From Candidatus Nealsonbacteria bacterium (GTDB lineage: Bacteria > Patescibacteriota > Minisyncoccia > Minisyncoccales > PWPS01), in the NCBI GenBank assembly GCA_003557645.1, contig PWNV01000020.1, forward strand, positions 14,328-78,327: DNA of 64,000 nucleotides, in the 5' to 3' direction. A program made the position numbers and the translations under genes. The notes under the pieces are model-generated. The model ran no database searches. It saw only the letters and a list, made by a program, of their open reading frames with translations, and was not told the DNA's origin. This document shows, piece after piece, positions 1 through 64,000 of the stretch (within the stretch, counting starts at the first letter, position 1; the number at the start of each line of letters is the position of its first letter).

Positions 1-811
1 TCCACCCTGTTTTTCCTCCTATAATTCTTTCTTCCCATCCATTTTCTGCCGTAAACAGAAAGTCATTTGTGTTGCTAAAACTATAATAAGCATAACCACT
101 TGGTGAATAAAGTCTGTAATCTCTCATTGAAAGAATCTCAAAAATATCTGTTTCTGAAAGTGCATATATTGCCATCCTAGCAATGTCTTCCGCGGTAGAA
201 TAATTAACTCTACCGTTGTCATCAAGTCCGCTCTGATTAATAAACTTTGTATCTTTGAGGCCTATTTCACTTCCCTTTTCATTCATTTTTCTCACAAAAA
301 CTTCCACTGGTTTTTTAGTCTCATCTAAAAAACGGTTGCTAATCGAAGCAAGTGCAAACGCCGCACTATTATTAGACTCTATTAGTAACGGATATAGCAT
401 CTCGCTTATTCTCGTCTCTTCCCACGCACGAAAATCTCGAAACTCTGTTTGCATTAAAACTTTTTCCTCTTTGACACCCACTGGTTGTTCAATATCATAA
501 TTTTCCACAACAATAATCGCTGTCATAATCTTGGTGATGCTCGCGATCGGTAATACTAATTGTGGATTTTTCTCATAAAGAACCTTGTAGTCATCTCCGT
601 TTATATAAATAGAAAATGCCGCCGCTGCATCAATTTCTAAGGATTCTGACCCACTGACTTTCTTGGGATAGGATATCACTACTTCCTTTTCTTGTTCTTC
701 CTCGTTTTCCTGGATATTCTTCTCCTCTTTATTCGAAAATGCTAGCCCAAGAAGAAGTATAGCCACAACTCCAATTAAAACACTAACTAGTATTCTTTCT
801 CTCTCTTTCAT
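1..811 (-). CDS. D-alanyl-D-alanine carboxypeptidase (serine peptidase S11 / low-MW PBP); C-terminus runs off window start
   Basis: Absent from the ORF track because it is truncated. My minus-strand translation from ATG ~811 gives MKERERILVSVLIGVVAILLLGLAF (signal anchor), LPIASITKIMTA (SxxK), LIESNNSAA (SxN) and IIGGKTGW (KTG) at the window edge. It overlaps the aspS stop by ~29 nt. Confidence 0.8.
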   Translation of the reverse strand, partial: MKERERILVSVLIGVVAILLLGLAFSNKEEKNIQENEEEQEKEVVISYPKKVSGSESLEIDAAAAFSIYINGDDYKVLYEKNPQLVLPIASITKIMTAIIVVENYDIEQPVGVKEEKVLMQTEFRDFRAWEETRISEMLYPLLIESNNSAAFALASISNRFLDETKKPVEVFVRKMNEKGSEIGLKDTKFINQSGLDDNGRVNYSTAEDIARMAIYALSETDIFEILSMRDYRLYSPSGYAYYSFSNTNDFLFTAENGWEERIIGGKTGW

Positions 812-2189
812 TTTTTATTTCTATTTTTAATTCCTTTAACTGATCTTCGCTAATGTTAGAAGATGGAGACCCCATCATTAGCTCTCTACCATCTCCTGTC
901 TTCGGAAACGCCATAACCTCTCGAATGTTCTTTTCGCCCTGTAAAACCATCAAAAGACGTTCAAAGCCAAAGGCAATTCCACCGTGTGGAGGAACTCCAT
1001 AACTGAAGGCTTCAAAAAGATGCTTGAACTTTTGATCAATGTCTTGCTTTGAATGGCCCAAAACCTCAAAAACAGCCTGCAATACATCTAACTTGTGAGA
1101 CCTTAAGCTTCCACCTGCTATTTCATTCCCGTTTAAAACTAAGTCATACTGCAACGCCTTAATTTTACCAGGGTCTTTCTTAATTTCTTCTGCATTTTCT
1201 AGCGTTCTTGTGAAAGGGTGATGCACCGAGGTCCATTCTCCTTTTTCGTTCTTTTCAAACATTGGAAAATCAGTAACAAAAGCAAAAGCTAATTCCTTAT
1301 CATCGTTTTTGTTTTCTCTAAGGTCGGGAGAATCACAACCCCACTTTTCCATAGCTTCATTGTATGTAATTCTTGGGAACGGTTTCTTTTTAATCTTCTT
1401 TTGAGGAAAAAGAGATTCAATCATTTCAACCATCATTTCCTCTACTAACAATAATATTTCTTCTGTTTCCATGAAAGAAAACTCTATATCAAGTTGTGTG
1501 AATTCAGGTTGCCGGTCACCACGAAGGTCTTCATCACGAAAACATCTTGCAAACTGAAAATAATTTTCCATTCCACTCACCATGAGAAGTTGCTTGTACT
1601 GTTGCGGGCTTTGCGGTAGAGCATAGAAACTTCCGGGATGAATTCTGGAGGGAACCAAAAAATCTCTTGCACCCTCTGGCGTAGATTTAGTTAATATAGG
1701 AGTTTCAATTTCAGTGAAATCTTTTTCATATAAATAATTTCTTAAATAATGCATAACTTTATGACGCATCTTTAGATTTGTCTGCATTCTCTCGCGACGA
1801 AGATCAAGGTATCTATATTTCATTCTAATTTCTTCGTTAATCTCTCCACCATCACTACTTACAGAAAAAGGGGCTGTTTTTGCTTCCGATAATACGTTTA
1901 CCTCTTCTATCTCTATTTCAATTTCTCCCGTATCAATATCGGGATTTTTCATTTTTTCTGGTCTTTTTTTCACTTCTCCAACCAGCTCTACTACCCACTC
2001 TGGTCTCATCCTCTGAGCTATCTTATAACTATCAGTATCTGCCGTTATAACTGCTTGCACAATCCCAGACCGATCTCGAACATCAAAAAAAAGAAGACTA
2101 CCGTGCGCTCGAACAGAATTAATAAATCCGCAGATCCTGACTTTTTCCCCTACACAATGACTGGTATCTTTAATTAAAGTTCTTTTCAT
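783..2189 (-). CDS. aspS: aspartyl-tRNA synthetase, bacterial-type sequence without the GAD insertion domain
   Basis: 468-aa ORF with an N-terminal OB fold. Class II motifs are FYALPQSPQQYKQLLM, FARCFRDEDLRGDRQPEFTQLD (motif 2) and GGIAFGFERLLM (motif 3). Confidence 0.93.
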   Translation of the reverse strand: MKRTLIKDTSHCVGEKVRICGFINSVRAHGSLLFFDVRDRSGIVQAVITADTDSYKIAQRMRPEWVVELVGEVKKRPEKMKNPDIDTGEIEIEIEEVNVLSEAKTAPFSVSSDGGEINEEIRMKYRYLDLRRERMQTNLKMRHKVMHYLRNYLYEKDFTEIETPILTKSTPEGARDFLVPSRIHPGSFYALPQSPQQYKQLLMVSGMENYFQFARCFRDEDLRGDRQPEFTQLDIEFSFMETEEILLLVEEMMVEMIESLFPQKKIKKKPFPRITYNEAMEKWGCDSPDLRENKNDDKELAFAFVTDFPMFEKNEKGEWTSVHHPFTRTLENAEEIKKDPGKIKALQYDLVLNGNEIAGGSLRSHKLDVLQAVFEVLGHSKQDIDQKFKHLFEAFSYGVPPHGGIAFGFERLLMVLQGEKNIREVMAFPKTGDGRELMMGSPSSNISEDQLKELKIEIKNERERKNTS

Positions 2190-2214
2190 GATTATTAAAT
2201 AGTAAGAGCAGACT

Positions 2215-2586
2215 CTACTCTTTTATATATTTATTTATTTTCATTAAAATTTCCTCTGGAGGGTGATCCCCTTTAACCACATAATCCTTTACACCAAGAT
2301 CAACCGCTTTCTTTTCCATCTCTTTGCTATCGCGATTAGAAAGGACTATGACTGGAGTAAAGGATATCTCATCTTCCCGTCGTAAATTTTCCAAAAACTC
2401 AATTCCTTCTTCGTGAGTAAGCATAATATCAAAAATAATCAAATCCGGCCTTATTTTTAATGCTATTCTCATCCCCTCCTCTGCACTAACAGTATAATAA
2501 ACATCAAAACCCTCTTGCATGAGTTTATTCTTATAAAAGTCTGCCACCATCTTTTCGTCTTCGATGATAAGTATTTTTTTTCGCAT
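2215..2586 (-). CDS. stand-alone CheY-like response regulator receiver domain
   Basis: 123 aa with acidic pocket IIEDE, phospho-acceptor Asp in LIIFDIML, VLSN and VVKG. There is no output domain and no histidine kinase in the window. Confidence 0.85.
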   Translation of the reverse strand: MRKKILIIEDEKMVADFYKNKLMQEGFDVYYTVSAEEGMRIALKIRPDLIIFDIMLTHEEGIEFLENLRREDEISFTPVIVLSNRDSKEMEKKAVDLGVKDYVVKGDHPPEEILMKINKYIKE

Positions 2587-2629
2587 ATAATTTTCTACTT
2601 TGAGATACTTACTGCTCTCACATTATACA

Positions 2630-2662
2630 ATAGAAGAAAAAAGAGCGCAAAAGCGCTCTCTT
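2630..2662 (-). terminator. rho-independent terminator after tig
   Basis: Perfect hairpin AGAGCGC-AAAA-GCGCTCT (~2642..2659), followed on the minus strand by TTTTTTCTTC. Confidence 0.7.
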
Positions 2663-2681
2663 CATTTTTTTGTCACTATTT

Positions 2682-3980
2682 TTACTCTTCAAGTGACAAA
2701 ACTTTGAATACTTTTTGATTTTTGATCACATCGTAAATATAAGCGCGCATCTTTTCCAAATTTTCTTCTTTTTCCTCTTCCTTTTTTCTTCCCGTTGCAT
2801 TGAAATGTCTATCAACTTCCGCATCTATCTCCTCATCAGTTACTTTAACGTCCTCCTTATCGCTTATTGCGTGTAAAATTAAAGCGTAGGCAACGTTTTC
2901 TTCTGCTTTTTTTCTTGATTCTTTTCTGATGTCCTCCTCCTTTTTCCCAATCTGGCTTAAGTAGTCTTCAAAAGAAATTCCACCTTGGCTAACCTGATGT
3001 TTAAGGTTGTTGATTATATTATCAAGCTCCTTGTCAATTAAGACTTCTGGTATCTCAAAGCTTGTTTCCTTTCGAATATTTTCCATTACCTTAATTTTTT
3101 TTCTTTCTTTTTCTTTTGATTTTTTCTCTGCCTCAAGTCCTTCTTTAACTTTTGTTTTCAGCTGTTCAAGATTTTCTATGTTTGGCAGTGATTTAGCAAA
3201 TTCCTCATTTATCTCCGGCACTTCGCGCTCCATCACAGACAACATCTCTACTTCAATGTCAACTTCTTCCTCCTTAGGAGCTTCCTTACTTCCCGTCATA
3301 TGAGGCAGTTTCAAAGAAAACCCTTTTTTTTCACCTCCCTTCATTCCGTAAATCTCTTCTTCAAGACCTTTTAGTGCATCTAGCTCTCCTTTTCCAAGGT
3401 TAAGCCTAAAATCTTTTTCCTCTATTTTTTTGTCACTTTTCTCCTTGAAAGATCCAGTGAAATTAATAATAACTGTATCACCCTTTTTAGCTTCCCTCTC
3501 AACTTTTTCTGTTTTTGCTCTTGTTTCTCTAATTCTGTCTAAAGTGGCTTCTACCTCTTTTTCATCTACCTTTACTTCTCTCCCCTCTTCCTTCGCTATC
3601 TTGTTAGCAATTTCCTTGTATTCTGGAAGTTTTATTTCTGGCAAAACAAAAACTTGCGCTTTGTAAGTAACCTCATTTCCAGGAGCACATTTAATTATTT
3701 CAACTTGTGGCTGTGATACTGTAAAAAGATTTTTTTCTTCAATAATTTTTGGGTAAGTTTCCTGAATAGCTTCTCTTGCCGCTTCTTCCCAAAGCTTTTC
3801 CTTTCCTACAGAGTTTTCAACGACCTCTCTTGGCGCATTCCCTGGTCGAAATCCCTTCACATTCATCTCAGAAGAAAGTTGTTTTGCAGCTTTCTCTAAA
3901 TATTCGTTCATCTCGTCCACTGATATAGTGACTTCTATTTCTTTTTTTGTTTCCGATTTTTCATGAATTTTAACTTCCAT
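2682..3980 (-). CDS. tig: trigger factor
   Basis: 432-aa ORF with the N-terminal ribosome-binding signature GFRPGNAP, followed by PPIase-like and C-terminal arm regions. Confidence 0.92.
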   Translation of the reverse strand: MEVKIHEKSETKKEIEVTISVDEMNEYLEKAAKQLSSEMNVKGFRPGNAPREVVENSVGKEKLWEEAAREAIQETYPKIIEEKNLFTVSQPQVEIIKCAPGNEVTYKAQVFVLPEIKLPEYKEIANKIAKEEGREVKVDEKEVEATLDRIRETRAKTEKVEREAKKGDTVIINFTGSFKEKSDKKIEEKDFRLNLGKGELDALKGLEEEIYGMKGGEKKGFSLKLPHMTGSKEAPKEEEVDIEVEMLSVMEREVPEINEEFAKSLPNIENLEQLKTKVKEGLEAEKKSKEKERKKIKVMENIRKETSFEIPEVLIDKELDNIINNLKHQVSQGGISFEDYLSQIGKKEEDIRKESRKKAEENVAYALILHAISDKEDVKVTDEEIDAEVDRHFNATGRKKEEEKEENLEKMRAYIYDVIKNQKVFKVLSLEE

Positions 3981-4039
3981 ATTGTTTTTTATTTATTAGA
4001 TTTAAGCGTATTTGGGATATTATCATAATTTAAAGAAAT

Positions 4040-4080
4040 GTAAACAAAACAAAAACCGTCGAAATAAACTACGGTTTTTG
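4040..4080 (-). terminator. rho-independent terminator after the 69-aa acidic gene
   Basis: Stem AAAACCGT (~4052..4059) pairs with ACGGTTTT (~4071..4078). On the minus strand it is followed by TTTTTGTTTTGTTT. Confidence 0.65.
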
Positions 4081-4091
4081 TCTTTTGAGAT

Positions 4092-4301
4092 CTACTCTCC
4101 CCACTTTTCGGTATCATCGTCATCTTCTTCCTCCTCCTCTACTTCACTCTCTTCAACTTCTTCGGTAACTTCTTCTAGCGGCTCCTCTCTTGTTTCTTCT
4201 ACTTGAGGTTCTTTTTCCTTTGGCGTTTCTTGCTTGTTCATCATATACCAAACCACAGCACCCACCAACAAAATTATTCCTAAAATTAACCAAATTGGCA
4301 T
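4092..4301 (-). CDS. membrane-anchored hyperacidic microprotein (69 aa)
   Basis: N-terminal TM helix IWLILGIILLVGAVVWYMM, then acidic tail EEVTEEVEESEVEEEEEDDDDTEKWGE. It has its own terminator. Confidence 0.6.
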   Translation of the reverse strand: MPIWLILGIILLVGAVVWYMMNKQETPKEKEPQVEETREEPLEEVTEEVEESEVEEEEEDDDDTEKWGE

Positions 4302-4325
4302 GATTTATATACGTTATAGTTTAAA

Positions 4326-4334
4326 TCGACCTTG
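4326..4334 (-). promoter_or_regulatory. AAGGTCG box (CAAGGTCGA), 24 nt upstream of the 69-aa gene ATG
   Basis: Minus-strand reading is GGGATTCAAGGTCGATTTAAACTATAACGTATATAAATC-ATG. This is the weakest of the five copies and lies in the last codons of murC. Confidence 0.35.
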
Positions 4335-4340
4335 AATCCC

Positions 4341-5630
4341 TCACGAAGAAATTATATCTATGAGGTGATAAATATCTCCTGCCCCCATTATAATAAGAAT
4401 TTCGTTTTCTTGCAACACCTCAAGCAAATAATTCTCCGCTTTTTTTAAATCACCGACATAAACTGAATTCTCTATACGATCCCTTAACATTTCTGCATTA
4501 ACTTTCTTTTTGATTTCTACGGCCTCTCTCCCTGGAACTGTGTAAATATCTGTAATTAAAAATCTATCTACCGGCAGTTCTTGCAACTTAGAAACGAATG
4601 AAGAAAAAAGACGATAAGTTCTTTCGTATTGATGAGGCTGAAACAACGCAGTAATTTTTTCCTGAGGATACTTCTCCCTCGCAGCCTCCAGGGTAGCTCT
4701 CACCTCGGTAGGGTGATGAGCATAGTCATTTATGACTTTTATCTTTTTTCCATTCTTTAGCTCTATATTTTTTTCTTCAAATCTTCTCCACGTACCTTTG
4801 AAATTTTCAAGCCCTTTTCTTATTGTATCTTTTTTAATTCCTAAAACACGACTTGCAGAAAAAACTGCAAGAGCGTTATAGAGGTTGTGCTTTCCTGGAA
4901 CAGATAACTTTAACTTTTCTTTCCTTTTCATGCCATACTTTACAATCTTAGCATCAATACTTTCTTCTAGTAGTGCTAAGCTGTTTTCATCGTCTTCGTT
5001 TAAAATAAGAGTGCCTTCTTTTAGATTGCTTCTAACATATTTGTTAAAAACCTGAATAATGCTTTCTATGTTTGGATAGAAATCAAGATGATCTTCTTCG
5101 ATATTAGTAATAATCGCTATCTCTGGATAATAATTTAAAAGAGACGCTTTCCACTCGTCTGCTTCAATAAGTAAATACTTTGACTTTCCCCTTCGATAGT
5201 TGGTCCCATTAAATTCTTTTAATTTTGTTCCAACGATAACGGTAGGATCAAGCCCAGCAGCTATCATTACGAGAGCCATCATGGAAGTTGTTGTGCTTTT
5301 ACCATGTGTTCCCGAAACAGCTATTGTATAATATTTTTTTGTAAGTTCTCCCAGTGCTTCCGGAGAACTTTGTGTCAGAATGCCGATCTTTTTGGCTTTT
5401 TTTATCTCTGGATTCTCTTTTGAAATTGCATTGCTGTAAATTAAAAGATCTACATCATCTGACAAGTTCTCTTCTGAATGCCCCCTAAAAACGGTCATAC
5501 CAACATCTTCCAATTCTGGGCATGAGTTTAAATCAGAGCCGGTAACTTTAAATCCCTCAGCAAAAAAATGCCTAGCAAGAGAAGAAACTCCTATTCCCCC
5601 AATTCCTACAAAATGAATGCTTTTTTTCAT
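4341..5630 (-). CDS. murC: UDP-N-acetylmuramate--L-alanine ligase
   Basis: 429 aa with HFVGIGGIGVSSLARHF, P-loop GTHGKSTTTSM and Mur ligase middle and C-terminal domains. Confidence 0.92.
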   Translation of the reverse strand: MKKSIHFVGIGGIGVSSLARHFFAEGFKVTGSDLNSCPELEDVGMTVFRGHSEENLSDDVDLLIYSNAISKENPEIKKAKKIGILTQSSPEALGELTKKYYTIAVSGTHGKSTTTSMMALVMIAAGLDPTVIVGTKLKEFNGTNYRRGKSKYLLIEADEWKASLLNYYPEIAIITNIEEDHLDFYPNIESIIQVFNKYVRSNLKEGTLILNEDDENSLALLEESIDAKIVKYGMKRKEKLKLSVPGKHNLYNALAVFSASRVLGIKKDTIRKGLENFKGTWRRFEEKNIELKNGKKIKVINDYAHHPTEVRATLEAAREKYPQEKITALFQPHQYERTYRLFSSFVSKLQELPVDRFLITDIYTVPGREAVEIKKKVNAEMLRDRIENSVYVGDLKKAENYLLEVLQENEILIIMGAGDIYHLIDIISS

Positions 5631-6184
5631 GATAATTTAAAACTAGAAATTACTTTATGTTCCGGTCCTCCCCGTTTTAATCTGCTCTCCATGAGATCAA
5701 ATGAATCAACGCGAAAATTAAGATCAATCCCCTCCTCTAATATTGGTATTTGTGAAATTGACAACCTACGTAAGTCCCATTCTCTTATTCTTCCTAAGGT
5801 AATATGAGGGGAAAAATCATTTTTCCCTGGAAGATAGATATCTACTTTCTCTTCAACTTTTTTTTGCAAAAATTCTAATTCTTTGCTTTCTCCTGCTGCC
5901 CATATCATTTTTGCCTTTCTTCTCTCTGGTGGAAAATAAGTTATTCCACTTATAAAAAAATTAAATGCTTTTCCCTCAACCTCTCTTAATCTTCCCTCTA
6001 AATCACTTACATCTTCTTTCTTAATATTTCCCAGAAATGCCAAAGTAATATGCATACACTCTTTTTTTGTCCACTTTACAACATTACAATCAAAGAGTTG
6101 CTCTATCTCCTTCTGCCTTTCCTCTAGCTTTTCTCTGATCTTTAAAGGAATGTTTATTGCAATAAAAATTCTCATATAACGCAT
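5627..6184 (-). CDS. thpR: RNA 2',3'-cyclic phosphodiesterase / 2'-5' RNA ligase (2H phosphoesterase)
   Basis: 185 aa with both HxT/S motifs (HITLAFLG, HITLGRI). It overlaps murC by 4 nt. Confidence 0.85.
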   Translation of the reverse strand: MRYMRIFIAINIPLKIREKLEERQKEIEQLFDCNVVKWTKKECMHITLAFLGNIKKEDVSDLEGRLREVEGKAFNFFISGITYFPPERRKAKMIWAAGESKELEFLQKKVEEKVDIYLPGKNDFSPHITLGRIREWDLRRLSISQIPILEEGIDLNFRVDSFDLMESRLKRGGPEHKVISSFKLS

Positions 6185-6237
6185 TATGACAAAAAATAAA
6201 TTATCTACAAGGAAAATTTCAAAAAGACCAATTAATG

Positions 6238-6246
6238 TGATACAAT
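6238..6246 (+). promoter_or_regulatory. extended -10 promoter (TGaTACAAT) 6 nt before the ATG; candidate leaderless transcript
   Basis: The sequence aatgTGaTACAATgcagtcATG places the predicted TSS on or next to the A of ATG 6253. Confidence 0.5.
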
Positions 6247-6252
6247 GCAGTC

Positions 6253-6543
6253 ATGAAAATCAAAATAACCTCCTTTCAAGGTAATATTATAAACACATTA
6301 CGCAAAGCCGGATATAGCCCAGAGACAAGAGGAACAAAAAAGGAAATTTCTTTTTTACGACCAATTCGCGGATCAAGATATCCCCGTTTTCATGTTTACT
6401 ATAACCTTGAAAAAAAGGAATTAAATCTTCACTTTGACCAAAAAGCTCCACAGTACAAAAATGCTCCCGATCACGGCGCAGAATATGACGGAAAGTTAGT
6501 AGAAAAAGAAGCGGAAAGGATCATTTCTTTTATTTTTCCTTAA
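6253..6543 (+). CDS. hypothetical protein (96 aa)
   Basis: ORF with a good promoter. I recognise no family. Notable segment: RYPRFHVYYNLEKKELNLHFDQKAPQYKNAPDHGAEYDG. Confidence 0.6.
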   Translation: MKIKITSFQGNIINTLRKAGYSPETRGTKKEISFLRPIRGSRYPRFHVYYNLEKKELNLHFDQKAPQYKNAPDHGAEYDGKLVEKEAERIISFIFP

Positions 6544-6545
6544 AT

Positions 6546-7235
6546 ATGAACTCCCTAGATAAAAATTTTTCAAATTTTTTAGATGACCTTAAAAAGAAAG
6601 GCTATGCTCAGTCTACAATCAAAAGAAAAGAAAGGCATCTCTCTAACTTCATAAACTGGTTACAAGAAGAGGGCTTTAAACATGTCTCTGCAAAGGAAAT
6701 AGAAGAAGAGCATGTTAAGAAATACTTAAAATCATTAAAGGTAAAATCAGGAAATGAAATCTTGAAGACGATTATACTATTTTTACAGTCTTCGGGAAAT
6801 GAAAAGGTGTTTCTAAAAAACGAAGAAACTGATATTCAAAAAATAATAAATCATTATTTTCAAACAAAGGGATACTCTCTGGAAGACGTCAAAGAAAGTG
6901 CACGAAAAAGAAAGATAATTTATTCACGTTACACGAAGCCATCAAGAGACCTCCTTGAACTTGCTGGTTCTGTCGAAAAAGCAAAAGAAGCGATAAATAA
7001 GGTTGCTCAATGGGCGGACTCCAGAAATCTTGATTATGCAATTGAAACCGTCTTCAAAAAATGGCCAGAAATTAATAAATTAAAACCAAAAGAAAAAAAG
7101 AAAAAACCATATTTCTATAATGATCCAATGATTTGGTCAAAAACAAAAAATAAATGGTATGTTATAAGTAGCTCCGGAGACTGGCTTGAGTTTGCCGGAA
7201 AAGAAGAAGAAATAGAGTGGAGACTTGAGGATTAA
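6546..7235 (+). CDS. protein with tyrosine-recombinase-type N-terminal SAM-like (core-binding) domain only
   Basis: 229 aa. The N-terminus KGYAQSTIKRKERHLSNFINWLQEEGFKHVSAKEIEEEHVKKYLKSL resembles a Xer/integrase core-binding domain. The C-terminal half is unrecognised and there is no catalytic RHRY domain. Confidence 0.55.
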   Translation: MNSLDKNFSNFLDDLKKKGYAQSTIKRKERHLSNFINWLQEEGFKHVSAKEIEEEHVKKYLKSLKVKSGNEILKTIILFLQSSGNEKVFLKNEETDIQKIINHYFQTKGYSLEDVKESARKRKIIYSRYTKPSRDLLELAGSVEKAKEAINKVAQWADSRNLDYAIETVFKKWPEINKLKPKEKKKKPYFYNDPMIWSKTKNKWYVISSSGDWLEFAGKEEEIEWRLED

Positions 7236-7239
7236 AAAT

Positions 7240-8166
7240 ATGAAAATAATATTTGCAAGTAATTCTAACTTTGGCTTAATGGTGTCTGAAAAGTTGCTTA
7301 AAAGCAAAATATCTTTAACCAAAATTATTACTTTTCCAGACAAAAAAATTGGTCGAGGACAAAAAAAAGAACCTCTTCCCCTAAAAAAATTTGGTATAAG
7401 AAACAATATTCCGATAGAAGAAGTTGATAATATAATACACTTTCATGATGTGATAGAAAAAGAAAAGGCCGATATAGTCGTTGTTGCTTCCTTTGGTTTA
7501 ATTATTCCAAAAAAAACACTAAGCCTTGGCAGTAAATTCATAAATATCCATCCCTCCCTTCTCCCTAAATATCGCGGTCCAACACCAATTCAAACCAGTA
7601 TTGTTAATGGAGATCAAAAAAGCGGAGTAACCCTTCTTTTTATGGACGAGAAGATAGATCATGGTCCCATTATTGATCAAAGAAAAGTTATTTTCCATCA
7701 AAAAATAAAGTATGAAGAAGCAGAGAAACTTCTAGCACAAGAAGGAGGAGATCTTTTTACAGAAAAATTACCCATTTTAAAAGAGAAAACAAACGCTACA
7801 CCTCAGAGAGAAGAAGAAGCAACATACACCAACCTACTGACAAAGAGAAGTGGGCTAATTAACTGGAATGAAAGTGCAAAAATTATTGAAAGAAAAGTTA
7901 GAGCATATAACCCTTGGCCAGGGACTCACACTAAGGTCAACTGTAAAAATTTAAAAATATTAGAAGCAGATGTTCAGCTACAAACAGAAAACTGTCCCTC
8001 TGGGGTTCCAGGAAAGTTGTATCTTGGCACAAACAACACTCTTGCCGTGCAAACTGGTAAAAACTTTCTTTTGATTAAAAAATTACAACTAGAAGGAAAA
8101 AACCCTACTACTTCAAAGGAATTTCTACAAGGAAATATTAGCATCATAGGGTCGACTCTCTCTTAG
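7240..8166 (+). CDS. fmt: methionyl-tRNA formyltransferase
   Basis: ORF 7225..8166. I prefer the internal Met at 7240 (MKIIFASNSNFG), which removes the overlap. The formyltransferase core is HPSLLPKYRGPTPIQ, with a C-terminal tRNA-binding domain. Confidence 0.9.
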   Translation: MKIIFASNSNFGLMVSEKLLKSKISLTKIITFPDKKIGRGQKKEPLPLKKFGIRNNIPIEEVDNIIHFHDVIEKEKADIVVVASFGLIIPKKTLSLGSKFINIHPSLLPKYRGPTPIQTSIVNGDQKSGVTLLFMDEKIDHGPIIDQRKVIFHQKIKYEEAEKLLAQEGGDLFTEKLPILKEKTNATPQREEEATYTNLLTKRSGLINWNESAKIIERKVRAYNPWPGTHTKVNCKNLKILEADVQLQTENCPSGVPGKLYLGTNNTLAVQTGKNFLLIKKLQLEGKNPTTSKEFLQGNISIIGSTLS

Positions 8167-9041
8167 ATATGCTTTCTTAAGTAGTCCTTTAGCTCCTTGC
8201 CTATCTTCTCTCTTTCAAGTGCAAATTTAAAAGAAGTCTTTAAGTAGCTAAGAGGATCGCCGGTAGTATGCCACTCTCCCTTTACCGGTTGTGCAATAAT
8301 TTTTTCACCTTTTTTGCAAAGTGCATTAAAAATATCTGCAACTCCCAATTCATCGTCTTTTCCTGGTAGTGTGGTTATCACCTCATTTAATACCTTAGGA
8401 GAAAAAACAAATCTCCCAAAAAGGGCCATCTTCGAGGGAGCATCTTTAGCAGGAACCTTCTCGCTAAACCCCTCAATCTCATACTTATTTTTTGTATTTT
8501 CTTTGTAACGAACAGTTCCATATTTGTGCACCTCTTCTTCTTTAACTTCTTGCACTCCAAAAGCAGCTGCTGGTCTTTCCTTTTCATAAACATCCATAAT
8601 TTGTTTTGTAACCGGATTTTCAGAAAGCGTCATATCATCACCAAACATATAAACGAACGATTCGTCAGGATTGATTATCGGCATAACAGAAAAAAGAGGA
8701 GCAGCATTTCCAGGAGGTACATCAGCTCTTTGCCTTACATAAATAAAGTTTGCTAGCTTAGGAATTCTCTTGATTTCCTCTAAGCGCTTTGCTTTTCCGC
8801 TTTTTTCAAGCTTTTGTTCTAGTTCTATGTGTGAGTCAAAATAATCCTCGAGCGCTGTTTGACCTGCTCTTGTAACTAAAATGATATCCTTAATTCCGGA
8901 CTTCACAGCTTCTTCAACTAAATAGTGAACAATTGGTTTATCAATAATAGGAAGCATCTCTTTTGGTTGATTTTTAGTCGCTGGCAGAAAACGTGTTCCG
9001 TAACCAGCAGCCGCGATAACTGCTTTTGTAATTTTAGTCAT
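8163..9041 (-). CDS. galU: UTP--glucose-1-phosphate uridylyltransferase
   Basis: 292 aa. KAVIAAAGYGTRFLPATKNQPKEMLPIIDKP is the canonical GalU N-terminus. Confidence 0.92.
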   Translation of the reverse strand: MTKITKAVIAAAGYGTRFLPATKNQPKEMLPIIDKPIVHYLVEEAVKSGIKDIILVTRAGQTALEDYFDSHIELEQKLEKSGKAKRLEEIKRIPKLANFIYVRQRADVPPGNAAPLFSVMPIINPDESFVYMFGDDMTLSENPVTKQIMDVYEKERPAAAFGVQEVKEEEVHKYGTVRYKENTKNKYEIEGFSEKVPAKDAPSKMALFGRFVFSPKVLNEVITTLPGKDDELGVADIFNALCKKGEKIIAQPVKGEWHTTGDPLSYLKTSFKFALEREKIGKELKDYLRKHI

Positions 9042-9051
9042 ATTTTCTATT

Positions 9052-9678
9052 TTACTTTTTAATTAATGCTAACATCTTATTAATTTTTTTATCTCTCCTG
9101 AAAGAAAAATAATTTTCATCACAGTATGTGCAAACCGAAGATAAACTCACTTTCTCTACTCCTCCACGCAGTATTTTTTCTTCTGCAATTTTTTTAATTG
9201 ACAAAAACTTTTTCCCCTTCCTTTCATAGCGCGCATTTTTGAATTCTTTAAATTTATTAAAAACATCGCCTTGAACCTCAAAATGACAATCATCTATTCC
9301 TGGCCCTATGAAAAAACTTAATTTTTTTTTCCTTTCTATCTCCTCTATTTTTTCCATTGTTTTTTCAATTATTCCCTTTTCAATACCTTTCCATCCTGCG
9401 TGAAGAACTCCAACCATCTTATCAGAAAAAAAGAATATGGGAAGACAATCAGAAACAGTGACTCCAAGCACAATCTTCTCAGAAGTCGTGATAAGTCCAT
9501 CAATGCCAGGCATCACTTTTCCTTGATCATTTTCATCCACTCTTACCGTTTTATTTCCATGACAAATACCAGCAAGAACCAGCGACTTGGGAATAATTTT
9601 GTTTCTTTTTAGAAAGTTCAATTTATTTTCTGAAACATCCATCGCTCCATCTTTTTTTTCTGAAACTACAATTTTCAT
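9052..9678 (-). CDS. pgeF: YfiH/PgeF family (DUF152) purine nucleoside phosphorylase / peptidoglycan editing factor-like
   Basis: 208 aa with conserved CHGN, SDCLPIFF, LHAGWKG and CTYC..FFSFRRD. Confidence 0.8.
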   Translation of the reverse strand: MKIVVSEKKDGAMDVSENKLNFLKRNKIIPKSLVLAGICHGNKTVRVDENDQGKVMPGIDGLITTSEKIVLGVTVSDCLPIFFFSDKMVGVLHAGWKGIEKGIIEKTMEKIEEIERKKKLSFFIGPGIDDCHFEVQGDVFNKFKEFKNARYERKGKKFLSIKKIAEEKILRGGVEKVSLSSVCTYCDENYFSFRRDKKINKMLALIKK

Positions 9679-10256
9679 AAAAAAATTAGCACTGTCTCAA
9701 TTATAGCTGCCACTGCAAGAAGAGGTATTATAACCATAAAAAAGACATCCACACAAATTTTAACAGAATTCTTCAGTTCTTCCCCTGTAAGAAATTCTCG
9801 TAACTTCCCCTGCCTCATCCTGCTCCAAGCAGAAAAGCCAAGCCATAAGCCAAGACCACTGCCAATAAAAACGGCTGGCAGCTCAAATATACCGTGCGGA
9901 AGAAGCAAAGATAGCAAAATGAAAAGGCCATATTGCGAATAAAAAAAAGAAGAAACTAATCCAAGGACCAGTCCATTAATGAAAAGAAAAAACAAGGTAG
10001 GCAGCATGAAAAATATCCCAAGGGCCATTCCCAAAAAAACCGTTATAGTATTGTTAAAAAAGATAAAAAGAACCATTTCTAGCGGTCCAATGTCAAGTAA
10101 AGGAGAAAATGCATTCAATACTTCCTTATAAACTTCCTCGGCTTGTCCCGGATATGCTTGCACAATAAAAACACCAATTAAAAAGGAAGCCACAAAGAAC
10201 AAGAAAGAATATATCCCATAATACTTGATAATGCGAAGAATTAGACTTTTATTCAT
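9675..10256 (-). CDS. SpoIIM/DUF95-family integral membrane protein
   Basis: 193 aa, multi-TM, with the HGIFELPAVFIGSGLG signature. Confidence 0.7.
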   Translation of the reverse strand: MNKSLILRIIKYYGIYSFLFFVASFLIGVFIVQAYPGQAEEVYKEVLNAFSPLLDIGPLEMVLFIFFNNTITVFLGMALGIFFMLPTLFFLFINGLVLGLVSSFFYSQYGLFILLSLLLPHGIFELPAVFIGSGLGLWLGFSAWSRMRQGKLREFLTGEELKNSVKICVDVFFMVIIPLLAVAAIIETVLIFL

Positions 10257-11961
10257 TGTTTAGTAACATCTTTAGCTCTCTTTTTCTTAAATCTGCAAGA
10301 TTTTCAAAATTTAAATTTTCATCAATGATCTCACTTAAATATTTCCCCGCCAAAAAGTGAGGCAAGAGAGTGTAATCTACGCCTTCCTTGTATAGGATAA
10401 GAGCTTCATTTTCGTTTTCTGCTCGAGAAATAATCGTGATGTTTTTGTTAATCGCCCCCACTTTTTTGATTATTGTAAGATTATCCTCTAAGCTAGGACT
10501 TGTTGAGATAATTAGTTTTGTCTTTGTTAAATTTAAGTCCTCAAAAAAATGGGGATCTTTAATGTCTGCAAACAAACAGTCAATTCCTCTTTCTTTTAAT
10601 TCATCAATTATAACGGGGTCAAATTCAGCAACCAAGAAGTTTTCTTTCTTTAGATTTTTTAGTATTCCCCTCCCTGTTCGATGCGCTCCTATCAAAATAA
10701 TTGGTTTGGATATATTTAAATCTTTCTCTTCTTGGTGTGCATTTTTCTTTTCAAAAATAGAGAGAAAACGAGAAATGTAAGGAAAAACCTTTTCTGCATA
10801 GATGATAAGATACGTTGAAAGAGTTATTGTGACTACCCCCACTGCTGCAATAAGAGCAAATATTTGATCTGTGATGTGACCAAGTGCAAGTCCCAAAGTA
10901 GCAAAAATCAAACTAAACTCCGATATTTGAGCAACCGTGACACCGGTTAAAAAGCTCGTGCGTTTTTTATAACGCATAATGCCCATAATTGTCATAACAA
11001 TCAAGGGATTTCCAATAAGAACAAACAAGGAGAAAAGCGCTATTGGAAATAGAAGGCCCTCAAAATCAGAAACTACCATCAAAGAACCAAGGAAAACAAA
11101 AAACACCAAAACAAAGAAATCTCTGAGAGGTCTAACCTTGCTTGCTATATGATACTTTTCTGCAGAGTTAGCAAGTGCTACTCCCCCCAAAAATCCAGCT
11201 ATCTCAATTGAGAAACCAAACTGCTCTACGGTGACACTGAAAAATAAAAGCCAAGCTAGAGTAACCAAAAATAGAAGCTCTTGTGATTTAGCAACTCGGC
11301 TAAATATAAATGGGAAAATATTCCTTCCAAGGAGAAGCATAATAATAAAAAGCGCTACTCCCCCCACCGCAGTTTGAAGCAAGGAAAGAATATCTATACC
11401 ACCCTCTATAGCGATCGCGTTAAGGCCAATTAAGATAAGAATCACTACTAAATCCTGCACTAACAAGAGCCCTACTGCCGCTCTCCCATGTAGGCTGGTT
11501 AGGCTTCCTTTATCAGAGAGGAGTTTTATGATTATTACCGTACTGGAGAACGTAAGAGCTATCGCTATATATATAGACGCAAAAAAATCAAACCCAAAAG
11601 CATAATAACCAATCAGAAAACCACCAATAGAGGTAAAAATTACTTGACCTAATCCAATAGCCAGGGAAAGTTTCCCTATTTTTTTTAACGACTTATAGTC
11701 CATTTCCAGCCCAACCAAGAAAAGTAAAAACATTACTCCTAGAGTGGAAAACGTCTCTATCGTATCTCCTTCTCCCATGCTTAAATAGCTATATGAACCA
11801 ATAACAATTCCAGTAGCAAGATAAGCGAGAAGCAGGGGCTGCTTAAGTATGCGCAAAATAATTCCAAGAACAGAAGCTAGTACAAGCATCACTGCAAGCT
11901 CCCCTAGAGTGGTTAGCTCTATGCCTTGTACAAAACTTGATAAGAATCCAAAAATCTCCAT
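10249..11961 (-). CDS. cation:proton antiporter (CPA2/Kef-like) with C-terminal RCK/TrkA-N domain
   Basis: 570 aa with ~12 TM segments, then a Rossmann-like segment IILIGAHRTGRGILKNLKKENFLVAEFDP. Confidence 0.85.
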   Translation of the reverse strand: MEIFGFLSSFVQGIELTTLGELAVMLVLASVLGIILRILKQPLLLAYLATGIVIGSYSYLSMGEGDTIETFSTLGVMFLLFLVGLEMDYKSLKKIGKLSLAIGLGQVIFTSIGGFLIGYYAFGFDFFASIYIAIALTFSSTVIIIKLLSDKGSLTSLHGRAAVGLLLVQDLVVILILIGLNAIAIEGGIDILSLLQTAVGGVALFIIMLLLGRNIFPFIFSRVAKSQELLFLVTLAWLLFFSVTVEQFGFSIEIAGFLGGVALANSAEKYHIASKVRPLRDFFVLVFFVFLGSLMVVSDFEGLLFPIALFSLFVLIGNPLIVMTIMGIMRYKKRTSFLTGVTVAQISEFSLIFATLGLALGHITDQIFALIAAVGVVTITLSTYLIIYAEKVFPYISRFLSIFEKKNAHQEEKDLNISKPIILIGAHRTGRGILKNLKKENFLVAEFDPVIIDELKERGIDCLFADIKDPHFFEDLNLTKTKLIISTSPSLEDNLTIIKKVGAINKNITIISRAENENEALILYKEGVDYTLLPHFLAGKYLSEIIDENLNFENLADLRKRELKMLLNNE

Positions 11962-11977
11962 TTCTTAGAATTAATTC

Positions 11978-13048
11978 TTACTCCTTGTCTTTTTTGAATA
12001 AATAAACTGATTTTGTGGGATAAGCAAACTCGATTTTTTCCTTCTCAAACTCCTTCTTAATTTCAAGTAATATCCTTTCCTGAAGATCCATAAAAACCTT
12101 GTAATCTCTTGATTTAGTAAAATATATAACTATAAAATCAAGTGAAAAGTCATTAAATTCACTAAAATGCGCTCTATCAAATTCAGCTAGTTCTTCTTTT
12201 TCTATTATTTTTTGGATTATTGTTGGAATTTTTCGTAGAAGCTCTGTTGGGGTTTCGTAAATAACACCTAATTTAATTTGATTTCTCCGATGCACCATCT
12301 TCCTTAGGTTGTGAATCTGAGCCGTTGTAAGTTCTTTATTGGAAAAGATTATCTCTTCTCCTTGCAAGGCACGTATTCTGGTACTCTTTATCCCAATTTT
12401 CTCAACAACACCCATCTTGTCCCCAACGGCAATAAAGTCACCCTCCACGAACGGACGATCAAAATAAATAGAAAAAGAACTAAAGAGATCAGATAAAATG
12501 TTTTGCAAAGCAAATGCAATGGCAACACCACCAATTCCCATTCCTGCAACAAGACCTGTCACATTTATTCCCAGAGCAGAAAGAAAAATTATTATCGCAA
12601 CCATCCAAAGCAGAGCTTTGACAATCTTACCAATGACACCAACAGCCATCACCCTACTATCATCACCACTTCTCTCAAGATATTTATAAATTATGTAATC
12701 AACAATTTGATGAGTAGCAATAAGTACTCTATAGATTAGCCAAGTAATAAAAACAACCGTCAGGGCTCTAGTAATAAAATATGGCGTAACGAGAATGAAG
12801 TGCGCAAAATAAAAAGAAACATAAGCATAAAAAGAAAACCTGACCTTATCTAGAAGATCCACAAAAAGGCTAGTTACTCCTCCCCTTCCCGCATATTTCC
12901 TTACTTTCTTTAAAAGAAATCTCTTAAATAGAAAAAAACCAAAAGTAATGACTAAGAAGGAGGCAAAAAAAGTAATATAATCAAAAAGAGTATTCTCAAA
13001 ATAAACTGTTTGTAATACTTCCGGTAAAAAATCAAATAAATTATTCAT
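11978..13048 (-). CDS. mechanosensitive ion channel, MscS family
   Basis: 356 aa. The pore helix plus beta-domain reads GIGGVAIAFALQNILSDLFSSFSIYFDRPFVEGDFIAVGD..GVVEKIGIKSTRIR. Confidence 0.9.
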   Translation of the reverse strand: MNNLFDFLPEVLQTVYFENTLFDYITFFASFLVITFGFFLFKRFLLKKVRKYAGRGGVTSLFVDLLDKVRFSFYAYVSFYFAHFILVTPYFITRALTVVFITWLIYRVLIATHQIVDYIIYKYLERSGDDSRVMAVGVIGKIVKALLWMVAIIIFLSALGINVTGLVAGMGIGGVAIAFALQNILSDLFSSFSIYFDRPFVEGDFIAVGDKMGVVEKIGIKSTRIRALQGEEIIFSNKELTTAQIHNLRKMVHRRNQIKLGVIYETPTELLRKIPTIIQKIIEKEELAEFDRAHFSEFNDFSLDFIVIYFTKSRDYKVFMDLQERILLEIKKEFEKEKIEFAYPTKSVYLFKKDKE

Positions 13049-13052
13049 TTTT

Positions 13053-13646
13053 TTATAAATTATTTTTTAATGCTTTAAATCCTTCTTGCAGAGCTTCTCT
13101 TTTCCTTGGATTATGTATAGCTACTGCAGGATGAAAAATTGGTATAATTTTTATATCTCCATAACTTGTTTTCGCCTTCAGCACTTTTCCATGTAAAGCA
13201 GTGATCGGTTTTAGCTCACTACCTAGGTCAAACTTAATAAGGATATATTCGGTAGAAAATCTTCCCAAAGGAACAATGATTTTTGGCTCTATAATTTCAA
13301 TTTGTCGATCAAGGAAAGGACGATAAATATCAATTTCCTCAGGCAAAGGATCACGATTTTTTGGTGGCCGATCTTTCACAATGTTGGTTATATAAGCGTC
13401 TTTCCTCTCAAAGCCAATTTTCCCAAGACACTCATCAAGAATCTTCCCAGACCTTCCACAGAAAGGTCTTCCGGTAGCTGCTTCTTGGGCTCCGGGGGCT
13501 TCACCAACAAACATTACCTCGGCATCATGATTCCCTTCTCCAATAACTGGAAAAGAACCACTAACAACTCTGTTTCTGTAAAGACCAGAATCTTCTAGTG
13601 CAACTACTTCATTTTTTATTTTCTCGAGTAGTTCACTTTTTTTCAT
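13053..13646 (-). CDS. uracil-DNA glycosylase, family 4
   Basis: 197 aa with GEGNHDAEVMFVGEAPGAQEAATGRPFCGRSGKIL and a C-terminal HPA motif. Confidence 0.9.
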   Translation of the reverse strand: MKKSELLEKIKNEVVALEDSGLYRNRVVSGSFPVIGEGNHDAEVMFVGEAPGAQEAATGRPFCGRSGKILDECLGKIGFERKDAYITNIVKDRPPKNRDPLPEEIDIYRPFLDRQIEIIEPKIIVPLGRFSTEYILIKFDLGSELKPITALHGKVLKAKTSYGDIKIIPIFHPAVAIHNPRKREALQEGFKALKNNL

Positions 13647-14680
13647 TTACGTAAAAAATTAACAAGCACCTGAAGTTCTTTAGCCGAAAGATTTTTCTTG
13701 ATCTTCTCTTTGATGCTTTGCACAATTTTTCCACTCTTCTCGGGAGTAAGTCTAAGTTCCTGATTTATTCTTTCCATAGAGGTATCAATTCTCATTTCAA
13801 ATATTTTCTTCTCTCTTTCGTCAAGATAGTCTTCTTCTAGAACTTTTTCTACTATATCTTCTTTTTTAAGTACAAAGAAAACATCTTTATTCCTTTTTCC
13901 ATCTGTCTCAATCATTTCCGCCTCTCCTGCAAAAATCTTCTCATACTCACTACAAGCAAAACAACGTCCAGGATAATTGCAAGGGAAAAACTTCTGCTCT
14001 ACCGCTTCCTTTATATTATATGCTTTCTCTTTAATTTTTTCCATAGAGAGTGAAAGATCCTCTATTTTTTGAGTCACTGGCTCGTCATCATTTTCTAGGT
14101 ACCAATAACTCACCTTCTCCACTGTTTTTGATAGATTCCCTTTTGAGAGAATTACATAAATGGGAAGCTGTAAAGAGTTTCCATTCTCCTTACTGCTTCC
14201 TGTTTTAAAGTCAATTATATGAGCTCCCCCGCTTGGAAGAATTTCAATCCAGTCAAGACTACCTACGAGCTTCACACTGCCATTCTTACTAAGGTTAACT
14301 GTTGGAAAGTCAGTGGTCGTACTAGTTGAAGGATTGTGTAAAAGTGGTGAACCCTCAACTTTCTTGACCATAGAAAGTCCCCTCTTTTTAAATTTTTCCT
14401 CCTTCTTTTTAGAAAGAAATCCGCCCTTAATGCCGTGATAATTTTTAAATATTTTCTCAAATCTTTCTTCTAACGATATAGATGTTCTCTTTTTTATTGG
14501 AACATCACTTAAGCTTTCTACCGTTTCATGCACAGCTAAACCAAGTGAAAAATAGGGATTGATCGTCTGTATTCTATTTCCTGTTTTTGGGTTACGATAC
14601 TCATACTGATAGTAATAAAGATGCGGGCAACGAGAAAAAGCGGAAATTGCTGAATGTGATATCCAAATGGTTTTTTTCAT
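13643..14680 (-). CDS. PD-(D/E)XK (RecB/Cas4-like) nuclease with 4-Cys cluster and C-terminal sigma70-region-4-like HTH
   Basis: 345 aa. N-terminal Cys in SRCPHLYY, nuclease motifs GSLDW, IIDFKTG and QLPIY, and C-terminal CNYPGRCFAC. The tail reads LDEREKKIFEMRI...LRLTPEKSGKIVQSIKEKIKKNL. Confidence 0.75.
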   Translation of the reverse strand: MKKTIWISHSAISAFSRCPHLYYYQYEYRNPKTGNRIQTINPYFSLGLAVHETVESLSDVPIKKRTSISLEERFEKIFKNYHGIKGGFLSKKKEEKFKKRGLSMVKKVEGSPLLHNPSTSTTTDFPTVNLSKNGSVKLVGSLDWIEILPSGGAHIIDFKTGSSKENGNSLQLPIYVILSKGNLSKTVEKVSYWYLENDDEPVTQKIEDLSLSMEKIKEKAYNIKEAVEQKFFPCNYPGRCFACSEYEKIFAGEAEMIETDGKRNKDVFFVLKKEDIVEKVLEEDYLDEREKKIFEMRIDTSMERINQELRLTPEKSGKIVQSIKEKIKKNLSAKELQVLVNFLRK

Positions 14681-14705
14681 GTTTTGCTAGTAATTAATAA
14701 AAATA

Positions 14706-14722
14706 TGTCGAAGCAATCGACA
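14706..14722 (-). terminator. weak hairpin terminator candidate
   Basis: TGTCGA-AGCAA-TCGACA, followed on the minus strand by TATTTTTATT. The stem is short. Confidence 0.35.
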
Positions 14723-14751
14723 CATTTTATGCTCTAGTTAATACAGTTATC

Positions 14752-15477
14752 TCATAACTCATCCCCTTCTGTTGTAGCGGGTTCTAGGGTGCCCTGATAA
14801 CTAATTATTTCATCAATGTCTTTTTCAAGATCAAAGAAAACTTCGATATTGCTTTCATTTATCATTTTTTCCATATCAGTGCTATACAAGGAGCTTATCT
14901 TGCGACGCAACGAACTTTCTCTGACCTCCTCTTCTATCTCTTCAAATGGAAGTTCCTCCACTCCCATCTCTATCATACTAGACACAAGGCTCTCATATTC
15001 AGCTTGGATTTCTTCCTCAGTGAGAATAACTTCCTCTCTATAAGCATCCATTAATTTTTCTTCTTTTGTCCATCTTTCCATCATCTCATTTAGATCCTTT
15101 TCACTTACCCCGTCCTCCATTGCTTTTTGAATAACTTCCTCTCTATTCTCTACACCCATATCAGCAACAACTTCTTTCCATTTTTCATCAATCTCTTCTT
15201 TAGTAACGGTAATCCCCTTGCTCTCAAGGTACTGGTCAAAGAGAGCTGTATAAACAACTTCTCGAATTGTTTCTTCCTTTAGTTTTTCTTCTGTTAAATC
15301 TTCTCCCGTCCATTCTTGCACACTTCTCATAACTTCATTAAAGTTTTCATACGTTATAACTTGCTCATTAATCTTAATCGCAACATCGTCAGTTCCCTCG
15401 GTCGTAAAAATAATTAAACCCGCAATAGCTACTGATAGTAAAATAATTAGAAACCAAACTTCTTTAAAAATTTTCAT
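14752..15477 (-). CDS. membrane-anchored acidic protein, SurA-N-terminal-like chaperone domain (tentative)
   Basis: 241 aa with an N-terminal TM helix, then a helical Glu-rich ectodomain that resembles SurA/PpiD N-terminal regions. Confidence 0.6.
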   Translation of the reverse strand: MKIFKEVWFLIILLSVAIAGLIIFTTEGTDDVAIKINEQVITYENFNEVMRSVQEWTGEDLTEEKLKEETIREVVYTALFDQYLESKGITVTKEEIDEKWKEVVADMGVENREEVIQKAMEDGVSEKDLNEMMERWTKEEKLMDAYREEVILTEEEIQAEYESLVSSMIEMGVEELPFEEIEEEVRESSLRRKISSLYSTDMEKMINESNIEVFFDLEKDIDEIISYQGTLEPATTEGDEL

Positions 15478-15538
15478 TTTTTTATTTTAAATTATAATAA
15501 TTGAACATAACACGATCAACTCCCTTTTGCAAATAATC

Positions 15539-16255
15539 CTACTCTATTCCTTGAAGACATCTTTGATAATTAAGAGCTTCTCTATTATATTGATTAGTAA
15601 GCAAATTAACCTGTTCTTTCAGACTGTGGTGCTCCATTATAATAGGATGACTTGCCCCAGAAATATTCTCTTCCCCTATCCTTTTTTCTAATACCTCAAT
15701 TCTTTTTGACTTATAGTTAATTCTGGAGTACAAGTCCTCGTCAGGAGCAATGCAATCAGACGCTGGAACCCCAAAAACTTGTACCGCCATAAAGATTTCC
15801 GTGTCCTCATAAATTCCGTACCCAGAAGCAATCCCTGTTTTACTAAAAATAGGATTGTAAATATTGTCTTGATACTCCTGACTTTCTATCCATACATCCA
15901 CTACACTTTCCTCATCCTCAAAATAACCCTTAATAATACTCATCTCCACAATATCAAAATCATATTCTTTTTCTTTTAGCAGATCCATAATACCCTTTCC
16001 ACTAGGAGAAAAGTAATCAAAGTACTGCTTTTCGAACATTTCTTCCATCTTGATTTTAGCCAGATTAGAAAGATTACTATCCAAGGAAAGAGGATCTATG
16101 TCGGTGACTCCTCTTCTTTGATTAACTTTTTCCAAAATTATCTCTTCACTTAATCTATCTTCCCACGGGAAAAAAAGAGACTTTGGCGTGCTAATAGCGT
16201 ACAAGAAGGCAATCAAGGAAACAATGAAAAGAAAAATTAGAAAAGTTTGACGCAT
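15539..16255 (-). CDS. secreted/anchored CAP (SCP/PR-1, YkwD-like) domain protein
   Basis: 238 aa with a signal anchor. CAP-like pattern: VNQRRGVTDIDPLSLDSNLSNLAKIKMEEM...YFDYFSPSGKG...GIASGYG. Confidence 0.7.
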   Translation of the reverse strand: MRQTFLIFLFIVSLIAFLYAISTPKSLFFPWEDRLSEEIILEKVNQRRGVTDIDPLSLDSNLSNLAKIKMEEMFEKQYFDYFSPSGKGIMDLLKEKEYDFDIVEMSIIKGYFEDEESVVDVWIESQEYQDNIYNPIFSKTGIASGYGIYEDTEIFMAVQVFGVPASDCIAPDEDLYSRINYKSKRIEVLEKRIGEENISGASHPIIMEHHSLKEQVNLLTNQYNREALNYQRCLQGIE

Positions 16256-16267
16256 AATTTAAATGAT

Positions 16268-16507
16268 TTACTTCTCTTCTTCATTAATCACCTCAACATC
16301 CGCTATTCTTACATCCTCATCTCTTATTCTAAGAATCCAATAAACCAAGAATATCGAAAAAAGAATGGCGAGCGCACTCACCCAACTTGGAATAATTTCA
16401 TCACCAACAATGATACTCCAGTCAAAAGCAAGTCTTATGAAGTGGAAAATTCCGGAAAACAAAAAATATGCTGCGATAATAATTAGAAAAATTTTTTTAT
16501 GTTTCAT
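16268..16507 (-). CDS. small membrane protein (79 aa, 2 TM)
   Basis: ORF with two hydrophobic helices, in an operon position downstream of the DUF167 gene. Confidence 0.5.
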   Translation of the reverse strand: MKHKKIFLIIIAAYFLFSGIFHFIRLAFDWSIIVGDEIIPSWVSALAILFSIFLVYWILRIRDEDVRIADVEVINEEEK

Positions 16508-16715
16508 ATAGGTAAAATATTTTATTTTTACTTTTACCCCCCTTAACCATCCTTATTTTACTGCTAGGATAAAATTCTTTTAAAACTTTTATTACTTTCT
16601 GATTTGCCTCTCCTTTCTGTGCCTTTTCCTTGATTTTCAAAATAATCTTATTTTCCGAAAGCTTTTCAATCTCCTCTTTTTTGCTCTCTGGAAAAACTAT
16701 AACTCTTATGTGCAT
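16497..16715 (-). CDS. DUF167 (YggU-like) protein
   Basis: ORF 16497..16769. I prefer the internal Met at 16715 (MHIRVIVFPESKKEEI), which avoids overlapping the helicase. The family-like segment is KAQKGEANQKVIKVLKEFY...VKGGKSKNK. Confidence 0.65.
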   Translation of the reverse strand: MHIRVIVFPESKKEEIEKLSENKIILKIKEKAQKGEANQKVIKVLKEFYPSSKIRMVKGGKSKNKIFYLYET

Positions 16716-16734
16716 TATACCAAAAATAAAGAAA

Positions 16735-18660
16735 TTAAAAAGGTTCCCACTCTTCGCTATCTTTCTCAACTATTCTCTCTTCAGAATCATAAACTTCACT
16801 TTCCATTTCTTCTAAAAAGCGAGAAGGAGAAGAAAGCTCCTTTTCTCGTAAGCTGTATAGCGGATATGTGAGAAATAAGTTTCTTTTACATCTCGTAACT
16901 GCAACATAAAAAAGCCTTCTCTCCTCTTCAATGAGACCGTCTTCTATCGATTTAGCATGCGGAAAACCTCCCTCTTTTAGAGAGACAATAAAAACTGTGC
17001 CCCACTCCAATCCTTTTGCTTGATGCACTGTACTTAAGGTAACCTTTCCCCTTGCTCTAATTTTGGATTGCGTAAAGAACTCTCCTCCTTTGAAGTCCTC
17101 ACTCAGAGAAAGATCATCCGTCATTTCTCCTATATCTTCATATTTTGTTGATAGTTCCGCTACCTTCTTAATATCTCCTTTCCTTTCCCTCGCATTCTCA
17201 AAAGAAAGATCTAAATATTCGTTATAAAATCCTTGAAGGAAAATGCTAATAATCTTTTCAGGTCTTTTCTCTTTCTCTGCTCTTTGTAGGAGAGATAAGA
17301 GAAGAGAAAGTCCAGTTGTTGCAAGTCGTGATGGGGCGATGTTATCTTTTTTTTCAGCAAGAGAATTGATATTTTTTTCCTCTTTAATTTTGCTGATTAT
17401 TTTTTTCACTCCAATCTCCCCTACTCCCTCTTGGCGTAAAAGAAGTCTTCTCCAGGAAGTTTCATCATAAAAATTTGTCAGTATTCGTAAAAATGCAAAA
17501 ACATCCTTAATATGAAATTGCTCAAAAAAGCGCACTCCTCCTCTGACAATATAAGGTACTCTTCTTTTTGCTAATTCAATTTCTATCTCTGCACATTGAT
17601 AGTGAGCCCTAAAAAGAACTGCTACTTCATCAAGATTATTTATCTTCTCTATCTCGTCAACAATGAATTTTGCTTGTTCAAAGGAATTTGAAAAAGAGAT
17701 AATCGTAGGGACACTCCCGCTACCATGAACACTTTTTAAAGTTTTATCCAGTTTTTTTTCGTTCTTTTTGATCACATTATTTGCAACATCAAGTATTTCC
17801 GGAGTACTTCGATAATTAGATTCTAATCGAAATATTTTTGCTTTTGGGTAACTTTTTGAGAAAGAAAGAATGTTCTCTATATCAGCTGCTCGAAATGAAT
17901 AGATGCTTTGAGCATCATCTCCAACTGCAAGAATGTTTCCATGAACCTTGCTTAATTTTTTAACTATATCATCTTGTATTCTGTTTGTATCCTGATACTC
18001 ATCAATCAATATATAAAGAAATCTGGACGATATCTCTTCTTGAATATCTGGATAGGAAAGAAGCTGCAACCAGTTAAACAAAAGGTCATCGTAGTCCATT
18101 AAATTATTTTCTTTTTTCCTTTTCTTATAATAATCAGCTATTACTGGAATAGAAGCCGTGATATTTTCATCTAAATAAAAGAAGCCATCTTCTACCACTT
18201 TCTCAATATTCTTATTCGAATTCGTAGAGAGAGATATTATCTTTTTTACCACCTGTGCTTTTAATCCCCTTCCTTCATCAGTTTCTTTTAAAATAGTTGC
18301 TATGAGGTTTTTTGAGTCATCCTCGTCTATGATTGTGAAATTGGAAGAATACCCAATACGAGAAGCATATTTTTTAAGAAACAGATTGCCAACATGATGA
18401 AAAGTTCCTCCACATATTTTCTCTCCCCCTTTATTGGAGATTCTAAGAATACGCGAAAACATCTCCTTTGCAGCTTTCTTGGTAAAAGTTAAAAGAAGAA
18501 TTCTTTCAGGAAAAACATCTTTTTCCAACAAATAAGCACTACGATAAACTAGCGTGCGCGTTTTTCCTGAACCTGGACCACTTAGGACAAGGCAAGGACC
18601 ATCACCCTCATAAACTACTCTTAATTGCTCCTCATTTAGTTCTCTTTCATACTCTTTCAT
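16735..18660 (-). CDS. uvrD: UvrD/PcrA-type SF1 DNA helicase
   Basis: 641 aa with Walker A GPGSGKT, DEYQDT, motifs III-VI and TVHQAKGLEW. Confidence 0.9.
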   Translation of the reverse strand: MKEYERELNEEQLRVVYEGDGPCLVLSGPGSGKTRTLVYRSAYLLEKDVFPERILLLTFTKKAAKEMFSRILRISNKGGEKICGGTFHHVGNLFLKKYASRIGYSSNFTIIDEDDSKNLIATILKETDEGRGLKAQVVKKIISLSTNSNKNIEKVVEDGFFYLDENITASIPVIADYYKKRKKENNLMDYDDLLFNWLQLLSYPDIQEEISSRFLYILIDEYQDTNRIQDDIVKKLSKVHGNILAVGDDAQSIYSFRAADIENILSFSKSYPKAKIFRLESNYRSTPEILDVANNVIKKNEKKLDKTLKSVHGSGSVPTIISFSNSFEQAKFIVDEIEKINNLDEVAVLFRAHYQCAEIEIELAKRRVPYIVRGGVRFFEQFHIKDVFAFLRILTNFYDETSWRRLLLRQEGVGEIGVKKIISKIKEEKNINSLAEKKDNIAPSRLATTGLSLLLSLLQRAEKEKRPEKIISIFLQGFYNEYLDLSFENARERKGDIKKVAELSTKYEDIGEMTDDLSLSEDFKGGEFFTQSKIRARGKVTLSTVHQAKGLEWGTVFIVSLKEGGFPHAKSIEDGLIEEERRLFYVAVTRCKRNLFLTYPLYSLREKELSSPSRFLEEMESEVYDSEERIVEKDSEEWEPF

Positions 18661-18669
18661 AATTATAAA

Positions 18670-19224
18670 TTAAAGCAAAGCTCTCAGCTTTTCTGAATTC
18701 TCTTTAAGTTCGGGAAGCAAAGGGTTCTCCGGCCAAGCTTTTTCTATGTTTGAGACAAGCCGAAGGCAGTGATTAATTTTTTGCTCCTTAGGAGCGTTAA
18801 ACTTAGAAAAGGAGCTATCTCCTATTTTATCAATATCATGTAAAAGATCACTTGTATTATGTATTATATCAGCTGACTTTATCAGCAAGCTGCCTTCGCT
18901 TGCGCCTTTTATCTTCTCTTCCGCCTTGGCTTTTCTTTCCTCCCAGGAGCTTGCGTCACTTTCTGTGACTTCCGCTACAAGGCTCTCCACTCTCTCTCCA
19001 AAATGATTTCTTATCTCTGAAAAAGAAACATTGCAATCTTCTACTACATCATGAAGCAAGGCGCCACAGATCAGATCTTCATCACCCCCTAACTTAGAAA
19101 TAATCATTGCAACACACAACGGATGAACAATATAGGGAATATCGCTTCCTTTTCTTTTTTGTTTTCGATGTGCCTTTTCAGCAAAAGCAACAGCTTCTTG
19201 TATTTTTCTGCTAAATCTTTTCAT
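18670..19224 (-). CDS. HD-domain protein resembling the (p)ppGpp hydrolase domain of RelA/SpoT (small alarmone hydrolase-like)
   Basis: 184 aa. AHRKQKRKGSDIPYIVHPLCVAMI...ALLHDVVED...FGERVESLVAEVTE follows the RSH hydrolase pattern. There is no synthetase domain. Confidence 0.75.
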   Translation of the reverse strand: MKRFSRKIQEAVAFAEKAHRKQKRKGSDIPYIVHPLCVAMIISKLGGDEDLICGALLHDVVEDCNVSFSEIRNHFGERVESLVAEVTESDASSWEERKAKAEEKIKGASEGSLLIKSADIIHNTSDLLHDIDKIGDSSFSKFNAPKEQKINHCLRLVSNIEKAWPENPLLPELKENSEKLRALL

Positions 19225-20231
19225 TAGATTTTTCTGAGCTTATCTTTAAGAAGATTGATTCGAAACAAAAGATCCTTCAACTCTTCACCTTGTTCTGGGT
19301 CTAGTTCTATTGTTTTGATTAATGATTCCTCCAATATGCGGATACAACTATCTATAACGTATTTCGTGTACTTATAATCCACTCCCCTACAACCTTCATT
19401 GATATAAAAACGATTGAAAAGCTGATATTGACACTTAGAAACAAGGAGATTAGAGTACCAAAAAAGATCTGCTGCAGGAATAGTAAAAATCCAAAAATCA
19501 TTATAGTGTTTCGCTTCTCCTGCTACCTCAAAAAGATCATCACACCACTCCTTTGTTTCCAGATAAAGAGGGTCCTTTTTAAAATTAGTAGGTTTCTTTT
19601 TAATGCTATTTATCTCCTCCTCGCGAAGTGTCCTAAAAATTGCCTCTTGATGAAGGTAAACAATGTTTTTTTGGCCTTTTCGGCAAATTGGACATGATTT
19701 CCATCCACAATAATTTCTTTTCCAAGTACAATCAAACCAACGCGGAACATCTTTTTTGCTTAAATAGTTTTTATAGATGTCCCTTATATTCTTTTGAGAA
19801 AAAAGAACATTATTCAAAAGCACCTCTAAACTCTTATACACAGACGGGGGAAGATTGCTTATATCTAATGAAGAATCATATTCATCCTTATAGTGCTTCT
19901 CCATTAAAAAAATTAATTCATCAATAAAAGAGCAAAGAGCTCTCCTTTCTTCTTTTAGATTTTTAGGAGAAAAAGCAACAAGACCCCTTGTCGCCCTTAT
20001 TATTACGTCTCTAACTTTTGCCGAATCATTTTCAATATTTTCCAATATAAAATTTGAAAAATAACAAAAGCTTTTCTTTCTGCTTTTTGCTGCACTGCTA
20101 CAAAGATGATCAGCCAACTCAATCCTTTCCTTTTCGCTTACCTGTTGCAAGTTTCTTATTTTTTCAGAAAGTCTTGCTTCTTTTGATTTTTCTCTATAAA
20201 TTTTTCTTTTTTTTGTGTATATCTTTTTCAT
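19224..20231 (-). CDS. hypothetical Cys-rich protein (335 aa)
   Basis: ORF translationally coupled on both sides. It has a basic N-terminus and a central zinc-ribbon-like CTWKRNYCGWKSCPIC. I recognise no family. Confidence 0.7.
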   Translation of the reverse strand: MKKIYTKKRKIYREKSKEARLSEKIRNLQQVSEKERIELADHLCSSAAKSRKKSFCYFSNFILENIENDSAKVRDVIIRATRGLVAFSPKNLKEERRALCSFIDELIFLMEKHYKDEYDSSLDISNLPPSVYKSLEVLLNNVLFSQKNIRDIYKNYLSKKDVPRWFDCTWKRNYCGWKSCPICRKGQKNIVYLHQEAIFRTLREEEINSIKKKPTNFKKDPLYLETKEWCDDLFEVAGEAKHYNDFWIFTIPAADLFWYSNLLVSKCQYQLFNRFYINEGCRGVDYKYTKYVIDSCIRILEESLIKTIELDPEQGEELKDLLFRINLLKDKLRKI

Positions 20232-20449
20232 GCGATTTCTTCTTCTCCCTCGTCTATCTCTTTTTTCACTTCTTCAAACTCATTCTCAATCTCCTTTAAT
20301 CTTCCTTTACTTTCTTTTATTATCTTGATTGCTTCTTTCACCTTTTTTAATCCTTCTTCTACATCAACTTCTTCTCTCTCTTCGAACCAATCAGAAATAG
20401 CAGAAAGACGCTTTAAATTTTCACTTAAATTTTTATTTTTTTGTGTCAT
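20228..20449 (-). CDS. xseB: exodeoxyribonuclease VII small subunit
   Basis: 73-aa helical hairpin protein directly after xseA, with the typical LKRLSAISDWFEE..VDVEEGLKKVKEA pattern. Confidence 0.8.
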   Translation of the reverse strand: MTQKNKNLSENLKRLSAISDWFEEREEVDVEEGLKKVKEAIKIIKESKGRLKEIENEFEEVKKEIDEGEEEIA

Positions 20450-21794
20450 GTTTTTTTATATTTTTAACTTCTGAGTATATTTCCCCGTCTGAAACATTAA
20501 TACACATTTTATCTCCCTGACCAACTCCCTTTATACTTTTTATCACTTTTCCTTCTCTCCGTAAAATGGCATATCCCATCTGCAATTGTCTTGCTGGATT
20601 ATTAGCAGAAATAATTCTGGAAAACTCTGCAATACGATTTTCTACATTCTCCTTATCAATATAAAAACGAGAAATTATTCGATCTTGATAGTTCTTCTTT
20701 TTTTGTTTTGCTATCTTTAAAGTACCTAAAAAATATTTTTCTAACTTTCTTCCTTCAATTTTAACATCCTCTCTTCTATTATAAATAGAGTGCGTCATTA
20801 CTGTAAAATTTCTTTGTAACTTCTCTTCACTTTTCCGATATTCTTCAAAAATACCTTTAAAGAAAGATGTAATTCCTTCGGAGAGATAATTTAAGTTCTG
20901 TTTTTCTCGGTATATTAAATTATCGTAAAAAGAAATTAAAAATTTTTCATAATAAGAGATTGTTTCCTTTGCTCTTTCAAAGCTCTGACTAAGTAATGTT
21001 GCAACTGCTGTCGGTGTTGACTCTGTTGCATCGGCTGCCAAGGCAGCAAGTGTAATGTCTTGATGATGTCCAATTCCTGCAATCACTGGAACTGGGAAGT
21101 CAATAATTTCTCGCACAAGCATTTCGTTGTCAAATGCCATAAGAGATTGAAGAGATCCCCCTCCCCGAATAATAACTAAAACATCTAGGTTTTTTTTCTT
21201 CATAGTCCTTATCGAAGCCAACAGATCGCTCACCGCTTCTTGTCCTTCTACTCGTGAATCACATGCAATAACTTGAAAATGAAACCGCCCCAAATTACTT
21301 GTAAAATCGTGAATTGCTGCACCTCTTGTTGAAGTAATCACTCCTATTTTTTGCGGAAACTCAGGAATAGGACGCTTCCTCTTATCATCAAAAAGACCTT
21401 CTTCTGAAAGTTTTTCCTTTAATTTGTCGTACGCTTTTTTAAGGGCTCCTTCTCCGACAAGTTCCACCGTTTTTACCTTGAAAGTAAGAGTGCCTCTCAC
21501 CCTGTAAATATCAGGGGTTCCTGAAACAATAACCTGCATCCCATCTTCTAATTCAATTCCACACATCCTATAAATTGAGCTCCATATTGCACAATTTATA
21601 ATATCTCCTGTCTTCTCATCCTTAAGTGAAAAATAGACGTGTCCACTAGCGGCTTTCTTTACCTCACTTGCCTCTCCCACTAACTTAGCTTGCATTCGGC
21701 GTAAAAATTCGTTAAGAAGGCCGATATAATCAGATACAGAGATCGGATCTCCCGATACTAGATCATATTTATAGTCATCATTCATTGGCACCAT
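20433..21794 (-). CDS. xseA: exodeoxyribonuclease VII large subunit
   Basis: 453 aa with an N-terminal OB fold (GHVYFSLKDE...INCAIW), catalytic core (GVITSTRGAAIHD, IIRGGGS) and a coiled-coil tail. Confidence 0.9.
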   Translation of the reverse strand: MVPMNDDYKYDLVSGDPISVSDYIGLLNEFLRRMQAKLVGEASEVKKAASGHVYFSLKDEKTGDIINCAIWSSIYRMCGIELEDGMQVIVSGTPDIYRVRGTLTFKVKTVELVGEGALKKAYDKLKEKLSEEGLFDDKRKRPIPEFPQKIGVITSTRGAAIHDFTSNLGRFHFQVIACDSRVEGQEAVSDLLASIRTMKKKNLDVLVIIRGGGSLQSLMAFDNEMLVREIIDFPVPVIAGIGHHQDITLAALAADATESTPTAVATLLSQSFERAKETISYYEKFLISFYDNLIYREKQNLNYLSEGITSFFKGIFEEYRKSEEKLQRNFTVMTHSIYNRREDVKIEGRKLEKYFLGTLKIAKQKKKNYQDRIISRFYIDKENVENRIAEFSRIISANNPARQLQMGYAILRREGKVIKSIKGVGQGDKMCINVSDGEIYSEVKNIKKHDTKK

Positions 21795-21795
21795 C

Positions 21796-23055
21796 TTATC
21801 TTATTTCGCCCTCCTTGTCTAACATTCTTCTTTCCAGACTGCGCAAAGAAAGAGAAAGGGCTACGTTAGAAAAAATTTCATCTTGTTTTTCTCCATGAAG
21901 TGCATAAAATGATTTTTTCATCTTCTTAGAAATAAAATCAAGAACTTCTTCTTTTCGCATCTTTTTCGAATTTTTTGCTTGCTTCCATTCGCAGTAAGAA
22001 GCTATTACACCACCCGCACTTGCCAAGATGTCAGGGATAACGACCGTTCCTCTTTTTTGTAAAATTTTCTCAGCATTAGTAGTAACTGGTCCATTTGCTA
22101 TAGAAATTATATGTTTTGCCCTTACTTTTTCTGCGTTATTTTCGTTAATAACGTTTTCTGTAGCAGCTAATACTAGCACATCAACATCCATTTCAAGCAG
22201 TTCAGAATTGCATATCCTTTTTTCTCCCTTTCGTTGATAAGAGCCGACTCTTTTATTTTCCTTTTTACATTTTAATGCTTCTCTAATGCTTATTTTCTTT
22301 TTTGCTCTTACTCCTCCTTCGCAGTCAGAGATAGCCATCACTTTATGTCCCATTTTAGAGGCAAAAATAGCAAAATTAGACCCTACATTTCCAAATCCTT
22401 GCACAGCAATAGTTGCCTCCTTGATTTTCCAAAAATCACAAAGCTCACTTAAAATTACAGCTCCTCCGTACCCTGTAGCTATATCTCTTCCTTCAAGGCC
22501 TCCTTCCTCAACAGGCTTTCCAGTGAAAGAAGCTGGTGATGATTTTCCTGAAATTCTAGAATATTCATCAACCATTATAGATATTATTTCTTCATTAGTA
22601 TTTATGTCTGGTGCAGGTATGTCAATCTCAGGACCAATAACCGGAAAAGCTCCTCTTACATAACCGCGAGAAAGCTCTTCTCTTTCCTTTTCAGAAAGAC
22701 TTGAAAAATCAACTTCAACGCCACCTTTTGCCCCTCCAAAAGGGACGTCAAGAAGAGCACACTTCAAAGTCATCATAATAGAAAGCGCCTCTACTTCATC
22801 ACGGGTAACCTTATTAGAAAAGCGAACTCCTCCTTTGTAAGGACCAAGAAGGTTACTGTGCTGAGCTCTGTACCCTCGAAATACTTTACTTCCAACCGGA
22901 ATATTGAATTCAAGCAAACGATCTGTTGATAGGATTCTTTCTGTAAAATATTTTCCTATGTTATTTCTCTTTGCCTCTTCTTTGATTTGATTTTTTAAAT
23001 TTTCCAATAAGTTGCACATTGTTTTTTTATTAACCGTCAAAGTATATAACTTCAC
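21796..23055 (-). CDS. gdhA: glutamate dehydrogenase (Glu/Leu/Phe/Val dehydrogenase family)
   Basis: 419 aa with KGGVRF, the catalytic-Lys region PFGGAKGG and the NAD(P) fold VQGFGNVG. Confidence 0.88.
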   Translation of the reverse strand: MKLYTLTVNKKTMCNLLENLKNQIKEEAKRNNIGKYFTERILSTDRLLEFNIPVGSKVFRGYRAQHSNLLGPYKGGVRFSNKVTRDEVEALSIMMTLKCALLDVPFGGAKGGVEVDFSSLSEKEREELSRGYVRGAFPVIGPEIDIPAPDINTNEEIISIMVDEYSRISGKSSPASFTGKPVEEGGLEGRDIATGYGGAVILSELCDFWKIKEATIAVQGFGNVGSNFAIFASKMGHKVMAISDCEGGVRAKKKISIREALKCKKENKRVGSYQRKGEKRICNSELLEMDVDVLVLAATENVINENNAEKVRAKHIISIANGPVTTNAEKILQKRGTVVIPDILASAGGVIASYCEWKQAKNSKKMRKEEVLDFISKKMKKSFYALHGEKQDEIFSNVALSLSLRSLERRMLDKEGEIR

Positions 23056-23078
23056 CCTTTAAACATCAAGGAGAAATT

Positions 23079-23107
23079 TTTACATTTCCAAGAAAATAAA
23101 TTATACT
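23079..23107 (+). promoter_or_regulatory. sigma70-type promoter TTTACA-N17-TATACT, 7 nt before the pyrH ATG (candidate leaderless)
   Basis: The sequence tTTTACAtttccaagaaaataaatTATACTaggctcaATG. Confidence 0.55.
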
Positions 23108-23114
23108 AGGCTCA

Positions 23115-23825
23115 ATGAAAAAATATAAAAGAATTGTATTAAAGCTTTCTGGGGAAGCAATGATGGGAAAAGAAAATTTCGGGATTGATCCCGATTTTAT
23201 TTTTTATATCGCTAATGAGATCATGGAAGCTACGCAAACAGGAGTCGAGATTGTGATAGTCGTAGGAGGTGGAAATATTTTTCGAGGAGTCGCAGGAAGC
23301 AAGCAGGTAATTGATAGAACAACCGCTGATTATATGGGAATGCTTGCTACTATTTTTAATGGAATGGCCTTGCAAGACGCACTAGAGAGAAAAGGTGTTC
23401 CAACTCGCCTTCACACTTCTTTTGAGATGAAAGAAATCGCAGAACCTTTTATAAGGAAAAGGGCTATAAGGCATCTAGAAAAAGGAAGAGTGGTGATATC
23501 AGGTGGTGGAACTGGTCTTCCTTTCGTTACCACGGACACAGCAGCTGTTATAAGAGGCTTGGAGCTTGGTTGTGAGTCAATTTTTAAGGCAACTAATGTT
23601 GATGGAGTTTACTCTGAAGATCCCAAAAAAAATTCAAAAGCTAAAAAATATAAAACAATAAGCTTAGAAGAGGCTTTTAAAAGTGATAGAATTGGAATAA
23701 TGGACAACTCCGCAATTGACCTTTGTCGTACAAACAACATTAGTATTGTTGTTTTTAATATTTATAAGAAAGGAAACCTCAAAAAAGCAATCCTTGGAAA
23801 AAACGCTGGAACAGTAATCAAATAA
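23115..23825 (+). CDS. pyrH: UMP kinase
   Basis: 236 aa with RIVLKLSGEA, VVGGGNIFRG and the amino-acid-kinase fold. Confidence 0.93.
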   Translation: MKKYKRIVLKLSGEAMMGKENFGIDPDFIFYIANEIMEATQTGVEIVIVVGGGNIFRGVAGSKQVIDRTTADYMGMLATIFNGMALQDALERKGVPTRLHTSFEMKEIAEPFIRKRAIRHLEKGRVVISGGGTGLPFVTTDTAAVIRGLELGCESIFKATNVDGVYSEDPKKNSKAKKYKTISLEEAFKSDRIGIMDNSAIDLCRTNNISIVVFNIYKKGNLKKAILGKNAGTVIK

Positions 23826-23863
23826 AGATCTATTTACTTTTTTTATTCTTTGATTAAAATACG

Positions 23864-24256
23864 ATGGGAGGGATGAATTTGCTCTTTCAAAAAATAGTAA
23901 ATGGGAAGAGTCACGATGATGTTCTTCAGGAATATGTTGAAAAATACTGGTCTAGAACTTCTCTTGAAGCCCAACGAGTAAATGAAGAAATGAAAAAGCT
24001 TTTATCTGAGAGTTCGCTTAGTAAAGAAATAATTACCGCAGTGGGAGGAATCGCTGTTAAATTAAAAAAAACTAAACATCGATTATCTTTGGAAGAGTAT
24101 GAAGAATTTAAGCTTAATTGCGTTAGAGGAGATGCAAAGTGGGTTCTCGAAACAATAAAAAAGCCAAAACTAAGTTATTTTTTCAAAAACAGAAATATTG
24201 AAAAAATAGAAAATCAGCTAATCCATCTCCTTGAAAAACACTTCCCAGACCTTTGA
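23864..24256 (+). CDS. hypothetical helical protein (130 aa)
   Basis: ORF after pyrH, followed by a terminator. I recognise no family, and it is not frr. Confidence 0.55.
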   Translation: MGGMNLLFQKIVNGKSHDDVLQEYVEKYWSRTSLEAQRVNEEMKKLLSESSLSKEIITAVGGIAVKLKKTKHRLSLEEYEEFKLNCVRGDAKWVLETIKKPKLSYFFKNRNIEKIENQLIHLLEKHFPDL

Positions 24257-24261
24257 AAAGT

Positions 24262-24290
24262 CCGCCTCCTTTAAGAGCGGCTTTTTTTAT
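24262..24290 (+). terminator. rho-independent terminator after the 130-aa gene
   Basis: CCGCCTC-CTTTAA-GAGCGG (one bulge) followed by CTTTTTTTA. It overlaps the dinB stop on the other strand. Confidence 0.6.
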
Positions 24291-25324
24291 TTCAAAACAA
24301 CTCTTACTCCTAAAAGTCTTACCTCTTTGTTGTTTTTTACTAGAATTTGAAGCAATAACTTTACTCCCTTTTTATAAAGAAAATCTTTCTCGCAAGCTTG
24401 GGAATCAAAAGACATTTGCTTGGTTTGTGTCGTAAAGTCTTTGAAGCGACAAATCACTGATAATCCTCTTATTTCTTTGTCTTTTGTTAATAGCTCTACT
24501 TTTTTTGACAATTTCGAAAACATAGAAATTATTTTTTCAGGGTCTCGAGTATCTTTTTCAAATGTATACTCCTTGCTTATCGATTTTCTTTCTTCTTTAA
24601 CTTTCAAGTTAGAATCATCTATTCCTTGGAATTTTTTATAAAAATCTTCTCCTCTTTTCCCAAGAAGAAAAATTAATTGTTCACGAGAAAGCGCTCTCGC
24701 CTCTCTTACTTTCATGTCTCGCTTACCGTAGTTAGTTTCAATAATATCTTTAGTCTTGGGACCAATCCCAGGAATATCTTTTATATATAAATCGGAGACA
24801 AAATTTTCCGTATCAAAAGGTTCTACTACTCTCAAACCATTCGGCTTAACCGATTCGCAGGCAAGCTTGCTAATCATCTTATTCTCTCCAATGCCAATTG
24901 TGCAGACTAATTTTTCTTTCTCTAAGATTTCATTCTTTAGTTCTCGTCCCAACCTTTCCGCTTCTTTGAAATCATTAACAATTTCTGTAAGATCGAGGTA
25001 AGCCTCATCAAGAGAGACCATTTCCATGTCCGCAGAAATATTTTTCACAATCTTAAAAACAGACTGTGATACCTTTCTATAAAGATTACTGTTTACTGGC
25101 AAGAAAATCCCATCTATACACCTTTTTTTCGCTATAGATATTGGCATTGCCGATTTTATCCCATATTTTCTGGCTTCATAATTACAAGCAGAAACAACTC
25201 CTCTCCCCTTCCTAGGATCAGCACCAACAACAATAGGCTTCCCTTTAAATTGAACATTCTCTCTTTCCTCTATCTGTGCAAAAAAGCAATCCATATCAAC
25301 ATGAAGCACTACTCTTTCAATCAT
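24287..25324 (-). CDS. dinB: DNA polymerase IV (Y-family)
   Basis: 345 aa with HVDMDCFFAQIE, SLDEAYLD and the little-finger domain. Confidence 0.92.
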   Translation of the reverse strand: MIERVVLHVDMDCFFAQIEERENVQFKGKPIVVGADPRKGRGVVSACNYEARKYGIKSAMPISIAKKRCIDGIFLPVNSNLYRKVSQSVFKIVKNISADMEMVSLDEAYLDLTEIVNDFKEAERLGRELKNEILEKEKLVCTIGIGENKMISKLACESVKPNGLRVVEPFDTENFVSDLYIKDIPGIGPKTKDIIETNYGKRDMKVREARALSREQLIFLLGKRGEDFYKKFQGIDDSNLKVKEERKSISKEYTFEKDTRDPEKIISMFSKLSKKVELLTKDKEIRGLSVICRFKDFTTQTKQMSFDSQACEKDFLYKKGVKLLLQILVKNNKEVRLLGVRVVLK

Positions 25325-25788
25325 TAATTAAGTATCCAGATAAAATAATTAAGCGTCCCTGCTATGGTAACCCAGATCGCATAAGGAACAAGACTTAGAG
25401 AAAGTATTCTAGAGGCTGGCCACAGTAATAAAATAAGAGTTAAAATAGTTAAGTTAAGAGTAATAATATGCAAAAAAGCAAAACCTACATAGTTCAGGGT
25501 AAAAAAAGAAAAAGACCAGGTTGTATTTAACAGCGCGTTCAAAACAAATACTCCCATAACAAGTTTAAATCGTTTCTCTTTATAATGTCTGTTCCAATAA
25601 ATAAGAACTACAACAGTAACTAAAACATAAAGAAAAGCCCAAACAGCTCCAATGAATTCTCCTGAAGGAGTCCATCCTGGCTTAACCAACCCCTCGTACC
25701 AGTCATTGACTCCTTGCGAAGTGAAGTATCCACCAAGAGCAGAAACTAAAATTGCAATAAGAGGAATCACAATATAATTTATTTTCAT
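25324..25788 (-). CDS. tspO: TspO/MBR tryptophan-rich sensory protein
   Basis: 154 aa, 5 TM, with WYEGLVKPGWTPSGEFIGAVWAFLY and Trp-rich helices. Confidence 0.85.
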   Translation of the reverse strand: MKINYIVIPLIAILVSALGGYFTSQGVNDWYEGLVKPGWTPSGEFIGAVWAFLYVLVTVVVLIYWNRHYKEKRFKLVMGVFVLNALLNTTWSFSFFTLNYVGFAFLHIITLNLTILTLILLLWPASRILSLSLVPYAIWVTIAGTLNYFIWILN

Positions 25789-28700
25789 ATTTTTTTACTT
25801 AATAAGTCTTCTTCAAATTTTCTAATATCCTCAATTGTTTCCTTTTTTTCAAAAGATGGAAACTGCAAGTTTTTAATTCGCTCTCCTACTTCTTTTATAA
25901 GAAAAGCTACTCTTTCTGCTTCTTCTTTTTTGATCTCTAAATCAAGACTAATAATCTCTTTTTTCTCAGATGGCTCCACAAACTCTAACCTCCCAGAAAA
26001 TACTTTATACTTTTCAAAGTCCCGAGAAGTCTCAATTAGCAATTTATAGAAAATCAATTGATTTCTGTATTTCCAAGCTTTTATTTTGTTATATTTACCC
26101 TTTTCATTCCAACTTGTAAGAGCACTTCCTGTTTTGAAATCACTTACCATTATTCCCTCTTCCTTTTTTATAATCTTATCTATTTTCCCAGTGATATCAA
26201 TTCCTGCCACCTGGCACCCCTGATTTTTAAAATCTCTTTCAATTAAATGATCAGATGAAAAAAAATTCTTTTCCTTGTTATAAAACAAAGACAAAGCTTC
26301 TTCTCCTCTTTTCTTTGCTCTTCGAAAATCGCTTTCAGAAAGGCGTTCTTTTTTTAGATACTCTACAAAAGAGCTCAAAAACTCTTTTTCCTTCATTAAT
26401 TTACCTTCTTTCTTTAACTTCATGTAAAGTTCTCTGATACTATTATGAACAGCTGTTCCGTAAGAAAGCGGTAAGGATTTTTTTCTTGGAAAACGGAGCA
26501 AAGAATCTTCTAGAAAGCTTTGTGGCCCTTCCTCAGCAACATTCAAAAATTTTGTAAAACTAGTTGCACTAAGCTTATAATCCTTTACCACCGAAAAAAG
26601 TAAGTTTTTTTCTTTCTTTGAAAAGGGAATGAAGAAAAAAGAATCACTAAAAGATGATACTGCCTCTCTATTAATTTCACAACTATCTTCATCAACATCA
26701 ATCTCTTTTATAAATTCAAGTGGGGTAAATCCTTTTCCATCTTTCCGCTTTCTATGGAAAGACAAGTAAAGAGATTTCTTTGCTCTGGTAAGAGACACAT
26801 AAAAAAGTCTTAATCGATCATCATACCCTTCTGAGTTTCTCTGAAAAGGTAAATTTGAGGGAAGAATTAATTTTTCACTCTTCCTTTTTTTCCCCCAAAC
26901 TTCTTCCTGACAATTTAAAACAAAAACTACTTCAAATTCACTTCCCTTAACACCATGTGCTGTACTTAAAAAAACAGCACCCTCTTCTATGATAAGCGGA
27001 TTTTTATCAAGAACAGGAATGTTATTATTTTCATGAAGATCCACAAACTCCAACAAGTCACTCGCTTTTATCATCTTCCCTCTTTGATGCTCTCTTACCG
27101 CACCCACAAAACACTTTAAGGAAGACAAAAGACTTAAGTACTCCCCTTTTCTTTTTTCAAGAACCTCTCTACCAAAATAAAAGCTCTTAAAAGGACTTTC
27201 CATGCTACCTTTTTTGCTACCTATAATAATATCAATAATCTCTTCGGCAGGAGCATTTTTTGCACGAACTGAAAGATCCAGCAAAAATTCTCCTATTTTC
27301 TTCAAACTTTCTTCTTTCTTAATATAGCTCATCCATGGTCTATTTTCTTCGTAACTTTTAATTGATATTTCCCAAATTTTCTCTTTCTCTATCTCCCAGA
27401 AAGAATAACTTAAAATATCCGGTAAAAGCTCTTCTGCTTTTTTACGATCTCCCTGCAACAAGAAAACAGCAAATCTTATAATCCCAACTATCTCTCTTAT
27501 GTGTTGCTTTTCCATTACATTGTCTCTTCTATCCATAAATACCGATATCTCTAATGATTTAAAATACTGAAAAATTTTCTTTAGAGTATTATGTGTTCTC
27601 GCTATTACCACAATCTCTTCTGGTTTTATTCCATCTTTTAATTTCTTTTTTACCTCTTTGGCAACAAAGGAAAACTCCTCTTCTTCTGTTTGAAAGGCTT
27701 TTCCGATTATCTCTCCCCTTTTCCCTTTTTGAATAGAAATCAAATCTTTTCTTACTTCGGGGAGGATTCCTTCCAGTCTTTCCTCCCCCTTTAAAATAAT
27801 GCTTCTTGCAACGTCTAATATGTCTTGCGTTGACCGATAGTTCTCAACAAGTGTTATTATTTCTGTGTCCTTATATTTTTCCTTGAAATTCAAAATATTG
27901 GAAATCTCTGCGCCTTGAAATCGATAGATTGTTTGATCATCATCACCCACAACACATATGTTTGGCATCCCATGAACTTCATCTTTAGTCATAAGATCTA
28001 AAAGACGCATTTGTATTCCGCTTGTGTCTTGAAATTCATCAACCTGGATATAGAGATATTTTTCTTGCAAATCATATCTTAACGCATCATTTTTTTCTAA
28101 AACTTCTATTACATTAAGAATCATGTCAGAAAAATCATAATATCCTTCTCTTTGCATCTTCTCTAAGTACTTTTTATAAATAATCGACATGCTTTCCACT
28201 TTTTCCATGTAAAAAGTATCTTTCAGTAATCGGCCATCTTTCCCTTTTCTTGTCCATTTTTGCTTCCATTCAGACAGCTTCCCTGTTTCCTCAGTTTCAA
28301 TTACTTTCTTAAGTGACTCAGAAACCATAAAAGGAAGCGAGTAAAAGTGCAACATTAAAAACTTTTCTCTAATTTTATCTATCTTTGGAATAATTTTCCT
28401 TAATTCGGAAATCATTCTTGTATTGACTCTTTCGTCAAAAATACTTGATATATGAGCATTAATTTTCTCGAGATCTTCTTTGTTTTTTCCCAGTATTTCT
28501 TTGAATTCAATCGGAAAAATTCCTTCTTCTTTCAAAAGAGAAATCGCCTTCTTTATATCTTCTAGATAAACGTAGCCCATTTCCGGATGTGTTATTTTCA
28601 AAGGATCTTCATCTTCAAGCTCTGTCAAAATATCCTCTACCATCTTTGTTTTTATGGCTTCATCAGCAAGATTAAAATCAGCTCCCTGGTAAAAGTATTC

Positions 28701-29006
28701 TGGATAATTCTCAATTATGTCCAAGCAAAAACTATGAAAAGTGCTAATTGGAACTCTATATGCATCTACGCCTATAAGATCGATTAATCTTTCTCTCATG
28801 TTAAGCGATGCTGCGTCCGTGAAAGTAAGATTAAGAATGTTTTTTGGTGGAGTATCCGTTTTCTCTAGTATATTTGCTGCTCTTAGTCCTAAGAGCTCTG
28901 TCTTCCCAGACCCTGGTCCAGCAAGAACAAGTAAAGGACCATCTATATGCTCTACTGCAAGGAGTTGTCTTTCATTTAACTTTTTATATCTTTCTTTAAA
29001 TTTCAT
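25785..29006 (-). CDS. UvrD-type SF1 helicase fused to a C-terminal RecB-family PD-(D/E)XK nuclease (AddA/RecB-like)
   Basis: 1073 aa with Walker A GPGSGKT, DEFQDT, GDDDQTIYRFQGA and TAHGVKGSEF. The C-terminal nuclease motifs are GKIDKI, VSDFKTG and QLIFY. Confidence 0.88.
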   Translation of the reverse strand: MKFKERYKKLNERQLLAVEHIDGPLLVLAGPGSGKTELLGLRAANILEKTDTPPKNILNLTFTDAASLNMRERLIDLIGVDAYRVPISTFHSFCLDIIENYPEYFYQGADFNLADEAIKTKMVEDILTELEDEDPLKITHPEMGYVYLEDIKKAISLLKEEGIFPIEFKEILGKNKEDLEKINAHISSIFDERVNTRMISELRKIIPKIDKIREKFLMLHFYSLPFMVSESLKKVIETEETGKLSEWKQKWTRKGKDGRLLKDTFYMEKVESMSIIYKKYLEKMQREGYYDFSDMILNVIEVLEKNDALRYDLQEKYLYIQVDEFQDTSGIQMRLLDLMTKDEVHGMPNICVVGDDDQTIYRFQGAEISNILNFKEKYKDTEIITLVENYRSTQDILDVARSIILKGEERLEGILPEVRKDLISIQKGKRGEIIGKAFQTEEEEFSFVAKEVKKKLKDGIKPEEIVVIARTHNTLKKIFQYFKSLEISVFMDRRDNVMEKQHIREIVGIIRFAVFLLQGDRKKAEELLPDILSYSFWEIEKEKIWEISIKSYEENRPWMSYIKKEESLKKIGEFLLDLSVRAKNAPAEEIIDIIIGSKKGSMESPFKSFYFGREVLEKRKGEYLSLLSSLKCFVGAVREHQRGKMIKASDLLEFVDLHENNNIPVLDKNPLIIEEGAVFLSTAHGVKGSEFEVVFVLNCQEEVWGKKRKSEKLILPSNLPFQRNSEGYDDRLRLFYVSLTRAKKSLYLSFHRKRKDGKGFTPLEFIKEIDVDEDSCEINREAVSSFSDSFFFIPFSKKEKNLLFSVVKDYKLSATSFTKFLNVAEEGPQSFLEDSLLRFPRKKSLPLSYGTAVHNSIRELYMKLKKEGKLMKEKEFLSSFVEYLKKERLSESDFRRAKKRGEEALSLFYNKEKNFFSSDHLIERDFKNQGCQVAGIDITGKIDKIIKKEEGIMVSDFKTGSALTSWNEKGKYNKIKAWKYRNQLIFYKLLIETSRDFEKYKVFSGRLEFVEPSEKKEIISLDLEIKKEEAERVAFLIKEVGERIKNLQFPSFEKKETIEDIRKFEEDLLSKKI

Positions 29007-29673
29007 ATTCTTTTGCCCTTTCCCTTGCTCTTAGTGCTTTTTCCGTTGAGAGCCTTACCCCGTAAGAACCCTGATACATAACAGAATGAGGATCACTGCT
29101 ATGCCCTAATCCAAGAAGATGTCCTATCTCGTGTGCAAGAACACGATAATCATGCGATGTTACATAATCTGCTACAGCAAGAGAACTCAATCCGGGAAAA
29201 GCAATTCCATTAATTCCTCTTAGATTGCCAACCAAGAAAATATTTATTCTACTTGAATCATAGCTCTTTACTTCGGAAAGAAAAGAGCGATGGTCATAAA
29301 GAAAAGAATCATTCTCGATATAGATTGAAGAATTATCAACTATTTCAAAAGAAATATTAGCTTGCTCAAAAATACGAAATCCATTTTCTAGAATATGCTC
29401 AACCTCTTCCCTGTTTCTCTTAGAATGAAATGGCTCACCTTTTAAAACAAAAACTGTAACTGGAACCACTATCTCCTCAGCCTCAAAAAGTGCGTCTGGA
29501 AATTCAATATTTACACTTGTTGGTGTTCTCTGATAAAAAAAATAATCTCTTATTCCCGAGAGATAAATTAACGAAACAATCAACAAGGTGGCAAATAAAA
29601 GTTTAGTAGGATAAGACTTTAATATCCCTCCCTCTTCTTGTATTTCTTCAATCTCCTCTGTATGATCAGTCAT
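28996..29673 (-). CDS. membrane-anchored metzincin zinc protease (matrixin/M10-like)
   Basis: 225 aa with an N-terminal TM helix, HEIGHLLGLGH (HExxHxxGxxH) and a downstream Met-turn candidate SVMY. Confidence 0.8.
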   Translation of the reverse strand: MTDHTEEIEEIQEEGGILKSYPTKLLFATLLIVSLIYLSGIRDYFFYQRTPTSVNIEFPDALFEAEEIVVPVTVFVLKGEPFHSKRNREEVEHILENGFRIFEQANISFEIVDNSSIYIENDSFLYDHRSFLSEVKSYDSSRINIFLVGNLRGINGIAFPGLSSLAVADYVTSHDYRVLAHEIGHLLGLGHSSDPHSVMYQGSYGVRLSTEKALRARERAKEYEI

Positions 29674-29701
29674 GCCTTATGGTAAGAGATTAACTTTTCT
29701 T

Positions 29702-30058
29702 TTAAAACTCTACTTTCCATCCCTCTTTTGGCGTAAACTTTTTCTTTGTTGTTCTTGCTTGCTTAATCTTACCAACAATGAAGGAGCGGGTCTCTCCCGT
29801 CTCTGGAATTCTTGCATTTAAAATATGACCCGGACTTAACCTGTCTTTACTATATACAAGATGTTCACCCTCTGGAGGGACGTCTGTTGTGAGGCTATAG
29901 GGCTCGATCTCTCTCCATCCCTCCGAACTGCTTTCTGTCGCTGGATAATATATTTCTACCACTTCTCTAGAGCGAGCAGCCTTAGCTATTACCCTTAAAA
30001 CTTCATAAAAGTCCATGAAGTTTTTCATTTCACTAAAGGAGTTTACCGTCTTTATCAA
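29702..30058 (-). CDS. hypothetical protein, possibly WYL/Sm-like fold (118 aa)
   Basis: ORF overlapping the PPAT 3' end. WREIEPYSL...HILNA...TRSFIVGKIKQA loosely recalls WYL domains. The family assignment is weak. Confidence 0.55.
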   Translation of the reverse strand: MIKTVNSFSEMKNFMDFYEVLRVIAKAARSREVVEIYYPATESSSEGWREIEPYSLTTDVPPEGEHLVYSKDRLSPGHILNARIPETGETRSFIVGKIKQARTTKKKFTPKEGWKVEF

Positions 30059-30464
30059 TTTGACCGTTTCTTATTCTGCTTGATGATATTGGATTTCCGT
30101 CTTCAGCGAGAATAAAATCAATTTCAACAATTTCCATTTCTTTTTTCCCACTTTCTTTGCGTTTTTCATTGATTTCTTTTGCTCGCGCATGTGTCTCTGG
30201 GGAAACTACTATATAATCGAAATCCTCCTCTACCGCAAATCCGTAAGGATCATTTATCTCCTCTACTTTTGCTGTTTCCAAAAAATCAAGAATATCATTT
30301 TTGCGTATTTCAAAACTCTCTACTTCAACCCCCTTAAACTCTTTGGCCATCTCATCAGAAGAAAGACCAACCTTAACTTCCCCGAGTGAAGAAGCTTTTC
30401 CTAACAACTCTTTATGCCCTTTGTGTAATAGATCAAATGTACCTCCAACAACTATTTTTTCCAT
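30033..30464 (-). CDS. archaeal-type phosphopantetheine adenylyltransferase / cytidylyltransferase-fold protein
   Basis: 143 aa. GGTFDLLHKGHKELL (HxGH) and a C-terminal SSSRIR are typical of the COG1019 type rather than bacterial CoaD. Confidence 0.7.
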   Translation of the reverse strand: MEKIVVGGTFDLLHKGHKELLGKASSLGEVKVGLSSDEMAKEFKGVEVESFEIRKNDILDFLETAKVEEINDPYGFAVEEDFDYIVVSPETHARAKEINEKRKESGKKEMEIVEIDFILAEDGNPISSSRIRNGQIDKDGKLL

Positions 30465-30512
30465 ATATTTCTTTTATAAATTAATACTATTTGCAGTATA
30501 TCATCTAGCGTA

Positions 30513-31385
30513 TTAAAATAGCAAATTATCTTTCTCTTCTCTAATCTTTCGCAATATTTGCACATTTTTCTTATCAGGGCCTTTGCCATCAAAACCAGGA
30601 ACTTCCAAGATCCAGGGTATATTGCTTAGCTTTTTATTTTTCATTAGATTTAAAAATCCTTTCCTCCCAATGTAACCTTCTCCAATATTTGCGTGCTTGT
30701 CGTTCCTTGATCCTTGCTTTGTACGAGAATCATTGATATGTAAAAGATGAATATTTTCTATTCCCACTTTTTTCTCCCACCAGGCAACCCATTTTTCTAT
30801 CTGATTTTGCTCAAATTCTTCAATGTTTCCCGACTGAAAAGAGTGCGCTGTATCAATGCAGACCTTTAATTTTTCTGACCCAACTTGCTTTAAGATAAAC
30901 CCTATCTCATCAGGATCAGTTCCAATTTTCTTGTCTCCCGCAGTATTTTCCAAAAAAATCAGTGATTTTCCTGTGAACACTTCTATCATCTCTTTTATTG
31001 CCTTAATTTCTCTTTTTACCGCTTCTTCTTTGTTTCCTTTTTTTGGAGATCCAGGATGATAAACGACCCCTTCTCCATCTATAAAATCACAAAACCTGAG
31101 CGTATTTAAGAGGCTCTGGAAGGACTTTTTATATATTATTTCATCATCTGAAGCAAGATTAATTAAATAACTCGCATGGATGTAAATTGGAAACATCCCA
31201 CTTTCCTGAAGCTCCTTTTTGTATTTTTTCTGCTTTTCTTTTGGTAGTAAGCTGACTTCATACCTTCGAGGACTACCTGCAAATATCTGCATACACTCAG
31301 CATCGATCTTTTTTGCTCGTTCTACCGCCTTGTCAAGTCCTCCTGCAACAGAAATATGTGCTCCTATTGTTGGTTTTAATGTCAT
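30513..31385 (-). CDS. nfo: deoxyribonuclease IV (endonuclease IV)
   Basis: 290 aa, TIM-barrel AP endonuclease with GAHIS, YIHASYLINLAS, CIDTAHSF and HLLHINDS. Confidence 0.9.
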   Translation of the reverse strand: MTLKPTIGAHISVAGGLDKAVERAKKIDAECMQIFAGSPRRYEVSLLPKEKQKKYKKELQESGMFPIYIHASYLINLASDDEIIYKKSFQSLLNTLRFCDFIDGEGVVYHPGSPKKGNKEEAVKREIKAIKEMIEVFTGKSLIFLENTAGDKKIGTDPDEIGFILKQVGSEKLKVCIDTAHSFQSGNIEEFEQNQIEKWVAWWEKKVGIENIHLLHINDSRTKQGSRNDKHANIGEGYIGRKGFLNLMKNKKLSNIPWILEVPGFDGKGPDKKNVQILRKIREEKDNLLF

Positions 31386-31421
31386 AGCTTCTTAAAAGTA
31401 TCTCAATAACAGATATAAAGC

Positions 31422-31452
31422 AAGAAAAAAACGGCGATTTTTCGCCGCTTTT
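31422..31452 (-). terminator. rho-independent terminator after the GerMN-like gene
   Basis: CGGCGA-TTTT-TCGCCG is flanked by A-run and T-run. The minus-strand reading ends in TTTTTTTC. Confidence 0.7.
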
Positions 31453-31469
31453 TCTTTTCCTAAAAAAAT

Positions 31470-32243
31470 TTAGGGCTGAAGGATTTCCTCGGTCTCTCCT
31501 TCAATTGATATTACAACTTCTTCTATTGTCTCAAATTGCAAAAGCGTGTTTTCAATTTGGTCTCGAATCATTGTAACTGTTGCACTGCCTGAAGCATCCA
31601 ATTCTTCACTAAAATCGGCACGAGCAACTCCATTCTCGACAGTGAGAGAATTAAGGGTTGTACCCCCCTCAATCGCTGTTGTATAGTTTTCCTCCATTTC
31701 TGGTCCATCTAAAAGAGTTAGAAGTGTAAACCTTTCCACGTTGTCTGTAGAAACCTCTCTCTCTACCGAAACAAGACTCTCTTGACCATCCTCTACACTG
31801 ACAAAGTAGACATCTACTCTTGTTGTCTCTTCCTCCTCTTCTTCTTCAATCATTGCTCCAGCATGCTCATCAAAAACTCCATCAGTAATAGCACTCACAA
31901 CTTCTCCACCTTCTACTCTAACTACAGTTGTATGAGGAGTTATTACTTGCGCAGCCATCTCTCCCTCTTCAACCTTTCCATAACCAGCAAACATGGCCTC
32001 AAACTCAAGTACTATCTCAAACAAACCTTCTTCTATTTCTTCGGTGCTAATGTGGGTTAATCCTTCTCCCTCTCTTTCAACAAATGTAGGTGCCATTTTT
32101 TCAACCCACTCCTCCGCTACTACCTCAGCTTCTGTCGCAGCCTCATCATCAGGAATTTCAGGAGCCTCCATTCTTGAGATAAGGACACCTGCGACAACAA
32201 TTACAAGAATTACAACTACTACTATAATTAATTTATTACCCAT
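31470..32243 (-). CDS. membrane-anchored acidic protein with C-terminal GerMN-like domain
   Basis: 257 aa with an N-terminal TM helix and a Glu-rich middle (IEEEEEEETT). The C-terminus reads LLTLLDGPEMEENYTTAIEGGTTLNSLTVENGVARADFSEEL. Confidence 0.65.
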   Translation of the reverse strand: MGNKLIIVVVVILVIVVAGVLISRMEAPEIPDDEAATEAEVVAEEWVEKMAPTFVEREGEGLTHISTEEIEEGLFEIVLEFEAMFAGYGKVEEGEMAAQVITPHTTVVRVEGGEVVSAITDGVFDEHAGAMIEEEEEEETTRVDVYFVSVEDGQESLVSVEREVSTDNVERFTLLTLLDGPEMEENYTTAIEGGTTLNSLTVENGVARADFSEELDASGSATVTMIRDQIENTLLQFETIEEVVISIEGETEEILQP

Positions 32244-32265
32244 AATTTATGTATTATTACATTTT

Positions 32266-32805
32266 TTAACTCGACCTTTTACGATGAATCTTCGTCAACA
32301 TTCTTTTTACCTTATAGGGATCCGGTATATCCTGAAACACAAATTCTCTAAACTTTCCTGCAGTTTGTATTTGTAAATTACCATAATTAAAAAAAGTTGG
32401 CAACACTCCCTTAACATCAACACTAATATCCTGTATACGGTCATGATACACGCTGGAAACATAACGATTAAAAAGACCATGTAACTCCGTGTGTATCGTT
32501 CTCTGATTAGTAATTATCCAACAATCAAAAAAATAGCTAAACATAACAACAAAAATACACTGCCAAAAAAGAAAAAGGATAAAAAAACAAAGAAAGAAAA
32601 GGTAAAGAAGAACATTGAACTCTCCCACATGTTCAAAAATAAAAGCAACTCCCTCCGATTCATGAATTGATAAAAACGGTAAGATGAAAACAAAAACTAA
32701 GCTACCAATAAAAACAAGGGCGAAAGGAAACACCTTTATTTTTAAAATTAACGGATGCCTTTGTAAAACAAGTAAGATTTTCTCTTTTTCTCTTAGCTTA
32801 AACAT
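32266..32805 (-). CDS. membrane protein with bacterial PH (YdbS/YdbT-like) domain
   Basis: ORF 32266..32892. I prefer Met30 at 32805 (MFKLREKEKILLVLQRHPL), which leaves only an 8-nt overlap with the upstream 66-aa ORF. It has 2-3 TM helices and then a PH-like C-terminus. Confidence 0.6.
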   Translation of the reverse strand: MFKLREKEKILLVLQRHPLILKIKVFPFALVFIGSLVFVFILPFLSIHESEGVAFIFEHVGEFNVLLYLFFLCFFILFLFWQCIFVVMFSYFFDCWIITNQRTIHTELHGLFNRYVSSVYHDRIQDISVDVKGVLPTFFNYGNLQIQTAGKFREFVFQDIPDPYKVKRMLTKIHRKRSS

Positions 32806-32998
32806 AAAACGAAATAATAAGAAAAATAAGTGAAACAACAAAAAATAAAATGCCTCCTCGATAAAATAGAGGAAAAGCATAGCCAGGAACAATTTTATGC
32901 TTAATAATTTCCTTTTTGAGATATGTCCTTATCGTAAAATAAGTTAACACAAAAAAAGCAAAAAAGATAAGAAGAAGGGCAATAGATATAATAAACAT
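32798..32998 (-). CDS. small membrane protein (66 aa, 2 TM)
   Basis: ORF with two hydrophobic helices, immediately upstream of and coupled to the PH-domain gene. Confidence 0.4.
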   Translation of the reverse strand: MFIISIALLLIFFAFFVLTYFTIRTYLKKEIIKHKIVPGYAFPLFYRGGILFFVVSLIFLIISFYV

Positions 32999-33029
32999 AG
33001 TAAGCCAATTATATTACCTTATTAAATAA

Positions 33030-33056
33030 AAGAAAACCCCTTTAAACAGGGGTTTC
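33030..33056 (-). terminator. rho-independent terminator after the 75-aa acidic gene
   Basis: AAACCCCT-TTAAAC-AGGGGTTT (~33034..33055). The minus-strand reading is followed by TCTTTTATTT. Confidence 0.7.
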
Positions 33057-33100
33057 CTTTGTAAATCTGACTAGGCCAGGCCTTTGTCAGTTTAATTGTT

Positions 33101-33328
33101 TTACTCTTCTTCTTCCTCTTCTTCTTCTTCCTCTTCTTCCTCTTCTTCCTCTTCTGGGTCAACTGGATCAACTGGGTCATCTATGTCAATCGGATCATCT
33201 ATGTCAATCGGATCATCTATGTCAATTGGGTCAATTGGATCAACATCGTCTCCTAAAGAAACAACTCCTACAAGAACTACTACCGCCAGCACGAGAACTA
33301 CTGCAATAAGAATTTTCTTGGTATCCAT
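33101..33328 (-). CDS. membrane-anchored hyperacidic repeat microprotein (75 aa)
   Basis: MDTKKILIAVVLVLAVVVLVGVV (TM helix), then DDVDPIDPIDIDDPIDIDDPIDIDDPVDPVDP, then 17 consecutive Glu. It has its own promoter-like region and terminator. Confidence 0.65.
   Translation of the reverse strand: MDTKKILIAVVLVLAVVVLVGVVSLGDDVDPIDPIDIDDPIDIDDPIDIDDPVDPVDPEEEEEEEEEEEEEEEEE
33174..33227. repeat. 18-bp tandem repeat x3 (coding, DPIDID units), next to a 51-nt homopyrimidine (GAA/GAG)n tract at 33104..33154
   Basis: The units are gggtcatctatgtcaatc, ggatcatctatgtcaatc and ggatcatctatgtcaatt. Confidence 0.85.
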
Positions 33329-33351
33329 ATAGTTTTTTTTAAAATTTAAAA

Positions 33352-33360
33352 CCGACCTTT
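33352..33360 (-). promoter_or_regulatory. AAAGGTCGG box 23 nt upstream of the ATG, 7 nt after a TATACT -10-like hexamer
   Basis: Minus-strand reading is TTGTATaaatttgaaaatttaaTATACTtacaatcAAAGGTCGGttttaaattttaaaaaaaactatATG. Confidence 0.45.
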
Positions 33361-33387
33361 GATTGTAAGTATATTAAATTTTCAAAT

Positions 33388-34173
33388 TTATACAAGCCCC
33401 GCAAGCTGAATTTTGTTATTATCTGCAATAAAGTCAAATTTTCCTTCTATCTGAAAATCATCAAAACAAAGCTTCTTCCCTTGAAAATCATAAAAAGAGC
33501 CCCCTGCCTCATGTAAAAATAGAAGACCCGCCGCTAAGTCATAAAAAGGAATTTGGAAGGTAATGTATCCATCTACTCGCCCAGCTCCTAAAAAAGCAAG
33601 CTCAAGAGAGGCTGATCCTATCTTCCGTAAATCTTTGGATTGTGGATAAATGCAAGAAAGAAACTCTACAATTCGCTCTTTGTTTTTTTCTCCTCCCTCG
33701 CAAAAGACAATGTACGCCTTTTCTCTTTTTCCGATAGCAGATACTCTCACTCTTCTCTTCTTCTTGTTTTTAAGATCAATTAAAAAAGACCCTTTCCCCT
33801 TAACCGCTAAAAATCTTTCTTGTAACGCCGGCGCCTCCATGACACTCACCAAGGGCTCCCCATCTTTCCATAATGATATCGCTACAGAAAAGAAGGGATT
33901 GTGATTTTCAAAGTTTCCAGTGCCATCCAGCGGATCTACAACCCAAACAAAAGGACTATCTTTTTTTACAAATCCTGTTTCTTCTGTAAAATATGAGTGA
34001 GAAGGATATTCATCTTTTATAGAGGCCATAATAAGATCATCTGCAACCTTATCAAAAACACTTTTTACCTCCTTGCTTGTCCCTCTTTTTCCAGCCTTTT
34101 CTCTACGAAAGGAGTTATAAAGAATTTTTCCTGCCCTATTAGCTGTTTTTATTGTAAAATTAAGATAACTCAT
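33388..34173 (-). CDS. suhB: inositol monophosphatase family protein
   Basis: 261 aa with FTEETG, WVVDPLDGTGNF and IGSASLELA motifs. Confidence 0.85.
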   Translation of the reverse strand: MSYLNFTIKTANRAGKILYNSFRREKAGKRGTSKEVKSVFDKVADDLIMASIKDEYPSHSYFTEETGFVKKDSPFVWVVDPLDGTGNFENHNPFFSVAISLWKDGEPLVSVMEAPALQERFLAVKGKGSFLIDLKNKKKRRVRVSAIGKREKAYIVFCEGGEKNKERIVEFLSCIYPQSKDLRKIGSASLELAFLGAGRVDGYITFQIPFYDLAAGLLFLHEAGGSFYDFQGKKLCFDDFQIEGKFDFIADNNKIQLAGLV

Positions 34174-34187
34174 AATTAAAAATATTT

Positions 34188-35438
34188 ATGCACATAAAAG
34201 AAATTACTATAAATCATTATAAGAGCATCAAGAAACCTATGCACATTAGAGACATTTCCGACTTTCAGATTCTTGTAGGAACCAATAACGCGGGAAAAAC
34301 GAACATTCTTGACGCAATCAATCTTTTCTTTGACCAAAACGTGGACGCCGAAAGATTTTTTGATGAAAGTGCTAATCTTGAAATTATTCTAACCCATAAA
34401 GGAGAGTCACACAAGTTATCTTATCGGGGAGGCGAAAGCTCTTATAAAGAACATAATTTTAAAAAGTATTTTGTTCGCATTAATAATTCTCACAATTATC
34501 ATGATGTTGCAAGAAAAATAGAAAACTTTAAAAAAGAACATCCTAAAAATTACCAAGATTTTTCTATTGCACTAAAAGAAAATTTTAAAGACATAGAAGT
34601 TAGCGAGGAGCTTTTTCTATCAAATGTTTTTGCTGACAATAAAGAAAGATCAGTAGAAAGAATAGGGTCTGGGTTTAAGCGTCTTTTTGTAATTTTATTC
34701 TATGTGTTCCACCCTCAATATAAAGTTATACTCATCGATGAACCAGCAACCGATCTTCACCCCTCAGTGATAAGAAAGTTTCTTAATATTTTAAGCGCAA
34801 AAAAACTTGATAAACAAATTTTTCTTACCACTCATCATCCAACTTTTGTGCAAGCAAAGTATCTTCCACAAACATGGAGAGTTTTCCGTGAGGAAGAAGG
34901 GAGCACTTCTCTTTGCGGATTTTCAAAGAGAAAAGTTGACGTTAGTCGCTTTATTCAAGAGATCAATGATGACAACTCAGGAATGCTTTTCTCGGACAAG
35001 GTTTTGCTTGTAGAAGGTGTTTCAGACCGTATTTTTATAAGAGAAATGGTTAACCGTTTTTATAGAAAAGACAAAAGTATAAAAGTGGTATATACGAGTG
35101 GCAAAGGATCAATAGATATCTATGCCAACCTCTGTGAAACTTTCCGTATTCCGTATGCAATAATGCTCGATCGTGATGCAGTAAGCTCAAGCTCTCTCCA
35201 AAGAGTTAAAAAATTTCCTGTCTTCAAGAAAAAAGTTTCTCTTCATAATAAAATTGAAGAGCTAAAGAAAAGAGAAATTTTTATCCTGGAAAAAGATTTA
35301 GAGCACGTATATCCACAAAAATACCCAAGAAAAGAAACCAAACCCCTTACAGCTCTTTTCGTTTCTCAGAACATTAAAAAAGAAGATCTTCAGGACAAGA
35401 GAATGAAAACCATCAAAGAGATGTTAGAGCAAATTTAA
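34188..35438 (+). CDS. OLD-family nuclease: ABC-type ATPase fused to a Toprim domain (compact, 416 aa)
   Basis: Walker A GTNNAGKTN, signature-like GSGFKRLF, Walker B VILIDEPATDLHP and H-loop FLTTHHP. The Toprim domain has VLLVEGVSDRIFI and IMLDRDA. Confidence 0.8.
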   Translation: MHIKEITINHYKSIKKPMHIRDISDFQILVGTNNAGKTNILDAINLFFDQNVDAERFFDESANLEIILTHKGESHKLSYRGGESSYKEHNFKKYFVRINNSHNYHDVARKIENFKKEHPKNYQDFSIALKENFKDIEVSEELFLSNVFADNKERSVERIGSGFKRLFVILFYVFHPQYKVILIDEPATDLHPSVIRKFLNILSAKKLDKQIFLTTHHPTFVQAKYLPQTWRVFREEEGSTSLCGFSKRKVDVSRFIQEINDDNSGMLFSDKVLLVEGVSDRIFIREMVNRFYRKDKSIKVVYTSGKGSIDIYANLCETFRIPYAIMLDRDAVSSSSLQRVKKFPVFKKKVSLHNKIEELKKREIFILEKDLEHVYPQKYPRKETKPLTALFVSQNIKKEDLQDKRMKTIKEMLEQI

Positions 35439-37115
35439 ATCAATCTCTCTTTTCGCCTCTAAGTAAAGAGCATTACTCCACGCCTGATTCAGGCACCCCT
35501 CGCTTCTGTTTTCACTTGCACTACTTATCTCGGTGTGCGCTCCTATCACTCCTTTCCACATTAGCTCTTCCTTACTCGCTTTCATTATTTTTTTAATATA
35601 AGAGGCGTATTTTTTCTTGTTAGTTCTATATAAAACAATAGCCACTAAGTTGTTTAGGTAAAACCAGCTATCACCATTGTGATAGCTTTTTGCATCTTCT
35701 CCGGTGTGTTCTGGATAAAATTTTGAACTACTTTTATCCAAGGTAGCAACACCGCCCCACAAAAGCCATAAATGTGAAAGAGCGCTATCAAAACAATCCT
35801 GCCATTCACTTTTCTTTAAGAGGTGGGGATATATGTAGGCTGCAATAAAAATGTTGGGACGAATATCTTTATCAATCTCCTTGCTAGAAGGGCAGTATCC
35901 ATCAAAAAGAATTGTTCCGTCAAAAAATAAACTTCTTACCTTCCTTCTCATTTCACTCTCAAGTTTCATGTAAAAATTTCTCTCTCCTCTTCTTTTGGCA
36001 AGATTAGATGCAAGGCGATACATGTTTAATCTCATTGCTTGAAGCTCAATTCTTGCCCCACTACGATTTAAACTATCCATCCAAGTTTCTTGCGGCTTAT
36101 TGACGTTAAGACCGTCTTCTGTAAACCCAAGCAGAAGGTCTTCTAAATATTCTTTAAGTGTCTTTCTAATTCTTTCCTTCTCTACCTCTCCCATAAGGGG
36201 CAAAACATCCTCTAGTCTTTTAAATATCCATCCAGGAGCATCCATATTTAATCTTCCCCTAGGACCACTTTCGAGCGCACTTTCAAGTAATCGCAGAAAG
36301 ATAGCTTTCCCTTTTTCTTCCTCAATTTTAAGCACAGAACGAAGCGAAATAGCTTCATCGCGTGGCCAAAACTGAAAAAACCAAGGAAAACCGGCATAAA
36401 TTCCAGGGGGCTTCATACTTAAAAGATCAGCAAGTGATTTTTCTGCGCACAGAACATCTAAATCCCCTTTCCCTGTTGTCGTATTACGAACATGAAGTTT
36501 GTTTGCCTCCCTAAGAGCTTCTTCTTTTTCTTGCGCAATAGCAAAAACAAAGCGTTTACCATAAAGAGCAAGTCCATGAAAAACTTTCCTTTCAAACGGC
36601 TTAGAGTTTCGCTTTTTATCTAATTCATAATAACGTAAAAAATTATCTTTCCTCCCTAATCCTTTTTCACACCTTACGGCTAAAAAAAATCCGTTGCTAA
36701 ATTTTACTAAGAGGGATTCTCCCACCACCTCCACCTCGTAATCAGTGGGGTCTTCGTGAGAGTAAGACTCTCTCATATCCAAAAAAACATTTACTTTCCT
36801 TTTTTCAGTTAATTCATAAATCAGAGTATGAGCTGATTGAGGAAGAAAAAAAAGCTCCTTTAATTTTTCTCTTCTCCTTTCAACGTAATGGAAATTATTT
36901 CTTATTTCTAGGATACTTCCCGCTTCTTCTACCTCAATGTTTTCTATTACCTTATAGAGGTTATCTCTAAGCGCAGCAAACCACCCTTCATAACGACTTT
37001 TCGGCTTTTCATTTAACCACAAATAATCGCCATCTCGATTAGAAAGCATAAAGCCACACTCCTCCGATTCTTTTGTTTCTTGGATTTCTTCGTTTAGAAA
37101 GTGAGTTATTCTCAT
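35424..37115 (-). CDS. amylo-alpha-1,6-glucosidase / glycogen debranching enzyme (GDE_C family)
   Basis: 563 aa. GFPWFFQFWPRDEAISL and an (alpha/alpha)6-barrel-like C-terminus (YHNGDSWFYLN) are typical of archaeal/bacterial GDE. Confidence 0.8.
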   Translation of the reverse strand: MRITHFLNEEIQETKESEECGFMLSNRDGDYLWLNEKPKSRYEGWFAALRDNLYKVIENIEVEEAGSILEIRNNFHYVERRREKLKELFFLPQSAHTLIYELTEKRKVNVFLDMRESYSHEDPTDYEVEVVGESLLVKFSNGFFLAVRCEKGLGRKDNFLRYYELDKKRNSKPFERKVFHGLALYGKRFVFAIAQEKEEALREANKLHVRNTTTGKGDLDVLCAEKSLADLLSMKPPGIYAGFPWFFQFWPRDEAISLRSVLKIEEEKGKAIFLRLLESALESGPRGRLNMDAPGWIFKRLEDVLPLMGEVEKERIRKTLKEYLEDLLLGFTEDGLNVNKPQETWMDSLNRSGARIELQAMRLNMYRLASNLAKRRGERNFYMKLESEMRRKVRSLFFDGTILFDGYCPSSKEIDKDIRPNIFIAAYIYPHLLKKSEWQDCFDSALSHLWLLWGGVATLDKSSSKFYPEHTGEDAKSYHNGDSWFYLNNLVAIVLYRTNKKKYASYIKKIMKASKEELMWKGVIGAHTEISSASENRSEGCLNQAWSNALYLEAKREIDLNLL

Positions 37116-38896
37116 TTTTGTGCAGCATTATGTGCTTCGATGTAGTTTTTAACAAAACTTTCCCAGTCAGCTTGTGAGGCTATCTTCCTTGCTTCAATTT
37201 TATTCTCCACTCGTTCTCTTCTTTTGTTCTGTGAAAATTTGTATAGAAACTGATATAGATCCTCTACTATTTTATTATCATCTTTTTTCTCTCTTTCTAA
37301 AATGTAGATACCGGGTCTCCCTTTTTTCTTTTTTAATTTATTTCGAAATCGCCCAAACCCGGCAAGATCAGTTGTTACCGACGAAACGCCTAGCGCAGCA
37401 GCTTCAAGTGGAGTGTATCCCCACGGCTCATAAAAACTTGGAAAGACGCCAAGATGACAAGCCTCAAGAGCTTCTTCGTAACTAAGATTAGAAAGTCCAT
37501 CATATCCTGTAAGATAAATCGGATAATAAATGACTTTAACTCTATCTTCTTCTTGATTTAAAAGTTCTGCTCTTTTTAGCTCCTCCATGATCTCATCGTG
37601 TGAATGAGTGAGATGGTGAGTTACTAAAGGAGGAGTGCTCTCTTTTCTTTTTAATCGATGTAATTTTTTTTCAATTTCAAAAAGATAATCTTCGCTAATG
37701 AGATTCTCTTTGCTAAGATCCTTTTCTTGTAAGGTGTTATACAAAATTCTTTCTTCTATTTCTGGAAAAGTTCCTTCTAAATAATCACGTAGATCTCGGA
37801 AATATTCTAGATTTTCTAAAAGAGAAGGATTCACTCCCTTTGCTTGGGAAGGAATAAAAAGAAAGGCAACTATAGTGCGGTCACTGTTCTCCTTAATCAT
37901 TTTACGATTTAGTTTTCCCAGGGACTGAATGAATACATCTATCCCTTTAGCACGAAGCTCATTTCTTCCAATAATAAAATAAAATAGTGTCTTTTCTATG
38001 TCAAAAGTGTAGTAAGGGAAGAAAAAAGCAGAAACAAAGCTTCGTAGTCTTCTTCTTTGCAAACGATGCTTTATCACTATCTCTTCAAAACTTAAAAACT
38101 CCTCAATATCAAGCCCATTGGGAAGAATAAAATCTGGCTTTCTTTCAAGAAATTTTTCCGCTTCTATTCCAGTAATTTCGCTCACCGTAGTAAAAACATT
38201 ACATGTACGAGCAGCCGCCTTTTCAATAATGTGCTTAGGATAAACATTATACTTTCTCGCCTCTTCTTCTGGATTAATCTCGTTTAATGACATGTAAAAA
38301 TTAATACTATGGAAAGCTAATGTCCTTCCAAGACTTGTTGCATGAGTAGTAAAAACAGTTTTAACTTCTGTGTTTTTAGAATCTAAATACAGCAACCCTG
38401 CCGCAGAAAGCCACTCGTGAAAATGGGCAGTAATCTTTTTGCTCTTATATGATGAGGAAAGTTCTCTTATAAGCCGGCCTGTTGCATAAGACCAGCAGAC
38501 TGGTTCATCAAAGTCGTATCCCGCCGCCAAAGAGTCCACTTGATAATTGTCCCACAGCTCCTTTTTAATATCATTCACTTTAAAAAAGTAATCAACAAAA
38601 TCAACAAGAATAACAAGTGGTTTTCCTTTAATAAGCCATCTTCCGTAATGGCACCTTATCCCTTCTTTTTCAAGATCTTGGAACACTTTCTTTACTTCTT
38701 TGGGAGCAGCCTCTTCCCGAAACTCTCCCCGAGATTTTTCCGTGTAAGGGCCAATCAAGCAATAATCTTCTCCGTAGTACTGCATCATACGATTTGCCTT
38801 TGATTCAATTACTCGATAAATCCCACCCACCCGATTGCAAACCTCAAAAGATACTTCGTATAATTTATTACTCTTTGGTTTAATATTTTTTTGCAT
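37112..38896 (-). CDS. glycogen synthase of the eukaryote-type GT3 family
   Basis: 594 aa. YEVSFEVCNRVGGIYRVIESKA, HFHEWLSAAGLL, FTTHATSLGR and FPSFYEPWGYTPLEAAA closely follow the signature blocks of animal/fungal glycogen synthase. Confidence 0.85.
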   Translation of the reverse strand: MQKNIKPKSNKLYEVSFEVCNRVGGIYRVIESKANRMMQYYGEDYCLIGPYTEKSRGEFREEAAPKEVKKVFQDLEKEGIRCHYGRWLIKGKPLVILVDFVDYFFKVNDIKKELWDNYQVDSLAAGYDFDEPVCWSYATGRLIRELSSSYKSKKITAHFHEWLSAAGLLYLDSKNTEVKTVFTTHATSLGRTLAFHSINFYMSLNEINPEEEARKYNVYPKHIIEKAAARTCNVFTTVSEITGIEAEKFLERKPDFILPNGLDIEEFLSFEEIVIKHRLQRRRLRSFVSAFFFPYYTFDIEKTLFYFIIGRNELRAKGIDVFIQSLGKLNRKMIKENSDRTIVAFLFIPSQAKGVNPSLLENLEYFRDLRDYLEGTFPEIEERILYNTLQEKDLSKENLISEDYLFEIEKKLHRLKRKESTPPLVTHHLTHSHDEIMEELKRAELLNQEEDRVKVIYYPIYLTGYDGLSNLSYEEALEACHLGVFPSFYEPWGYTPLEAAALGVSSVTTDLAGFGRFRNKLKKKKGRPGIYILEREKKDDNKIVEDLYQFLYKFSQNKRRERVENKIEARKIASQADWESFVKNYIEAHNAAQK

Positions 38897-40091
38897 TTTG
38901 TTTGTTAATTCTTAATTTTAAATCATTTAAAGTATTCATAAAGCAAATAAAAGCATCATAAGGAGAATCGTAGGGACTAAAATAACTATGAACTTCTCCA
39001 TCTGCCAATGTTTTGGTTGACATGTAATAAAATTGATCCGAGGTTTGTAGTCTTCGCCAACTATTGATAATATTCTCATCTCGGGTCTCTAACACATCCT
39101 CCTCTATCTCATATAGTTTCAGCAAGGCGTCTCTTTGCATGTCATTTCCAATCCAAGCTGAAAGATCGCGCTCACTGTCTGCCCAAGAAGTAAGATATGG
39201 AACATCAACCTCATCACGAACTTGATACCTTTCCATCGCCTCACTTAAAGTTAAAAAATCATTATCTGGATTCCTTAATACTTCTTCTGGAAGATGCTTA
39301 AGAAAATTAAAAATTCCCGTTTCTTCCCATTGATGTTCCCCAAACGTCTCATAATCCATAAATAGATTAATAATCTCTCCGTTACCGTTAAACTGTGATA
39401 TCCATCGCCCGAACTTTTCTGCAGTAAGAGGATGTTCTTTCCACTGGCGAGCAGAAAACCGAAATGCAATATCATCAGATAAACGATAATTTTTCAAAAA
39501 AAGTTTTATTTTTTCTGTTCCTTTTGGTTTGTAAAGAAAGTTTGGACTTCTCCATCCAAGAACTCGGTCTAAACCCTCGCCCATTACACCGTAAAGGCCC
39601 ATTGTTTCTGCAATTTTGGCAATATCATTACTATAAGCAAGCTCTGTGCAACGAAAAATACGGGGCTCAACAGAAAAAAGTGACTTTATTTTTTCTCGAT
39701 GCGCCTTTACCTGCTCCTTAAATTCTTTAAGAGAATGCAGAAAAGCAAAAGAATGATGATATGTCTCTGATAAAATCTCTACCCTTCCAGTTTTTATCAA
39801 ATCCTGGAAAGATCTAAGCGTTTCCGGAGAATAGTTTTCCATTTGCTCTAAAACCACACCTGAAAAAGAAAAACTAAAACGAAATTCAGGATATTTCCTT
39901 AAAAGCTCGAGAAGAATTTTATTTGTTGGAAGATAGGATTTTTGAGCAACTTTTTCCATAATCCTTTGATTGTTTAAATCTCCCTCCCCTGCATCATTGA
40001 AATAATTTGAATCATTTCCAATGTCAAAAAAAGAATACTTTTTTATTCTATAGGGTTGATGAACTTGAAAATAAAAACAAACTGATGGCAT
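38880..40091 (-). CDS. glycoside hydrolase family 57 (alpha-amylase/4-alpha-glucanotransferase-like)
   Basis: 403 aa with FYFQVHQPYR, GRVEILSETYHH and FMDYETFGEHQW (GH57 conserved regions). Confidence 0.8.
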   Translation of the reverse strand: MPSVCFYFQVHQPYRIKKYSFFDIGNDSNYFNDAGEGDLNNQRIMEKVAQKSYLPTNKILLELLRKYPEFRFSFSFSGVVLEQMENYSPETLRSFQDLIKTGRVEILSETYHHSFAFLHSLKEFKEQVKAHREKIKSLFSVEPRIFRCTELAYSNDIAKIAETMGLYGVMGEGLDRVLGWRSPNFLYKPKGTEKIKLFLKNYRLSDDIAFRFSARQWKEHPLTAEKFGRWISQFNGNGEIINLFMDYETFGEHQWEETGIFNFLKHLPEEVLRNPDNDFLTLSEAMERYQVRDEVDVPYLTSWADSERDLSAWIGNDMQRDALLKLYEIEEDVLETRDENIINSWRRLQTSDQFYYMSTKTLADGEVHSYFSPYDSPYDAFICFMNTLNDLKLRINKQNAKKY

Positions 40092-40094
40092 GGA

Positions 40095-41303
40095 TTATGA
40101 TAATAATGAGGTATATATATTTATACACTTTCTTGCAGCATTTTTCCAACTTATCTTAGGAAGTTCTTTTAATCCTTCCTGGCAAAGACATTGTGAAAGA
40201 GGGCTGTACTGCAGCGCGGATATAATTTTATTTGCCATCTCTCTTGTATCCCAAAAATCTACCTTTAACGCATGATACAGAACTTCAGAAACTCCGGACT
40301 GTTTAGATATAAGAACTGGGGTTCCACTTGCAAGCGCTTCCAAGGGTGTGATTCCAAACGGCTCAGAAACAGATGGCATTACAAAAAGGTCAGCTAATCG
40401 ATACATTTCCTGAAGTCTTTCACCTCGTAAAAAGCCAGTAAATAAAACCCTATCAGAGATTCCAAGTTTCGCGGTTTCCTCCATTATTTGTTGTTCCATA
40501 TCACCCGAACCACACAAAACAAAAAAAACATTGTCCATACAAGAAAGGACTTCTTTCGCACTTCGAATAAAGTAATCCGGTCCCTTTTGAAGAGTGATTC
40601 TTCCTGTGAAAAGAACTATTTTATTCCCTTTTTCCTTTATTTTATGTATATTTTTAGAGGTAAAATCACAATCGAAGCAATCAATTCCATTGTGCACTAC
40701 TACTATTTTTTCTGGAGAAATTCCGTAATTTTCAATAACTATATTTTTTGTAAAAGCACTAACCACAATAACTTTATCTGCCTTCTCCATCCCCTCTTTT
40801 TCAATTTGATAAACTCGAGAATCAATACCCTCTCCCCCTCCTCTATCAAATTCGGTAGCATGAACATGTACAACCAACTGTTTCCCCGTCCTCTCTTTTG
40901 CTTTTATTCCAGCTCCAAAGGAAAGCCAGTCGTGTGCATGGATTATGTCAAAGGTTTCTCTTTCCGCCAGATTACCACCATAAATAGCATACCTTAAAAC
41001 CTCTTCAAACAAACTCTGCCCATAAACAAGTCCAGGAGAAAAAGAAATAGCCCGAAAATACTCTGTTGATCCTAAATAAGGAGAAAGTGGAGAATCAAAA
41101 CGATGAAAATTCATATAAGATGTTTCTGGAGAAATAATCCTTAAAAATGAATCATCAATATCTTTATTCTTTTTGGGCAATACAAAGGTAATTTCAATTT
41201 TTTCCGCTACCAGTGCTTTAGTAAGTCCCTGGCAGGCAGTTCCAAGACCCCCACTATTGTGGGGAGGAAATTCCCATCCAAACATAAGGACCTTGGTTTT
41301 CAT
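40095..41303 (-). CDS. GT-B retaining glycosyltransferase, GT4/GT5 glycogen-synthase-like
   Basis: 402 aa with N-terminus FGWEFPPHNSGGLGTACQGLTKAL and C-terminus PSVSEPFGITPLEALASGTPV (EX7E-type). Confidence 0.75.
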   Translation of the reverse strand: MKTKVLMFGWEFPPHNSGGLGTACQGLTKALVAEKIEITFVLPKKNKDIDDSFLRIISPETSYMNFHRFDSPLSPYLGSTEYFRAISFSPGLVYGQSLFEEVLRYAIYGGNLAERETFDIIHAHDWLSFGAGIKAKERTGKQLVVHVHATEFDRGGGEGIDSRVYQIEKEGMEKADKVIVVSAFTKNIVIENYGISPEKIVVVHNGIDCFDCDFTSKNIHKIKEKGNKIVLFTGRITLQKGPDYFIRSAKEVLSCMDNVFFVLCGSGDMEQQIMEETAKLGISDRVLFTGFLRGERLQEMYRLADLFVMPSVSEPFGITPLEALASGTPVLISKQSGVSEVLYHALKVDFWDTREMANKIISALQYSPLSQCLCQEGLKELPKISWKNAARKCINIYTSLLS

Positions 41304-41328
41304 AAAAAATTCAAATTATAATATTTTT

Positions 41329-41961
41329 TTAAAAAGGAAGGTTGATTAAATCTCTAGGTTCTTCAATTAAGACATCAGGACGAGATCGCAACAATGCTTC
41401 CCTCGAACTAAGGCCCCAGGTAACAGCAACTGTATGAACTCTAGCCGCCTTTCCTGCTTTTATATCTCTCGTTTCATCGCCTATATATATAAAAATATCG
41501 CTGCCTTTCTTTACTTTTTTGATCGCTTTGTCCTTGCTAAAAAGTCCTGTAGAAAGTACAAAATCAAAATAATTCATTTTATTGTTCTCTAAAAAATCAA
41601 CTACATTTTTTCTTGAGTTTGAGCTCAAAATTCCCATCGTATTCCCTTGGTTTTTAAGGAGTTGCAAGGCTTCATTCATCTCTTTTTTAACTGAAATTCT
41701 TTTCATTTCCTTATTCATTTCATTTTTTGATTTGCGTACTACAAAAAAAAGCTTCAAAAGAGAAACATTGAAATCCCTATAAATACTCTCTATTCCTTCT
41801 TCACGAGCTCTGCGAAACATCTCCGCACTAAATTCGTTCCCTCCCTCCTTTGCTAAAATTTTGTTCAACGTTTCTACGGCCAAAGGAAGCGTATCTGCAA
41901 CTGTCCCATCAAAATCAAAACAATATATTTTTTTCTTTTTAATTGCTTGATTGATAGCCAA
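41329..41961 (-). CDS. HAD-superfamily hydrolase (phosphoglycolate phosphatase / sugar-phosphatase-like)
   Basis: 210 aa with motif I FDFDGTVADT, motif II LSSNS and motif IV GDETRD. Confidence 0.8.
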   Translation of the reverse strand: MAINQAIKKKKIYCFDFDGTVADTLPLAVETLNKILAKEGGNEFSAEMFRRAREEGIESIYRDFNVSLLKLFFVVRKSKNEMNKEMKRISVKKEMNEALQLLKNQGNTMGILSSNSRKNVVDFLENNKMNYFDFVLSTGLFSKDKAIKKVKKGSDIFIYIGDETRDIKAGKAARVHTVAVTWGLSSREALLRSRPDVLIEEPRDLINLPF

Positions 41962-42025
41962 AATAATAATTAATTAGCTTAATAGATTAACTTGAGAAAT
42001 CTTTTCACAAGATCTGGAATTATGA

Positions 42026-42101
42026 TGGCTGCGGGACCAGGACTCGAACCTGGAAACTCCACGTCCAAAGCGTGGCGTGTTACCAATTACACCATCCCGC
42101 A
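42026..42101 (-). tRNA. tRNA-Gln (anticodon UUG), CCA encoded
   Basis: Hand-folded cloverleaf: acceptor UGCGGGA/UCCCGCA (U1-A72), anticodon arm CCACG-CUUUGGA-CGUGG, T arm CCAGG-UUCGAGU-CCUGG, and 3' GCCA. Confidence 0.85.
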
Positions 42102-42170
42102 CTGCAATGCTCTATACATCATAATGTATTTTACTTTTTTGGGCAAGGCCCTTTCATTAATAATATTTTC

Positions 42171-43298
42171 TTAAAATTCTTGATCTGAGTCTTTTTCTAC
42201 TATCTGGGCAACTGCCATTTCAAGAGGAAGTTGTGGTATAGGAGAATGCTTTATCCTTTCTCCCGCTTTAAGAAAAACATCAATCATATCTCTTAGCTTT
42301 TCCTCTTTGGTTTTTTTAACTTGCTCTTCGATGTTTTTAATCTCTTCCTTTGTGAAAACGGCCATCAAAGAGTCCAAAAACGACCCTTCTCTAGAAGAAA
42401 TAATTTTCAGCATCAACATTTCCCTCAAATAATATAATATATTTTTATGAAAATCTTCTGGATCCGTACCATGAGAAAACGCTTCATCCATGATTCTTAC
42501 CGCACCCTCACAGTTTTGATTTAGTAGAGAGTTTATAAAGCTACTTATTACCTGCTTTTCTATCACCCCTAAAAGATCTTTGATATCTTCTTTCCTGATA
42601 ACATTATCCTTTGATGTAAAAGACATCACTTGAGATAAGATACTTTCCGCATCACGAAGTGCCCCATCAGCTGCAACTGCAATCATTTTAAGCGCTTCTT
42701 CCTCAGCCTGATAACCTTCTTTCTTAATAATTTTCTTTAACCTGTTTACTATCTCTACCACTGTTATTTTTCGAAAATCAAACCGTTGACATCTGGAAAT
42801 AATTGTCGGAATAACTTTTAGTGGTTGTGTTGTTGCAAGAATAAATATTACATGAGAAGGAGCTTCTTCAAGCATCTTTAAAAGAGCATTAAAAGCTCCC
42901 GAAGTAAGCTGGTGAGCTTCGTCCAATATAAAAACCTTGTAATCTAATTTTGCTGGTGAAAAGCGAATCCCATCGCGTAGCTCTCTTATTTCGTCAATCC
43001 CTCGATGTGACGCCGCATCAATCTCTATTAAATCCACAGCATTTCCTTTTCTGATTTCAAGGCAGGAAGAACACTTGTTGCAAGGGTCAGGATTATCTTT
43101 TTTCTCGCAGTTCACTGCCTTTGCTAAAAGCCTGGCAATCGTAGTTTTACCACACCCCCTGGGTCCAGAAAAAAGATAGGCGTGTGAAACTTTTCCTGAC
43201 TCAACAGCATTAAGTAATATTTTAACCACATGCTCCTGCCCAACCACTTCAGAAAACTTCTGCGGTCTATATTTGCGATAAAGTGCTATTTCAGACAT
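42171..43298 (-). CDS. dnaX: DNA polymerase III subunit gamma/tau, short form (domains I-III only)
   Basis: ORF 42171..43352. I prefer Met19 (MSEIALYRKYRPQKF). It has Walker A GPRGCGKTT, zinc module CNKCSSCLEI and an SRC motif. ~375 aa. Confidence 0.9.
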   Translation of the reverse strand: MSEIALYRKYRPQKFSEVVGQEHVVKILLNAVESGKVSHAYLFSGPRGCGKTTIARLLAKAVNCEKKDNPDPCNKCSSCLEIRKGNAVDLIEIDAASHRGIDEIRELRDGIRFSPAKLDYKVFILDEAHQLTSGAFNALLKMLEEAPSHVIFILATTQPLKVIPTIISRCQRFDFRKITVVEIVNRLKKIIKKEGYQAEEEALKMIAVAADGALRDAESILSQVMSFTSKDNVIRKEDIKDLLGVIEKQVISSFINSLLNQNCEGAVRIMDEAFSHGTDPEDFHKNILYYLREMLMLKIISSREGSFLDSLMAVFTKEEIKNIEEQVKKTKEEKLRDMIDVFLKAGERIKHSPIPQLPLEMAVAQIVEKDSDQEF

Positions 43299-43848
43299 TT
43301 TTCTTATAGTTATTTTTTTTTCGATGATAAATAAAATAAATAAATAAAACAAGAAGAATTAAACCACCCACAGCCTGGAATCCATAGTTTTCCCCGATTT
43401 CAATTCCTGCTTGTGTGAGAAAAAGCACAACCCCACCAGCAACAATTACACCAGAGATAATAGCAGCTAAAGACTTAAAATAAGGCAACCCAAACAGAAA
43501 AACAGCTAAAGAAGCTGTCCAAGCTCCAGAAACAGGAAGAGGGATTGCGGTAAATAAAAAAAGAGCAAAAAACCCATACTTACCTACTCTTTCACTATAA
43601 TTTCTTCGTGTTCTTTCAAAAAGATAATTAAAAAACTTTTCCATAAAAGAAAAATTACGAGAAAGCCAAAGAGAAGTCGGTTCCAAGAACGCTAGAATAA
43701 TAAAAATGGGAAAAATGTTCCCCAGAACTGCCCAAAGATAAGCAGAGTAAGGGTTCATTTCATAAACTAGCACTGCCAAAGGGATTGCCGCTCTAAGTTC
43801 AAGCAAAGGCATCATGGCAGTAAAAAATATTTGTAACTCAACTGTCAT
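43291..43848 (-). CDS. integral membrane protein (COG2426 / small multidrug-export-like family, tentative)
   Basis: 185 aa, 4-5 TM. The N-terminus PLLELRAAIPLAV resembles that family. Confidence 0.55.
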   Translation of the reverse strand: MTVELQIFFTAMMPLLELRAAIPLAVLVYEMNPYSAYLWAVLGNIFPIFIILAFLEPTSLWLSRNFSFMEKFFNYLFERTRRNYSERVGKYGFFALFLFTAIPLPVSGAWTASLAVFLFGLPYFKSLAAIISGVIVAGGVVLFLTQAGIEIGENYGFQAVGGLILLVLFIYFIYHRKKNNYKKNV

Positions 43849-43919
43849 ATTTAAATCAGTATAGCTTAAAAAAAAGTAAATTCAAACCTCCATTTTTCGT
43901 TTACCTTCTTTCCTCTTTG

Positions 43920-43928
43920 TGGTAAAAT
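43920..43928 (+). promoter_or_regulatory. extended -10 promoter (TGgTAAAAT) 8 nt before the preferred cysS ATG (candidate leaderless)
   Basis: The sequence ctttgTGgTAAAATgcccttatATG. Confidence 0.5.
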
Positions 43929-43936
43929 GCCCTTAT

Positions 43937-45346
43937 ATGATCAAACTATACAACACCCTTTCCCAGAAAAAGGATACTTTTCAGCCCTTAGAATCAAAGA
44001 AAATCGGTTTTTTTGTTTGTGGTCCCACGGTTTACGACTATGCACATCTCGGACACGCAAGAACCTATATTTTTTTTGATTCTTTTGTTAAATATCTGCG
44101 CGGAAAGGGATATAATGTTTTTTACTTGCAAAACATTACCGACATTGACGATAAAATAATTAAACGAGCAGAAGAGGAAAAAACTTCTCCTCTATCTCTT
44201 GCTGAAAAATTTGAAGAAAAATATCTCCAGGACACACGCTCCTTAGGAATAGACAGCATTACGAAATACGCTCGTGCGACCGATCATATTCAAGAAATTA
44301 TTTCTCAAATAGAAAGATTGCTCGAAAAAGATTTTGCTTATATTACCGATGATGGGATATATTATGACATTTCAAAATTCAACGAATACGGAAAACTTTC
44401 TGGGAGAACAACTGAGCAAGCGGAAGATGGAACATCAAGAATTGATGAAAGTATTAAAAAAAGAAATAAAGGAGATTTTTGCATTTGGAAATTTTCAGAA
44501 AATAAAAATCCCGAATGGGAAACTCCTTGGGGGAAAGGAAGACCTGGATGGCACATCGAAGACACGGCAATTTCTGAAAAATATCTTGGAATGCAGTACG
44601 ATATCCATGGTGGAGCAAGAGATTTGATATTTCCTCACCACGAAGCTGAAATTGCATTAATGGAATCTCTTTCCGGGAAAAGGCCATTTGTAAAATACTG
44701 GATGCACACTGGTTTTTTAACTATAAACGGAGATAAAATGTCAAAATCTCTTGGTAATTTTGTTACTATTAGAGATTTCACTAAAAAGCACTCTCCTAGA
44801 GCCTTGAGATTTTTGGTTTTAAAATCCCACTATCGTTCGCCGATTGATTATAATGAAAATTATATTTTTCAAGTTAATCAAGAACTAGAAAGAATAGATT
44901 CCTTTTTATATAGAGTTGAAGAAATTGCAAAGAAAAAAAACAGTGAAAAGACCAAAGACATTATTAAAAAGATTAAAAATAAAATTGAGAGAGATCTTGA
45001 AGAAGACTTTAATACTCCCCTTGCAATATCTTCGCTTTTCGTTTTAATAAACAAAGTCAACACTTTTCTAGATTCAGGAAATCTTTCTTCATCTGATGCC
45101 AAAGAAGTTATAAAATTATTAAAAGATCTTGATCGTATTTTTGGATTTTTAATTGTTCCAAAAAAAGAAAGATTTGTGCAGTATATTTCTGATGAAAATG
45201 AAGAATTAAAAGCGCTTATTGCGGAAAGAGAAAATGCAAGAAAGAAAAAGGATTTTCAAAAAGCTGATGAGATTAGGAAAAAAATTGAAAAGAAAGGATA
45301 TCAAATAGAAGACACCATTAAGGGTTATAAAATAAAAAAGAAATAA
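43937..45346 (+). CDS. cysS: cysteinyl-tRNA synthetase
   Basis: ORF from 43919 (GTG). I prefer the ATG at 43937 (MIKLYNTLS). It has HLGHARTY (HIGH) and KMSKSLGN. Confidence 0.93.
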   Translation: MIKLYNTLSQKKDTFQPLESKKIGFFVCGPTVYDYAHLGHARTYIFFDSFVKYLRGKGYNVFYLQNITDIDDKIIKRAEEEKTSPLSLAEKFEEKYLQDTRSLGIDSITKYARATDHIQEIISQIERLLEKDFAYITDDGIYYDISKFNEYGKLSGRTTEQAEDGTSRIDESIKKRNKGDFCIWKFSENKNPEWETPWGKGRPGWHIEDTAISEKYLGMQYDIHGGARDLIFPHHEAEIALMESLSGKRPFVKYWMHTGFLTINGDKMSKSLGNFVTIRDFTKKHSPRALRFLVLKSHYRSPIDYNENYIFQVNQELERIDSFLYRVEEIAKKKNSEKTKDIIKKIKNKIERDLEEDFNTPLAISSLFVLINKVNTFLDSGNLSSSDAKEVIKLLKDLDRIFGFLIVPKKERFVQYISDENEELKALIAERENARKKKDFQKADEIRKKIEKKGYQIEDTIKGYKIKKK

Positions 45347-46692
45347 TGTCTCAAGAAAACATTGAAAAACTTCCTCCACAAAACATAGAAGCGGAACAAT
45401 CACTTCTCGGCTCTCTTATGATAGATGCTAATTCAATTTATAAAATTGCTGACTTTTTGAAGTCAAACGATTTTTATAAAAAAGCTCATAGTGATATTTA
45501 TGAAGCAATAATTGATCTATTTGATCGCAAAAACGCAATTGACTTGTTGTCCGTTTCTGCTCGCCTAGGAGAAAAAGAACTCTTAGATAGTGTGGGCGGA
45601 AAAAGCTATCTTACAACTCTAGTAAACTCTGTTCCTACCGCAAGTCACGTAGTTGATTATGCAAACATCGTTCGTCGCAAACGACTTCTTCGCGACCTTA
45701 TAAGCTCTGGACAAGAAATAAGCATTTCAGCTTACGATGAAAAAAAGGATGTTGATGTACTCCTTGATGAAGCAGAGAAGAGAATTTTCAGTATTACTCA
45801 CAACTCTTCTCAAAAAAACTTTCTTGCAATTAAGGACACTCTTGAGGACGCTTTCGAAAGAATAGAAAAACTTTCCAACGAAGACGGAAAAGCACGTGGA
45901 GTTCCTACCGGATTTACCGATCTTGATAATATTCTTTCAGGGCTTCAAAACTCTGACTTAATAATTCTTGCTGCAAGACCAAGTATGGGAAAGAGTGGAT
46001 TTGCTTCCAATATTGCAAAAAATGTTGCTCTTAAATACAACACTCCCGTGGGCATATTTAGCTTAGAGATGTCAACGGATCAAATAGTAGATCGTCTCAT
46101 CGCCGACATATCCGGCATAAATTTGTGGAAACTACGTACTGGTAACTTAAAAAAACAGGGAGACGACAATGATTTTGTAAAAATTAGAGAATCTTTCGAA
46201 GAACTCTCCAAGGCTCCTATTTACATTGATGATGCAATTTCCTTCAATGTAATGCAGATGCGTACAATGGCTCGTAGGCTGCAATCAGAAAAAGGATTAG
46301 GCCTGATTATTGTAGACTACCTTCAACTCATGCAACCACGATCTCAGAGTCCTTCTATGGTGCAACAGATGACAGAAATATCTCGTGAATTAAAGTCACT
46401 AGCCAAAGAACTTAATGTTCCTGTTCTCGCTCTTTCCCAACTTTCTCGTGCTGTCGAACAAAGAACCCCACAAGTACCAAGACTTTCTGACTTAAGAGAA
46501 ACCGGAGCGTTAGAGCAAGACGCTGATGTTGTGATGTTTATCTACCGTGAAGACTATTATCGACAAGACACTTCCAGAAAAAATATTGCAGACGTCATTG
46601 TTGCCAAGCATCGTAACGGCCCTATCGGAAAAGTAGAGCTTTATTTTGACGACGCTACTGCATCCTTTAAAAACTTAGATAAAAGACACTAA
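45346..46692 (+). CDS. dnaB: replicative DNA helicase
   Basis: 448 aa with PPQNIEAEQSLLGSLM, Walker A ARPSMGKS and the RecA-like C-domain. There is no intein. Confidence 0.95.
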   Translation: MSQENIEKLPPQNIEAEQSLLGSLMIDANSIYKIADFLKSNDFYKKAHSDIYEAIIDLFDRKNAIDLLSVSARLGEKELLDSVGGKSYLTTLVNSVPTASHVVDYANIVRRKRLLRDLISSGQEISISAYDEKKDVDVLLDEAEKRIFSITHNSSQKNFLAIKDTLEDAFERIEKLSNEDGKARGVPTGFTDLDNILSGLQNSDLIILAARPSMGKSGFASNIAKNVALKYNTPVGIFSLEMSTDQIVDRLIADISGINLWKLRTGNLKKQGDDNDFVKIRESFEELSKAPIYIDDAISFNVMQMRTMARRLQSEKGLGLIIVDYLQLMQPRSQSPSMVQQMTEISRELKSLAKELNVPVLALSQLSRAVEQRTPQVPRLSDLRETGALEQDADVVMFIYREDYYRQDTSRKNIADVIVAKHRNGPIGKVELYFDDATASFKNLDKRH

Positions 46693-47303
46693 TGTACCCT
46701 CCTTCGCTAGAAAAATTAATAACTATTTTTACTCGCTTTCCCGGAATAGGTCCACGCACAGCAACCAGATTTGCTTTCTACTGCTCTCAACTCCCCTCAG
46801 AAATAATAGAAGAAATCATAACTACCCTAAAAGAGGTAAAGCAATCCGTAAAAAACTGTAAAATCTGTTTTCGTTCTTATCAAGAAGAGGGCGACCTTTG
46901 CTCTATCTGCCAAGACAAAAGAAGGGAACGAGATGTAATTTGTATAGTAGAAAAAGAGGTGGATCTTCTTTCTATTGAAAAAATAAAAGAATATAACGGC
47001 TTATATTTCATTCTTGGTGGTAATATCTCTACTTTAAAAAAAACAGATTTTAAAAATATTAGAGTAAAAGAGTTAAAGGAAAGATTAACAAATCCTAAAA
47101 AATTTCATCTTTCCAATATAAGAGAAGTTGTTATTGCTACTAACCAGAACACTCAAGGGGAAGCAACAGCACTTTACTTAACTCGTCTGTTAGATCAATT
47201 AAAAATAAAAACGACCCGCCTTAGAAGGGGGCTTTCTACTGGGAGTGAGTTGGAGTACGCGGACGAAGAAACTCTCATCTGGGCTTTTAAGGGAAGAAAA
47301 TAA
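46692..47303 (+). CDS. recR: recombination protein RecR
   Basis: 203 aa with HhH FPGIGPRTATR, zinc finger CKIC..CSIC and a Toprim domain. Confidence 0.93.
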   Translation: MYPPSLEKLITIFTRFPGIGPRTATRFAFYCSQLPSEIIEEIITTLKEVKQSVKNCKICFRSYQEEGDLCSICQDKRRERDVICIVEKEVDLLSIEKIKEYNGLYFILGGNISTLKKTDFKNIRVKELKERLTNPKKFHLSNIREVVIATNQNTQGEATALYLTRLLDQLKIKTTRLRRGLSTGSELEYADEETLIWAFKGRK

Positions 47304-47310
47304 ATTACAT

Positions 47311-47340
47311 TAAAAAAAAGGGGGGGGTACTCCCCTCTTT
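47311..47340. terminator. bidirectional hairpin terminator between convergent recR and rplU
   Basis: AAAAAAAAGGGGGGGG-TACT-CCCCTCTTTTATTTTT has an A-run on one side and a T-run on the other. Confidence 0.6.
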
Positions 47341-47693
47341 TATTTTTCCTCTTTTTTCTTGGTGGATTTCTTTTTGCCGATTTCTTTTATCTCTACTTCC
47401 GTAAAGAACTGTCTGTGTCCTTTCTTCACCTTATATCTTTTCTTAGCTTTGTACTTAAACACTATCTTTTTTTCACCTTTTCCCTCGCCAGTAACCATCC
47501 CTTCCACCTTAACTCCTTCAAGATAAGGAGTCCCTAGACTCACTACTCCCTTATCATCCTCGAGAAGAAGCACCTTGTCAAAGTTAACCTTCTCTCCTTC
47601 CTTTTCGTCTATTTTTTCAATTTTAATTTTGTCTCCGGGAGAAACAATGTACTGCTTTCCTCCCGTATGTATTACTGCTATCATCTTTTTCAC
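47340..47693 (-). CDS. rplU: ribosomal protein L21 with Lys-rich C-terminal tail
   Basis: 117 aa with MIAVIHTGGKQYIVSPGDKI and KVKKGHRQFFTEVEI. Confidence 0.92.
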   Translation of the reverse strand: MKKMIAVIHTGGKQYIVSPGDKIKIEKIDEKEGEKVNFDKVLLLEDDKGVVSLGTPYLEGVKVEGMVTGEGKGEKKIVFKYKAKKRYKVKKGHRQFFTEVEIKEIGKKKSTKKKEEK

Positions 47694-47700
47694 CGAAAAA

Positions 47701-48717
47701 TTAGTTTTCTTTTTTTTCCGGAGTAGTTATTTTACTATTTTTTAAAATTCCTTTTACTCTTTTATCAAACAGGGAAACTCTTTTCCTTGAAGATTTATAA
47801 GTTACTACCGTATTCTTAATATGAATACCCATTTTACGAAATTCATTTGTAAGTATCTCACCATCCTTTTCAATACGTGATAACCTCTTCATCACCTCGT
47901 GAGCGCGACCAGTAATCTGTGTATCTCTGAACCATTGTTCTATAGCTCGAAGTGTAAGATAGAAGGTATTAGGTGAAGAAAGAATAATCTTAGAAGAGCG
48001 AGCAAACTCAGCAACATCGGTATCTTGACTCATGTTTATCTCGTAGTAAACAGCTTCTGCCGGCACATACATTACAGCAAAGTCAACTGTATCTTCTGCT
48101 GGAATAATGTATTTCTCTGAAATTTCTCGAATTCTCTTTTTCACATCTTCTAAGAACTTCTTTCGGAAAAGCTCTTTTTCTTTTCCTTCTGCTTCAACCA
48201 TCCTTCGGAAGTTATCAAAAGGAAATTTAGAATCAATGGGAAGCAGTTTTTTATTGGGAAGCCTCAAAACAGCATCAACTGCTTCTCCAGAAGAAAACCG
48301 ATGCTGTATCGAGTAAAGTTCCTCGGGAAAATATTCTTGAAGCAGGTGCTTGAGATTCGCCTCTCCCCACTGCCCTCTCACCTTAGGAGATCGAAAAAAC
48401 TCTTGAAAAGAAGAAATGCCCCTTACCACCTCTTGCACTTCTTCCATCTCTTTCCTGATTCCTGTTGCCTCTTTGGTAAAGGAAGAAATTTGTTCGTTCA
48501 TCGTACTCGAAGTGAAATCGACACTTCCTCTTATCTCCTTGAGCTCTTTATTAATAACTTCGGTTAATCTACGCTCCGTCTCTGAGTTTTCTTTGCGCAA
48601 AAAAAGCAAAGCTATAAAAAGAAATGAGAAAAGAACAATTACAAATAAAATTTCTGTCATAAGACAACATATAATAACACTAAAAAACAAAAATATCAAA
48701 CAAAAACACACTCCCAA
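47701..48717 (-). CDS. rmuC: DNA recombination protein RmuC
   Basis: 338 aa with an N-terminal TM helix and coiled coil, then the RmuC nuclease-like core (RGQWGE, VLRLPNKKLLPIDSKFP, MYVPAE). Confidence 0.85.
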   Translation of the reverse strand: MGVCFCLIFLFFSVIICCLMTEILFVIVLFSFLFIALLFLRKENSETERRLTEVINKELKEIRGSVDFTSSTMNEQISSFTKEATGIRKEMEEVQEVVRGISSFQEFFRSPKVRGQWGEANLKHLLQEYFPEELYSIQHRFSSGEAVDAVLRLPNKKLLPIDSKFPFDNFRRMVEAEGKEKELFRKKFLEDVKKRIREISEKYIIPAEDTVDFAVMYVPAEAVYYEINMSQDTDVAEFARSSKIILSSPNTFYLTLRAIEQWFRDTQITGRAHEVMKRLSRIEKDGEILTNEFRKMGIHIKNTVVTYKSSRKRVSLFDKRVKGILKNSKITTPEKKEN

Positions 48718-48722
48718 AAATT

Positions 48723-48983
48723 CTATGCCCTGTAAACCTTATATCCTTCTCTCACTTTTTCTTTTACTTTTACCCCTACCTCGTTTCTGGGAGAGGCTTT
48801 TTCCACCTTCTTATAATCAACCTCCATAGAATTAATTTTTTGCTCAAAATCTGTCAAACCTCCCACAAACCTTATCTTTTCACCTTTTTCCAATTTCTTG
48901 GAAAGCTTAATAATTGCTACTTCAATATTTCCAAAATAGTGAGAAACTACACCTATTTGTTCCCCTTCTTTATTTGGCATCAT
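48723..48983 (-). CDS. small beta-barrel protein (EF-Tu domain-2-like, tentative)
   Basis: 86 aa. GVVSHYFGNIEVAIIKLSKKLEKGEKIRFVG...EVGVKV resembles translation-factor domain II-like stand-alone proteins. Confidence 0.5.
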   Translation of the reverse strand: MMPNKEGEQIGVVSHYFGNIEVAIIKLSKKLEKGEKIRFVGGLTDFEQKINSMEVDYKKVEKASPRNEVGVKVKEKVREGYKVYRA

Positions 48984-49008
48984 TAATGCTTTTAGTAATA
49001 AAAAAATA

Positions 49009-49017
49009 ACGACCTTT
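49009..49017 (-). promoter_or_regulatory. AAAGGTCGT box 25 nt upstream of the ATG, 6 nt after TATAAT
   Basis: Minus-strand reading is TTGTTATAATcgaatcAAAGGTCGTtatttttttattactaaaagcattaATG. Confidence 0.45.
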
Positions 49018-49056
49018 GATTCGATTATAACAAATTATAATAAGAAAGAAACATCG

Positions 49057-49992
49057 TTACATGACAAGCTCTAAAAAAAGAAAAAGAAGATAGATAAGAA
49101 GAAGGGCGTAGGCCTCTCTTTTAGTTATTTTATTATTAGTACGCACAAAGAAAAGCAAGGAAAGCCCCCCTAAAATCAAAAATATAATCGGAAAAGCAGG
49201 AAGATCAACAACTTTAATTGGCTCAATTATTGATACAATACCTAAAACTAGAGTTGAAGAGAGGGCAACCGCCCCCATCAATCCTCCTAAAATCATCCAT
49301 GACTGTCCTTTTTTTGCAAGCATTGCAGCAAAAAAAGTTTCGGGCAATGCAACGCCAAGCCCCACAGCAAAAACTCCAAAAAGAACTATCGGAACGTTAA
49401 GAGACGCACTGAAGCTTTGAGCGGTAAATATAATCCCTTCTGCAGAGATAACGACAAGCAGAAAGCCAATAATTATAGTAGCAATATCTTTTAACAAAGT
49501 CTGCTGACCCGTTGATAATTCTCCTACGGGTTTTAGGAAGCGCTCTTTCTCTGAAAACATCCAATAAATGTACAGAAAGCAAGCAATAATTAAAATAACA
49601 CCATCAAAACGACTTAGCTCTCCATCAAGGAGCAAGACAAGAGGCAGAATAACAGAGATCAATGCAAAAGTGGTTCCTGCTCGAACAGTTCTGCTTTCTA
49701 CCTTTATTTCACGTAAAATAAGAGTACAGATAGAGACCGACAAAGTAAACAAAACTATGTTCTGTCCAATAATACTTCCCAATGCCATTTCTGGTATTCC
49801 TTTTAACGCCGCTCTCACTCCAATAAAAAGCTCGGGAAGAACTGCTCCGACAGAAACAGTAAAAAATGCCACTACAAACTCTTTCCATCTTAAACAAATC
49901 GTTATTCGATACAAAGCATCAATCACCCATCTACTAGAAAAAATGATCAGAAAACAAGAAATAATAAATATGGCGGCATATAGTACGATCAT
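49057..49992 (-). CDS. Ca2+/cation antiporter (CaCA / YrbG-like Na+/Ca2+ exchanger)
   Basis: 311 aa, ~10 TM, with two alpha-repeats GAVLPELF and GVALPETF. Confidence 0.85.
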   Translation of the reverse strand: MIVLYAAIFIISCFLIIFSSRWVIDALYRITICLRWKEFVVAFFTVSVGAVLPELFIGVRAALKGIPEMALGSIIGQNIVLFTLSVSICTLILREIKVESRTVRAGTTFALISVILPLVLLLDGELSRFDGVILIIACFLYIYWMFSEKERFLKPVGELSTGQQTLLKDIATIIIGFLLVVISAEGIIFTAQSFSASLNVPIVLFGVFAVGLGVALPETFFAAMLAKKGQSWMILGGLMGAVALSSTLVLGIVSIIEPIKVVDLPAFPIIFLILGGLSLLFFVRTNNKITKREAYALLLIYLLFLFLELVM

Positions 49993-51104
49993 TATTCTAT
50001 AAAATAAACTATTTCATAAAGAATGCCAAGTAAAAAAAGAATAATTAGAGGAAAAGTAATAAGACGAACCCTCTTCGTTTTTATCTTCTCATACATCAAA
50101 GAAATTAAAATAGCATCCACTGCTATCATAACTCCTCCCACAATTCCAATAACCACAATAAAATCTCTTGCTCCTCCTAAAAAAAGAAGCAGGGGTACAA
50201 AACAAGTAATTCCCCATGAAAATTTATGAGAAATCTTTAAGTCATACCAAAATATTTTCTTAAGAGTAAGCCCGATCGCAACAAGAGAGGTAAAAGTGGC
50301 GACTAATCCAAAAACAAGCATAAGCGTGGTCACCCCTCTTCCTAGATACGCTTGAAGCCCGACCAAAGCTTCTTTTGTTGTGTCTTCTCCCGTAATTCCT
50401 AAAATAATCACAATAAAAAAAAGAGATATTAAAATTGCAACTACCAGCCCCAGAGGAATAACTAAGCGGAGCTTTTCCTTTTGACGCCCTAGCAGTTCTT
50501 CAATCTCTGGTATTAATGCGCCTCCCCATAACGCAAAAAGAACAGCACCATAAGGTAAAAAGAAGTCAAAAGAAGCTTCTCTGGTTAAAAATATGTTTTC
50601 CAACGATATGTGAGAAAACTCTTTAACAAAAACAACTACAAGAGCCACGAAAAAAAATATAATCCCCCAAAACTCAACTCTAGAGATAGCCTTTATTCCA
50701 AAATAAATAAATAGAGCTGAAACAACAAAATAAATAATTAAATAATGAATCATTTCTCCTCCAAATAGAGGAGACAAAAGTGCACGAAGAAACTCGCCTC
50801 CTAAAATTAAATAAGCAAGAACAGCACCAAGCATTCCCAAAATACCAGAAACATAAGCTACCTTCTCAGCTTTTTCCCCTAGGTGATGCTTGGCAAATCC
50901 AGGTAAACGTAAAAAATCTGGAGTTTTCAAAGAAACTTCACCTAAAAAATAATGGACAATAATAGCAACACCACCCAAAATAAATAGATATCCAATCATT
51001 ATTTGGATACCTACTACAGAGGTTATATAGGGTAAAGAAAAAATCCCTGCACCAATTATCGTCCCTGCTAGAATCGAAATTCCGTATAATATTTTCATTG
51101 CCAA
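49992..51104 (-). CDS. amino acid permease (Trp/Tyr/Ser-type APC-fold transporter)
   Basis: 370 aa, 11 TM, with N-terminus GTIIGAGIFSLPY. Confidence 0.7.
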   Translation of the reverse strand: MAMKILYGISILAGTIIGAGIFSLPYITSVVGIQIMIGYLFILGGVAIIVHYFLGEVSLKTPDFLRLPGFAKHHLGEKAEKVAYVSGILGMLGAVLAYLILGGEFLRALLSPLFGGEMIHYLIIYFVVSALFIYFGIKAISRVEFWGIIFFFVALVVVFVKEFSHISLENIFLTREASFDFFLPYGAVLFALWGGALIPEIEELLGRQKEKLRLVIPLGLVVAILISLFFIVIILGITGEDTTKEALVGLQAYLGRGVTTLMLVFGLVATFTSLVAIGLTLKKIFWYDLKISHKFSWGITCFVPLLLFLGGARDFIVVIGIVGGVMIAVDAILISLMYEKIKTKRVRLITFPLIILFLLGILYEIVYFIE

Positions 51105-51115
51105 TAAATTAAAAG

Positions 51116-51188
51116 TGACCCCAACGGGATTTGAACCCGTGTTACCGGACTGAGAACCCGGCGTCCTAAGCCACTAGACGATGGGGCC
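51116..51188 (-). tRNA. tRNA-Glu (anticodon CUC), CCA not encoded
   Basis: Hand-folded: GGCCCCA/UGGGGUC acceptor, D arm GUCUAGUGGCUUAGGAC, anticodon arm CCGGG-UUCUCAG-UCCGG, and T arm ACGGG-UUCAAAU-CCCGU. Confidence 0.85.
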
Positions 51189-51214
51189 TACGACTACTAG
51201 ATGCTATCAAATTT

Positions 51215-51823
51215 TTACTTACCTGTAAAGTAAAAACTACTTCTTAGTCTCTGAGATGCTTCCGCCAAATTAATGTGTAAACTTTCTCCAAGACAGAGGG
51301 CAGAAAGAACTCCATAAATTTTCTTCCTCTTTACTTTTCCTTTAATCCAAAAAGGAACAATATTTTCTTTATAGTTAATTTTGAAATTTGTCTCTTTTTC
51401 TCCTTTACTAATATCACTGATATAAAAATCTGCATTTTTCTTTTCAATTCCAAATGTTGAAACCTTTTGAAAGTTTTTTCCTCGAATCTTGTTAGCTACA
51501 GAAAAATCGATTGCTAAAAATCCACTCTCTGGAAATTGTCTCAAGAATTTTTTTATTCTTGTTTTTTTTCTTTCTTGAGTAACAAGAAGGAAAAACTTAG
51601 ATGGAAAGAAGCTCACTATTTTCTGTGGGTTAATCTCAGGATCATCTTCAACAATTACCACCTCGCTTTTTAAAAGAGAAAAAAAATAATAGATTTTTGG
51701 CAAACCCTTAAATCGAAAAACCGAATACTTATCTTTTAAAATAAAATGCAGGGCTTGAGCTGCCTCTTCATTCTGTTCTCCGGTAATAAGTACAACTTTT
51801 TTGTTTTTAATTATTTTTTTCAT
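51215..51823 (-). CDS. Mur-ligase (MurF-like) central-domain remnant with degenerate P-loop
   Basis: 202 aa at the position after ftsI. VVLITGEQNEEAA sits where Mur ligases have ITG(T/S)NGKTT. AIDFSVANKIR, STFGIEKKNADFY and YGVLSALCLGESLHINLAEASQRL follow the MurF order. There is no C-terminal domain. Confidence 0.45.
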   Translation of the reverse strand: MKKIIKNKKVVLITGEQNEEAAQALHFILKDKYSVFRFKGLPKIYYFFSLLKSEVVIVEDDPEINPQKIVSFFPSKFFLLVTQERKKTRIKKFLRQFPESGFLAIDFSVANKIRGKNFQKVSTFGIEKKNADFYISDISKGEKETNFKINYKENIVPFWIKGKVKRKKIYGVLSALCLGESLHINLAEASQRLRSSFYFTGK

Positions 51824-53480
51824 TTTCTATTTTATAATCTGGAGGAATCTGCTTATATTGGAGTGTGTAGTCTGCAACTTTTCGGAAAATCGGTGCTGCG
51901 GAAACTTCTGCTGTGCGTGCTTGCGGCTGATCTAACTTAATTATAATTAAGAATTGTGGGTCGTAGGCCGGAACATATCCAGCAAACGCTTGAATGGTTT
52001 GATCCGAATAACCTCTTTGATTTATACCAAGATCAGACCAAGAAATTTGAGAAGTTCCTGTTTTCCCTGCAACATGATATCCTGGAACTTTTGCCGAACC
52101 ACCAAAACCATCCTCTATTGTTCCTACCAAAATAGATGTCATTTGAGAAGATGTTGAAGGAGAGATAACTCTTTCCCCCTCTGATCCCTTCATTCCCTGC
52201 ACAATATAAGGATTTACCATAACTCCTCCATTAGCAATTGCAGAAAAAGCACGAAAAAATTGAATTGGGGTAATTTCTATTCCTTGACCAAAAGATGCGG
52301 TTGCGTAGTTTATGTCGTAACCCTCTTTAAAACTTCTGTTTTCAGCAATCACTTCACCGTGTAAGTCAATTTCAGTAAAATCAAAAAATCCAAACTTTTT
52401 AATATATTCCTCGAAAACATCATTTCCAATTCTGTCTTTTACATGCACGATGCCCGTATTGATGGATTTTTCCATAATTTCTCTCATTGTAACTTCACCG
52501 TATGCTCGTTGTCCATAATTACGAATAACTCTTCCGTGAACCCTTTCTTCCCCTGTGTCATTATAAGTTTCATCAGGATCAATTGCTCTCTCTTCAAGCG
52601 CTGCCGCCATTGTAATCGGTTTAAAAATGGATCCAGGTTCAAAAGTTTCTTGTATTGAAGAGTTTTTAAATATCTTGTAATCACTAGTTTCAGAAAAATT
52701 GTTAGGATCAAATGAAGGAAAGTTTGCCATGCCAAGAATTTTTCCATCGTTTGGATCACCAACTAAAATACTACCTCCTGTAATATTAAAATCATCGTGT
52801 GCCTCTAGTAAGGATTTCTCAATAAAGTGCTGAATATTATAGTCTACCGTCAAAAAAACATCATCTCCTCTTTCCGTAGAATCTCTGGTAATAAAAAGAC
52901 CCCAAGAATTTCTACTTCCTTCTCTTATTCCTCCTCTTCCACGCAAAATATTTTCATAATACTGCTCTACACCGTACTGTCCCAATCCTTCTCCTCCAAT
53001 AAAGCCAATGATATGTGAAGCAAAATCACTTTCTGGATAATGTCTCTTAACTTCACTTTCCAAATAAACCTTGGGAAGTTTCTTTATTTCTTTTATCTCT
53101 TCTTCGCTTATATCTCTTTTTATCACTTCATAAGAGGTGTCACGCTCCATACGAATCATTACTTCTTCTTCGTCTACTTCTAAAGCGTTAGAAAGAGCTA
53201 AAGCAATTTCTTTTTTTTCTTCACTTTTAATTTCACGAGGAGAAATATAGACATGAGTAATCCTTCTATTTACAGCAATCGGAACTTTCCTTTCGCTAGT
53301 ATTTTGTAAATAAATTGTTCCCCTCTCCCCCTCGTCCTGTGCAAAATATCTTTGTTGTCCATAAGCTTGAGCGCTCCATTCTCCGCTACTCAAAACTTGA
53401 ATATTAAAGAGACGCCAACAAAGCACTACTGCCATAATTACCATCAATCCAAGAACAAAACAAAACCTCGTCTTGCACAT
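51807..53480 (-). CDS. ftsI: penicillin-binding protein 2/3-type transpeptidase
   Basis: 557 aa with an N-terminal TM helix and a dimerisation domain. Transpeptidase motifs are GSIFKP (SxxK), KSINTG (SxN) and AGKTGTS (KTG). Confidence 0.9.
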   Translation of the reverse strand: MCKTRFCFVLGLMVIMAVVLCWRLFNIQVLSSGEWSAQAYGQQRYFAQDEGERGTIYLQNTSERKVPIAVNRRITHVYISPREIKSEEKKEIALALSNALEVDEEEVMIRMERDTSYEVIKRDISEEEIKEIKKLPKVYLESEVKRHYPESDFASHIIGFIGGEGLGQYGVEQYYENILRGRGGIREGSRNSWGLFITRDSTERGDDVFLTVDYNIQHFIEKSLLEAHDDFNITGGSILVGDPNDGKILGMANFPSFDPNNFSETSDYKIFKNSSIQETFEPGSIFKPITMAAALEERAIDPDETYNDTGEERVHGRVIRNYGQRAYGEVTMREIMEKSINTGIVHVKDRIGNDVFEEYIKKFGFFDFTEIDLHGEVIAENRSFKEGYDINYATASFGQGIEITPIQFFRAFSAIANGGVMVNPYIVQGMKGSEGERVISPSTSSQMTSILVGTIEDGFGGSAKVPGYHVAGKTGTSQISWSDLGINQRGYSDQTIQAFAGYVPAYDPQFLIIIKLDQPQARTAEVSAAPIFRKVADYTLQYKQIPPDYKIENEKNN

Positions 53481-53485
53481 AATTA

Positions 53486-53770
53486 TTATTGCCTTACTAC
53501 TACTTCCGAACCATGCACCTCGAGATAGCTAACATCCCTTGTTTCTACAAAACCCATATCCCGTGCAATTTCTTCAACTTCCCTTAATGAAAAACTATTT
53601 AATGAATTACTTGAAAGAAGCTCATTTTGATGAAAGGTGCCATCTAGAATCTTTTGATTTTTTTGCACCAAATACACTTCTTCTGTTAATTGAATAATTT
53701 GAAAAACACAAACCGAAACTAAAGCTACTATCACCAGAGAAGACAATATATAAATAAATTTTACTTTCAT
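53486..53770 (-). CDS. ftsL: FtsL-like bitopic cell-division protein
   Basis: 94 aa with a single TM helix, positioned between rsmH and ftsI. Confidence 0.6.
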   Translation of the reverse strand: MKVKFIYILSSLVIVALVSVCVFQIIQLTEEVYLVQKNQKILDGTFHQNELLSSNSLNSFSLREVEEIARDMGFVETRDVSYLEVHGSEVVVRQ

Positions 53771-53771
53771 C

Positions 53772-54650
53772 TTATTTTTTAATTATTACTCTTAACTTCG
53801 CCGACCTTGAACGAATGTTTTTATTAATTTCCAAAGCTCCTGGTTTAACTGGTTCTTTTGTAAGAAGATCAACATCATTTTTATCAATGAAATCAAGCAA
53901 CGCTCGTTCCTCTATCCCATGAAAAGTGATAACCGCCAATCTTCCCCCTTTTTTTAAAATCTTCAGTGATTGAGGTAGAGCCGATTTAAAGTTCATTATT
54001 TCTCCATTCACAGCAATACGAATTCCTTGAAAAGTCTTCGTTGCACAATGTATGCGTCTGTTTCTATATGAGGAAGGAACACTTTTTTCTATAATTTTAA
54101 CAAGATCCTTTGTGTTTTTAATCAACCTTTCTTTTCTTTCTTTGATAATATTTTCAACAATTCTATCTGCGTACTCTTCTTCTCCCCATTTTCTAATAAT
54201 ATAAAGTAAGTCTTTCTCCCTATATTGATTTACCACCTCTTTGGCTGTAAGAAGAATGTTTTTGTTGTAACGCATATCAAGAGGTTCGTTCCTTCTAAAA
54301 GAAAATCCTCTCCCACTCTTTTCTATATGAAAACTAGAAAATCCTAAGTCAAAGATTATCCCAGATATCGGTCCAAACTCTTTTTCCTCAACAATTTCTT
54401 CAAGCATCGTATAAGATTCATTACAAACGATAAGTCTTTCTCTTTTCTTGCTTTCTAAAATATTGTAGAGGTTTGAATCCCACTCCAGAGCAAGTACTTT
54501 TCCGTTTGGCCTGTTTTTTTCAAGCAGTGCTAGAGAGTGTCCTCCTGCCCCAGCGGTACAATCCACAAAGTTTTCATTTTTTTTCGGATTTAAAAGGTGC
54601 AATACTTCTTGTTTCAAAACGGGTATATGGACTCTGCTTTTTTCTTTCAT
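53772..54650 (-). CDS. rsmH: 16S rRNA (cytosine1402-N4)-methyltransferase
   Basis: 292 aa with HIPVL, DCTAGAGGHS, DLGFSS and FHGIEER. Confidence 0.93.
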   Translation of the reverse strand: MKEKSRVHIPVLKQEVLHLLNPKKNENFVDCTAGAGGHSLALLEKNRPNGKVLALEWDSNLYNILESKKRERLIVCNESYTMLEEIVEEKEFGPISGIIFDLGFSSFHIEKSGRGFSFRRNEPLDMRYNKNILLTAKEVVNQYREKDLLYIIRKWGEEEYADRIVENIIKERKERLIKNTKDLVKIIEKSVPSSYRNRRIHCATKTFQGIRIAVNGEIMNFKSALPQSLKILKKGGRLAVITFHGIEERALLDFIDKNDVDLLTKEPVKPGALEINKNIRSRSAKLRVIIKK

Positions 54651-54663
54651 TAACTATATGATT

Positions 54664-55095
54664 TTAAACTCCAAGTTCTTTCAATCTTTCTGCAATACTT
54701 CCAACCTCTTTTTCAGTTTTTGTCCTGTAACTTTCCCACAACTCCTTGTTCCACACTTCTATTCGGTTATAAACCCCAACTATCACCACTTCTTTTTTTA
54801 AAGAAGCGTATTCCTTTAGGTAATCAGGAACAAGAATTCTTCCTAACGAATCAAACTCTACTTCCATTGCTCCGGCAAGCATGAATCTTGAAAATCCCCT
54901 TGCGTCAGACTGAGCAAGGGGCATATTGCTTATTTTCGGAGCTAACTCTTTCCATTCTTTAAGGGGATACATGAAAAGGCAGTTATCAAGTCCTTTCGTA
55001 ATCACTGTCTTTCTTTTTAATTCCTCGCGAAATTTTATTGGAATAGCAAGTCTCTTCTTTTCGTCTATCTTGTATGTGTATTCACCAATAAACAT
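54664..55095 (-). CDS. mraZ: transcriptional regulator MraZ
   Basis: ORF 54664..55203. I prefer Met37 (MFIGEYTYKIDEKKRLAIP). It has two SpoVT/AbrB-type DxxxR motifs (DEKKRLAIP, DSLGRILVP). The upstream part of the ORF carries the operator repeats. Confidence 0.88.
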   Translation of the reverse strand: MFIGEYTYKIDEKKRLAIPIKFREELKRKTVITKGLDNCLFMYPLKEWKELAPKISNMPLAQSDARGFSRFMLAGAMEVEFDSLGRILVPDYLKEYASLKKEVVIVGVYNRIEVWNKELWESYRTKTEKEVGSIAERLKELGV

Positions 55096-55100
55096 AATTG

Positions 55101-55171
55101 TTTTCCCCAAAGAATAGATGTTTTCCCCACTTTTTTCCACAATACCGTAATTTGTTCCCATTTTATTCCAC
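55101..55171 (-). promoter_or_regulatory. phased GTGG(G/A) direct-repeat array; candidate MraZ operator and mraZ promoter region
   Basis: The minus strand reads GTGGAATAAAA TGGGAACAAA ..10 nt.. GTGGAAAAAA GTGGGGAAAA ..10 nt.. TTGGGGAAAA caatt ATG. Box starts are ~55171, 55160, 55140, 55130 and 55110, a 10-11 nt register. Confidence 0.6.
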
Positions 55172-55227
55172 AAAGCAGAACCTGTCAACCCCCAACAATC
55201 CACAGGGACCCCTTTTAAGAATTTAAA

Positions 55228-55256
55228 ACAAAAAGCCCTCCTTAAGGAGGGCTTTT
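55228..55256 (-). terminator. rho-independent terminator after the Clp-like gene
   Basis: AGCCCTCC-TTAA-GGAGGGCT (~55234..55253). The minus-strand reading is followed by TTTTGTTTT. Confidence 0.75.
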
Positions 55257-55277
55257 ACTTCGTAGCTTAAGCTTCTT

Positions 55278-57791
55278 CTATGGTGCTAGTTTTCTTACCT
55301 CAAAATGCTCTTCATCAACAGTAAACCTATCCCCTTCTTGGATATATCCCTCTAGAACTGCAGAGGCAAGCTTGTTACTAATATTGTCTTGTATAGCACG
55401 CTGCATTTCCCTTGCTCCAAAAACAGGATCATATCCTATCTCCATAATTTTTTCTTTTAGAGCTTCAGTAATCACAAAATGCATATCTTTCTTAATAAAA
55501 TTCTTAGCCATTTCTTCCAGCTGAATTCCAGCAACATCAATAAGATTTTCTCTGCTTAATGGTTTAAAAATAATAACATCATCAAAGCGATTAACAAACT
55601 CTGGACGAAATACAGATGTTTGAAAAAGTCTTTTTAATATTTTTGCCTTTACTTTTCCCCATCCCAGTTTCTGCTCGATAGCATCAAGAATAATTTGATA
55701 TCCGGCATTGCTGGTGGCAATGACCATAGTGTTACGAAAATCGACCCTTCTTCCCTCTCCATCAGTAATATGCCCTTCATCCAATATTTGCAAAAACAAA
55801 TTCAATATATCCGGGTGCGCTTTCTCAATCTCATCTAACAATATAAGGGAAAAAGGATCTTCTCTCACTCCAGAGGTTAAGACTCCTTCTTCTTGTGATG
55901 ATCCAATAATGCGTTGTACATCGGAAATATTTTGAAATTCGGACATATCGATACGATTTATCTTTTTTTCCGAACCAAAATAAACATCTGCAATCGCTTT
56001 TGCCATTTCAGTTTTACCCACTCCCGTTGGCCCTAAGAATAGAAAGCCTCCTATCGTCCCTTTCCTTACACCCACATCCGCTCTAGAGCGTCTAAGGGCC
56101 GAAGAAACCGCTCTAACAGCGTTTTCTTGATTAACAATTCTTTTATGAATTAAGTCCTCCAAATTAAGAAGTACCTCTTTTTCTTTTTCATCCAACCTTC
56201 CTACCGGAACCTCGGTCTTTTCTGATATGATTTCCGCAACATGATCTTGCAAAACAATATCTTCTTCTTTTTGATCAGCGTGAACTACTGCTTCCTCAAG
56301 CAAAGTAAAAGCTTTTTCAGGGAAGGCTTCATTTTGCATATACTTATCCGAAAATTCTATCGCTTTCTTGATTGATCCAAAAGAAATTAATTTATGATAC
56401 TTGTTCTCTAAAGAGAGAGCTAGTTTCTCTAACAAAATAAGTGCTTCTTCGTGTGATATTTTTTTCATTTCTACTTTCTCCATGAGAGAGAAGAGAGTAG
56501 AGTTCTTTTCAATGTTTTTTCGAAAACCTGCAAAATCAGTAACACCGATCAATCGAAACGAAGGAATGTGTAAATAAGGTTCTAAAATTCCAGAAATATT
56601 GATTACTCCTGGCCTCTGTTCTCCTGCTATGAATTTGTGAAGATCATTGATAACCAGTATAACGTTTCCTGCTTTCACCGCCTCACCAAACATTTTATCT
56701 AATATCTTTTCTGTTTCTTCTAGTCCCTCTGTGCGTGCCAAAACTGACGAAAGATCAAGTTCTAAAATACGTAAATAATTGGTCCCCTGAAGCCCTTCTC
56801 CAAGAAAAGATCTTCTGGCAATCTCCTGAATTATACTTCTCCTTCCTGCTCCTGAATCTCCAACCAAAACGACACTGTTTATTTCTTCACGAGACATAAC
56901 TCTTTCCAGTGATTTTATTTCCTTTCTGTGTCCAACTGTTTCTGGGAATCCGGATAATTTCATTTTCTCCGTCCAATCTATAGAGAAATTATCAAGAAGA
57001 GGAGTATATCCAAAATTCCATTCTTTTCCTATGCTTCCTAGCTTAATTAAATTCTTATAAAGCAACGGGCTCTCTTTTTTCCTAAGTCGTTTCCGCCATG
57101 AAGTAAGATCATACATGTCATCCTCAGTCATTCCATTATAATATATAGTATCTCTTAAGTAATTATTGTGTTTGCTTAGTGCTACAAATAAATCTCCAGG
57201 AGTTATTCTTTCGTTCTTCCTTCTTGCAGCAACTACCAAAGCCTCTTTCATCGTCTTCGTAAAACAAGGAGATTTTTCTTTATTATTAATCATCTCTCTC
57301 TCATCAAAAATAAACTTCAAGTCTCGGAGAACATTTTTTTTACTAATTAATGCACGATGAAAAACGAAATCCATATCCCGAGCTTTTTTTAATAGATAAT
57401 AAAGCAAAAGATAAGAGTCTGCTCCCCCCTTTCTTTCGACTGCCTCCATGATGCAAGCACTTTCAAAATTTAAAAACTCTGCAAGATTAACTTCGTCAAG
57501 GTGACTAAGAGCATTCTTTTTGCTTATTAAGAGCTTTGGTCTTGTAACGGAATATTTAAAAAACAACTCCAGCTGTAAAAAAATTAAAAAAAGGCAAAAG
57601 AAGAAAAAACTAATCTCGAGAAAGTAAGAGCTTGTATTAAGAGTTTTTTGTAACGCAAAGCCTAAAAGAGACAAGATGGATAACACAAAAAAGAAGACCT
57701 TCAAAGCTCCAGCATTTCCAAAGACTGGAATCTTGCCGATTAAAAGGGCTTTATATATGGCTGATTTTTTTAAATCGAACTTAATATCCAT
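55278..57791 (-). CDS. membrane-anchored Clp/Hsp100-type double AAA+ ATPase with degenerate first nucleotide-binding module
   Basis: 837 aa with 2 N-terminal TM helices and Clp_N-like repeats. D1 has Walker A GDSGAGRRS (Lys replaced) and Walker B ILVINDLH. D2 is canonical: GPTGVGKTE, LILLDEIEKAH and the ClpB_D2-small domain. Confidence 0.85.
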   Translation of the reverse strand: MDIKFDLKKSAIYKALLIGKIPVFGNAGALKVFFFVLSILSLLGFALQKTLNTSSYFLEISFFFFCLFLIFLQLELFFKYSVTRPKLLISKKNALSHLDEVNLAEFLNFESACIMEAVERKGGADSYLLLYYLLKKARDMDFVFHRALISKKNVLRDLKFIFDEREMINNKEKSPCFTKTMKEALVVAARRKNERITPGDLFVALSKHNNYLRDTIYYNGMTEDDMYDLTSWRKRLRKKESPLLYKNLIKLGSIGKEWNFGYTPLLDNFSIDWTEKMKLSGFPETVGHRKEIKSLERVMSREEINSVVLVGDSGAGRRSIIQEIARRSFLGEGLQGTNYLRILELDLSSVLARTEGLEETEKILDKMFGEAVKAGNVILVINDLHKFIAGEQRPGVINISGILEPYLHIPSFRLIGVTDFAGFRKNIEKNSTLFSLMEKVEMKKISHEEALILLEKLALSLENKYHKLISFGSIKKAIEFSDKYMQNEAFPEKAFTLLEEAVVHADQKEEDIVLQDHVAEIISEKTEVPVGRLDEKEKEVLLNLEDLIHKRIVNQENAVRAVSSALRRSRADVGVRKGTIGGFLFLGPTGVGKTEMAKAIADVYFGSEKKINRIDMSEFQNISDVQRIIGSSQEEGVLTSGVREDPFSLILLDEIEKAHPDILNLFLQILDEGHITDGEGRRVDFRNTMVIATSNAGYQIILDAIEQKLGWGKVKAKILKRLFQTSVFRPEFVNRFDDVIIFKPLSRENLIDVAGIQLEEMAKNFIKKDMHFVITEALKEKIMEIGYDPVFGAREMQRAIQDNISNKLASAVLEGYIQEGDRFTVDEEHFEVRKLAP

Positions 57792-58186
57792 TTTATTGAT
57801 AAGAACAATCCCCCACTAACTATAAAGGGTATCAACACCCAAAAAAACAAAAGGAAAAATCCAACGAAAGCAACAAATATCTCAGCAAAAATACCAATAA
57901 TTATCAGCATCATCCTCATCGCCATTCCAATCAATCTAGAGAACGTATTGAAAATTATAATCTCGGCATATCTCTTAATGTCAAATCCTCTACCATAGGA
58001 AGTTTGATACTTGTGCCACGGAGAAAAAAACGTTTGCATTAAACGAAAGACAGAGAAATAATTGAAGCTAAAACGCAAAAAATCTTGCCAACGCAAGAGA
58101 ATTTCTTGAAGGACTATAACATAATGCCAGGAAATCCAGGAAACAAAAATACTTTTTCTTTCTGTCACTTTAATCATTGCAATCAT
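57770..58186 (-). CDS. integral membrane protein (138 aa), coupled to the Clp-like gene
   Basis: ORF overlapping the Clp-like start by 22 nt. It has FSPWHKY and 2-3 TM helices. Confidence 0.6.
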   Translation of the reverse strand: MIAMIKVTERKSIFVSWISWHYVIVLQEILLRWQDFLRFSFNYFSVFRLMQTFFSPWHKYQTSYGRGFDIKRYAEIIIFNTFSRLIGMAMRMMLIIIGIFAEIFVAFVGFFLLFFWVLIPFIVSGGLFLSIKWILSSI

Positions 58187-58206
58187 TATAATTCAAAGAC
58201 CATCTA

Positions 58207-58254
58207 TTGACAATAGTTTCTTTCAAATTATAATGTCCATAGAAAAAAGGTCGG
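58207..58254 (+). promoter_or_regulatory. sigma70-type promoter TTGACA-N16-TATAAT followed by an AAAGGTCGG box
   Basis: The sequence TTGACAatagtttctttcaaatTATAATgtccatagaaaAAAGGTCGGtatac, with the box at 58246..58254, 54 nt before ATG 58309. Confidence 0.55.
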
Positions 58255-58308
58255 TATACTTTATGAAGTAAAAAAATAACACTTTCCTTAAACGGGAAAA
58301 GAAAATAT

Positions 58309-58536
58309 ATGTTTTTTTCAGACCAAAAAGAAACCTTTAAAAGAGAACCTTTCGCAATGTTAGAAGAAGAGGAAGGAGAAGAAGACGATTTAGATCTTGA
58401 AGATGATTTAGATCTTGACGACGATTTAGATCTTGACGAAGATTTAGATTTGGACGATGAAGATCTGGATGATTTTGATGACGAAGAAGAGGAAGAAGAA
58501 GAAGAGGAGGAGGAAGAAGACGAAGAAGAATTATAA
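58309..58536 (+). CDS. soluble hyperacidic repeat microprotein (75 aa)
   Basis: MFFSDQKETFKREPFAMLEEEEGEE, then DDLDLEDDLDLDDDLDLDEDLDLDDEDLDDFDD, then a poly-Glu tail from residue 59. It has a consensus promoter and a strong terminator. Confidence 0.6.
   Translation: MFFSDQKETFKREPFAMLEEEEGEEDDLDLEDDLDLDDDLDLDEDLDLDDEDLDDFDDEEEEEEEEEEEEDEEEL
58384..58473. repeat. 18-bp tandem repeat x4-5 (coding, DDLDLD units)
   Basis: The units are gacgatttagatcttgaa, gatgatttagatcttgac, gacgatttagatcttgac, gaagatttagatttggac and gatgaagatctggatgat. Confidence 0.8.
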
Positions 58537-58552
58537 AAAAGACCACAACGAT

Positions 58553-58588
58553 AAAAAGCCCCTTGTTTTAAAACAAGGGGCTTTTTTA
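58553..58588. terminator. bidirectional terminator between the acidic gene (+) and acyP (-)
   Basis: Perfect 12-bp arms GCCCCTTGTTTT/AAAACAAGGGGC are flanked by AAAAA and TTTTTT. Confidence 0.8.
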
Positions 58589-58666
58589 AAAAGGAGAGTT
58601 CATTAAAAAATAAATAGCGATAATAATGGCCACTATAATCCCTAAAAAATCTAATCTTTTCATGTT

Positions 58667-58939
58667 TTATTTTGTTATAAAATTTTTAAACTCATCTCCG
58701 CTTTTCTGCCACTTAACATCCTTTCTTTGGACTCTTGCAAGAGGAGGACCATCATCGCACCAAGAGGATAGCATTTTCAGTTTCTCCTCTTCTCCTTCTG
58801 CAATAATCTCTACACATCCATTTTCAAGATTTTTTACTACTCCCTTCAATCCTAGCATTCTCGCCTTTTTTTTCGTAGACTCCCTGAAGAAAACTCCTTG
58901 TACTTTTCCAGATAATAAAATATGAACCCTTTTCTCCAT
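58667..58939 (-). CDS. acyP: acylphosphatase
   Basis: 90 aa. VHILLSGKVQGVFFRESTKKKARMLGLKGVVKNLENGCVEIIAEG matches the acylphosphatase signatures. Confidence 0.9.
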   Translation of the reverse strand: MEKRVHILLSGKVQGVFFRESTKKKARMLGLKGVVKNLENGCVEIIAEGEEEKLKMLSSWCDDGPPLARVQRKDVKWQKSGDEFKNFITK

Positions 58940-58985
58940 TACTAGAGAATAGCAAATATTTTCATTGTAGGCAAAGTTTACTTAT

Positions 58986-59016
58986 TAAAAACTCGCCCTT
59001 TTTTTAAAGGGCGAGT
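58986..59016 (-). terminator. rho-independent terminator after hsp20
   Basis: CTCGCCC-TTTTTTTAAA-GGGCGAG. The minus-strand reading is followed by TTTTTAAT. Confidence 0.7.
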
Positions 59017-59029
59017 GTCTGCTCTCTTA

Positions 59030-59452
59030 TCATTTTCCTTTCACTTTAATCTCTTTTGTACCTCCTTTTTTCGGACTGACTTTGGGTAAAACAACTTTTA
59101 GCACTCCCTTTTCATAATTCGCTTCTGCCTTTTCCTCGTTTACTCTAGAAGGCAATTTCACCGCTCGCTCACAAGACCCTTTTCGGATTTCCTTTTTCCA
59201 ATAATTTTTCTCTTTTTCTTCTTTTTCTTCCTTTGTTTCCGCACTCACTCTAAGTACTCCGTCCTCTACTTGTAATTTGATGTCTTTGGGGTCGATGTTA
59301 GGCAAGCTAACTTCTACTACAACATCTTTACCTGTTTCATAAACATCTATTTCTGGTTCGGAGAGATTTTTAGAAAAAACTGGAAGAAACCAGTCTTCAT
59401 CGCCAAAAAAATCAGGCATCTCTCCAAAAAATTTCTTTGGTACAAGTGCCAT
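59030..59452 (-). CDS. small heat-shock protein (Hsp20/alpha-crystallin)
   Basis: 140 aa with the alpha-crystallin domain DVYETGKDVVVEVSLPNIDPKDIKLQVEDGVLRVSAE...GVLKVVLPK. Confidence 0.92.
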   Translation of the reverse strand: MALVPKKFFGEMPDFFGDEDWFLPVFSKNLSEPEIDVYETGKDVVVEVSLPNIDPKDIKLQVEDGVLRVSAETKEEKEEKEKNYWKKEIRKGSCERAVKLPSRVNEEKAEANYEKGVLKVVLPKVSPKKGGTKEIKVKGK

Positions 59453-59476
59453 ATTTTAATTAAAATTGGCTTATCT

Positions 59477-59518
59477 CCGACCTTTTTTTATTTATAACAA
59501 ATCTAATTATGATGTCAA
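59477..59518 (-). promoter_or_regulatory. hsp20 promoter TTGACA-N16-TATAAA followed by an AAAGGTCGG box, 24 nt from the ATG
   Basis: Minus-strand reading is TTGACAtcataattagatttgtTATAAAtaaaaAAAGGTCGGagataagccaattttaattaaaatATG. Confidence 0.6.
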
Positions 59519-59598
59519 GATTACCTACAATAATTGATTAATTTATACATAATGCTTATAATCAAAATGATATTTTAAAACAAATATTTAGAAATAAT

Positions 59599-61383
59599 AT
59601 GCAAATTTTTGAACTTTATTTTAATCCAGAAAATAAAGAGAAGCTGTTAGAAAGTTTTGTTCATCAGCCAAAGAACGCTTATGAGCGTAAGCTGGGTAAG
59701 ATTTACATGGTTGGAGAGATTCTAGAGATAAGCGAAGAAGACTCCCCTCTTTTGCAGAATATATTCCATATCGCAAAAGAAAAATATTATAAAGACACCT
59801 CTCTTTTGCCCGAAAAGGCTCTCGAAGAAACCTTAAAGAAAATAAACCTTTTTCTAGAAGATAAAGGATATCAGGGAAAAATGAACATCGCCCTTCTTTC
59901 TTCTAAAAATTTCTCCATTCATGTTGCTAGAATAGGAAAAATAAAAATTGTCCTTCTTGCTAGTGGTAAAATAAAAAATATCTGCGAGGACCTAAGTGAA
60001 TCACAAGGAAACGTTTTTCATAACATAATTTCCGGAAAAATGAAAAAGGAGGACAAGCTCCTTGTATTAACTCCTGAAATTTATCATTCTTTCGTAAAGG
60101 GAAAGCTCTTTCAAGAAATGATGGAAAAACCTTTAAGCGATGATTTGATGGAAAAAATTTCTTCTTTGCAAAAGGAAAAGTTTCCCGCCGTTTCTGGTCT
60201 TTCTTTGATTATGGACCATGCTTTAAACCTAGAAGAAAAACCACAGATAATAGCAGGTACAAAGAAAAAAACATTTTCTTTTCAAAAATTATTTAATGAA
60301 GTTATCCTATCACTTTCAAAAATCAAGAAACCCGATTTTAAAACACCTAAAATTAACATTAGCAAGAAGCCATTAACACTTCTTTCTCTTCTTCTTCTTG
60401 TTGTCTCTATAGGTTACCTTACAATAAGTATAGAAAATAATATAAGAACCGGAAAACAAATGGAAGCCCTTTCCAAGATAGAAGAAAACATCGCCAAAGC
60501 TACCGAAGAAAAAAATATTGCTGTTTTAAAAGAAATACTTGATGAAATAGAAGACCTAAAAAAATCTAGAACAAATCTAAGTCAAGAGATTAACGATCAA
60601 CACTCTCTTCTCGAAAGTAAATTGCTTCATCTCTCACAATGGGAAAAAGTAGAAGACATTGAGCTAATTAAGAGTTTTGAAGATATTAATCCAGAAAACT
60701 TTTTACTTGCAGAAAATCGCATCTACCTTTTTACATCAGAATCACCTGAACTCTTTGCTCTAAACCTTGAAACAAGGGAAATAGAGAATAAATACTCCCT
60801 TGTCTCAGATAATGGTATCACGCTATCTTCCTTTTCCCAGAACAAACCAATGTTTTATGCACCCCCTAAACATTTCTTCTCTATTGAGGGTGGGGCACTC
60901 TCTACCTCTGAAATTTCTAAAGATGACCAAGACTACATTTCGCTTTCCTCTTTCTTAGGGGTTCCATACTTTCTCCAGAACAATGGAGAAATAGTTTCTT
61001 ATCGAAATAAATACCCCGGAACATGGCTAGAAAAAGATGAAACAAGAATAAAAGATCCACTTGCTCTGGCAATTGATGGCTCCATCTTTGTTCTTGATAA
61101 AATCAACAAAACACACCGTTACTACAAGGGACGATATGAGGAAAAAATTAATTATTCTATTTTCCCTCCTTTCCGAGCAGATAAAATAAAAACTTCTTAC
61201 GAGCTGCCCCTTTTCTTTTTAGATGTTCAAGGGAAGCGTATAATTATTGGAAGTAAGGAAGGAAAAATTGAAAAGCAACTCTACCTTCCAGAATTAACAA
61301 ATCCGAAGGATATTGCTATCACTTCGGATGGAAAAAAAATATACCTCTTGGATAACCAAGAGATATATCTAATAGAAATTTAA
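59599..61383 (+). CDS. bitopic membrane protein: N-terminal PPM/SpoIIE-like fold (tentative), TM helix, coiled coil, C-terminal beta-propeller-like repeats
   Basis: 594 aa with TM helix LTLLSLLLLVVSIGYLTISI at ~aa 260. The C-terminus has repeated IYLF/IFVLD/IYLLD strands. I recognise no catalytic metal-binding Asp pairs. Confidence 0.65.
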   Translation: MQIFELYFNPENKEKLLESFVHQPKNAYERKLGKIYMVGEILEISEEDSPLLQNIFHIAKEKYYKDTSLLPEKALEETLKKINLFLEDKGYQGKMNIALLSSKNFSIHVARIGKIKIVLLASGKIKNICEDLSESQGNVFHNIISGKMKKEDKLLVLTPEIYHSFVKGKLFQEMMEKPLSDDLMEKISSLQKEKFPAVSGLSLIMDHALNLEEKPQIIAGTKKKTFSFQKLFNEVILSLSKIKKPDFKTPKINISKKPLTLLSLLLLVVSIGYLTISIENNIRTGKQMEALSKIEENIAKATEEKNIAVLKEILDEIEDLKKSRTNLSQEINDQHSLLESKLLHLSQWEKVEDIELIKSFEDINPENFLLAENRIYLFTSESPELFALNLETREIENKYSLVSDNGITLSSFSQNKPMFYAPPKHFFSIEGGALSTSEISKDDQDYISLSSFLGVPYFLQNNGEIVSYRNKYPGTWLEKDETRIKDPLALAIDGSIFVLDKINKTHRYYKGRYEEKINYSIFPPFRADKIKTSYELPLFFLDVQGKRIIIGSKEGKIEKQLYLPELTNPKDIAITSDGKKIYLLDNQEIYLIEI

Positions 61384-61385
61384 GC

Positions 61386-61802
61386 TTACTTTAACTCTAC
61401 CACTGCCCCTGCTCCCTTTAAGCTCTTTTCAGCTTCCTTTGCCTCTTCTGCGGGAGCTCCTTCCTTGATGACTTGTGGTTCGGTTGTAGCAGCGTCTACC
61501 AAGTCTTTAGCCTCTTTAAGTCCTTTTCCAGTAATTGTTCTTACTGCTTTAATTACTTCAATTTTGCTTTCTCCAACTCCTTTTAGAACAACATTGTACT
61601 CACTCTTTTCCTCTTTTTCTCCTCCTTCAGCTGGCGCTGCAGCAGCAGGAGCCGCTGCCATAGGAGCAGATGCAGAAACACCGAGCTTATCTTCCAATAC
61701 TTTTACAAGCTCAGAAAGCTCTAAAACCGAAAGATTTTCTATTTTTTCCACAAGTTCCTTGAACTTTTTTGGGACCTCTACTTCCTTTTTTTCTTCTGAC
61801 AT
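61386..61802 (-). CDS. rplL: ribosomal protein L7/L12
   Basis: 138 aa with an N-terminal dimerisation helix, Ala-rich hinge [10 protein letters not shown] and C-terminal domain [23 protein letters not shown]. Confidence 0.95.
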
Positions 61803-61828
61803 AATCTTATTTGATTAATGAATAATAA

Positions 61829-62344
61829 TTAATTCTCCTTTTTAGCGTTCGCTAAAACATAAAGAAGTCCTCTTGTATTTCCTTCTAATACATACAAAAG
61901 ATTTTTCATAGGAGCTGCCATGGTACCGAGAAGCTTTGCCATAAGAACTTCTCTAGAAGGCAACTCTGCAAGACTTTTAACTTCTTCAAAACTTATTACA
62001 CTGTTTTCAAAAAATCCTCCAAGAATCACAATGGCCTCATCCTTGGCGAATTTATTTACAATTTTTGCGGTTCCTACTCCATCTTGATAACTAAAAATAA
62101 ATCCCACCTCTCCGTCAAATGACTGAGGATCAAAGTCAATCCCCTCTTCCTTGAAGGCAATTTTAGCTAGGGTTTTTCTTGCAACCATCATTTTTGCTTC
62201 AGATTTATGAAGCTCACTTCTAAGGCTATGGGCACTTTCTCCTTTCATCCCCTTGAAATTAATGAAAAATACCCCCTTTTGTTTGGCAAGATTTTCCCTA
62301 AACTGTTTTACTATTTCCTTTTTCTTTTCTTTATTAATGGTCAT
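61829..62344 (-). CDS. rplJ: ribosomal protein L10
   Basis: 171 aa immediately upstream of rplL, with the typical L10 N-terminal domain and C-terminal L12-binding helix. Confidence 0.92.
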   Translation of the reverse strand: MTINKEKKKEIVKQFRENLAKQKGVFFINFKGMKGESAHSLRSELHKSEAKMMVARKTLAKIAFKEEGIDFDPQSFDGEVGFIFSYQDGVGTAKIVNKFAKDEAIVILGGFFENSVISFEEVKSLAELPSREVLMAKLLGTMAAPMKNLLYVLEGNTRGLLYVLANAKKEN

Positions 62345-62450
62345 AAAAAAACTGCTTTTAAAAAGCAGACAGTAACATTGAAATCTCTGAAACTATCCTC
62401 GGTAGGAATTTACGTGAACTTTTCACTGCCTACTGTCTGCGGATTCTTTT
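62345..62450 (-). promoter_or_regulatory. structured rplJ 5' leader (candidate L10-leader autoregulatory RNA)
   Basis: The 130-nt untranslated gap has a perfect 10-bp long-range pairing GCAGACAGTA (62440..62431) / TACTGTCTGC (62374..62365). It is followed by an alternative mini-hairpin CTGC-TTTTTAAAA-GCAG and TTTTTTT just before the ATG. Confidence 0.5.
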
Positions 62451-62474
62451 TTCTTGTTGTAATTATAAGAAACT

Positions 62475-62999
62475 TTATTTTTTTGTCAAGCTCTCGATTA
62501 TTTTTTCTGCAAACTCTTCAGCCGATTGTGGTCCTTCTGCAGTAATTATTTTTCCATCTTGCACCACACTTTCTTTTCTATAAATCCCCCCCTCTTCTTT
62601 CAAGATCTTAATTGCTCCTTTTTCCATAGAAGAACTCCAAACCGTTGCCCTAACTCCTTGAAGAACTCCCGCCTTTGCTAAGATAAGAGGACTAATGCAA
62701 ATTGCCGACAACAAAATATCTTGCTTTTTGACTGTTCTCGCTATCTCATATCCCTCTTCGTTGTCAAGAAACTTCACTGCTCCAGGTCCCCCAATAAAAG
62801 ATACTGCATCAAAATCTTCAGCAATAAAATCTTTTAACACATAATCAGCTTCTCCCTCTCCCCCACTAACTCCTGTAATTAATCCTTTTTTATCACTAAA
62901 AACAGAAACCTTGATTCCTTTGTTATCAAATTTTTCTCGTGGAATAAAATACTCTTCATCGCGAAAATCTTTTGATGCGACAACCATTGCTATTTTCAT
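62475..62999 (-). CDS. DJ-1/PfpI family protein
   Basis: 174 aa with nucleophile elbow LLSAICISPLILAKAGVLQG and the flavodoxin-like fold. Confidence 0.88.
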   Translation of the reverse strand: MKIAMVVASKDFRDEEYFIPREKFDNKGIKVSVFSDKKGLITGVSGGEGEADYVLKDFIAEDFDAVSFIGGPGAVKFLDNEEGYEIARTVKKQDILLSAICISPLILAKAGVLQGVRATVWSSSMEKGAIKILKEEGGIYRKESVVQDGKIITAEGPQSAEEFAEKIIESLTKK

Positions 63000-63002
63000 G
63001 AA

Positions 63003-64000
63003 TTATCTTAAATATTTATTTTTAGCATAATTATGCTCCTCCAGTGTACGACTAAAAACTGTCTCCCCTGTGGGCTTAGAAAGATAATAATAGTAATCAC
63101 TTTTTTTGGGGTTCATTGCAGCTCTTATGCTTTCCATTCCTGGATTAGAAATAGGTCCTAAGGGAAGAGTTAAGTTTACATATGTATTGTATGGAGAGTT
63201 TATTCTTGTCTCCAATATTGAAACGCTAACGCTTCTCTTCCCGGTAAGATAAGTAATCGTAGCATCAATCTGTAAAGGCATTCCTGCCTCAAGTCGATTT
63301 CTCATAATTCCGGAAACTAACCTTTTATCTTCATAAGTTCTTACTTCTTTCTCAATTAAAGAAGCAAGTATAATTATCTCAAAAATATTTTCCTCGTCCA
63401 CCTCTTTCGCTACTCGATTCTCAAAATTTCTAAGTAAAACTTTTATAATATCTTCAATTTCAGCGTTGGCATTTACAATATAAGTATCAGGAAAAAGATA
63501 TCCTTCAAGTGGTAAATTATCTGGAACTTCTTCTAAAAAAGAAAAATCCTCTTTAATTTCTCCAGCTTTTTGTTCTTTAACTTTACCATCAACATAACGC
63601 GGCGGTGTTCCCGCAAGACGATAAAATTCTTCTTTGCTTCCGTATCCTTCTCTTTCAAGGTAGTTTGCAATATCGTTTAAATTCCATCCCTCCACAATTG
63701 TTATCGTGTTCCTTTTTATTTTTCCCGAAATAAGTTTATCTGCTATTTGAGAAACGCTCATTCCTGAAGATATTTCATACACCCCAGTTTTAAGACTGGC
63801 TCTTTCTCCCTTTAAAAAAACATAAGTACTAAAAAAATACCGAGAACCAATAACTCCTTTTTTTTCAAGGTTTTGTGAAATCTCCAAAACCCCCTGCCCC
63901 TCTTCAATAATAAAAATCACTTTTTCTTTATCGTCCTCTGTAACCCCATAAAATCCTAAATAAAGAAAAATTCCAATAAACAATATTATGACGCTGATGA
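63003..64000 (-). CDS. mltG: endolytic murein transglycosylase MltG (YceG-like); N-terminus beyond window end
   Basis: The ORF track starts at a TTG at 63983, but the frame stays open to 64000 (..ISVII). The YceG signature is LEGYLFPDTY, followed by ASLIEKE and PLQIDATITY. Confidence 0.88.
   Translation of the reverse strand, partial: ISVIILFIGIFLYLGFYGVTEDDKEKVIFIIEEGQGVLEISQNLEKKGVIGSRYFFSTYVFLKGERASLKTGVYEISSGMSVSQIADKLISGKIKRNTITIVEGWNLNDIANYLEREGYGSKEEFYRLAGTPPRYVDGKVKEQKAGEIKEDFSFLEEVPDNLPLEGYLFPDTYIVNANAEIEDIIKVLLRNFENRVAKEVDEENIFEIIILASLIEKEVRTYEDKRLVSGIMRNRLEAGMPLQIDATITYLTGKRSVSVSILETRINSPYNTYVNLTLPLGPISNPGMESIRAAMNPKKSDYYYYLSKPTGETVFSRTLEEHNYAKNKYLR

Follow-up and report, generated by a model that had tools for sequence, protein, structure and literature searches.

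What is the short box in front of hsp20 in this Candidatus Nealsonbacteria contig, and why does it recur before other small genes? The sequence-only reading of the window (the whole analysed stretch of 64,000 nucleotides) had noticed an AAGGTCG element upstream of five genes, namely hsp20, a TM-anchored acidic 75-aa gene, an 86-aa gene, a 69-aa gene and a second acidic 75-aa gene. The places and strands of these boxes turned out to be all correct, as did the 12-mer AATCAAAGGTCG that two copies share and three -10-like hexamers. The total, however, is seven, since a Germane-domain gene and ftsL carry the box as well. Its core has eight bases, AAAGGTCG, also written AAAGGUCG. The hsp20 locus is composed as follows.

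59491..59518, minus strand: sigma-70-like hsp20 promoter, TTGACA (59518..59513), 16 nt, TATAAA (59496..59491).
59477..59485, minus strand: AAAGGTCGG box of the hsp20 leader, 24 nt from the 9-mer (25 nt from AAGGTCG) to the ATG at 59452.
59453..59476, minus strand: A/U-rich spacer between box and ATG, with a CCAAT conserved among hsp20 leaders.
59030..59452, minus strand: hsp20 gene, 140 aa (Pfam HSP20, E = 1.7e-17).

The promoter was read by eye, the promoter scan having skipped it (the -10 hexamer ends in A, not T). The AAGGTCG core begins 6 nt past this hexamer.

AAGGTCG occurs 10 times in the window vs. 4.09 ± 1.98 times in shuffled sequences, and none of 100 shuffles reaches 10. Seven of the ten copies lie on the sense strand 24–55 nt upstream of a gene-start ATG, with a binomial P of 1.2e-9 (about 2.7% of window positions qualify). 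AGGTCG is the sole G/C-containing 6-mer enriched at -60 to -1, being found there in 5 of 70 window genes vs. 0.33 expected. The 5-mer GGTCG, earlier thought to be unusual in this DNA, is not over-represented (27 seen vs. 40 expected from base composition); the excess is confined to the full AAGGTCG upstream of genes. Three copies are without evidence of function.

1320..1326, plus strand: AAGGTCG copy antisense to a class II tRNA synthetase gene (783..2189, PF00152).
45693..45699, minus strand: AAGGTCG copy, antisense, inside a plus-strand ORF.
46892..46898, minus strand: AAGGTCG copy, antisense, inside a plus-strand ORF.

The boxes of the 86-aa, TM-anchored 75-aa, 69-aa and Germane-domain genes are located as listed here.

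49009..49017, minus strand: AAAGGTCGT box of the 86-aa gene, ~25–26 nt to the ATG at 48983 and 7 nt past TATAAT.
48723..48983, minus strand: 86-aa gene for an EF-Tu-domain-2-like small barrel protein, homologues of which carry PF03144.
33352..33360, minus strand: AAAGGTCGG box of the TM-anchored acidic 75-aa gene, ~23–24 nt to the ATG at 33328 and 8 nt past TATACT.
33101..33328, minus strand: TM-anchored 75-aa gene, N-terminal TM segment, then a D/P/E-rich tail.
4326..4334, minus strand: CAAGGTCGA box of the 69-aa TM/acidic gene, ~24–25 nt to the ATG at 4301 and 17 nt past TATAAT.
4092..4301, minus strand: 69-aa gene, TM segment, then an acidic tail.
32271..32279, minus strand (core 32278..32272): AAAGGTCGA box of the Germane-domain gene, 28 nt to the ATG at 32243.
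31470..32243, minus strand: Germane-domain membrane protein, 257 aa (Pfam Germane, E = 2.8e-18), with an N-terminal TM segment and an acidic linker.

The AAAGGTCGA box encodes the last codons (K R S) of a bPH_2 gene, and no -10-like promoter hexamer was found in front of it. At the 86-aa gene the box is kept in the related loci L002 (29 nt) and L095 (56 nt) and is missing where this gene is operonic (L094, L098). Within the window it is also missing from the leaders of the ribosomal-protein genes rplJ/rplL, of tig and of clpC, so that it is not a general high-expression signal.

The ftsL box lies inside the preceding coding sequence.

53801..53809, minus strand (core 53808..53802): CAAGGTCGG box in the rsmH C-terminus, 31 nt to the ftsL ATG at 53770.
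53486..53770, minus strand: gene at the ftsL place of the mraZ-rsmH-ftsL cluster, for a bitopic membrane protein of 94 aa.

The 94-aa protein has no Pfam match; judged by gene order and topology, it is likely FtsL. The rsmH copy, which had been placed at 53811..53819 as an example of a copy within coding sequence, actually occupies 53802..53808 and is probably functional, not incidental. It is read as the codons TCA AGG TCG G of RSRSA. In all six species R-S-R-S is encoded by CGT TCA AGG TCG, whereas the codons for A, K and L next to it differ between species; the synonymous sites of four consecutive six-fold-degenerate codons are frozen, which points to nucleotide-level selection within the coding region. 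AGG makes up 0.16 of the Arg codons and TCG 0.062 of the Ser codons of the window. The rsmH of L008 has AGA AGT AGA TCA instead. The box stands before ftsL in 6 lineages.

The second acidic 75-aa gene has the longest box-to-ATG distance in the window and a structured leader.

58207..58234, plus strand: consensus sigma-70 promoter TTGACA-16-TATAAT (12/12 matches), kept in relatives.
58246..58254, plus strand: AAAGGTCGG box of the leader, ~54–55 nt to the ATG at 58309.
58255..58308, plus strand: structured part of the leader, hairpins 1 and 2.
58309..58536, plus strand: hyperacidic 75-aa gene (MFFSDQKE...), with orthologues in L002, L003, L007, L008 and L009.

The box begins 12 nt past the -10 hexamer, at about +6 of the transcript, and is invariant in 6 orthologous leaders. 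Hairpin 1 (TACTT-TATG-AAGTA) lies 3 nt past AAGGTCG, and hairpin 2 (CTTTCC..GGGAAAAG) closes around a purine-rich tract that stands 7 nt ahead of the ATG. In L003, L007 and L009 the stem sequences differ and the pairing is kept; of the 5 pairs that RNAalifold gives for hairpin 2, 3 show compensatory changes. Long box-to-ATG spacings coincide with self-contained hairpins in between, as in these leaders and in L021, where a 48-nt insertion between box and ATG folds into a self-contained hairpin of -31.5 kcal/mol. With the hairpins subtracted, a single-stranded length of ~25 nt roughly fits the acidic-75 leaders of the window, L003, L007 and L009. Because L002 does not fit, an effective box-to-ATG distance of ~25 nt is kept as a suggestion only.

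A census covered 300 kb with 348 genes from related, Shine-Dalgarno-poor, box-bearing contigs (the L-numbered loci). AAGGTCG was found upstream of 35 of the 348 genes, about one gene in ten; these are mostly small (median 95 aa) and belong to 14 unrelated gene families, and their boxes are all on the sense strand. At -50 to -15, AGGTCG precedes 29 of 349 genes vs. 1.1 expected (P about 2e-31), and no other G/C-containing 6-mer is comparable there. An earlier census of 243 kb with 420 permutations of the 7-mer gave 22 copies of AAGGTCG at 15–40 nt, the next best having 5 and the mean being 0.26. The upstream zone of 35 nt holds 27 sense vs. 2 antisense copies. The distance from box to ATG is never below 22 nt in the 35 sites, is 22–39 nt in 27 of them and has its mode at 23–26 nt, and this spacing holds across unrelated gene families. 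The sequence is strict: none of the 21 one-mismatch variants of AAGGTCG is enriched upstream of genes (0–1 copies each), and no column outside AAAGGTCG is conserved (≤0.5 bit each, with 24 nt past the box covered). The box consists of one asymmetric 8-mer and shows neither dyad nor direct-repeat symmetry.

The box is present upstream of hsp20 in 8 other lineages (9 in all) and is conserved where hsp20 identity is 50–60% and the flanks diverge. In L017 a sense-strand copy lies in the GrpE C-terminus, 39 nt before dnaK. Boxes were also seen in divergent promoter regions adjoining clpC. The density of AAGGTCG is 16.7 per 100 kb here vs. 2.2 in other AT-rich genomes, none of the latter copies being upstream. 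Shine-Dalgarno-like motifs precede 3% of the window genes and 0–19% of genes in box-bearing loci vs. 40–60% in ordinary AT-rich loci, and these ordinary loci have no upstream boxes. Since orthologous leaders keep both the box and its spacing, the shared 5'-leader element proposed by the sequence-only reading has withstood the two checks that could have overturned it, conservation in relatives and positional bias. No described motif matching the box was found in the literature on CPR bacteria.

The box had been assigned to the predicted transcript 5' end. This is true of most stand-alone genes, where the -10 hexamer ends 5–13 nt before the box; however, the position of the box is independent of the transcription start. 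Between -10 hexamer and box there are anywhere from 5 to 38 nt, and a -10-like hexamer is missing altogether from 6 of 30 sites. In L003, L007 and L014 a CIRCE element separates the sigma-70 promoter from the box, which is therefore not bound to the transcription start, and the box-to-ATG distance is still 23–26 nt. Intercistronic boxes with no promoter in front occur at ftsL, at the Germane-domain gene, at an ATP-cone gene and in L040. The changing -10 distance, CIRCE lying in between and the copies between cistrons rule out an element tied to the transcription start. Box-less promoters of the window have leaders of ~28–35 nt also, so the ~25-nt spacing of stand-alone genes could come from a 5'-end element plus a standard leader length, and the intercistronic boxes could hide unrecognised internal promoters.

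We propose that the box is a cis-acting docking site in the mRNA leader for a sequence-specific factor, neither a DNA operator nor a Shine-Dalgarno site, and give this reading about even chances. Its users would be a Shine-Dalgarno-poor group of uncultured Parcubacteria to which this Nealsonbacteria-like genome belongs. The orientation and spacing of the box suggest action at the RNA level. A highly sequence-specific trans-acting partner, either a protein that binds RNA or some component of the ribosome besides the anti-Shine-Dalgarno tail, would read the box as single-stranded RNA and would sit at the 5' edge of the region covered by the initiating 30S subunit. Once bound, it presumably helps the mRNA and does not block it. 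The help may lie in recruiting or holding the ribosome beside an A/U-rich landing pad without a Shine-Dalgarno sequence or, alternatively or additionally, in shielding the message from 5'-to-3' decay. The outcome would be a post-transcriptionally defined set of mostly small, often monocistronic genes, comprising hsp20, ftsL, small membrane-anchored or hyperacidic proteins and the 86-aa barrel protein. Against docking on RNA stands the predicted accessibility of the box, 0.57 vs. 0.56 in shuffled controls, by which selected accessibility is ruled out. Neither known RNA-binding regulators nor rRNA pairing usually show total intolerance of mismatches. As for the stress and cell-surface regulon including hsp20 that had been suggested, it is plausible in view of hsp20, the many small membrane proteins and the copy before dnaK in L017, but it is too narrow: the set also has ftsL, the EF-Tu-domain-2-like 86-aa protein and an ATP-cone protein.

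Several known systems are partly similar. STAB-SD and other Firmicutes 5' stabilisers (cryIIIA, aprE) block RNase J; in the case of STAB-SD, a bulky partner bound near the 5' end protects the message. Like STAB-SD, the box is 5'-proximal, too far from the AUG to be its ribosome-binding site and found in organisms with RNase J; unlike the box, STAB-SD is a perfect Shine-Dalgarno pairing with the 16S 3' end. Chloroplast PPR10-type proteins form barriers in 5' UTRs and between cistrons, which block 5'-to-3' exonuclease, define the 5' end and aid ribosome access. As proposed for the box, they have a sequence-specific single-stranded RNA site tens of nucleotides before the start codon, also between cistrons, and their strict base-by-base recognition fits the mismatch intolerance of the box. 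However, PPR sites are gene-specific and at least 17 nt long, whereas the box is one 8-mer common to many genes. The ops (RfaH) and boxA (NusB/NusE) elements are likewise strict short sense motifs that single out some of the transcription units; they stand in leaders and now and then inside operons. RfaH also compensates for missing Shine-Dalgarno sites. The ops and boxA sequences (GGCGGTAGnnTG and GCTCTTTAACAA, respectively) are unrelated to the box, and they serve long operons with no fixed AUG distance, whereas the box genes are tiny. A recruitment site of the ops/RfaH type was rejected on the unrelated consensus and on the size of the downstream genes (median 95 aa). The csp cold box and upstream box are also short boxes common to stress-gene 5' UTRs near the transcript 5' end; they differ in sequence, organisms and gene set, and the present box also stands between cistrons. 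With the box near the 5' end and RNase J retained in CPR bacteria (PMC12641178), a 5' stabiliser or barrier against RNase J could be envisaged by analogy.

A bolder form of the docking site, which we regard as tentative and rather unlikely, is a new translation-initiation signal. The ribosome would dock sequence-specifically ~25 nt before the AUG, the box being read either by the small subunit, through an rRNA helix or a ribosomal protein peculiar to the lineage and not through the anti-Shine-Dalgarno tail, or else by a dedicated adaptor, and this would drive privileged small mRNAs in Shine-Dalgarno-poor CPR bacteria. CPR/Patescibacteria make up a large, almost uncultured share of bacterial diversity and have reduced ribosomes. 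The box is a concrete, strictly conserved and position-constrained leader signal in ~10% of genes, including hsp20 and the division gene ftsL, and offers a way into the post-transcriptional control of these bacteria. It can be used as a bait, in the form of AAAAAGGUCGG RNA, for pull-downs from enrichment cultures, as a metatranscriptome 5'-end marker and as an aid to the annotation of CPR start sites and small genes. Nealsonbacteria occur in methanogenic enrichment cultures, and the window has matches in the Logan assemblies of SRR490128-SRR490150. Should the partner be the ribosome, the box would represent a new mode of start-site selection; should it be a protein, the set would be the first post-transcriptional regulon in CPR bacteria.

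It is conceivable, though we find it improbable, that the box substitutes for the Shine-Dalgarno sequence by pairing with rRNA (complement CCGACCUUU), in an altered 16S 3' tail or an exposed helix, as a long-range ribosome-binding site. The box-bearing lineages are indeed Shine-Dalgarno-poor, the ATG is the point to which the spacing is constrained, and invariance across deep lineages fits a partner as conserved as rRNA. The box is a short purine-rich sense motif before start codons, shares AAAGG with the extended AAAGGAGG and resembles the latter with UC replacing A. According to the literature, some of the Parcubacteria have lost the CCUCCU motif, and helix h26 is conserved in them. A subgroup of the Parcubacteria reportedly lacks the anti-Shine-Dalgarno motif (PMC9297842). 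On the other hand, 22–39 nt is far outside the 4–12 nt of Shine-Dalgarno sites, with no box closer than 22 nt; partial and wobble variants are not enriched, unlike at real Shine-Dalgarno sites; and only ~10% of genes are involved. Perfect GGAGGTGA sites are located 5–7 nt before ATG in the box-bearing L021, L023, L040 and L006, which indicates a canonical anti-Shine-Dalgarno tail in these contigs. Spacing, lack of variants and the co-occurring canonical sites rule out a Shine-Dalgarno site proper. Complementarity to the CCUCC core was also rejected, AAAGGUCG containing no GGAGG, with the anti-Shine-Dalgarno tail judged from the sites in L021, L023, L040 and L006. An Rfam scan detected no 16S rRNA in the CPR-like loci, and a viral-contig scan detected no 16S 3' end followed by CGACCTT.

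The operator half of the original proposal seems similarly doubtful. A regulator would bind the duplex box at or just past the transcription start and co-regulate a heat and envelope stress regulon. About two-thirds of the promoter-proximal boxes lie 5–13 nt past the -10 hexamer and overlap +1 to +10, which is the classic position of a repressor; the gene set with hsp20, many membrane proteins and the L017 copy before dnaK, as well as the boxes in divergent regions next to clpC, would suit such a regulator. However, a single asymmetric 8-mer without dyad or direct repeat, a strong sense bias and the lack of degenerate variants are atypical of operators, the 22-nt exclusion zone before the ATG is left unexplained by DNA binding, and boxes also occur 30–38 nt past the -10 hexamer, behind CIRCE, or between cistrons without promoters. 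The sequence-only reading had denied a match to Shine-Dalgarno, CIRCE or HAIR, and this was borne out. CIRCE, the HrcA operator, is what one would expect for heat-shock control in these bacteria and does occur in hsp20 leaders of relatives, but it is a 9-bp inverted repeat, TTAGCACTC-N9-GAGTGCTAA, and in L003, L007 and L014 forms a separate element on the 5' side of the box; the window has no match to it with up to 3 mismatches. The CtsR operator, with its tandem heptads (A/G)GTCAAA-NAN-(A/G)GTCAAA, was rejected as well, the box being single-copy with no repeat in its flanks. The 138-aa gene upstream of clpC is not a CtsR-like regulator: it encodes a membrane protein without a Pfam match.

It is very unlikely that the box is a -35-like element of an alternative sigma factor, with the -10 in the A/T-rich spacer and leaderless or very short-leader transcripts. 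The fixed ATG distance, strict sequence, sense orientation and stress-type gene set would fit, and the window has a likely leaderless gene, that for 138 aa. However, no -10-like signal appears at any fixed distance past the box (≤0.5 bit per column), and a 16–17-nt spacer, the -10 and a further 6–7 nt put the start 28–32 nt past the box, which for over half of the sites (22–28 nt) would be beyond the ATG. In the acidic-75 leader the box follows the conserved consensus sigma-70 promoter and precedes a hairpin, so that it is transcribed there. A sigma-54-like GG-N10-GC pattern was rejected, as the GC partner is found only in the window hsp20 leader.

Equally hard to credit is a cis-acting RNA structure such as an RNA thermometer, in which the box would pair with the start-codon region or another leader segment. 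Genes for hsp20 often carry thermometers, and the acidic-75 leaders are structured. In the predicted fold of the window hsp20 leader (MFE -9.8 kcal/mol, z -2.5) the spacer has GCCA...UGGC and an A/U stem able to enclose the AUG; the leaders of L003 and L007 are not significant, nor are most others. The box has no conserved partner, its MFE partners differ among orthologues, by which pairing with the start region or coding sequence was rejected, and its accessibility equals that of the shuffled controls. The same 8-mer stands before unrelated leaders that share nothing else. Since the box never varies, it cannot covary with a partner. Rfam gave nothing at the gathering threshold at any box and, around hsp20 and the acidic-75 gene, only chance-level matches when E up to 10 was allowed.

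An origin of the pattern in chance, in compositional bias or in the common ancestry of duplicated promoter cassettes can be effectively dismissed: the 7-mer is short, some copies share 12-mers and orthologous copies are not independent observations, but P is about 1e-9 in the window alone and far lower in the census, which refutes this reading, the 14 families are unrelated, hsp20 leaders have diverged flanks, rsmH synonymous sites are frozen, and other AT-rich genomes have few copies and none upstream.

Two minor observations may be added. The 12-mers common to some copies are AATCAAAGGTCG and AAGGTCGTTATT. AAGGUCG also equals the variable-loop/T-stem junction of many tRNAs; no tRNA-like fold surrounds the boxes, so the resemblance is treated as a coincidence. 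One census match (L007, 8183) is itself a tRNA.

The hsp20 leader in the window (minus strand) reads TTGACA-16 nt-TATAAA-taaaa-AAAGGTCGG-24 nt-ATG. The window contains 10 copies of the heptamer AAGGTCG (the box); dinucleotide-preserving shuffles (n = 100) gave 4.09 +/- 1.98 and never reached 10. Seven of the 10 copies lie on the sense strand 24-55 nt upstream of a start (P = 1.2e-9, with about 2.7% of positions qualifying); the other three are antisense within coding regions. The sequence-only reading had listed five boxed genes, encoding Hsp20, a TM-anchored acidic 75-aa protein, an 86-aa protein, an acidic 69-aa protein and a soluble acidic 75-aa protein (MFFSDQ). When every copy was read in context, all five sites with their ATG distances were borne out, as were three -10-like hexamers and a shared 12-mer, and two more genes turned out to have the box likewise placed:

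32278..32272, minus strand: AAGGTCG 28 nt from the ATG of the gene for a Germane-domain membrane protein; this copy supplies the final codons of the bPH_2 gene ahead of it
53808..53802, minus strand: AAGGTCG 31 nt before the gene in the ftsL position; it lies within the rsmH C-terminus

The second of these copies had been set aside as merely coding. However, the six Nealsonbacteria-type species all encode R-S-R-S of rsmH, four six-fold-degenerate positions, as CGT TCA AGG TCG, whereas the Ala, Lys and Leu codons alongside are free to vary. Within their codon families AGG (0.16) and TCG (0.062) are minor choices, and the more distant L008 locus uses AGA AGT AGA TCA. Judged by this codon usage, the frozen stretch is under nucleotide-level selection within a coding region, so the rsmH-internal copy is very probably functional for ftsL.

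The signal is a property of the full motif at the upstream position and not of GGTCG, which shows no excess in the window (27 copies vs. 40 expected); AGGTCG is the sole G/C-containing hexamer enriched there at -60..-1. A census of the window and 17 box-bearing loci of related genomes (300 kb, 348 predicted genes, starts being the first ATG of the longest ORF in our own calls) revealed AAGGTCG within 90 nt upstream of 35 of the 348 genes, a raw count inflated by orthologous copies, since all non-window loci were found via hsp20, ClpC or the 86-aa protein. The case rests on 14 independent families and the within-window statistics. In the box-bearing loci, AGGTCG occupies -50..-15 of 29 of 349 genes vs. 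1.1 expected (P ~2e-31), and no other G/C-containing hexamer comes near this excess. Among 420 permutations of the 7-mer at 15-40 nt in a 243-kb census, AAGGTCG had 22 copies, the second-best permutation had 5 and the average was 0.26. Enrichment was seen for none of its 21 one-mismatch variants. The logo consists of an A-rich stretch, AA (24/24 and 21/24), AGGTCG (the six bases by which sites were selected) and then G > A > T, no column beyond these exceeding 0.5 bit. The density of AAGGTCG is 16.7 copies per 100 kb in box-bearing loci vs. 2.2 in other AT-rich contigs, where no upstream-of-gene copy was found.

Fourteen gene families carry the box. They include hsp20, the hyperacidic MFFSDQ protein, the EF-Tu-domain-2-like 86-aa protein, FtsL, seven kinds of small membrane-anchored or secreted proteins, a MamF/MmsF membrane protein and a 95-aa ATP-cone protein; dnaK is possibly boxed:

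L017 4797-4803: AAGGTCG 39 nt before the dnaK ATG, in K-G-R codons of the GrpE C-terminus

Like the rsmH copy, it may be functional from within a gene. Boxed genes have a median length of 95 aa vs. 191 for all genes, and 40% of them vs. 22% encode an N-terminal hydrophobic segment. The box is not a generic high-expression signal, since it is absent from the rplJ/rplL, tig and clpC leaders. As a separate observation, tiny proteins with extreme Asp/Glu tails are unusually concentrated in the window (33101-33328, 4092-4301, 58309-58536 and 31470-32243), several with a single N-terminal TM helix anchor and repeats such as DPIDI and poly-E.

Orthologous promoters were found to retain the box rather than lose it or its spacing, the opposite of what the sequence-only reading had named as refuting it. 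It precedes hsp20 in nine lineages (the window, L002, L003, L007, L014, L015, L017, L021 and L023), among which Hsp20 identities go down to ~40-50%; the only hsp20 leader without it, that of L016, has a classical AAGGAGG site instead. Upstream of the acidic 75-aa gene (MFFSDQ), the box is invariant in 6/6 orthologous leaders, 3' of a conserved consensus sigma-70 promoter. The 86-aa gene has it in the window, L002 and L095, and lacks it where the gene is operonic.

In the upstream zone of box-bearing loci 27 copies are sense and 2 antisense. The distance to the ATG is at least 22 nt in 35/35 sites and 22-39 nt in 27/35 (mode 23-26), and the spacing holds over unrelated gene families. Long-spacing outliers have structure between box and ATG: the acidic-75 leaders (51-72 nt) contain two hairpins whose stem sequences change while pairing is kept, and the L021 hsp20 leader (67 nt vs. 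23 nt in its relative L017) owes its extra length to a 48-nt G+C-rich insertion (~9850-9897) forming a self-contained hairpin (-31.5 kcal/mol). A small mobile element or repeat is a possible origin of the insertion. The distance from the best -10-like hexamer to the box is 5-38 nt, and 6/30 sites have no such hexamer. In three hsp20 leaders a CIRCE inverted repeat stands between a canonical TTGACA-16-TATAAT promoter and the box:

L003 81-107: canonical or near-canonical CIRCE
L007 ~9466-9500, minus strand: canonical or near-canonical CIRCE
L014 ~380-406: canonical or near-canonical CIRCE

Despite the intervening CIRCE, box-to-ATG remains 23-26 nt; the window itself has no CIRCE within its 64 kb. 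A location at the transcript 5' end, as proposed earlier, holds for most stand-alone genes (~+1..+6) but is not defining. For stand-alone genes alone, a 5'-end element and a fixed distance to the AUG are indistinguishable, because box-less window genes also have ~30-nt leaders; the CIRCE-bearing and intercistronic cases carry the distinction. Of the proposed shared operator or 5'-leader element, the leader half is supported and the transcription-start/operator half is not.

Judged by loci retrieved via the neighbouring ClpC-type ATPase, the genomes closest to the window are Candidatus Nealsonbacteria (75% and 58% identity), together with MAGs labelled 'Saccharibacteria'. GGAG, GAGG or AGGA occurs at -17..-4 of 3% of 64 window genes vs. 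40-60% in ordinary AT-rich loci, so that the window genome is essentially without Shine-Dalgarno sites; plain A/T-rich sequence stands in front of the start codons. This scarcity fits the loss of the CCUCCU anti-SD motif reported for a Parcubacteria subgroup (PMC9297842).

Any explanation has to account for the strictly kept sense orientation, the sharply bounded exclusion zone with a preference just outside it, promoter independence, intercistronic use, tolerance of inserted hairpins and no tolerance of base changes. Taken together, these features argue for recognition of the box at the mRNA level by a highly specific, ribosome-compatible partner. The initiating 30S subunit reaches roughly to -20 and beyond on mRNA, which the <22-nt exclusion zone appears to match. 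Our preferred reading, about equally likely to be right or wrong, is that the box marks the 5' edge of the ribosome landing zone and acts there as a docking site or a barrier. The partner would bind the box while co-existing with the initiating ribosome, which is favoured because a partner competing with it ought to overlap the start region. The bound box would promote initiation on Shine-Dalgarno-less leaders and/or protect the message from 5'-to-3' decay; RNase J is retained in CPR bacteria (PMC12641178). That the box amounts to a new mode of ribosome recruitment seems doubtful.

Direct rRNA pairing, with the box as a Shine-Dalgarno substitute, is unlikely in view of the unsuitable spacing, the lack of partial variants and the perfect canonical GGAGGTGA sites in box-bearing contigs. 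A DNA operator is likewise improbable, since the box is asymmetric, sense-oriented, excluded from the zone before the ATG and present in copies without a promoter. A -35 element for leaderless transcripts can hardly be upheld, as no -10 partner was found and the geometry is unsuitable, and a cis structure or RNA thermometer is equally hard to sustain, neither a consistent pairing partner nor an accessibility signal being seen. Chance is a negligible explanation.

The defining features of a Shine-Dalgarno site, CIRCE, the CtsR operator, a sigma -35 element and the ops element are not those of the box, which fits no Rfam family; full-text literature searches did not reveal a description of the motif. 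Its closest functional analogues are 5' stabilisers such as STAB-SD, chloroplast PPR10-type barriers, the strictly conserved leader tags ops and boxA, and the csp cold box; all these are analogies, not memberships. The motif belongs with the short conserved leader boxes; it is real, strongly conserved and previously undescribed, and its carriers are Shine-Dalgarno-poor Parcubacteria. The AAGGTCG heptamer is also typical of many tRNAs, including the initiator tRNA, and L007 8183 is the variable-loop/T-stem junction of a tRNA (8139-8212); this resemblance is treated as coincidence.

Several other leaders deserve mention. That of the acidic 75-aa gene (window 58255-58308, plus strand; also L002, L003, L007 and L009) is more conserved than the protein and runs consensus promoter, box, hairpin 1, conserved AAAATTAAC linker, hairpin 2, the 3' arm of hairpin 2 being purine-rich and Shine-Dalgarno-like. 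With this layout it is a candidate riboregulator for some ligand or partner; a mini-ORF, ATG AAG TAA, lies in hairpin 1 in the window only. In the hsp20 spacer (59446-59476, minus strand), a GCCA/UGGC plus A/U stem can enclose the AUG (z -2.5), with CCA/UGG similarly arranged in L002, and CAAU/AUUG in both L003 and L007; this is a possible RNA thermometer, but statistical support does not extend to all species. In L017 (~3268-3294) and L021 an inverted repeat distinct from CIRCE, TTATCAC-N13-GTGATAA, overlaps the -35 hexamer (TTGACA) of hsp20; it is a candidate operator of another repressor. Upstream of clpC, a 138-aa membrane-protein gene has TTGTCA-17-TATAAT (within 58175-58213, minus strand) with the -10 overlapping the first ATG; the second ATG (58177) comes 7-8 nt downstream of that hexamer, suggesting that the transcript is leaderless.

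The ribosomal protein L10 leader (RF00557) precedes rplJ-rplL in the window (62337-62460, minus strand), L002, L007 and L009. The gene upstream encodes a DJ-1/PfpI protein in place of rplK-rplA, so uL11 and uL1 are not encoded beside rplJ. A defence-type gene for an OLD-family ATPase/TOPRIM nuclease (AAA_15/AAA_21 + OLD-like TOPRIM; 34188-35438, plus strand) is divergent from an inositol monophosphatase gene. In box-bearing CPR-like contigs, c-di-GMP-II riboswitches precede a Glug-domain protein (L094 3145-3230; L098 2624-2710), and an intein interrupts the RtcB RNA ligase in L095 (1-1735).
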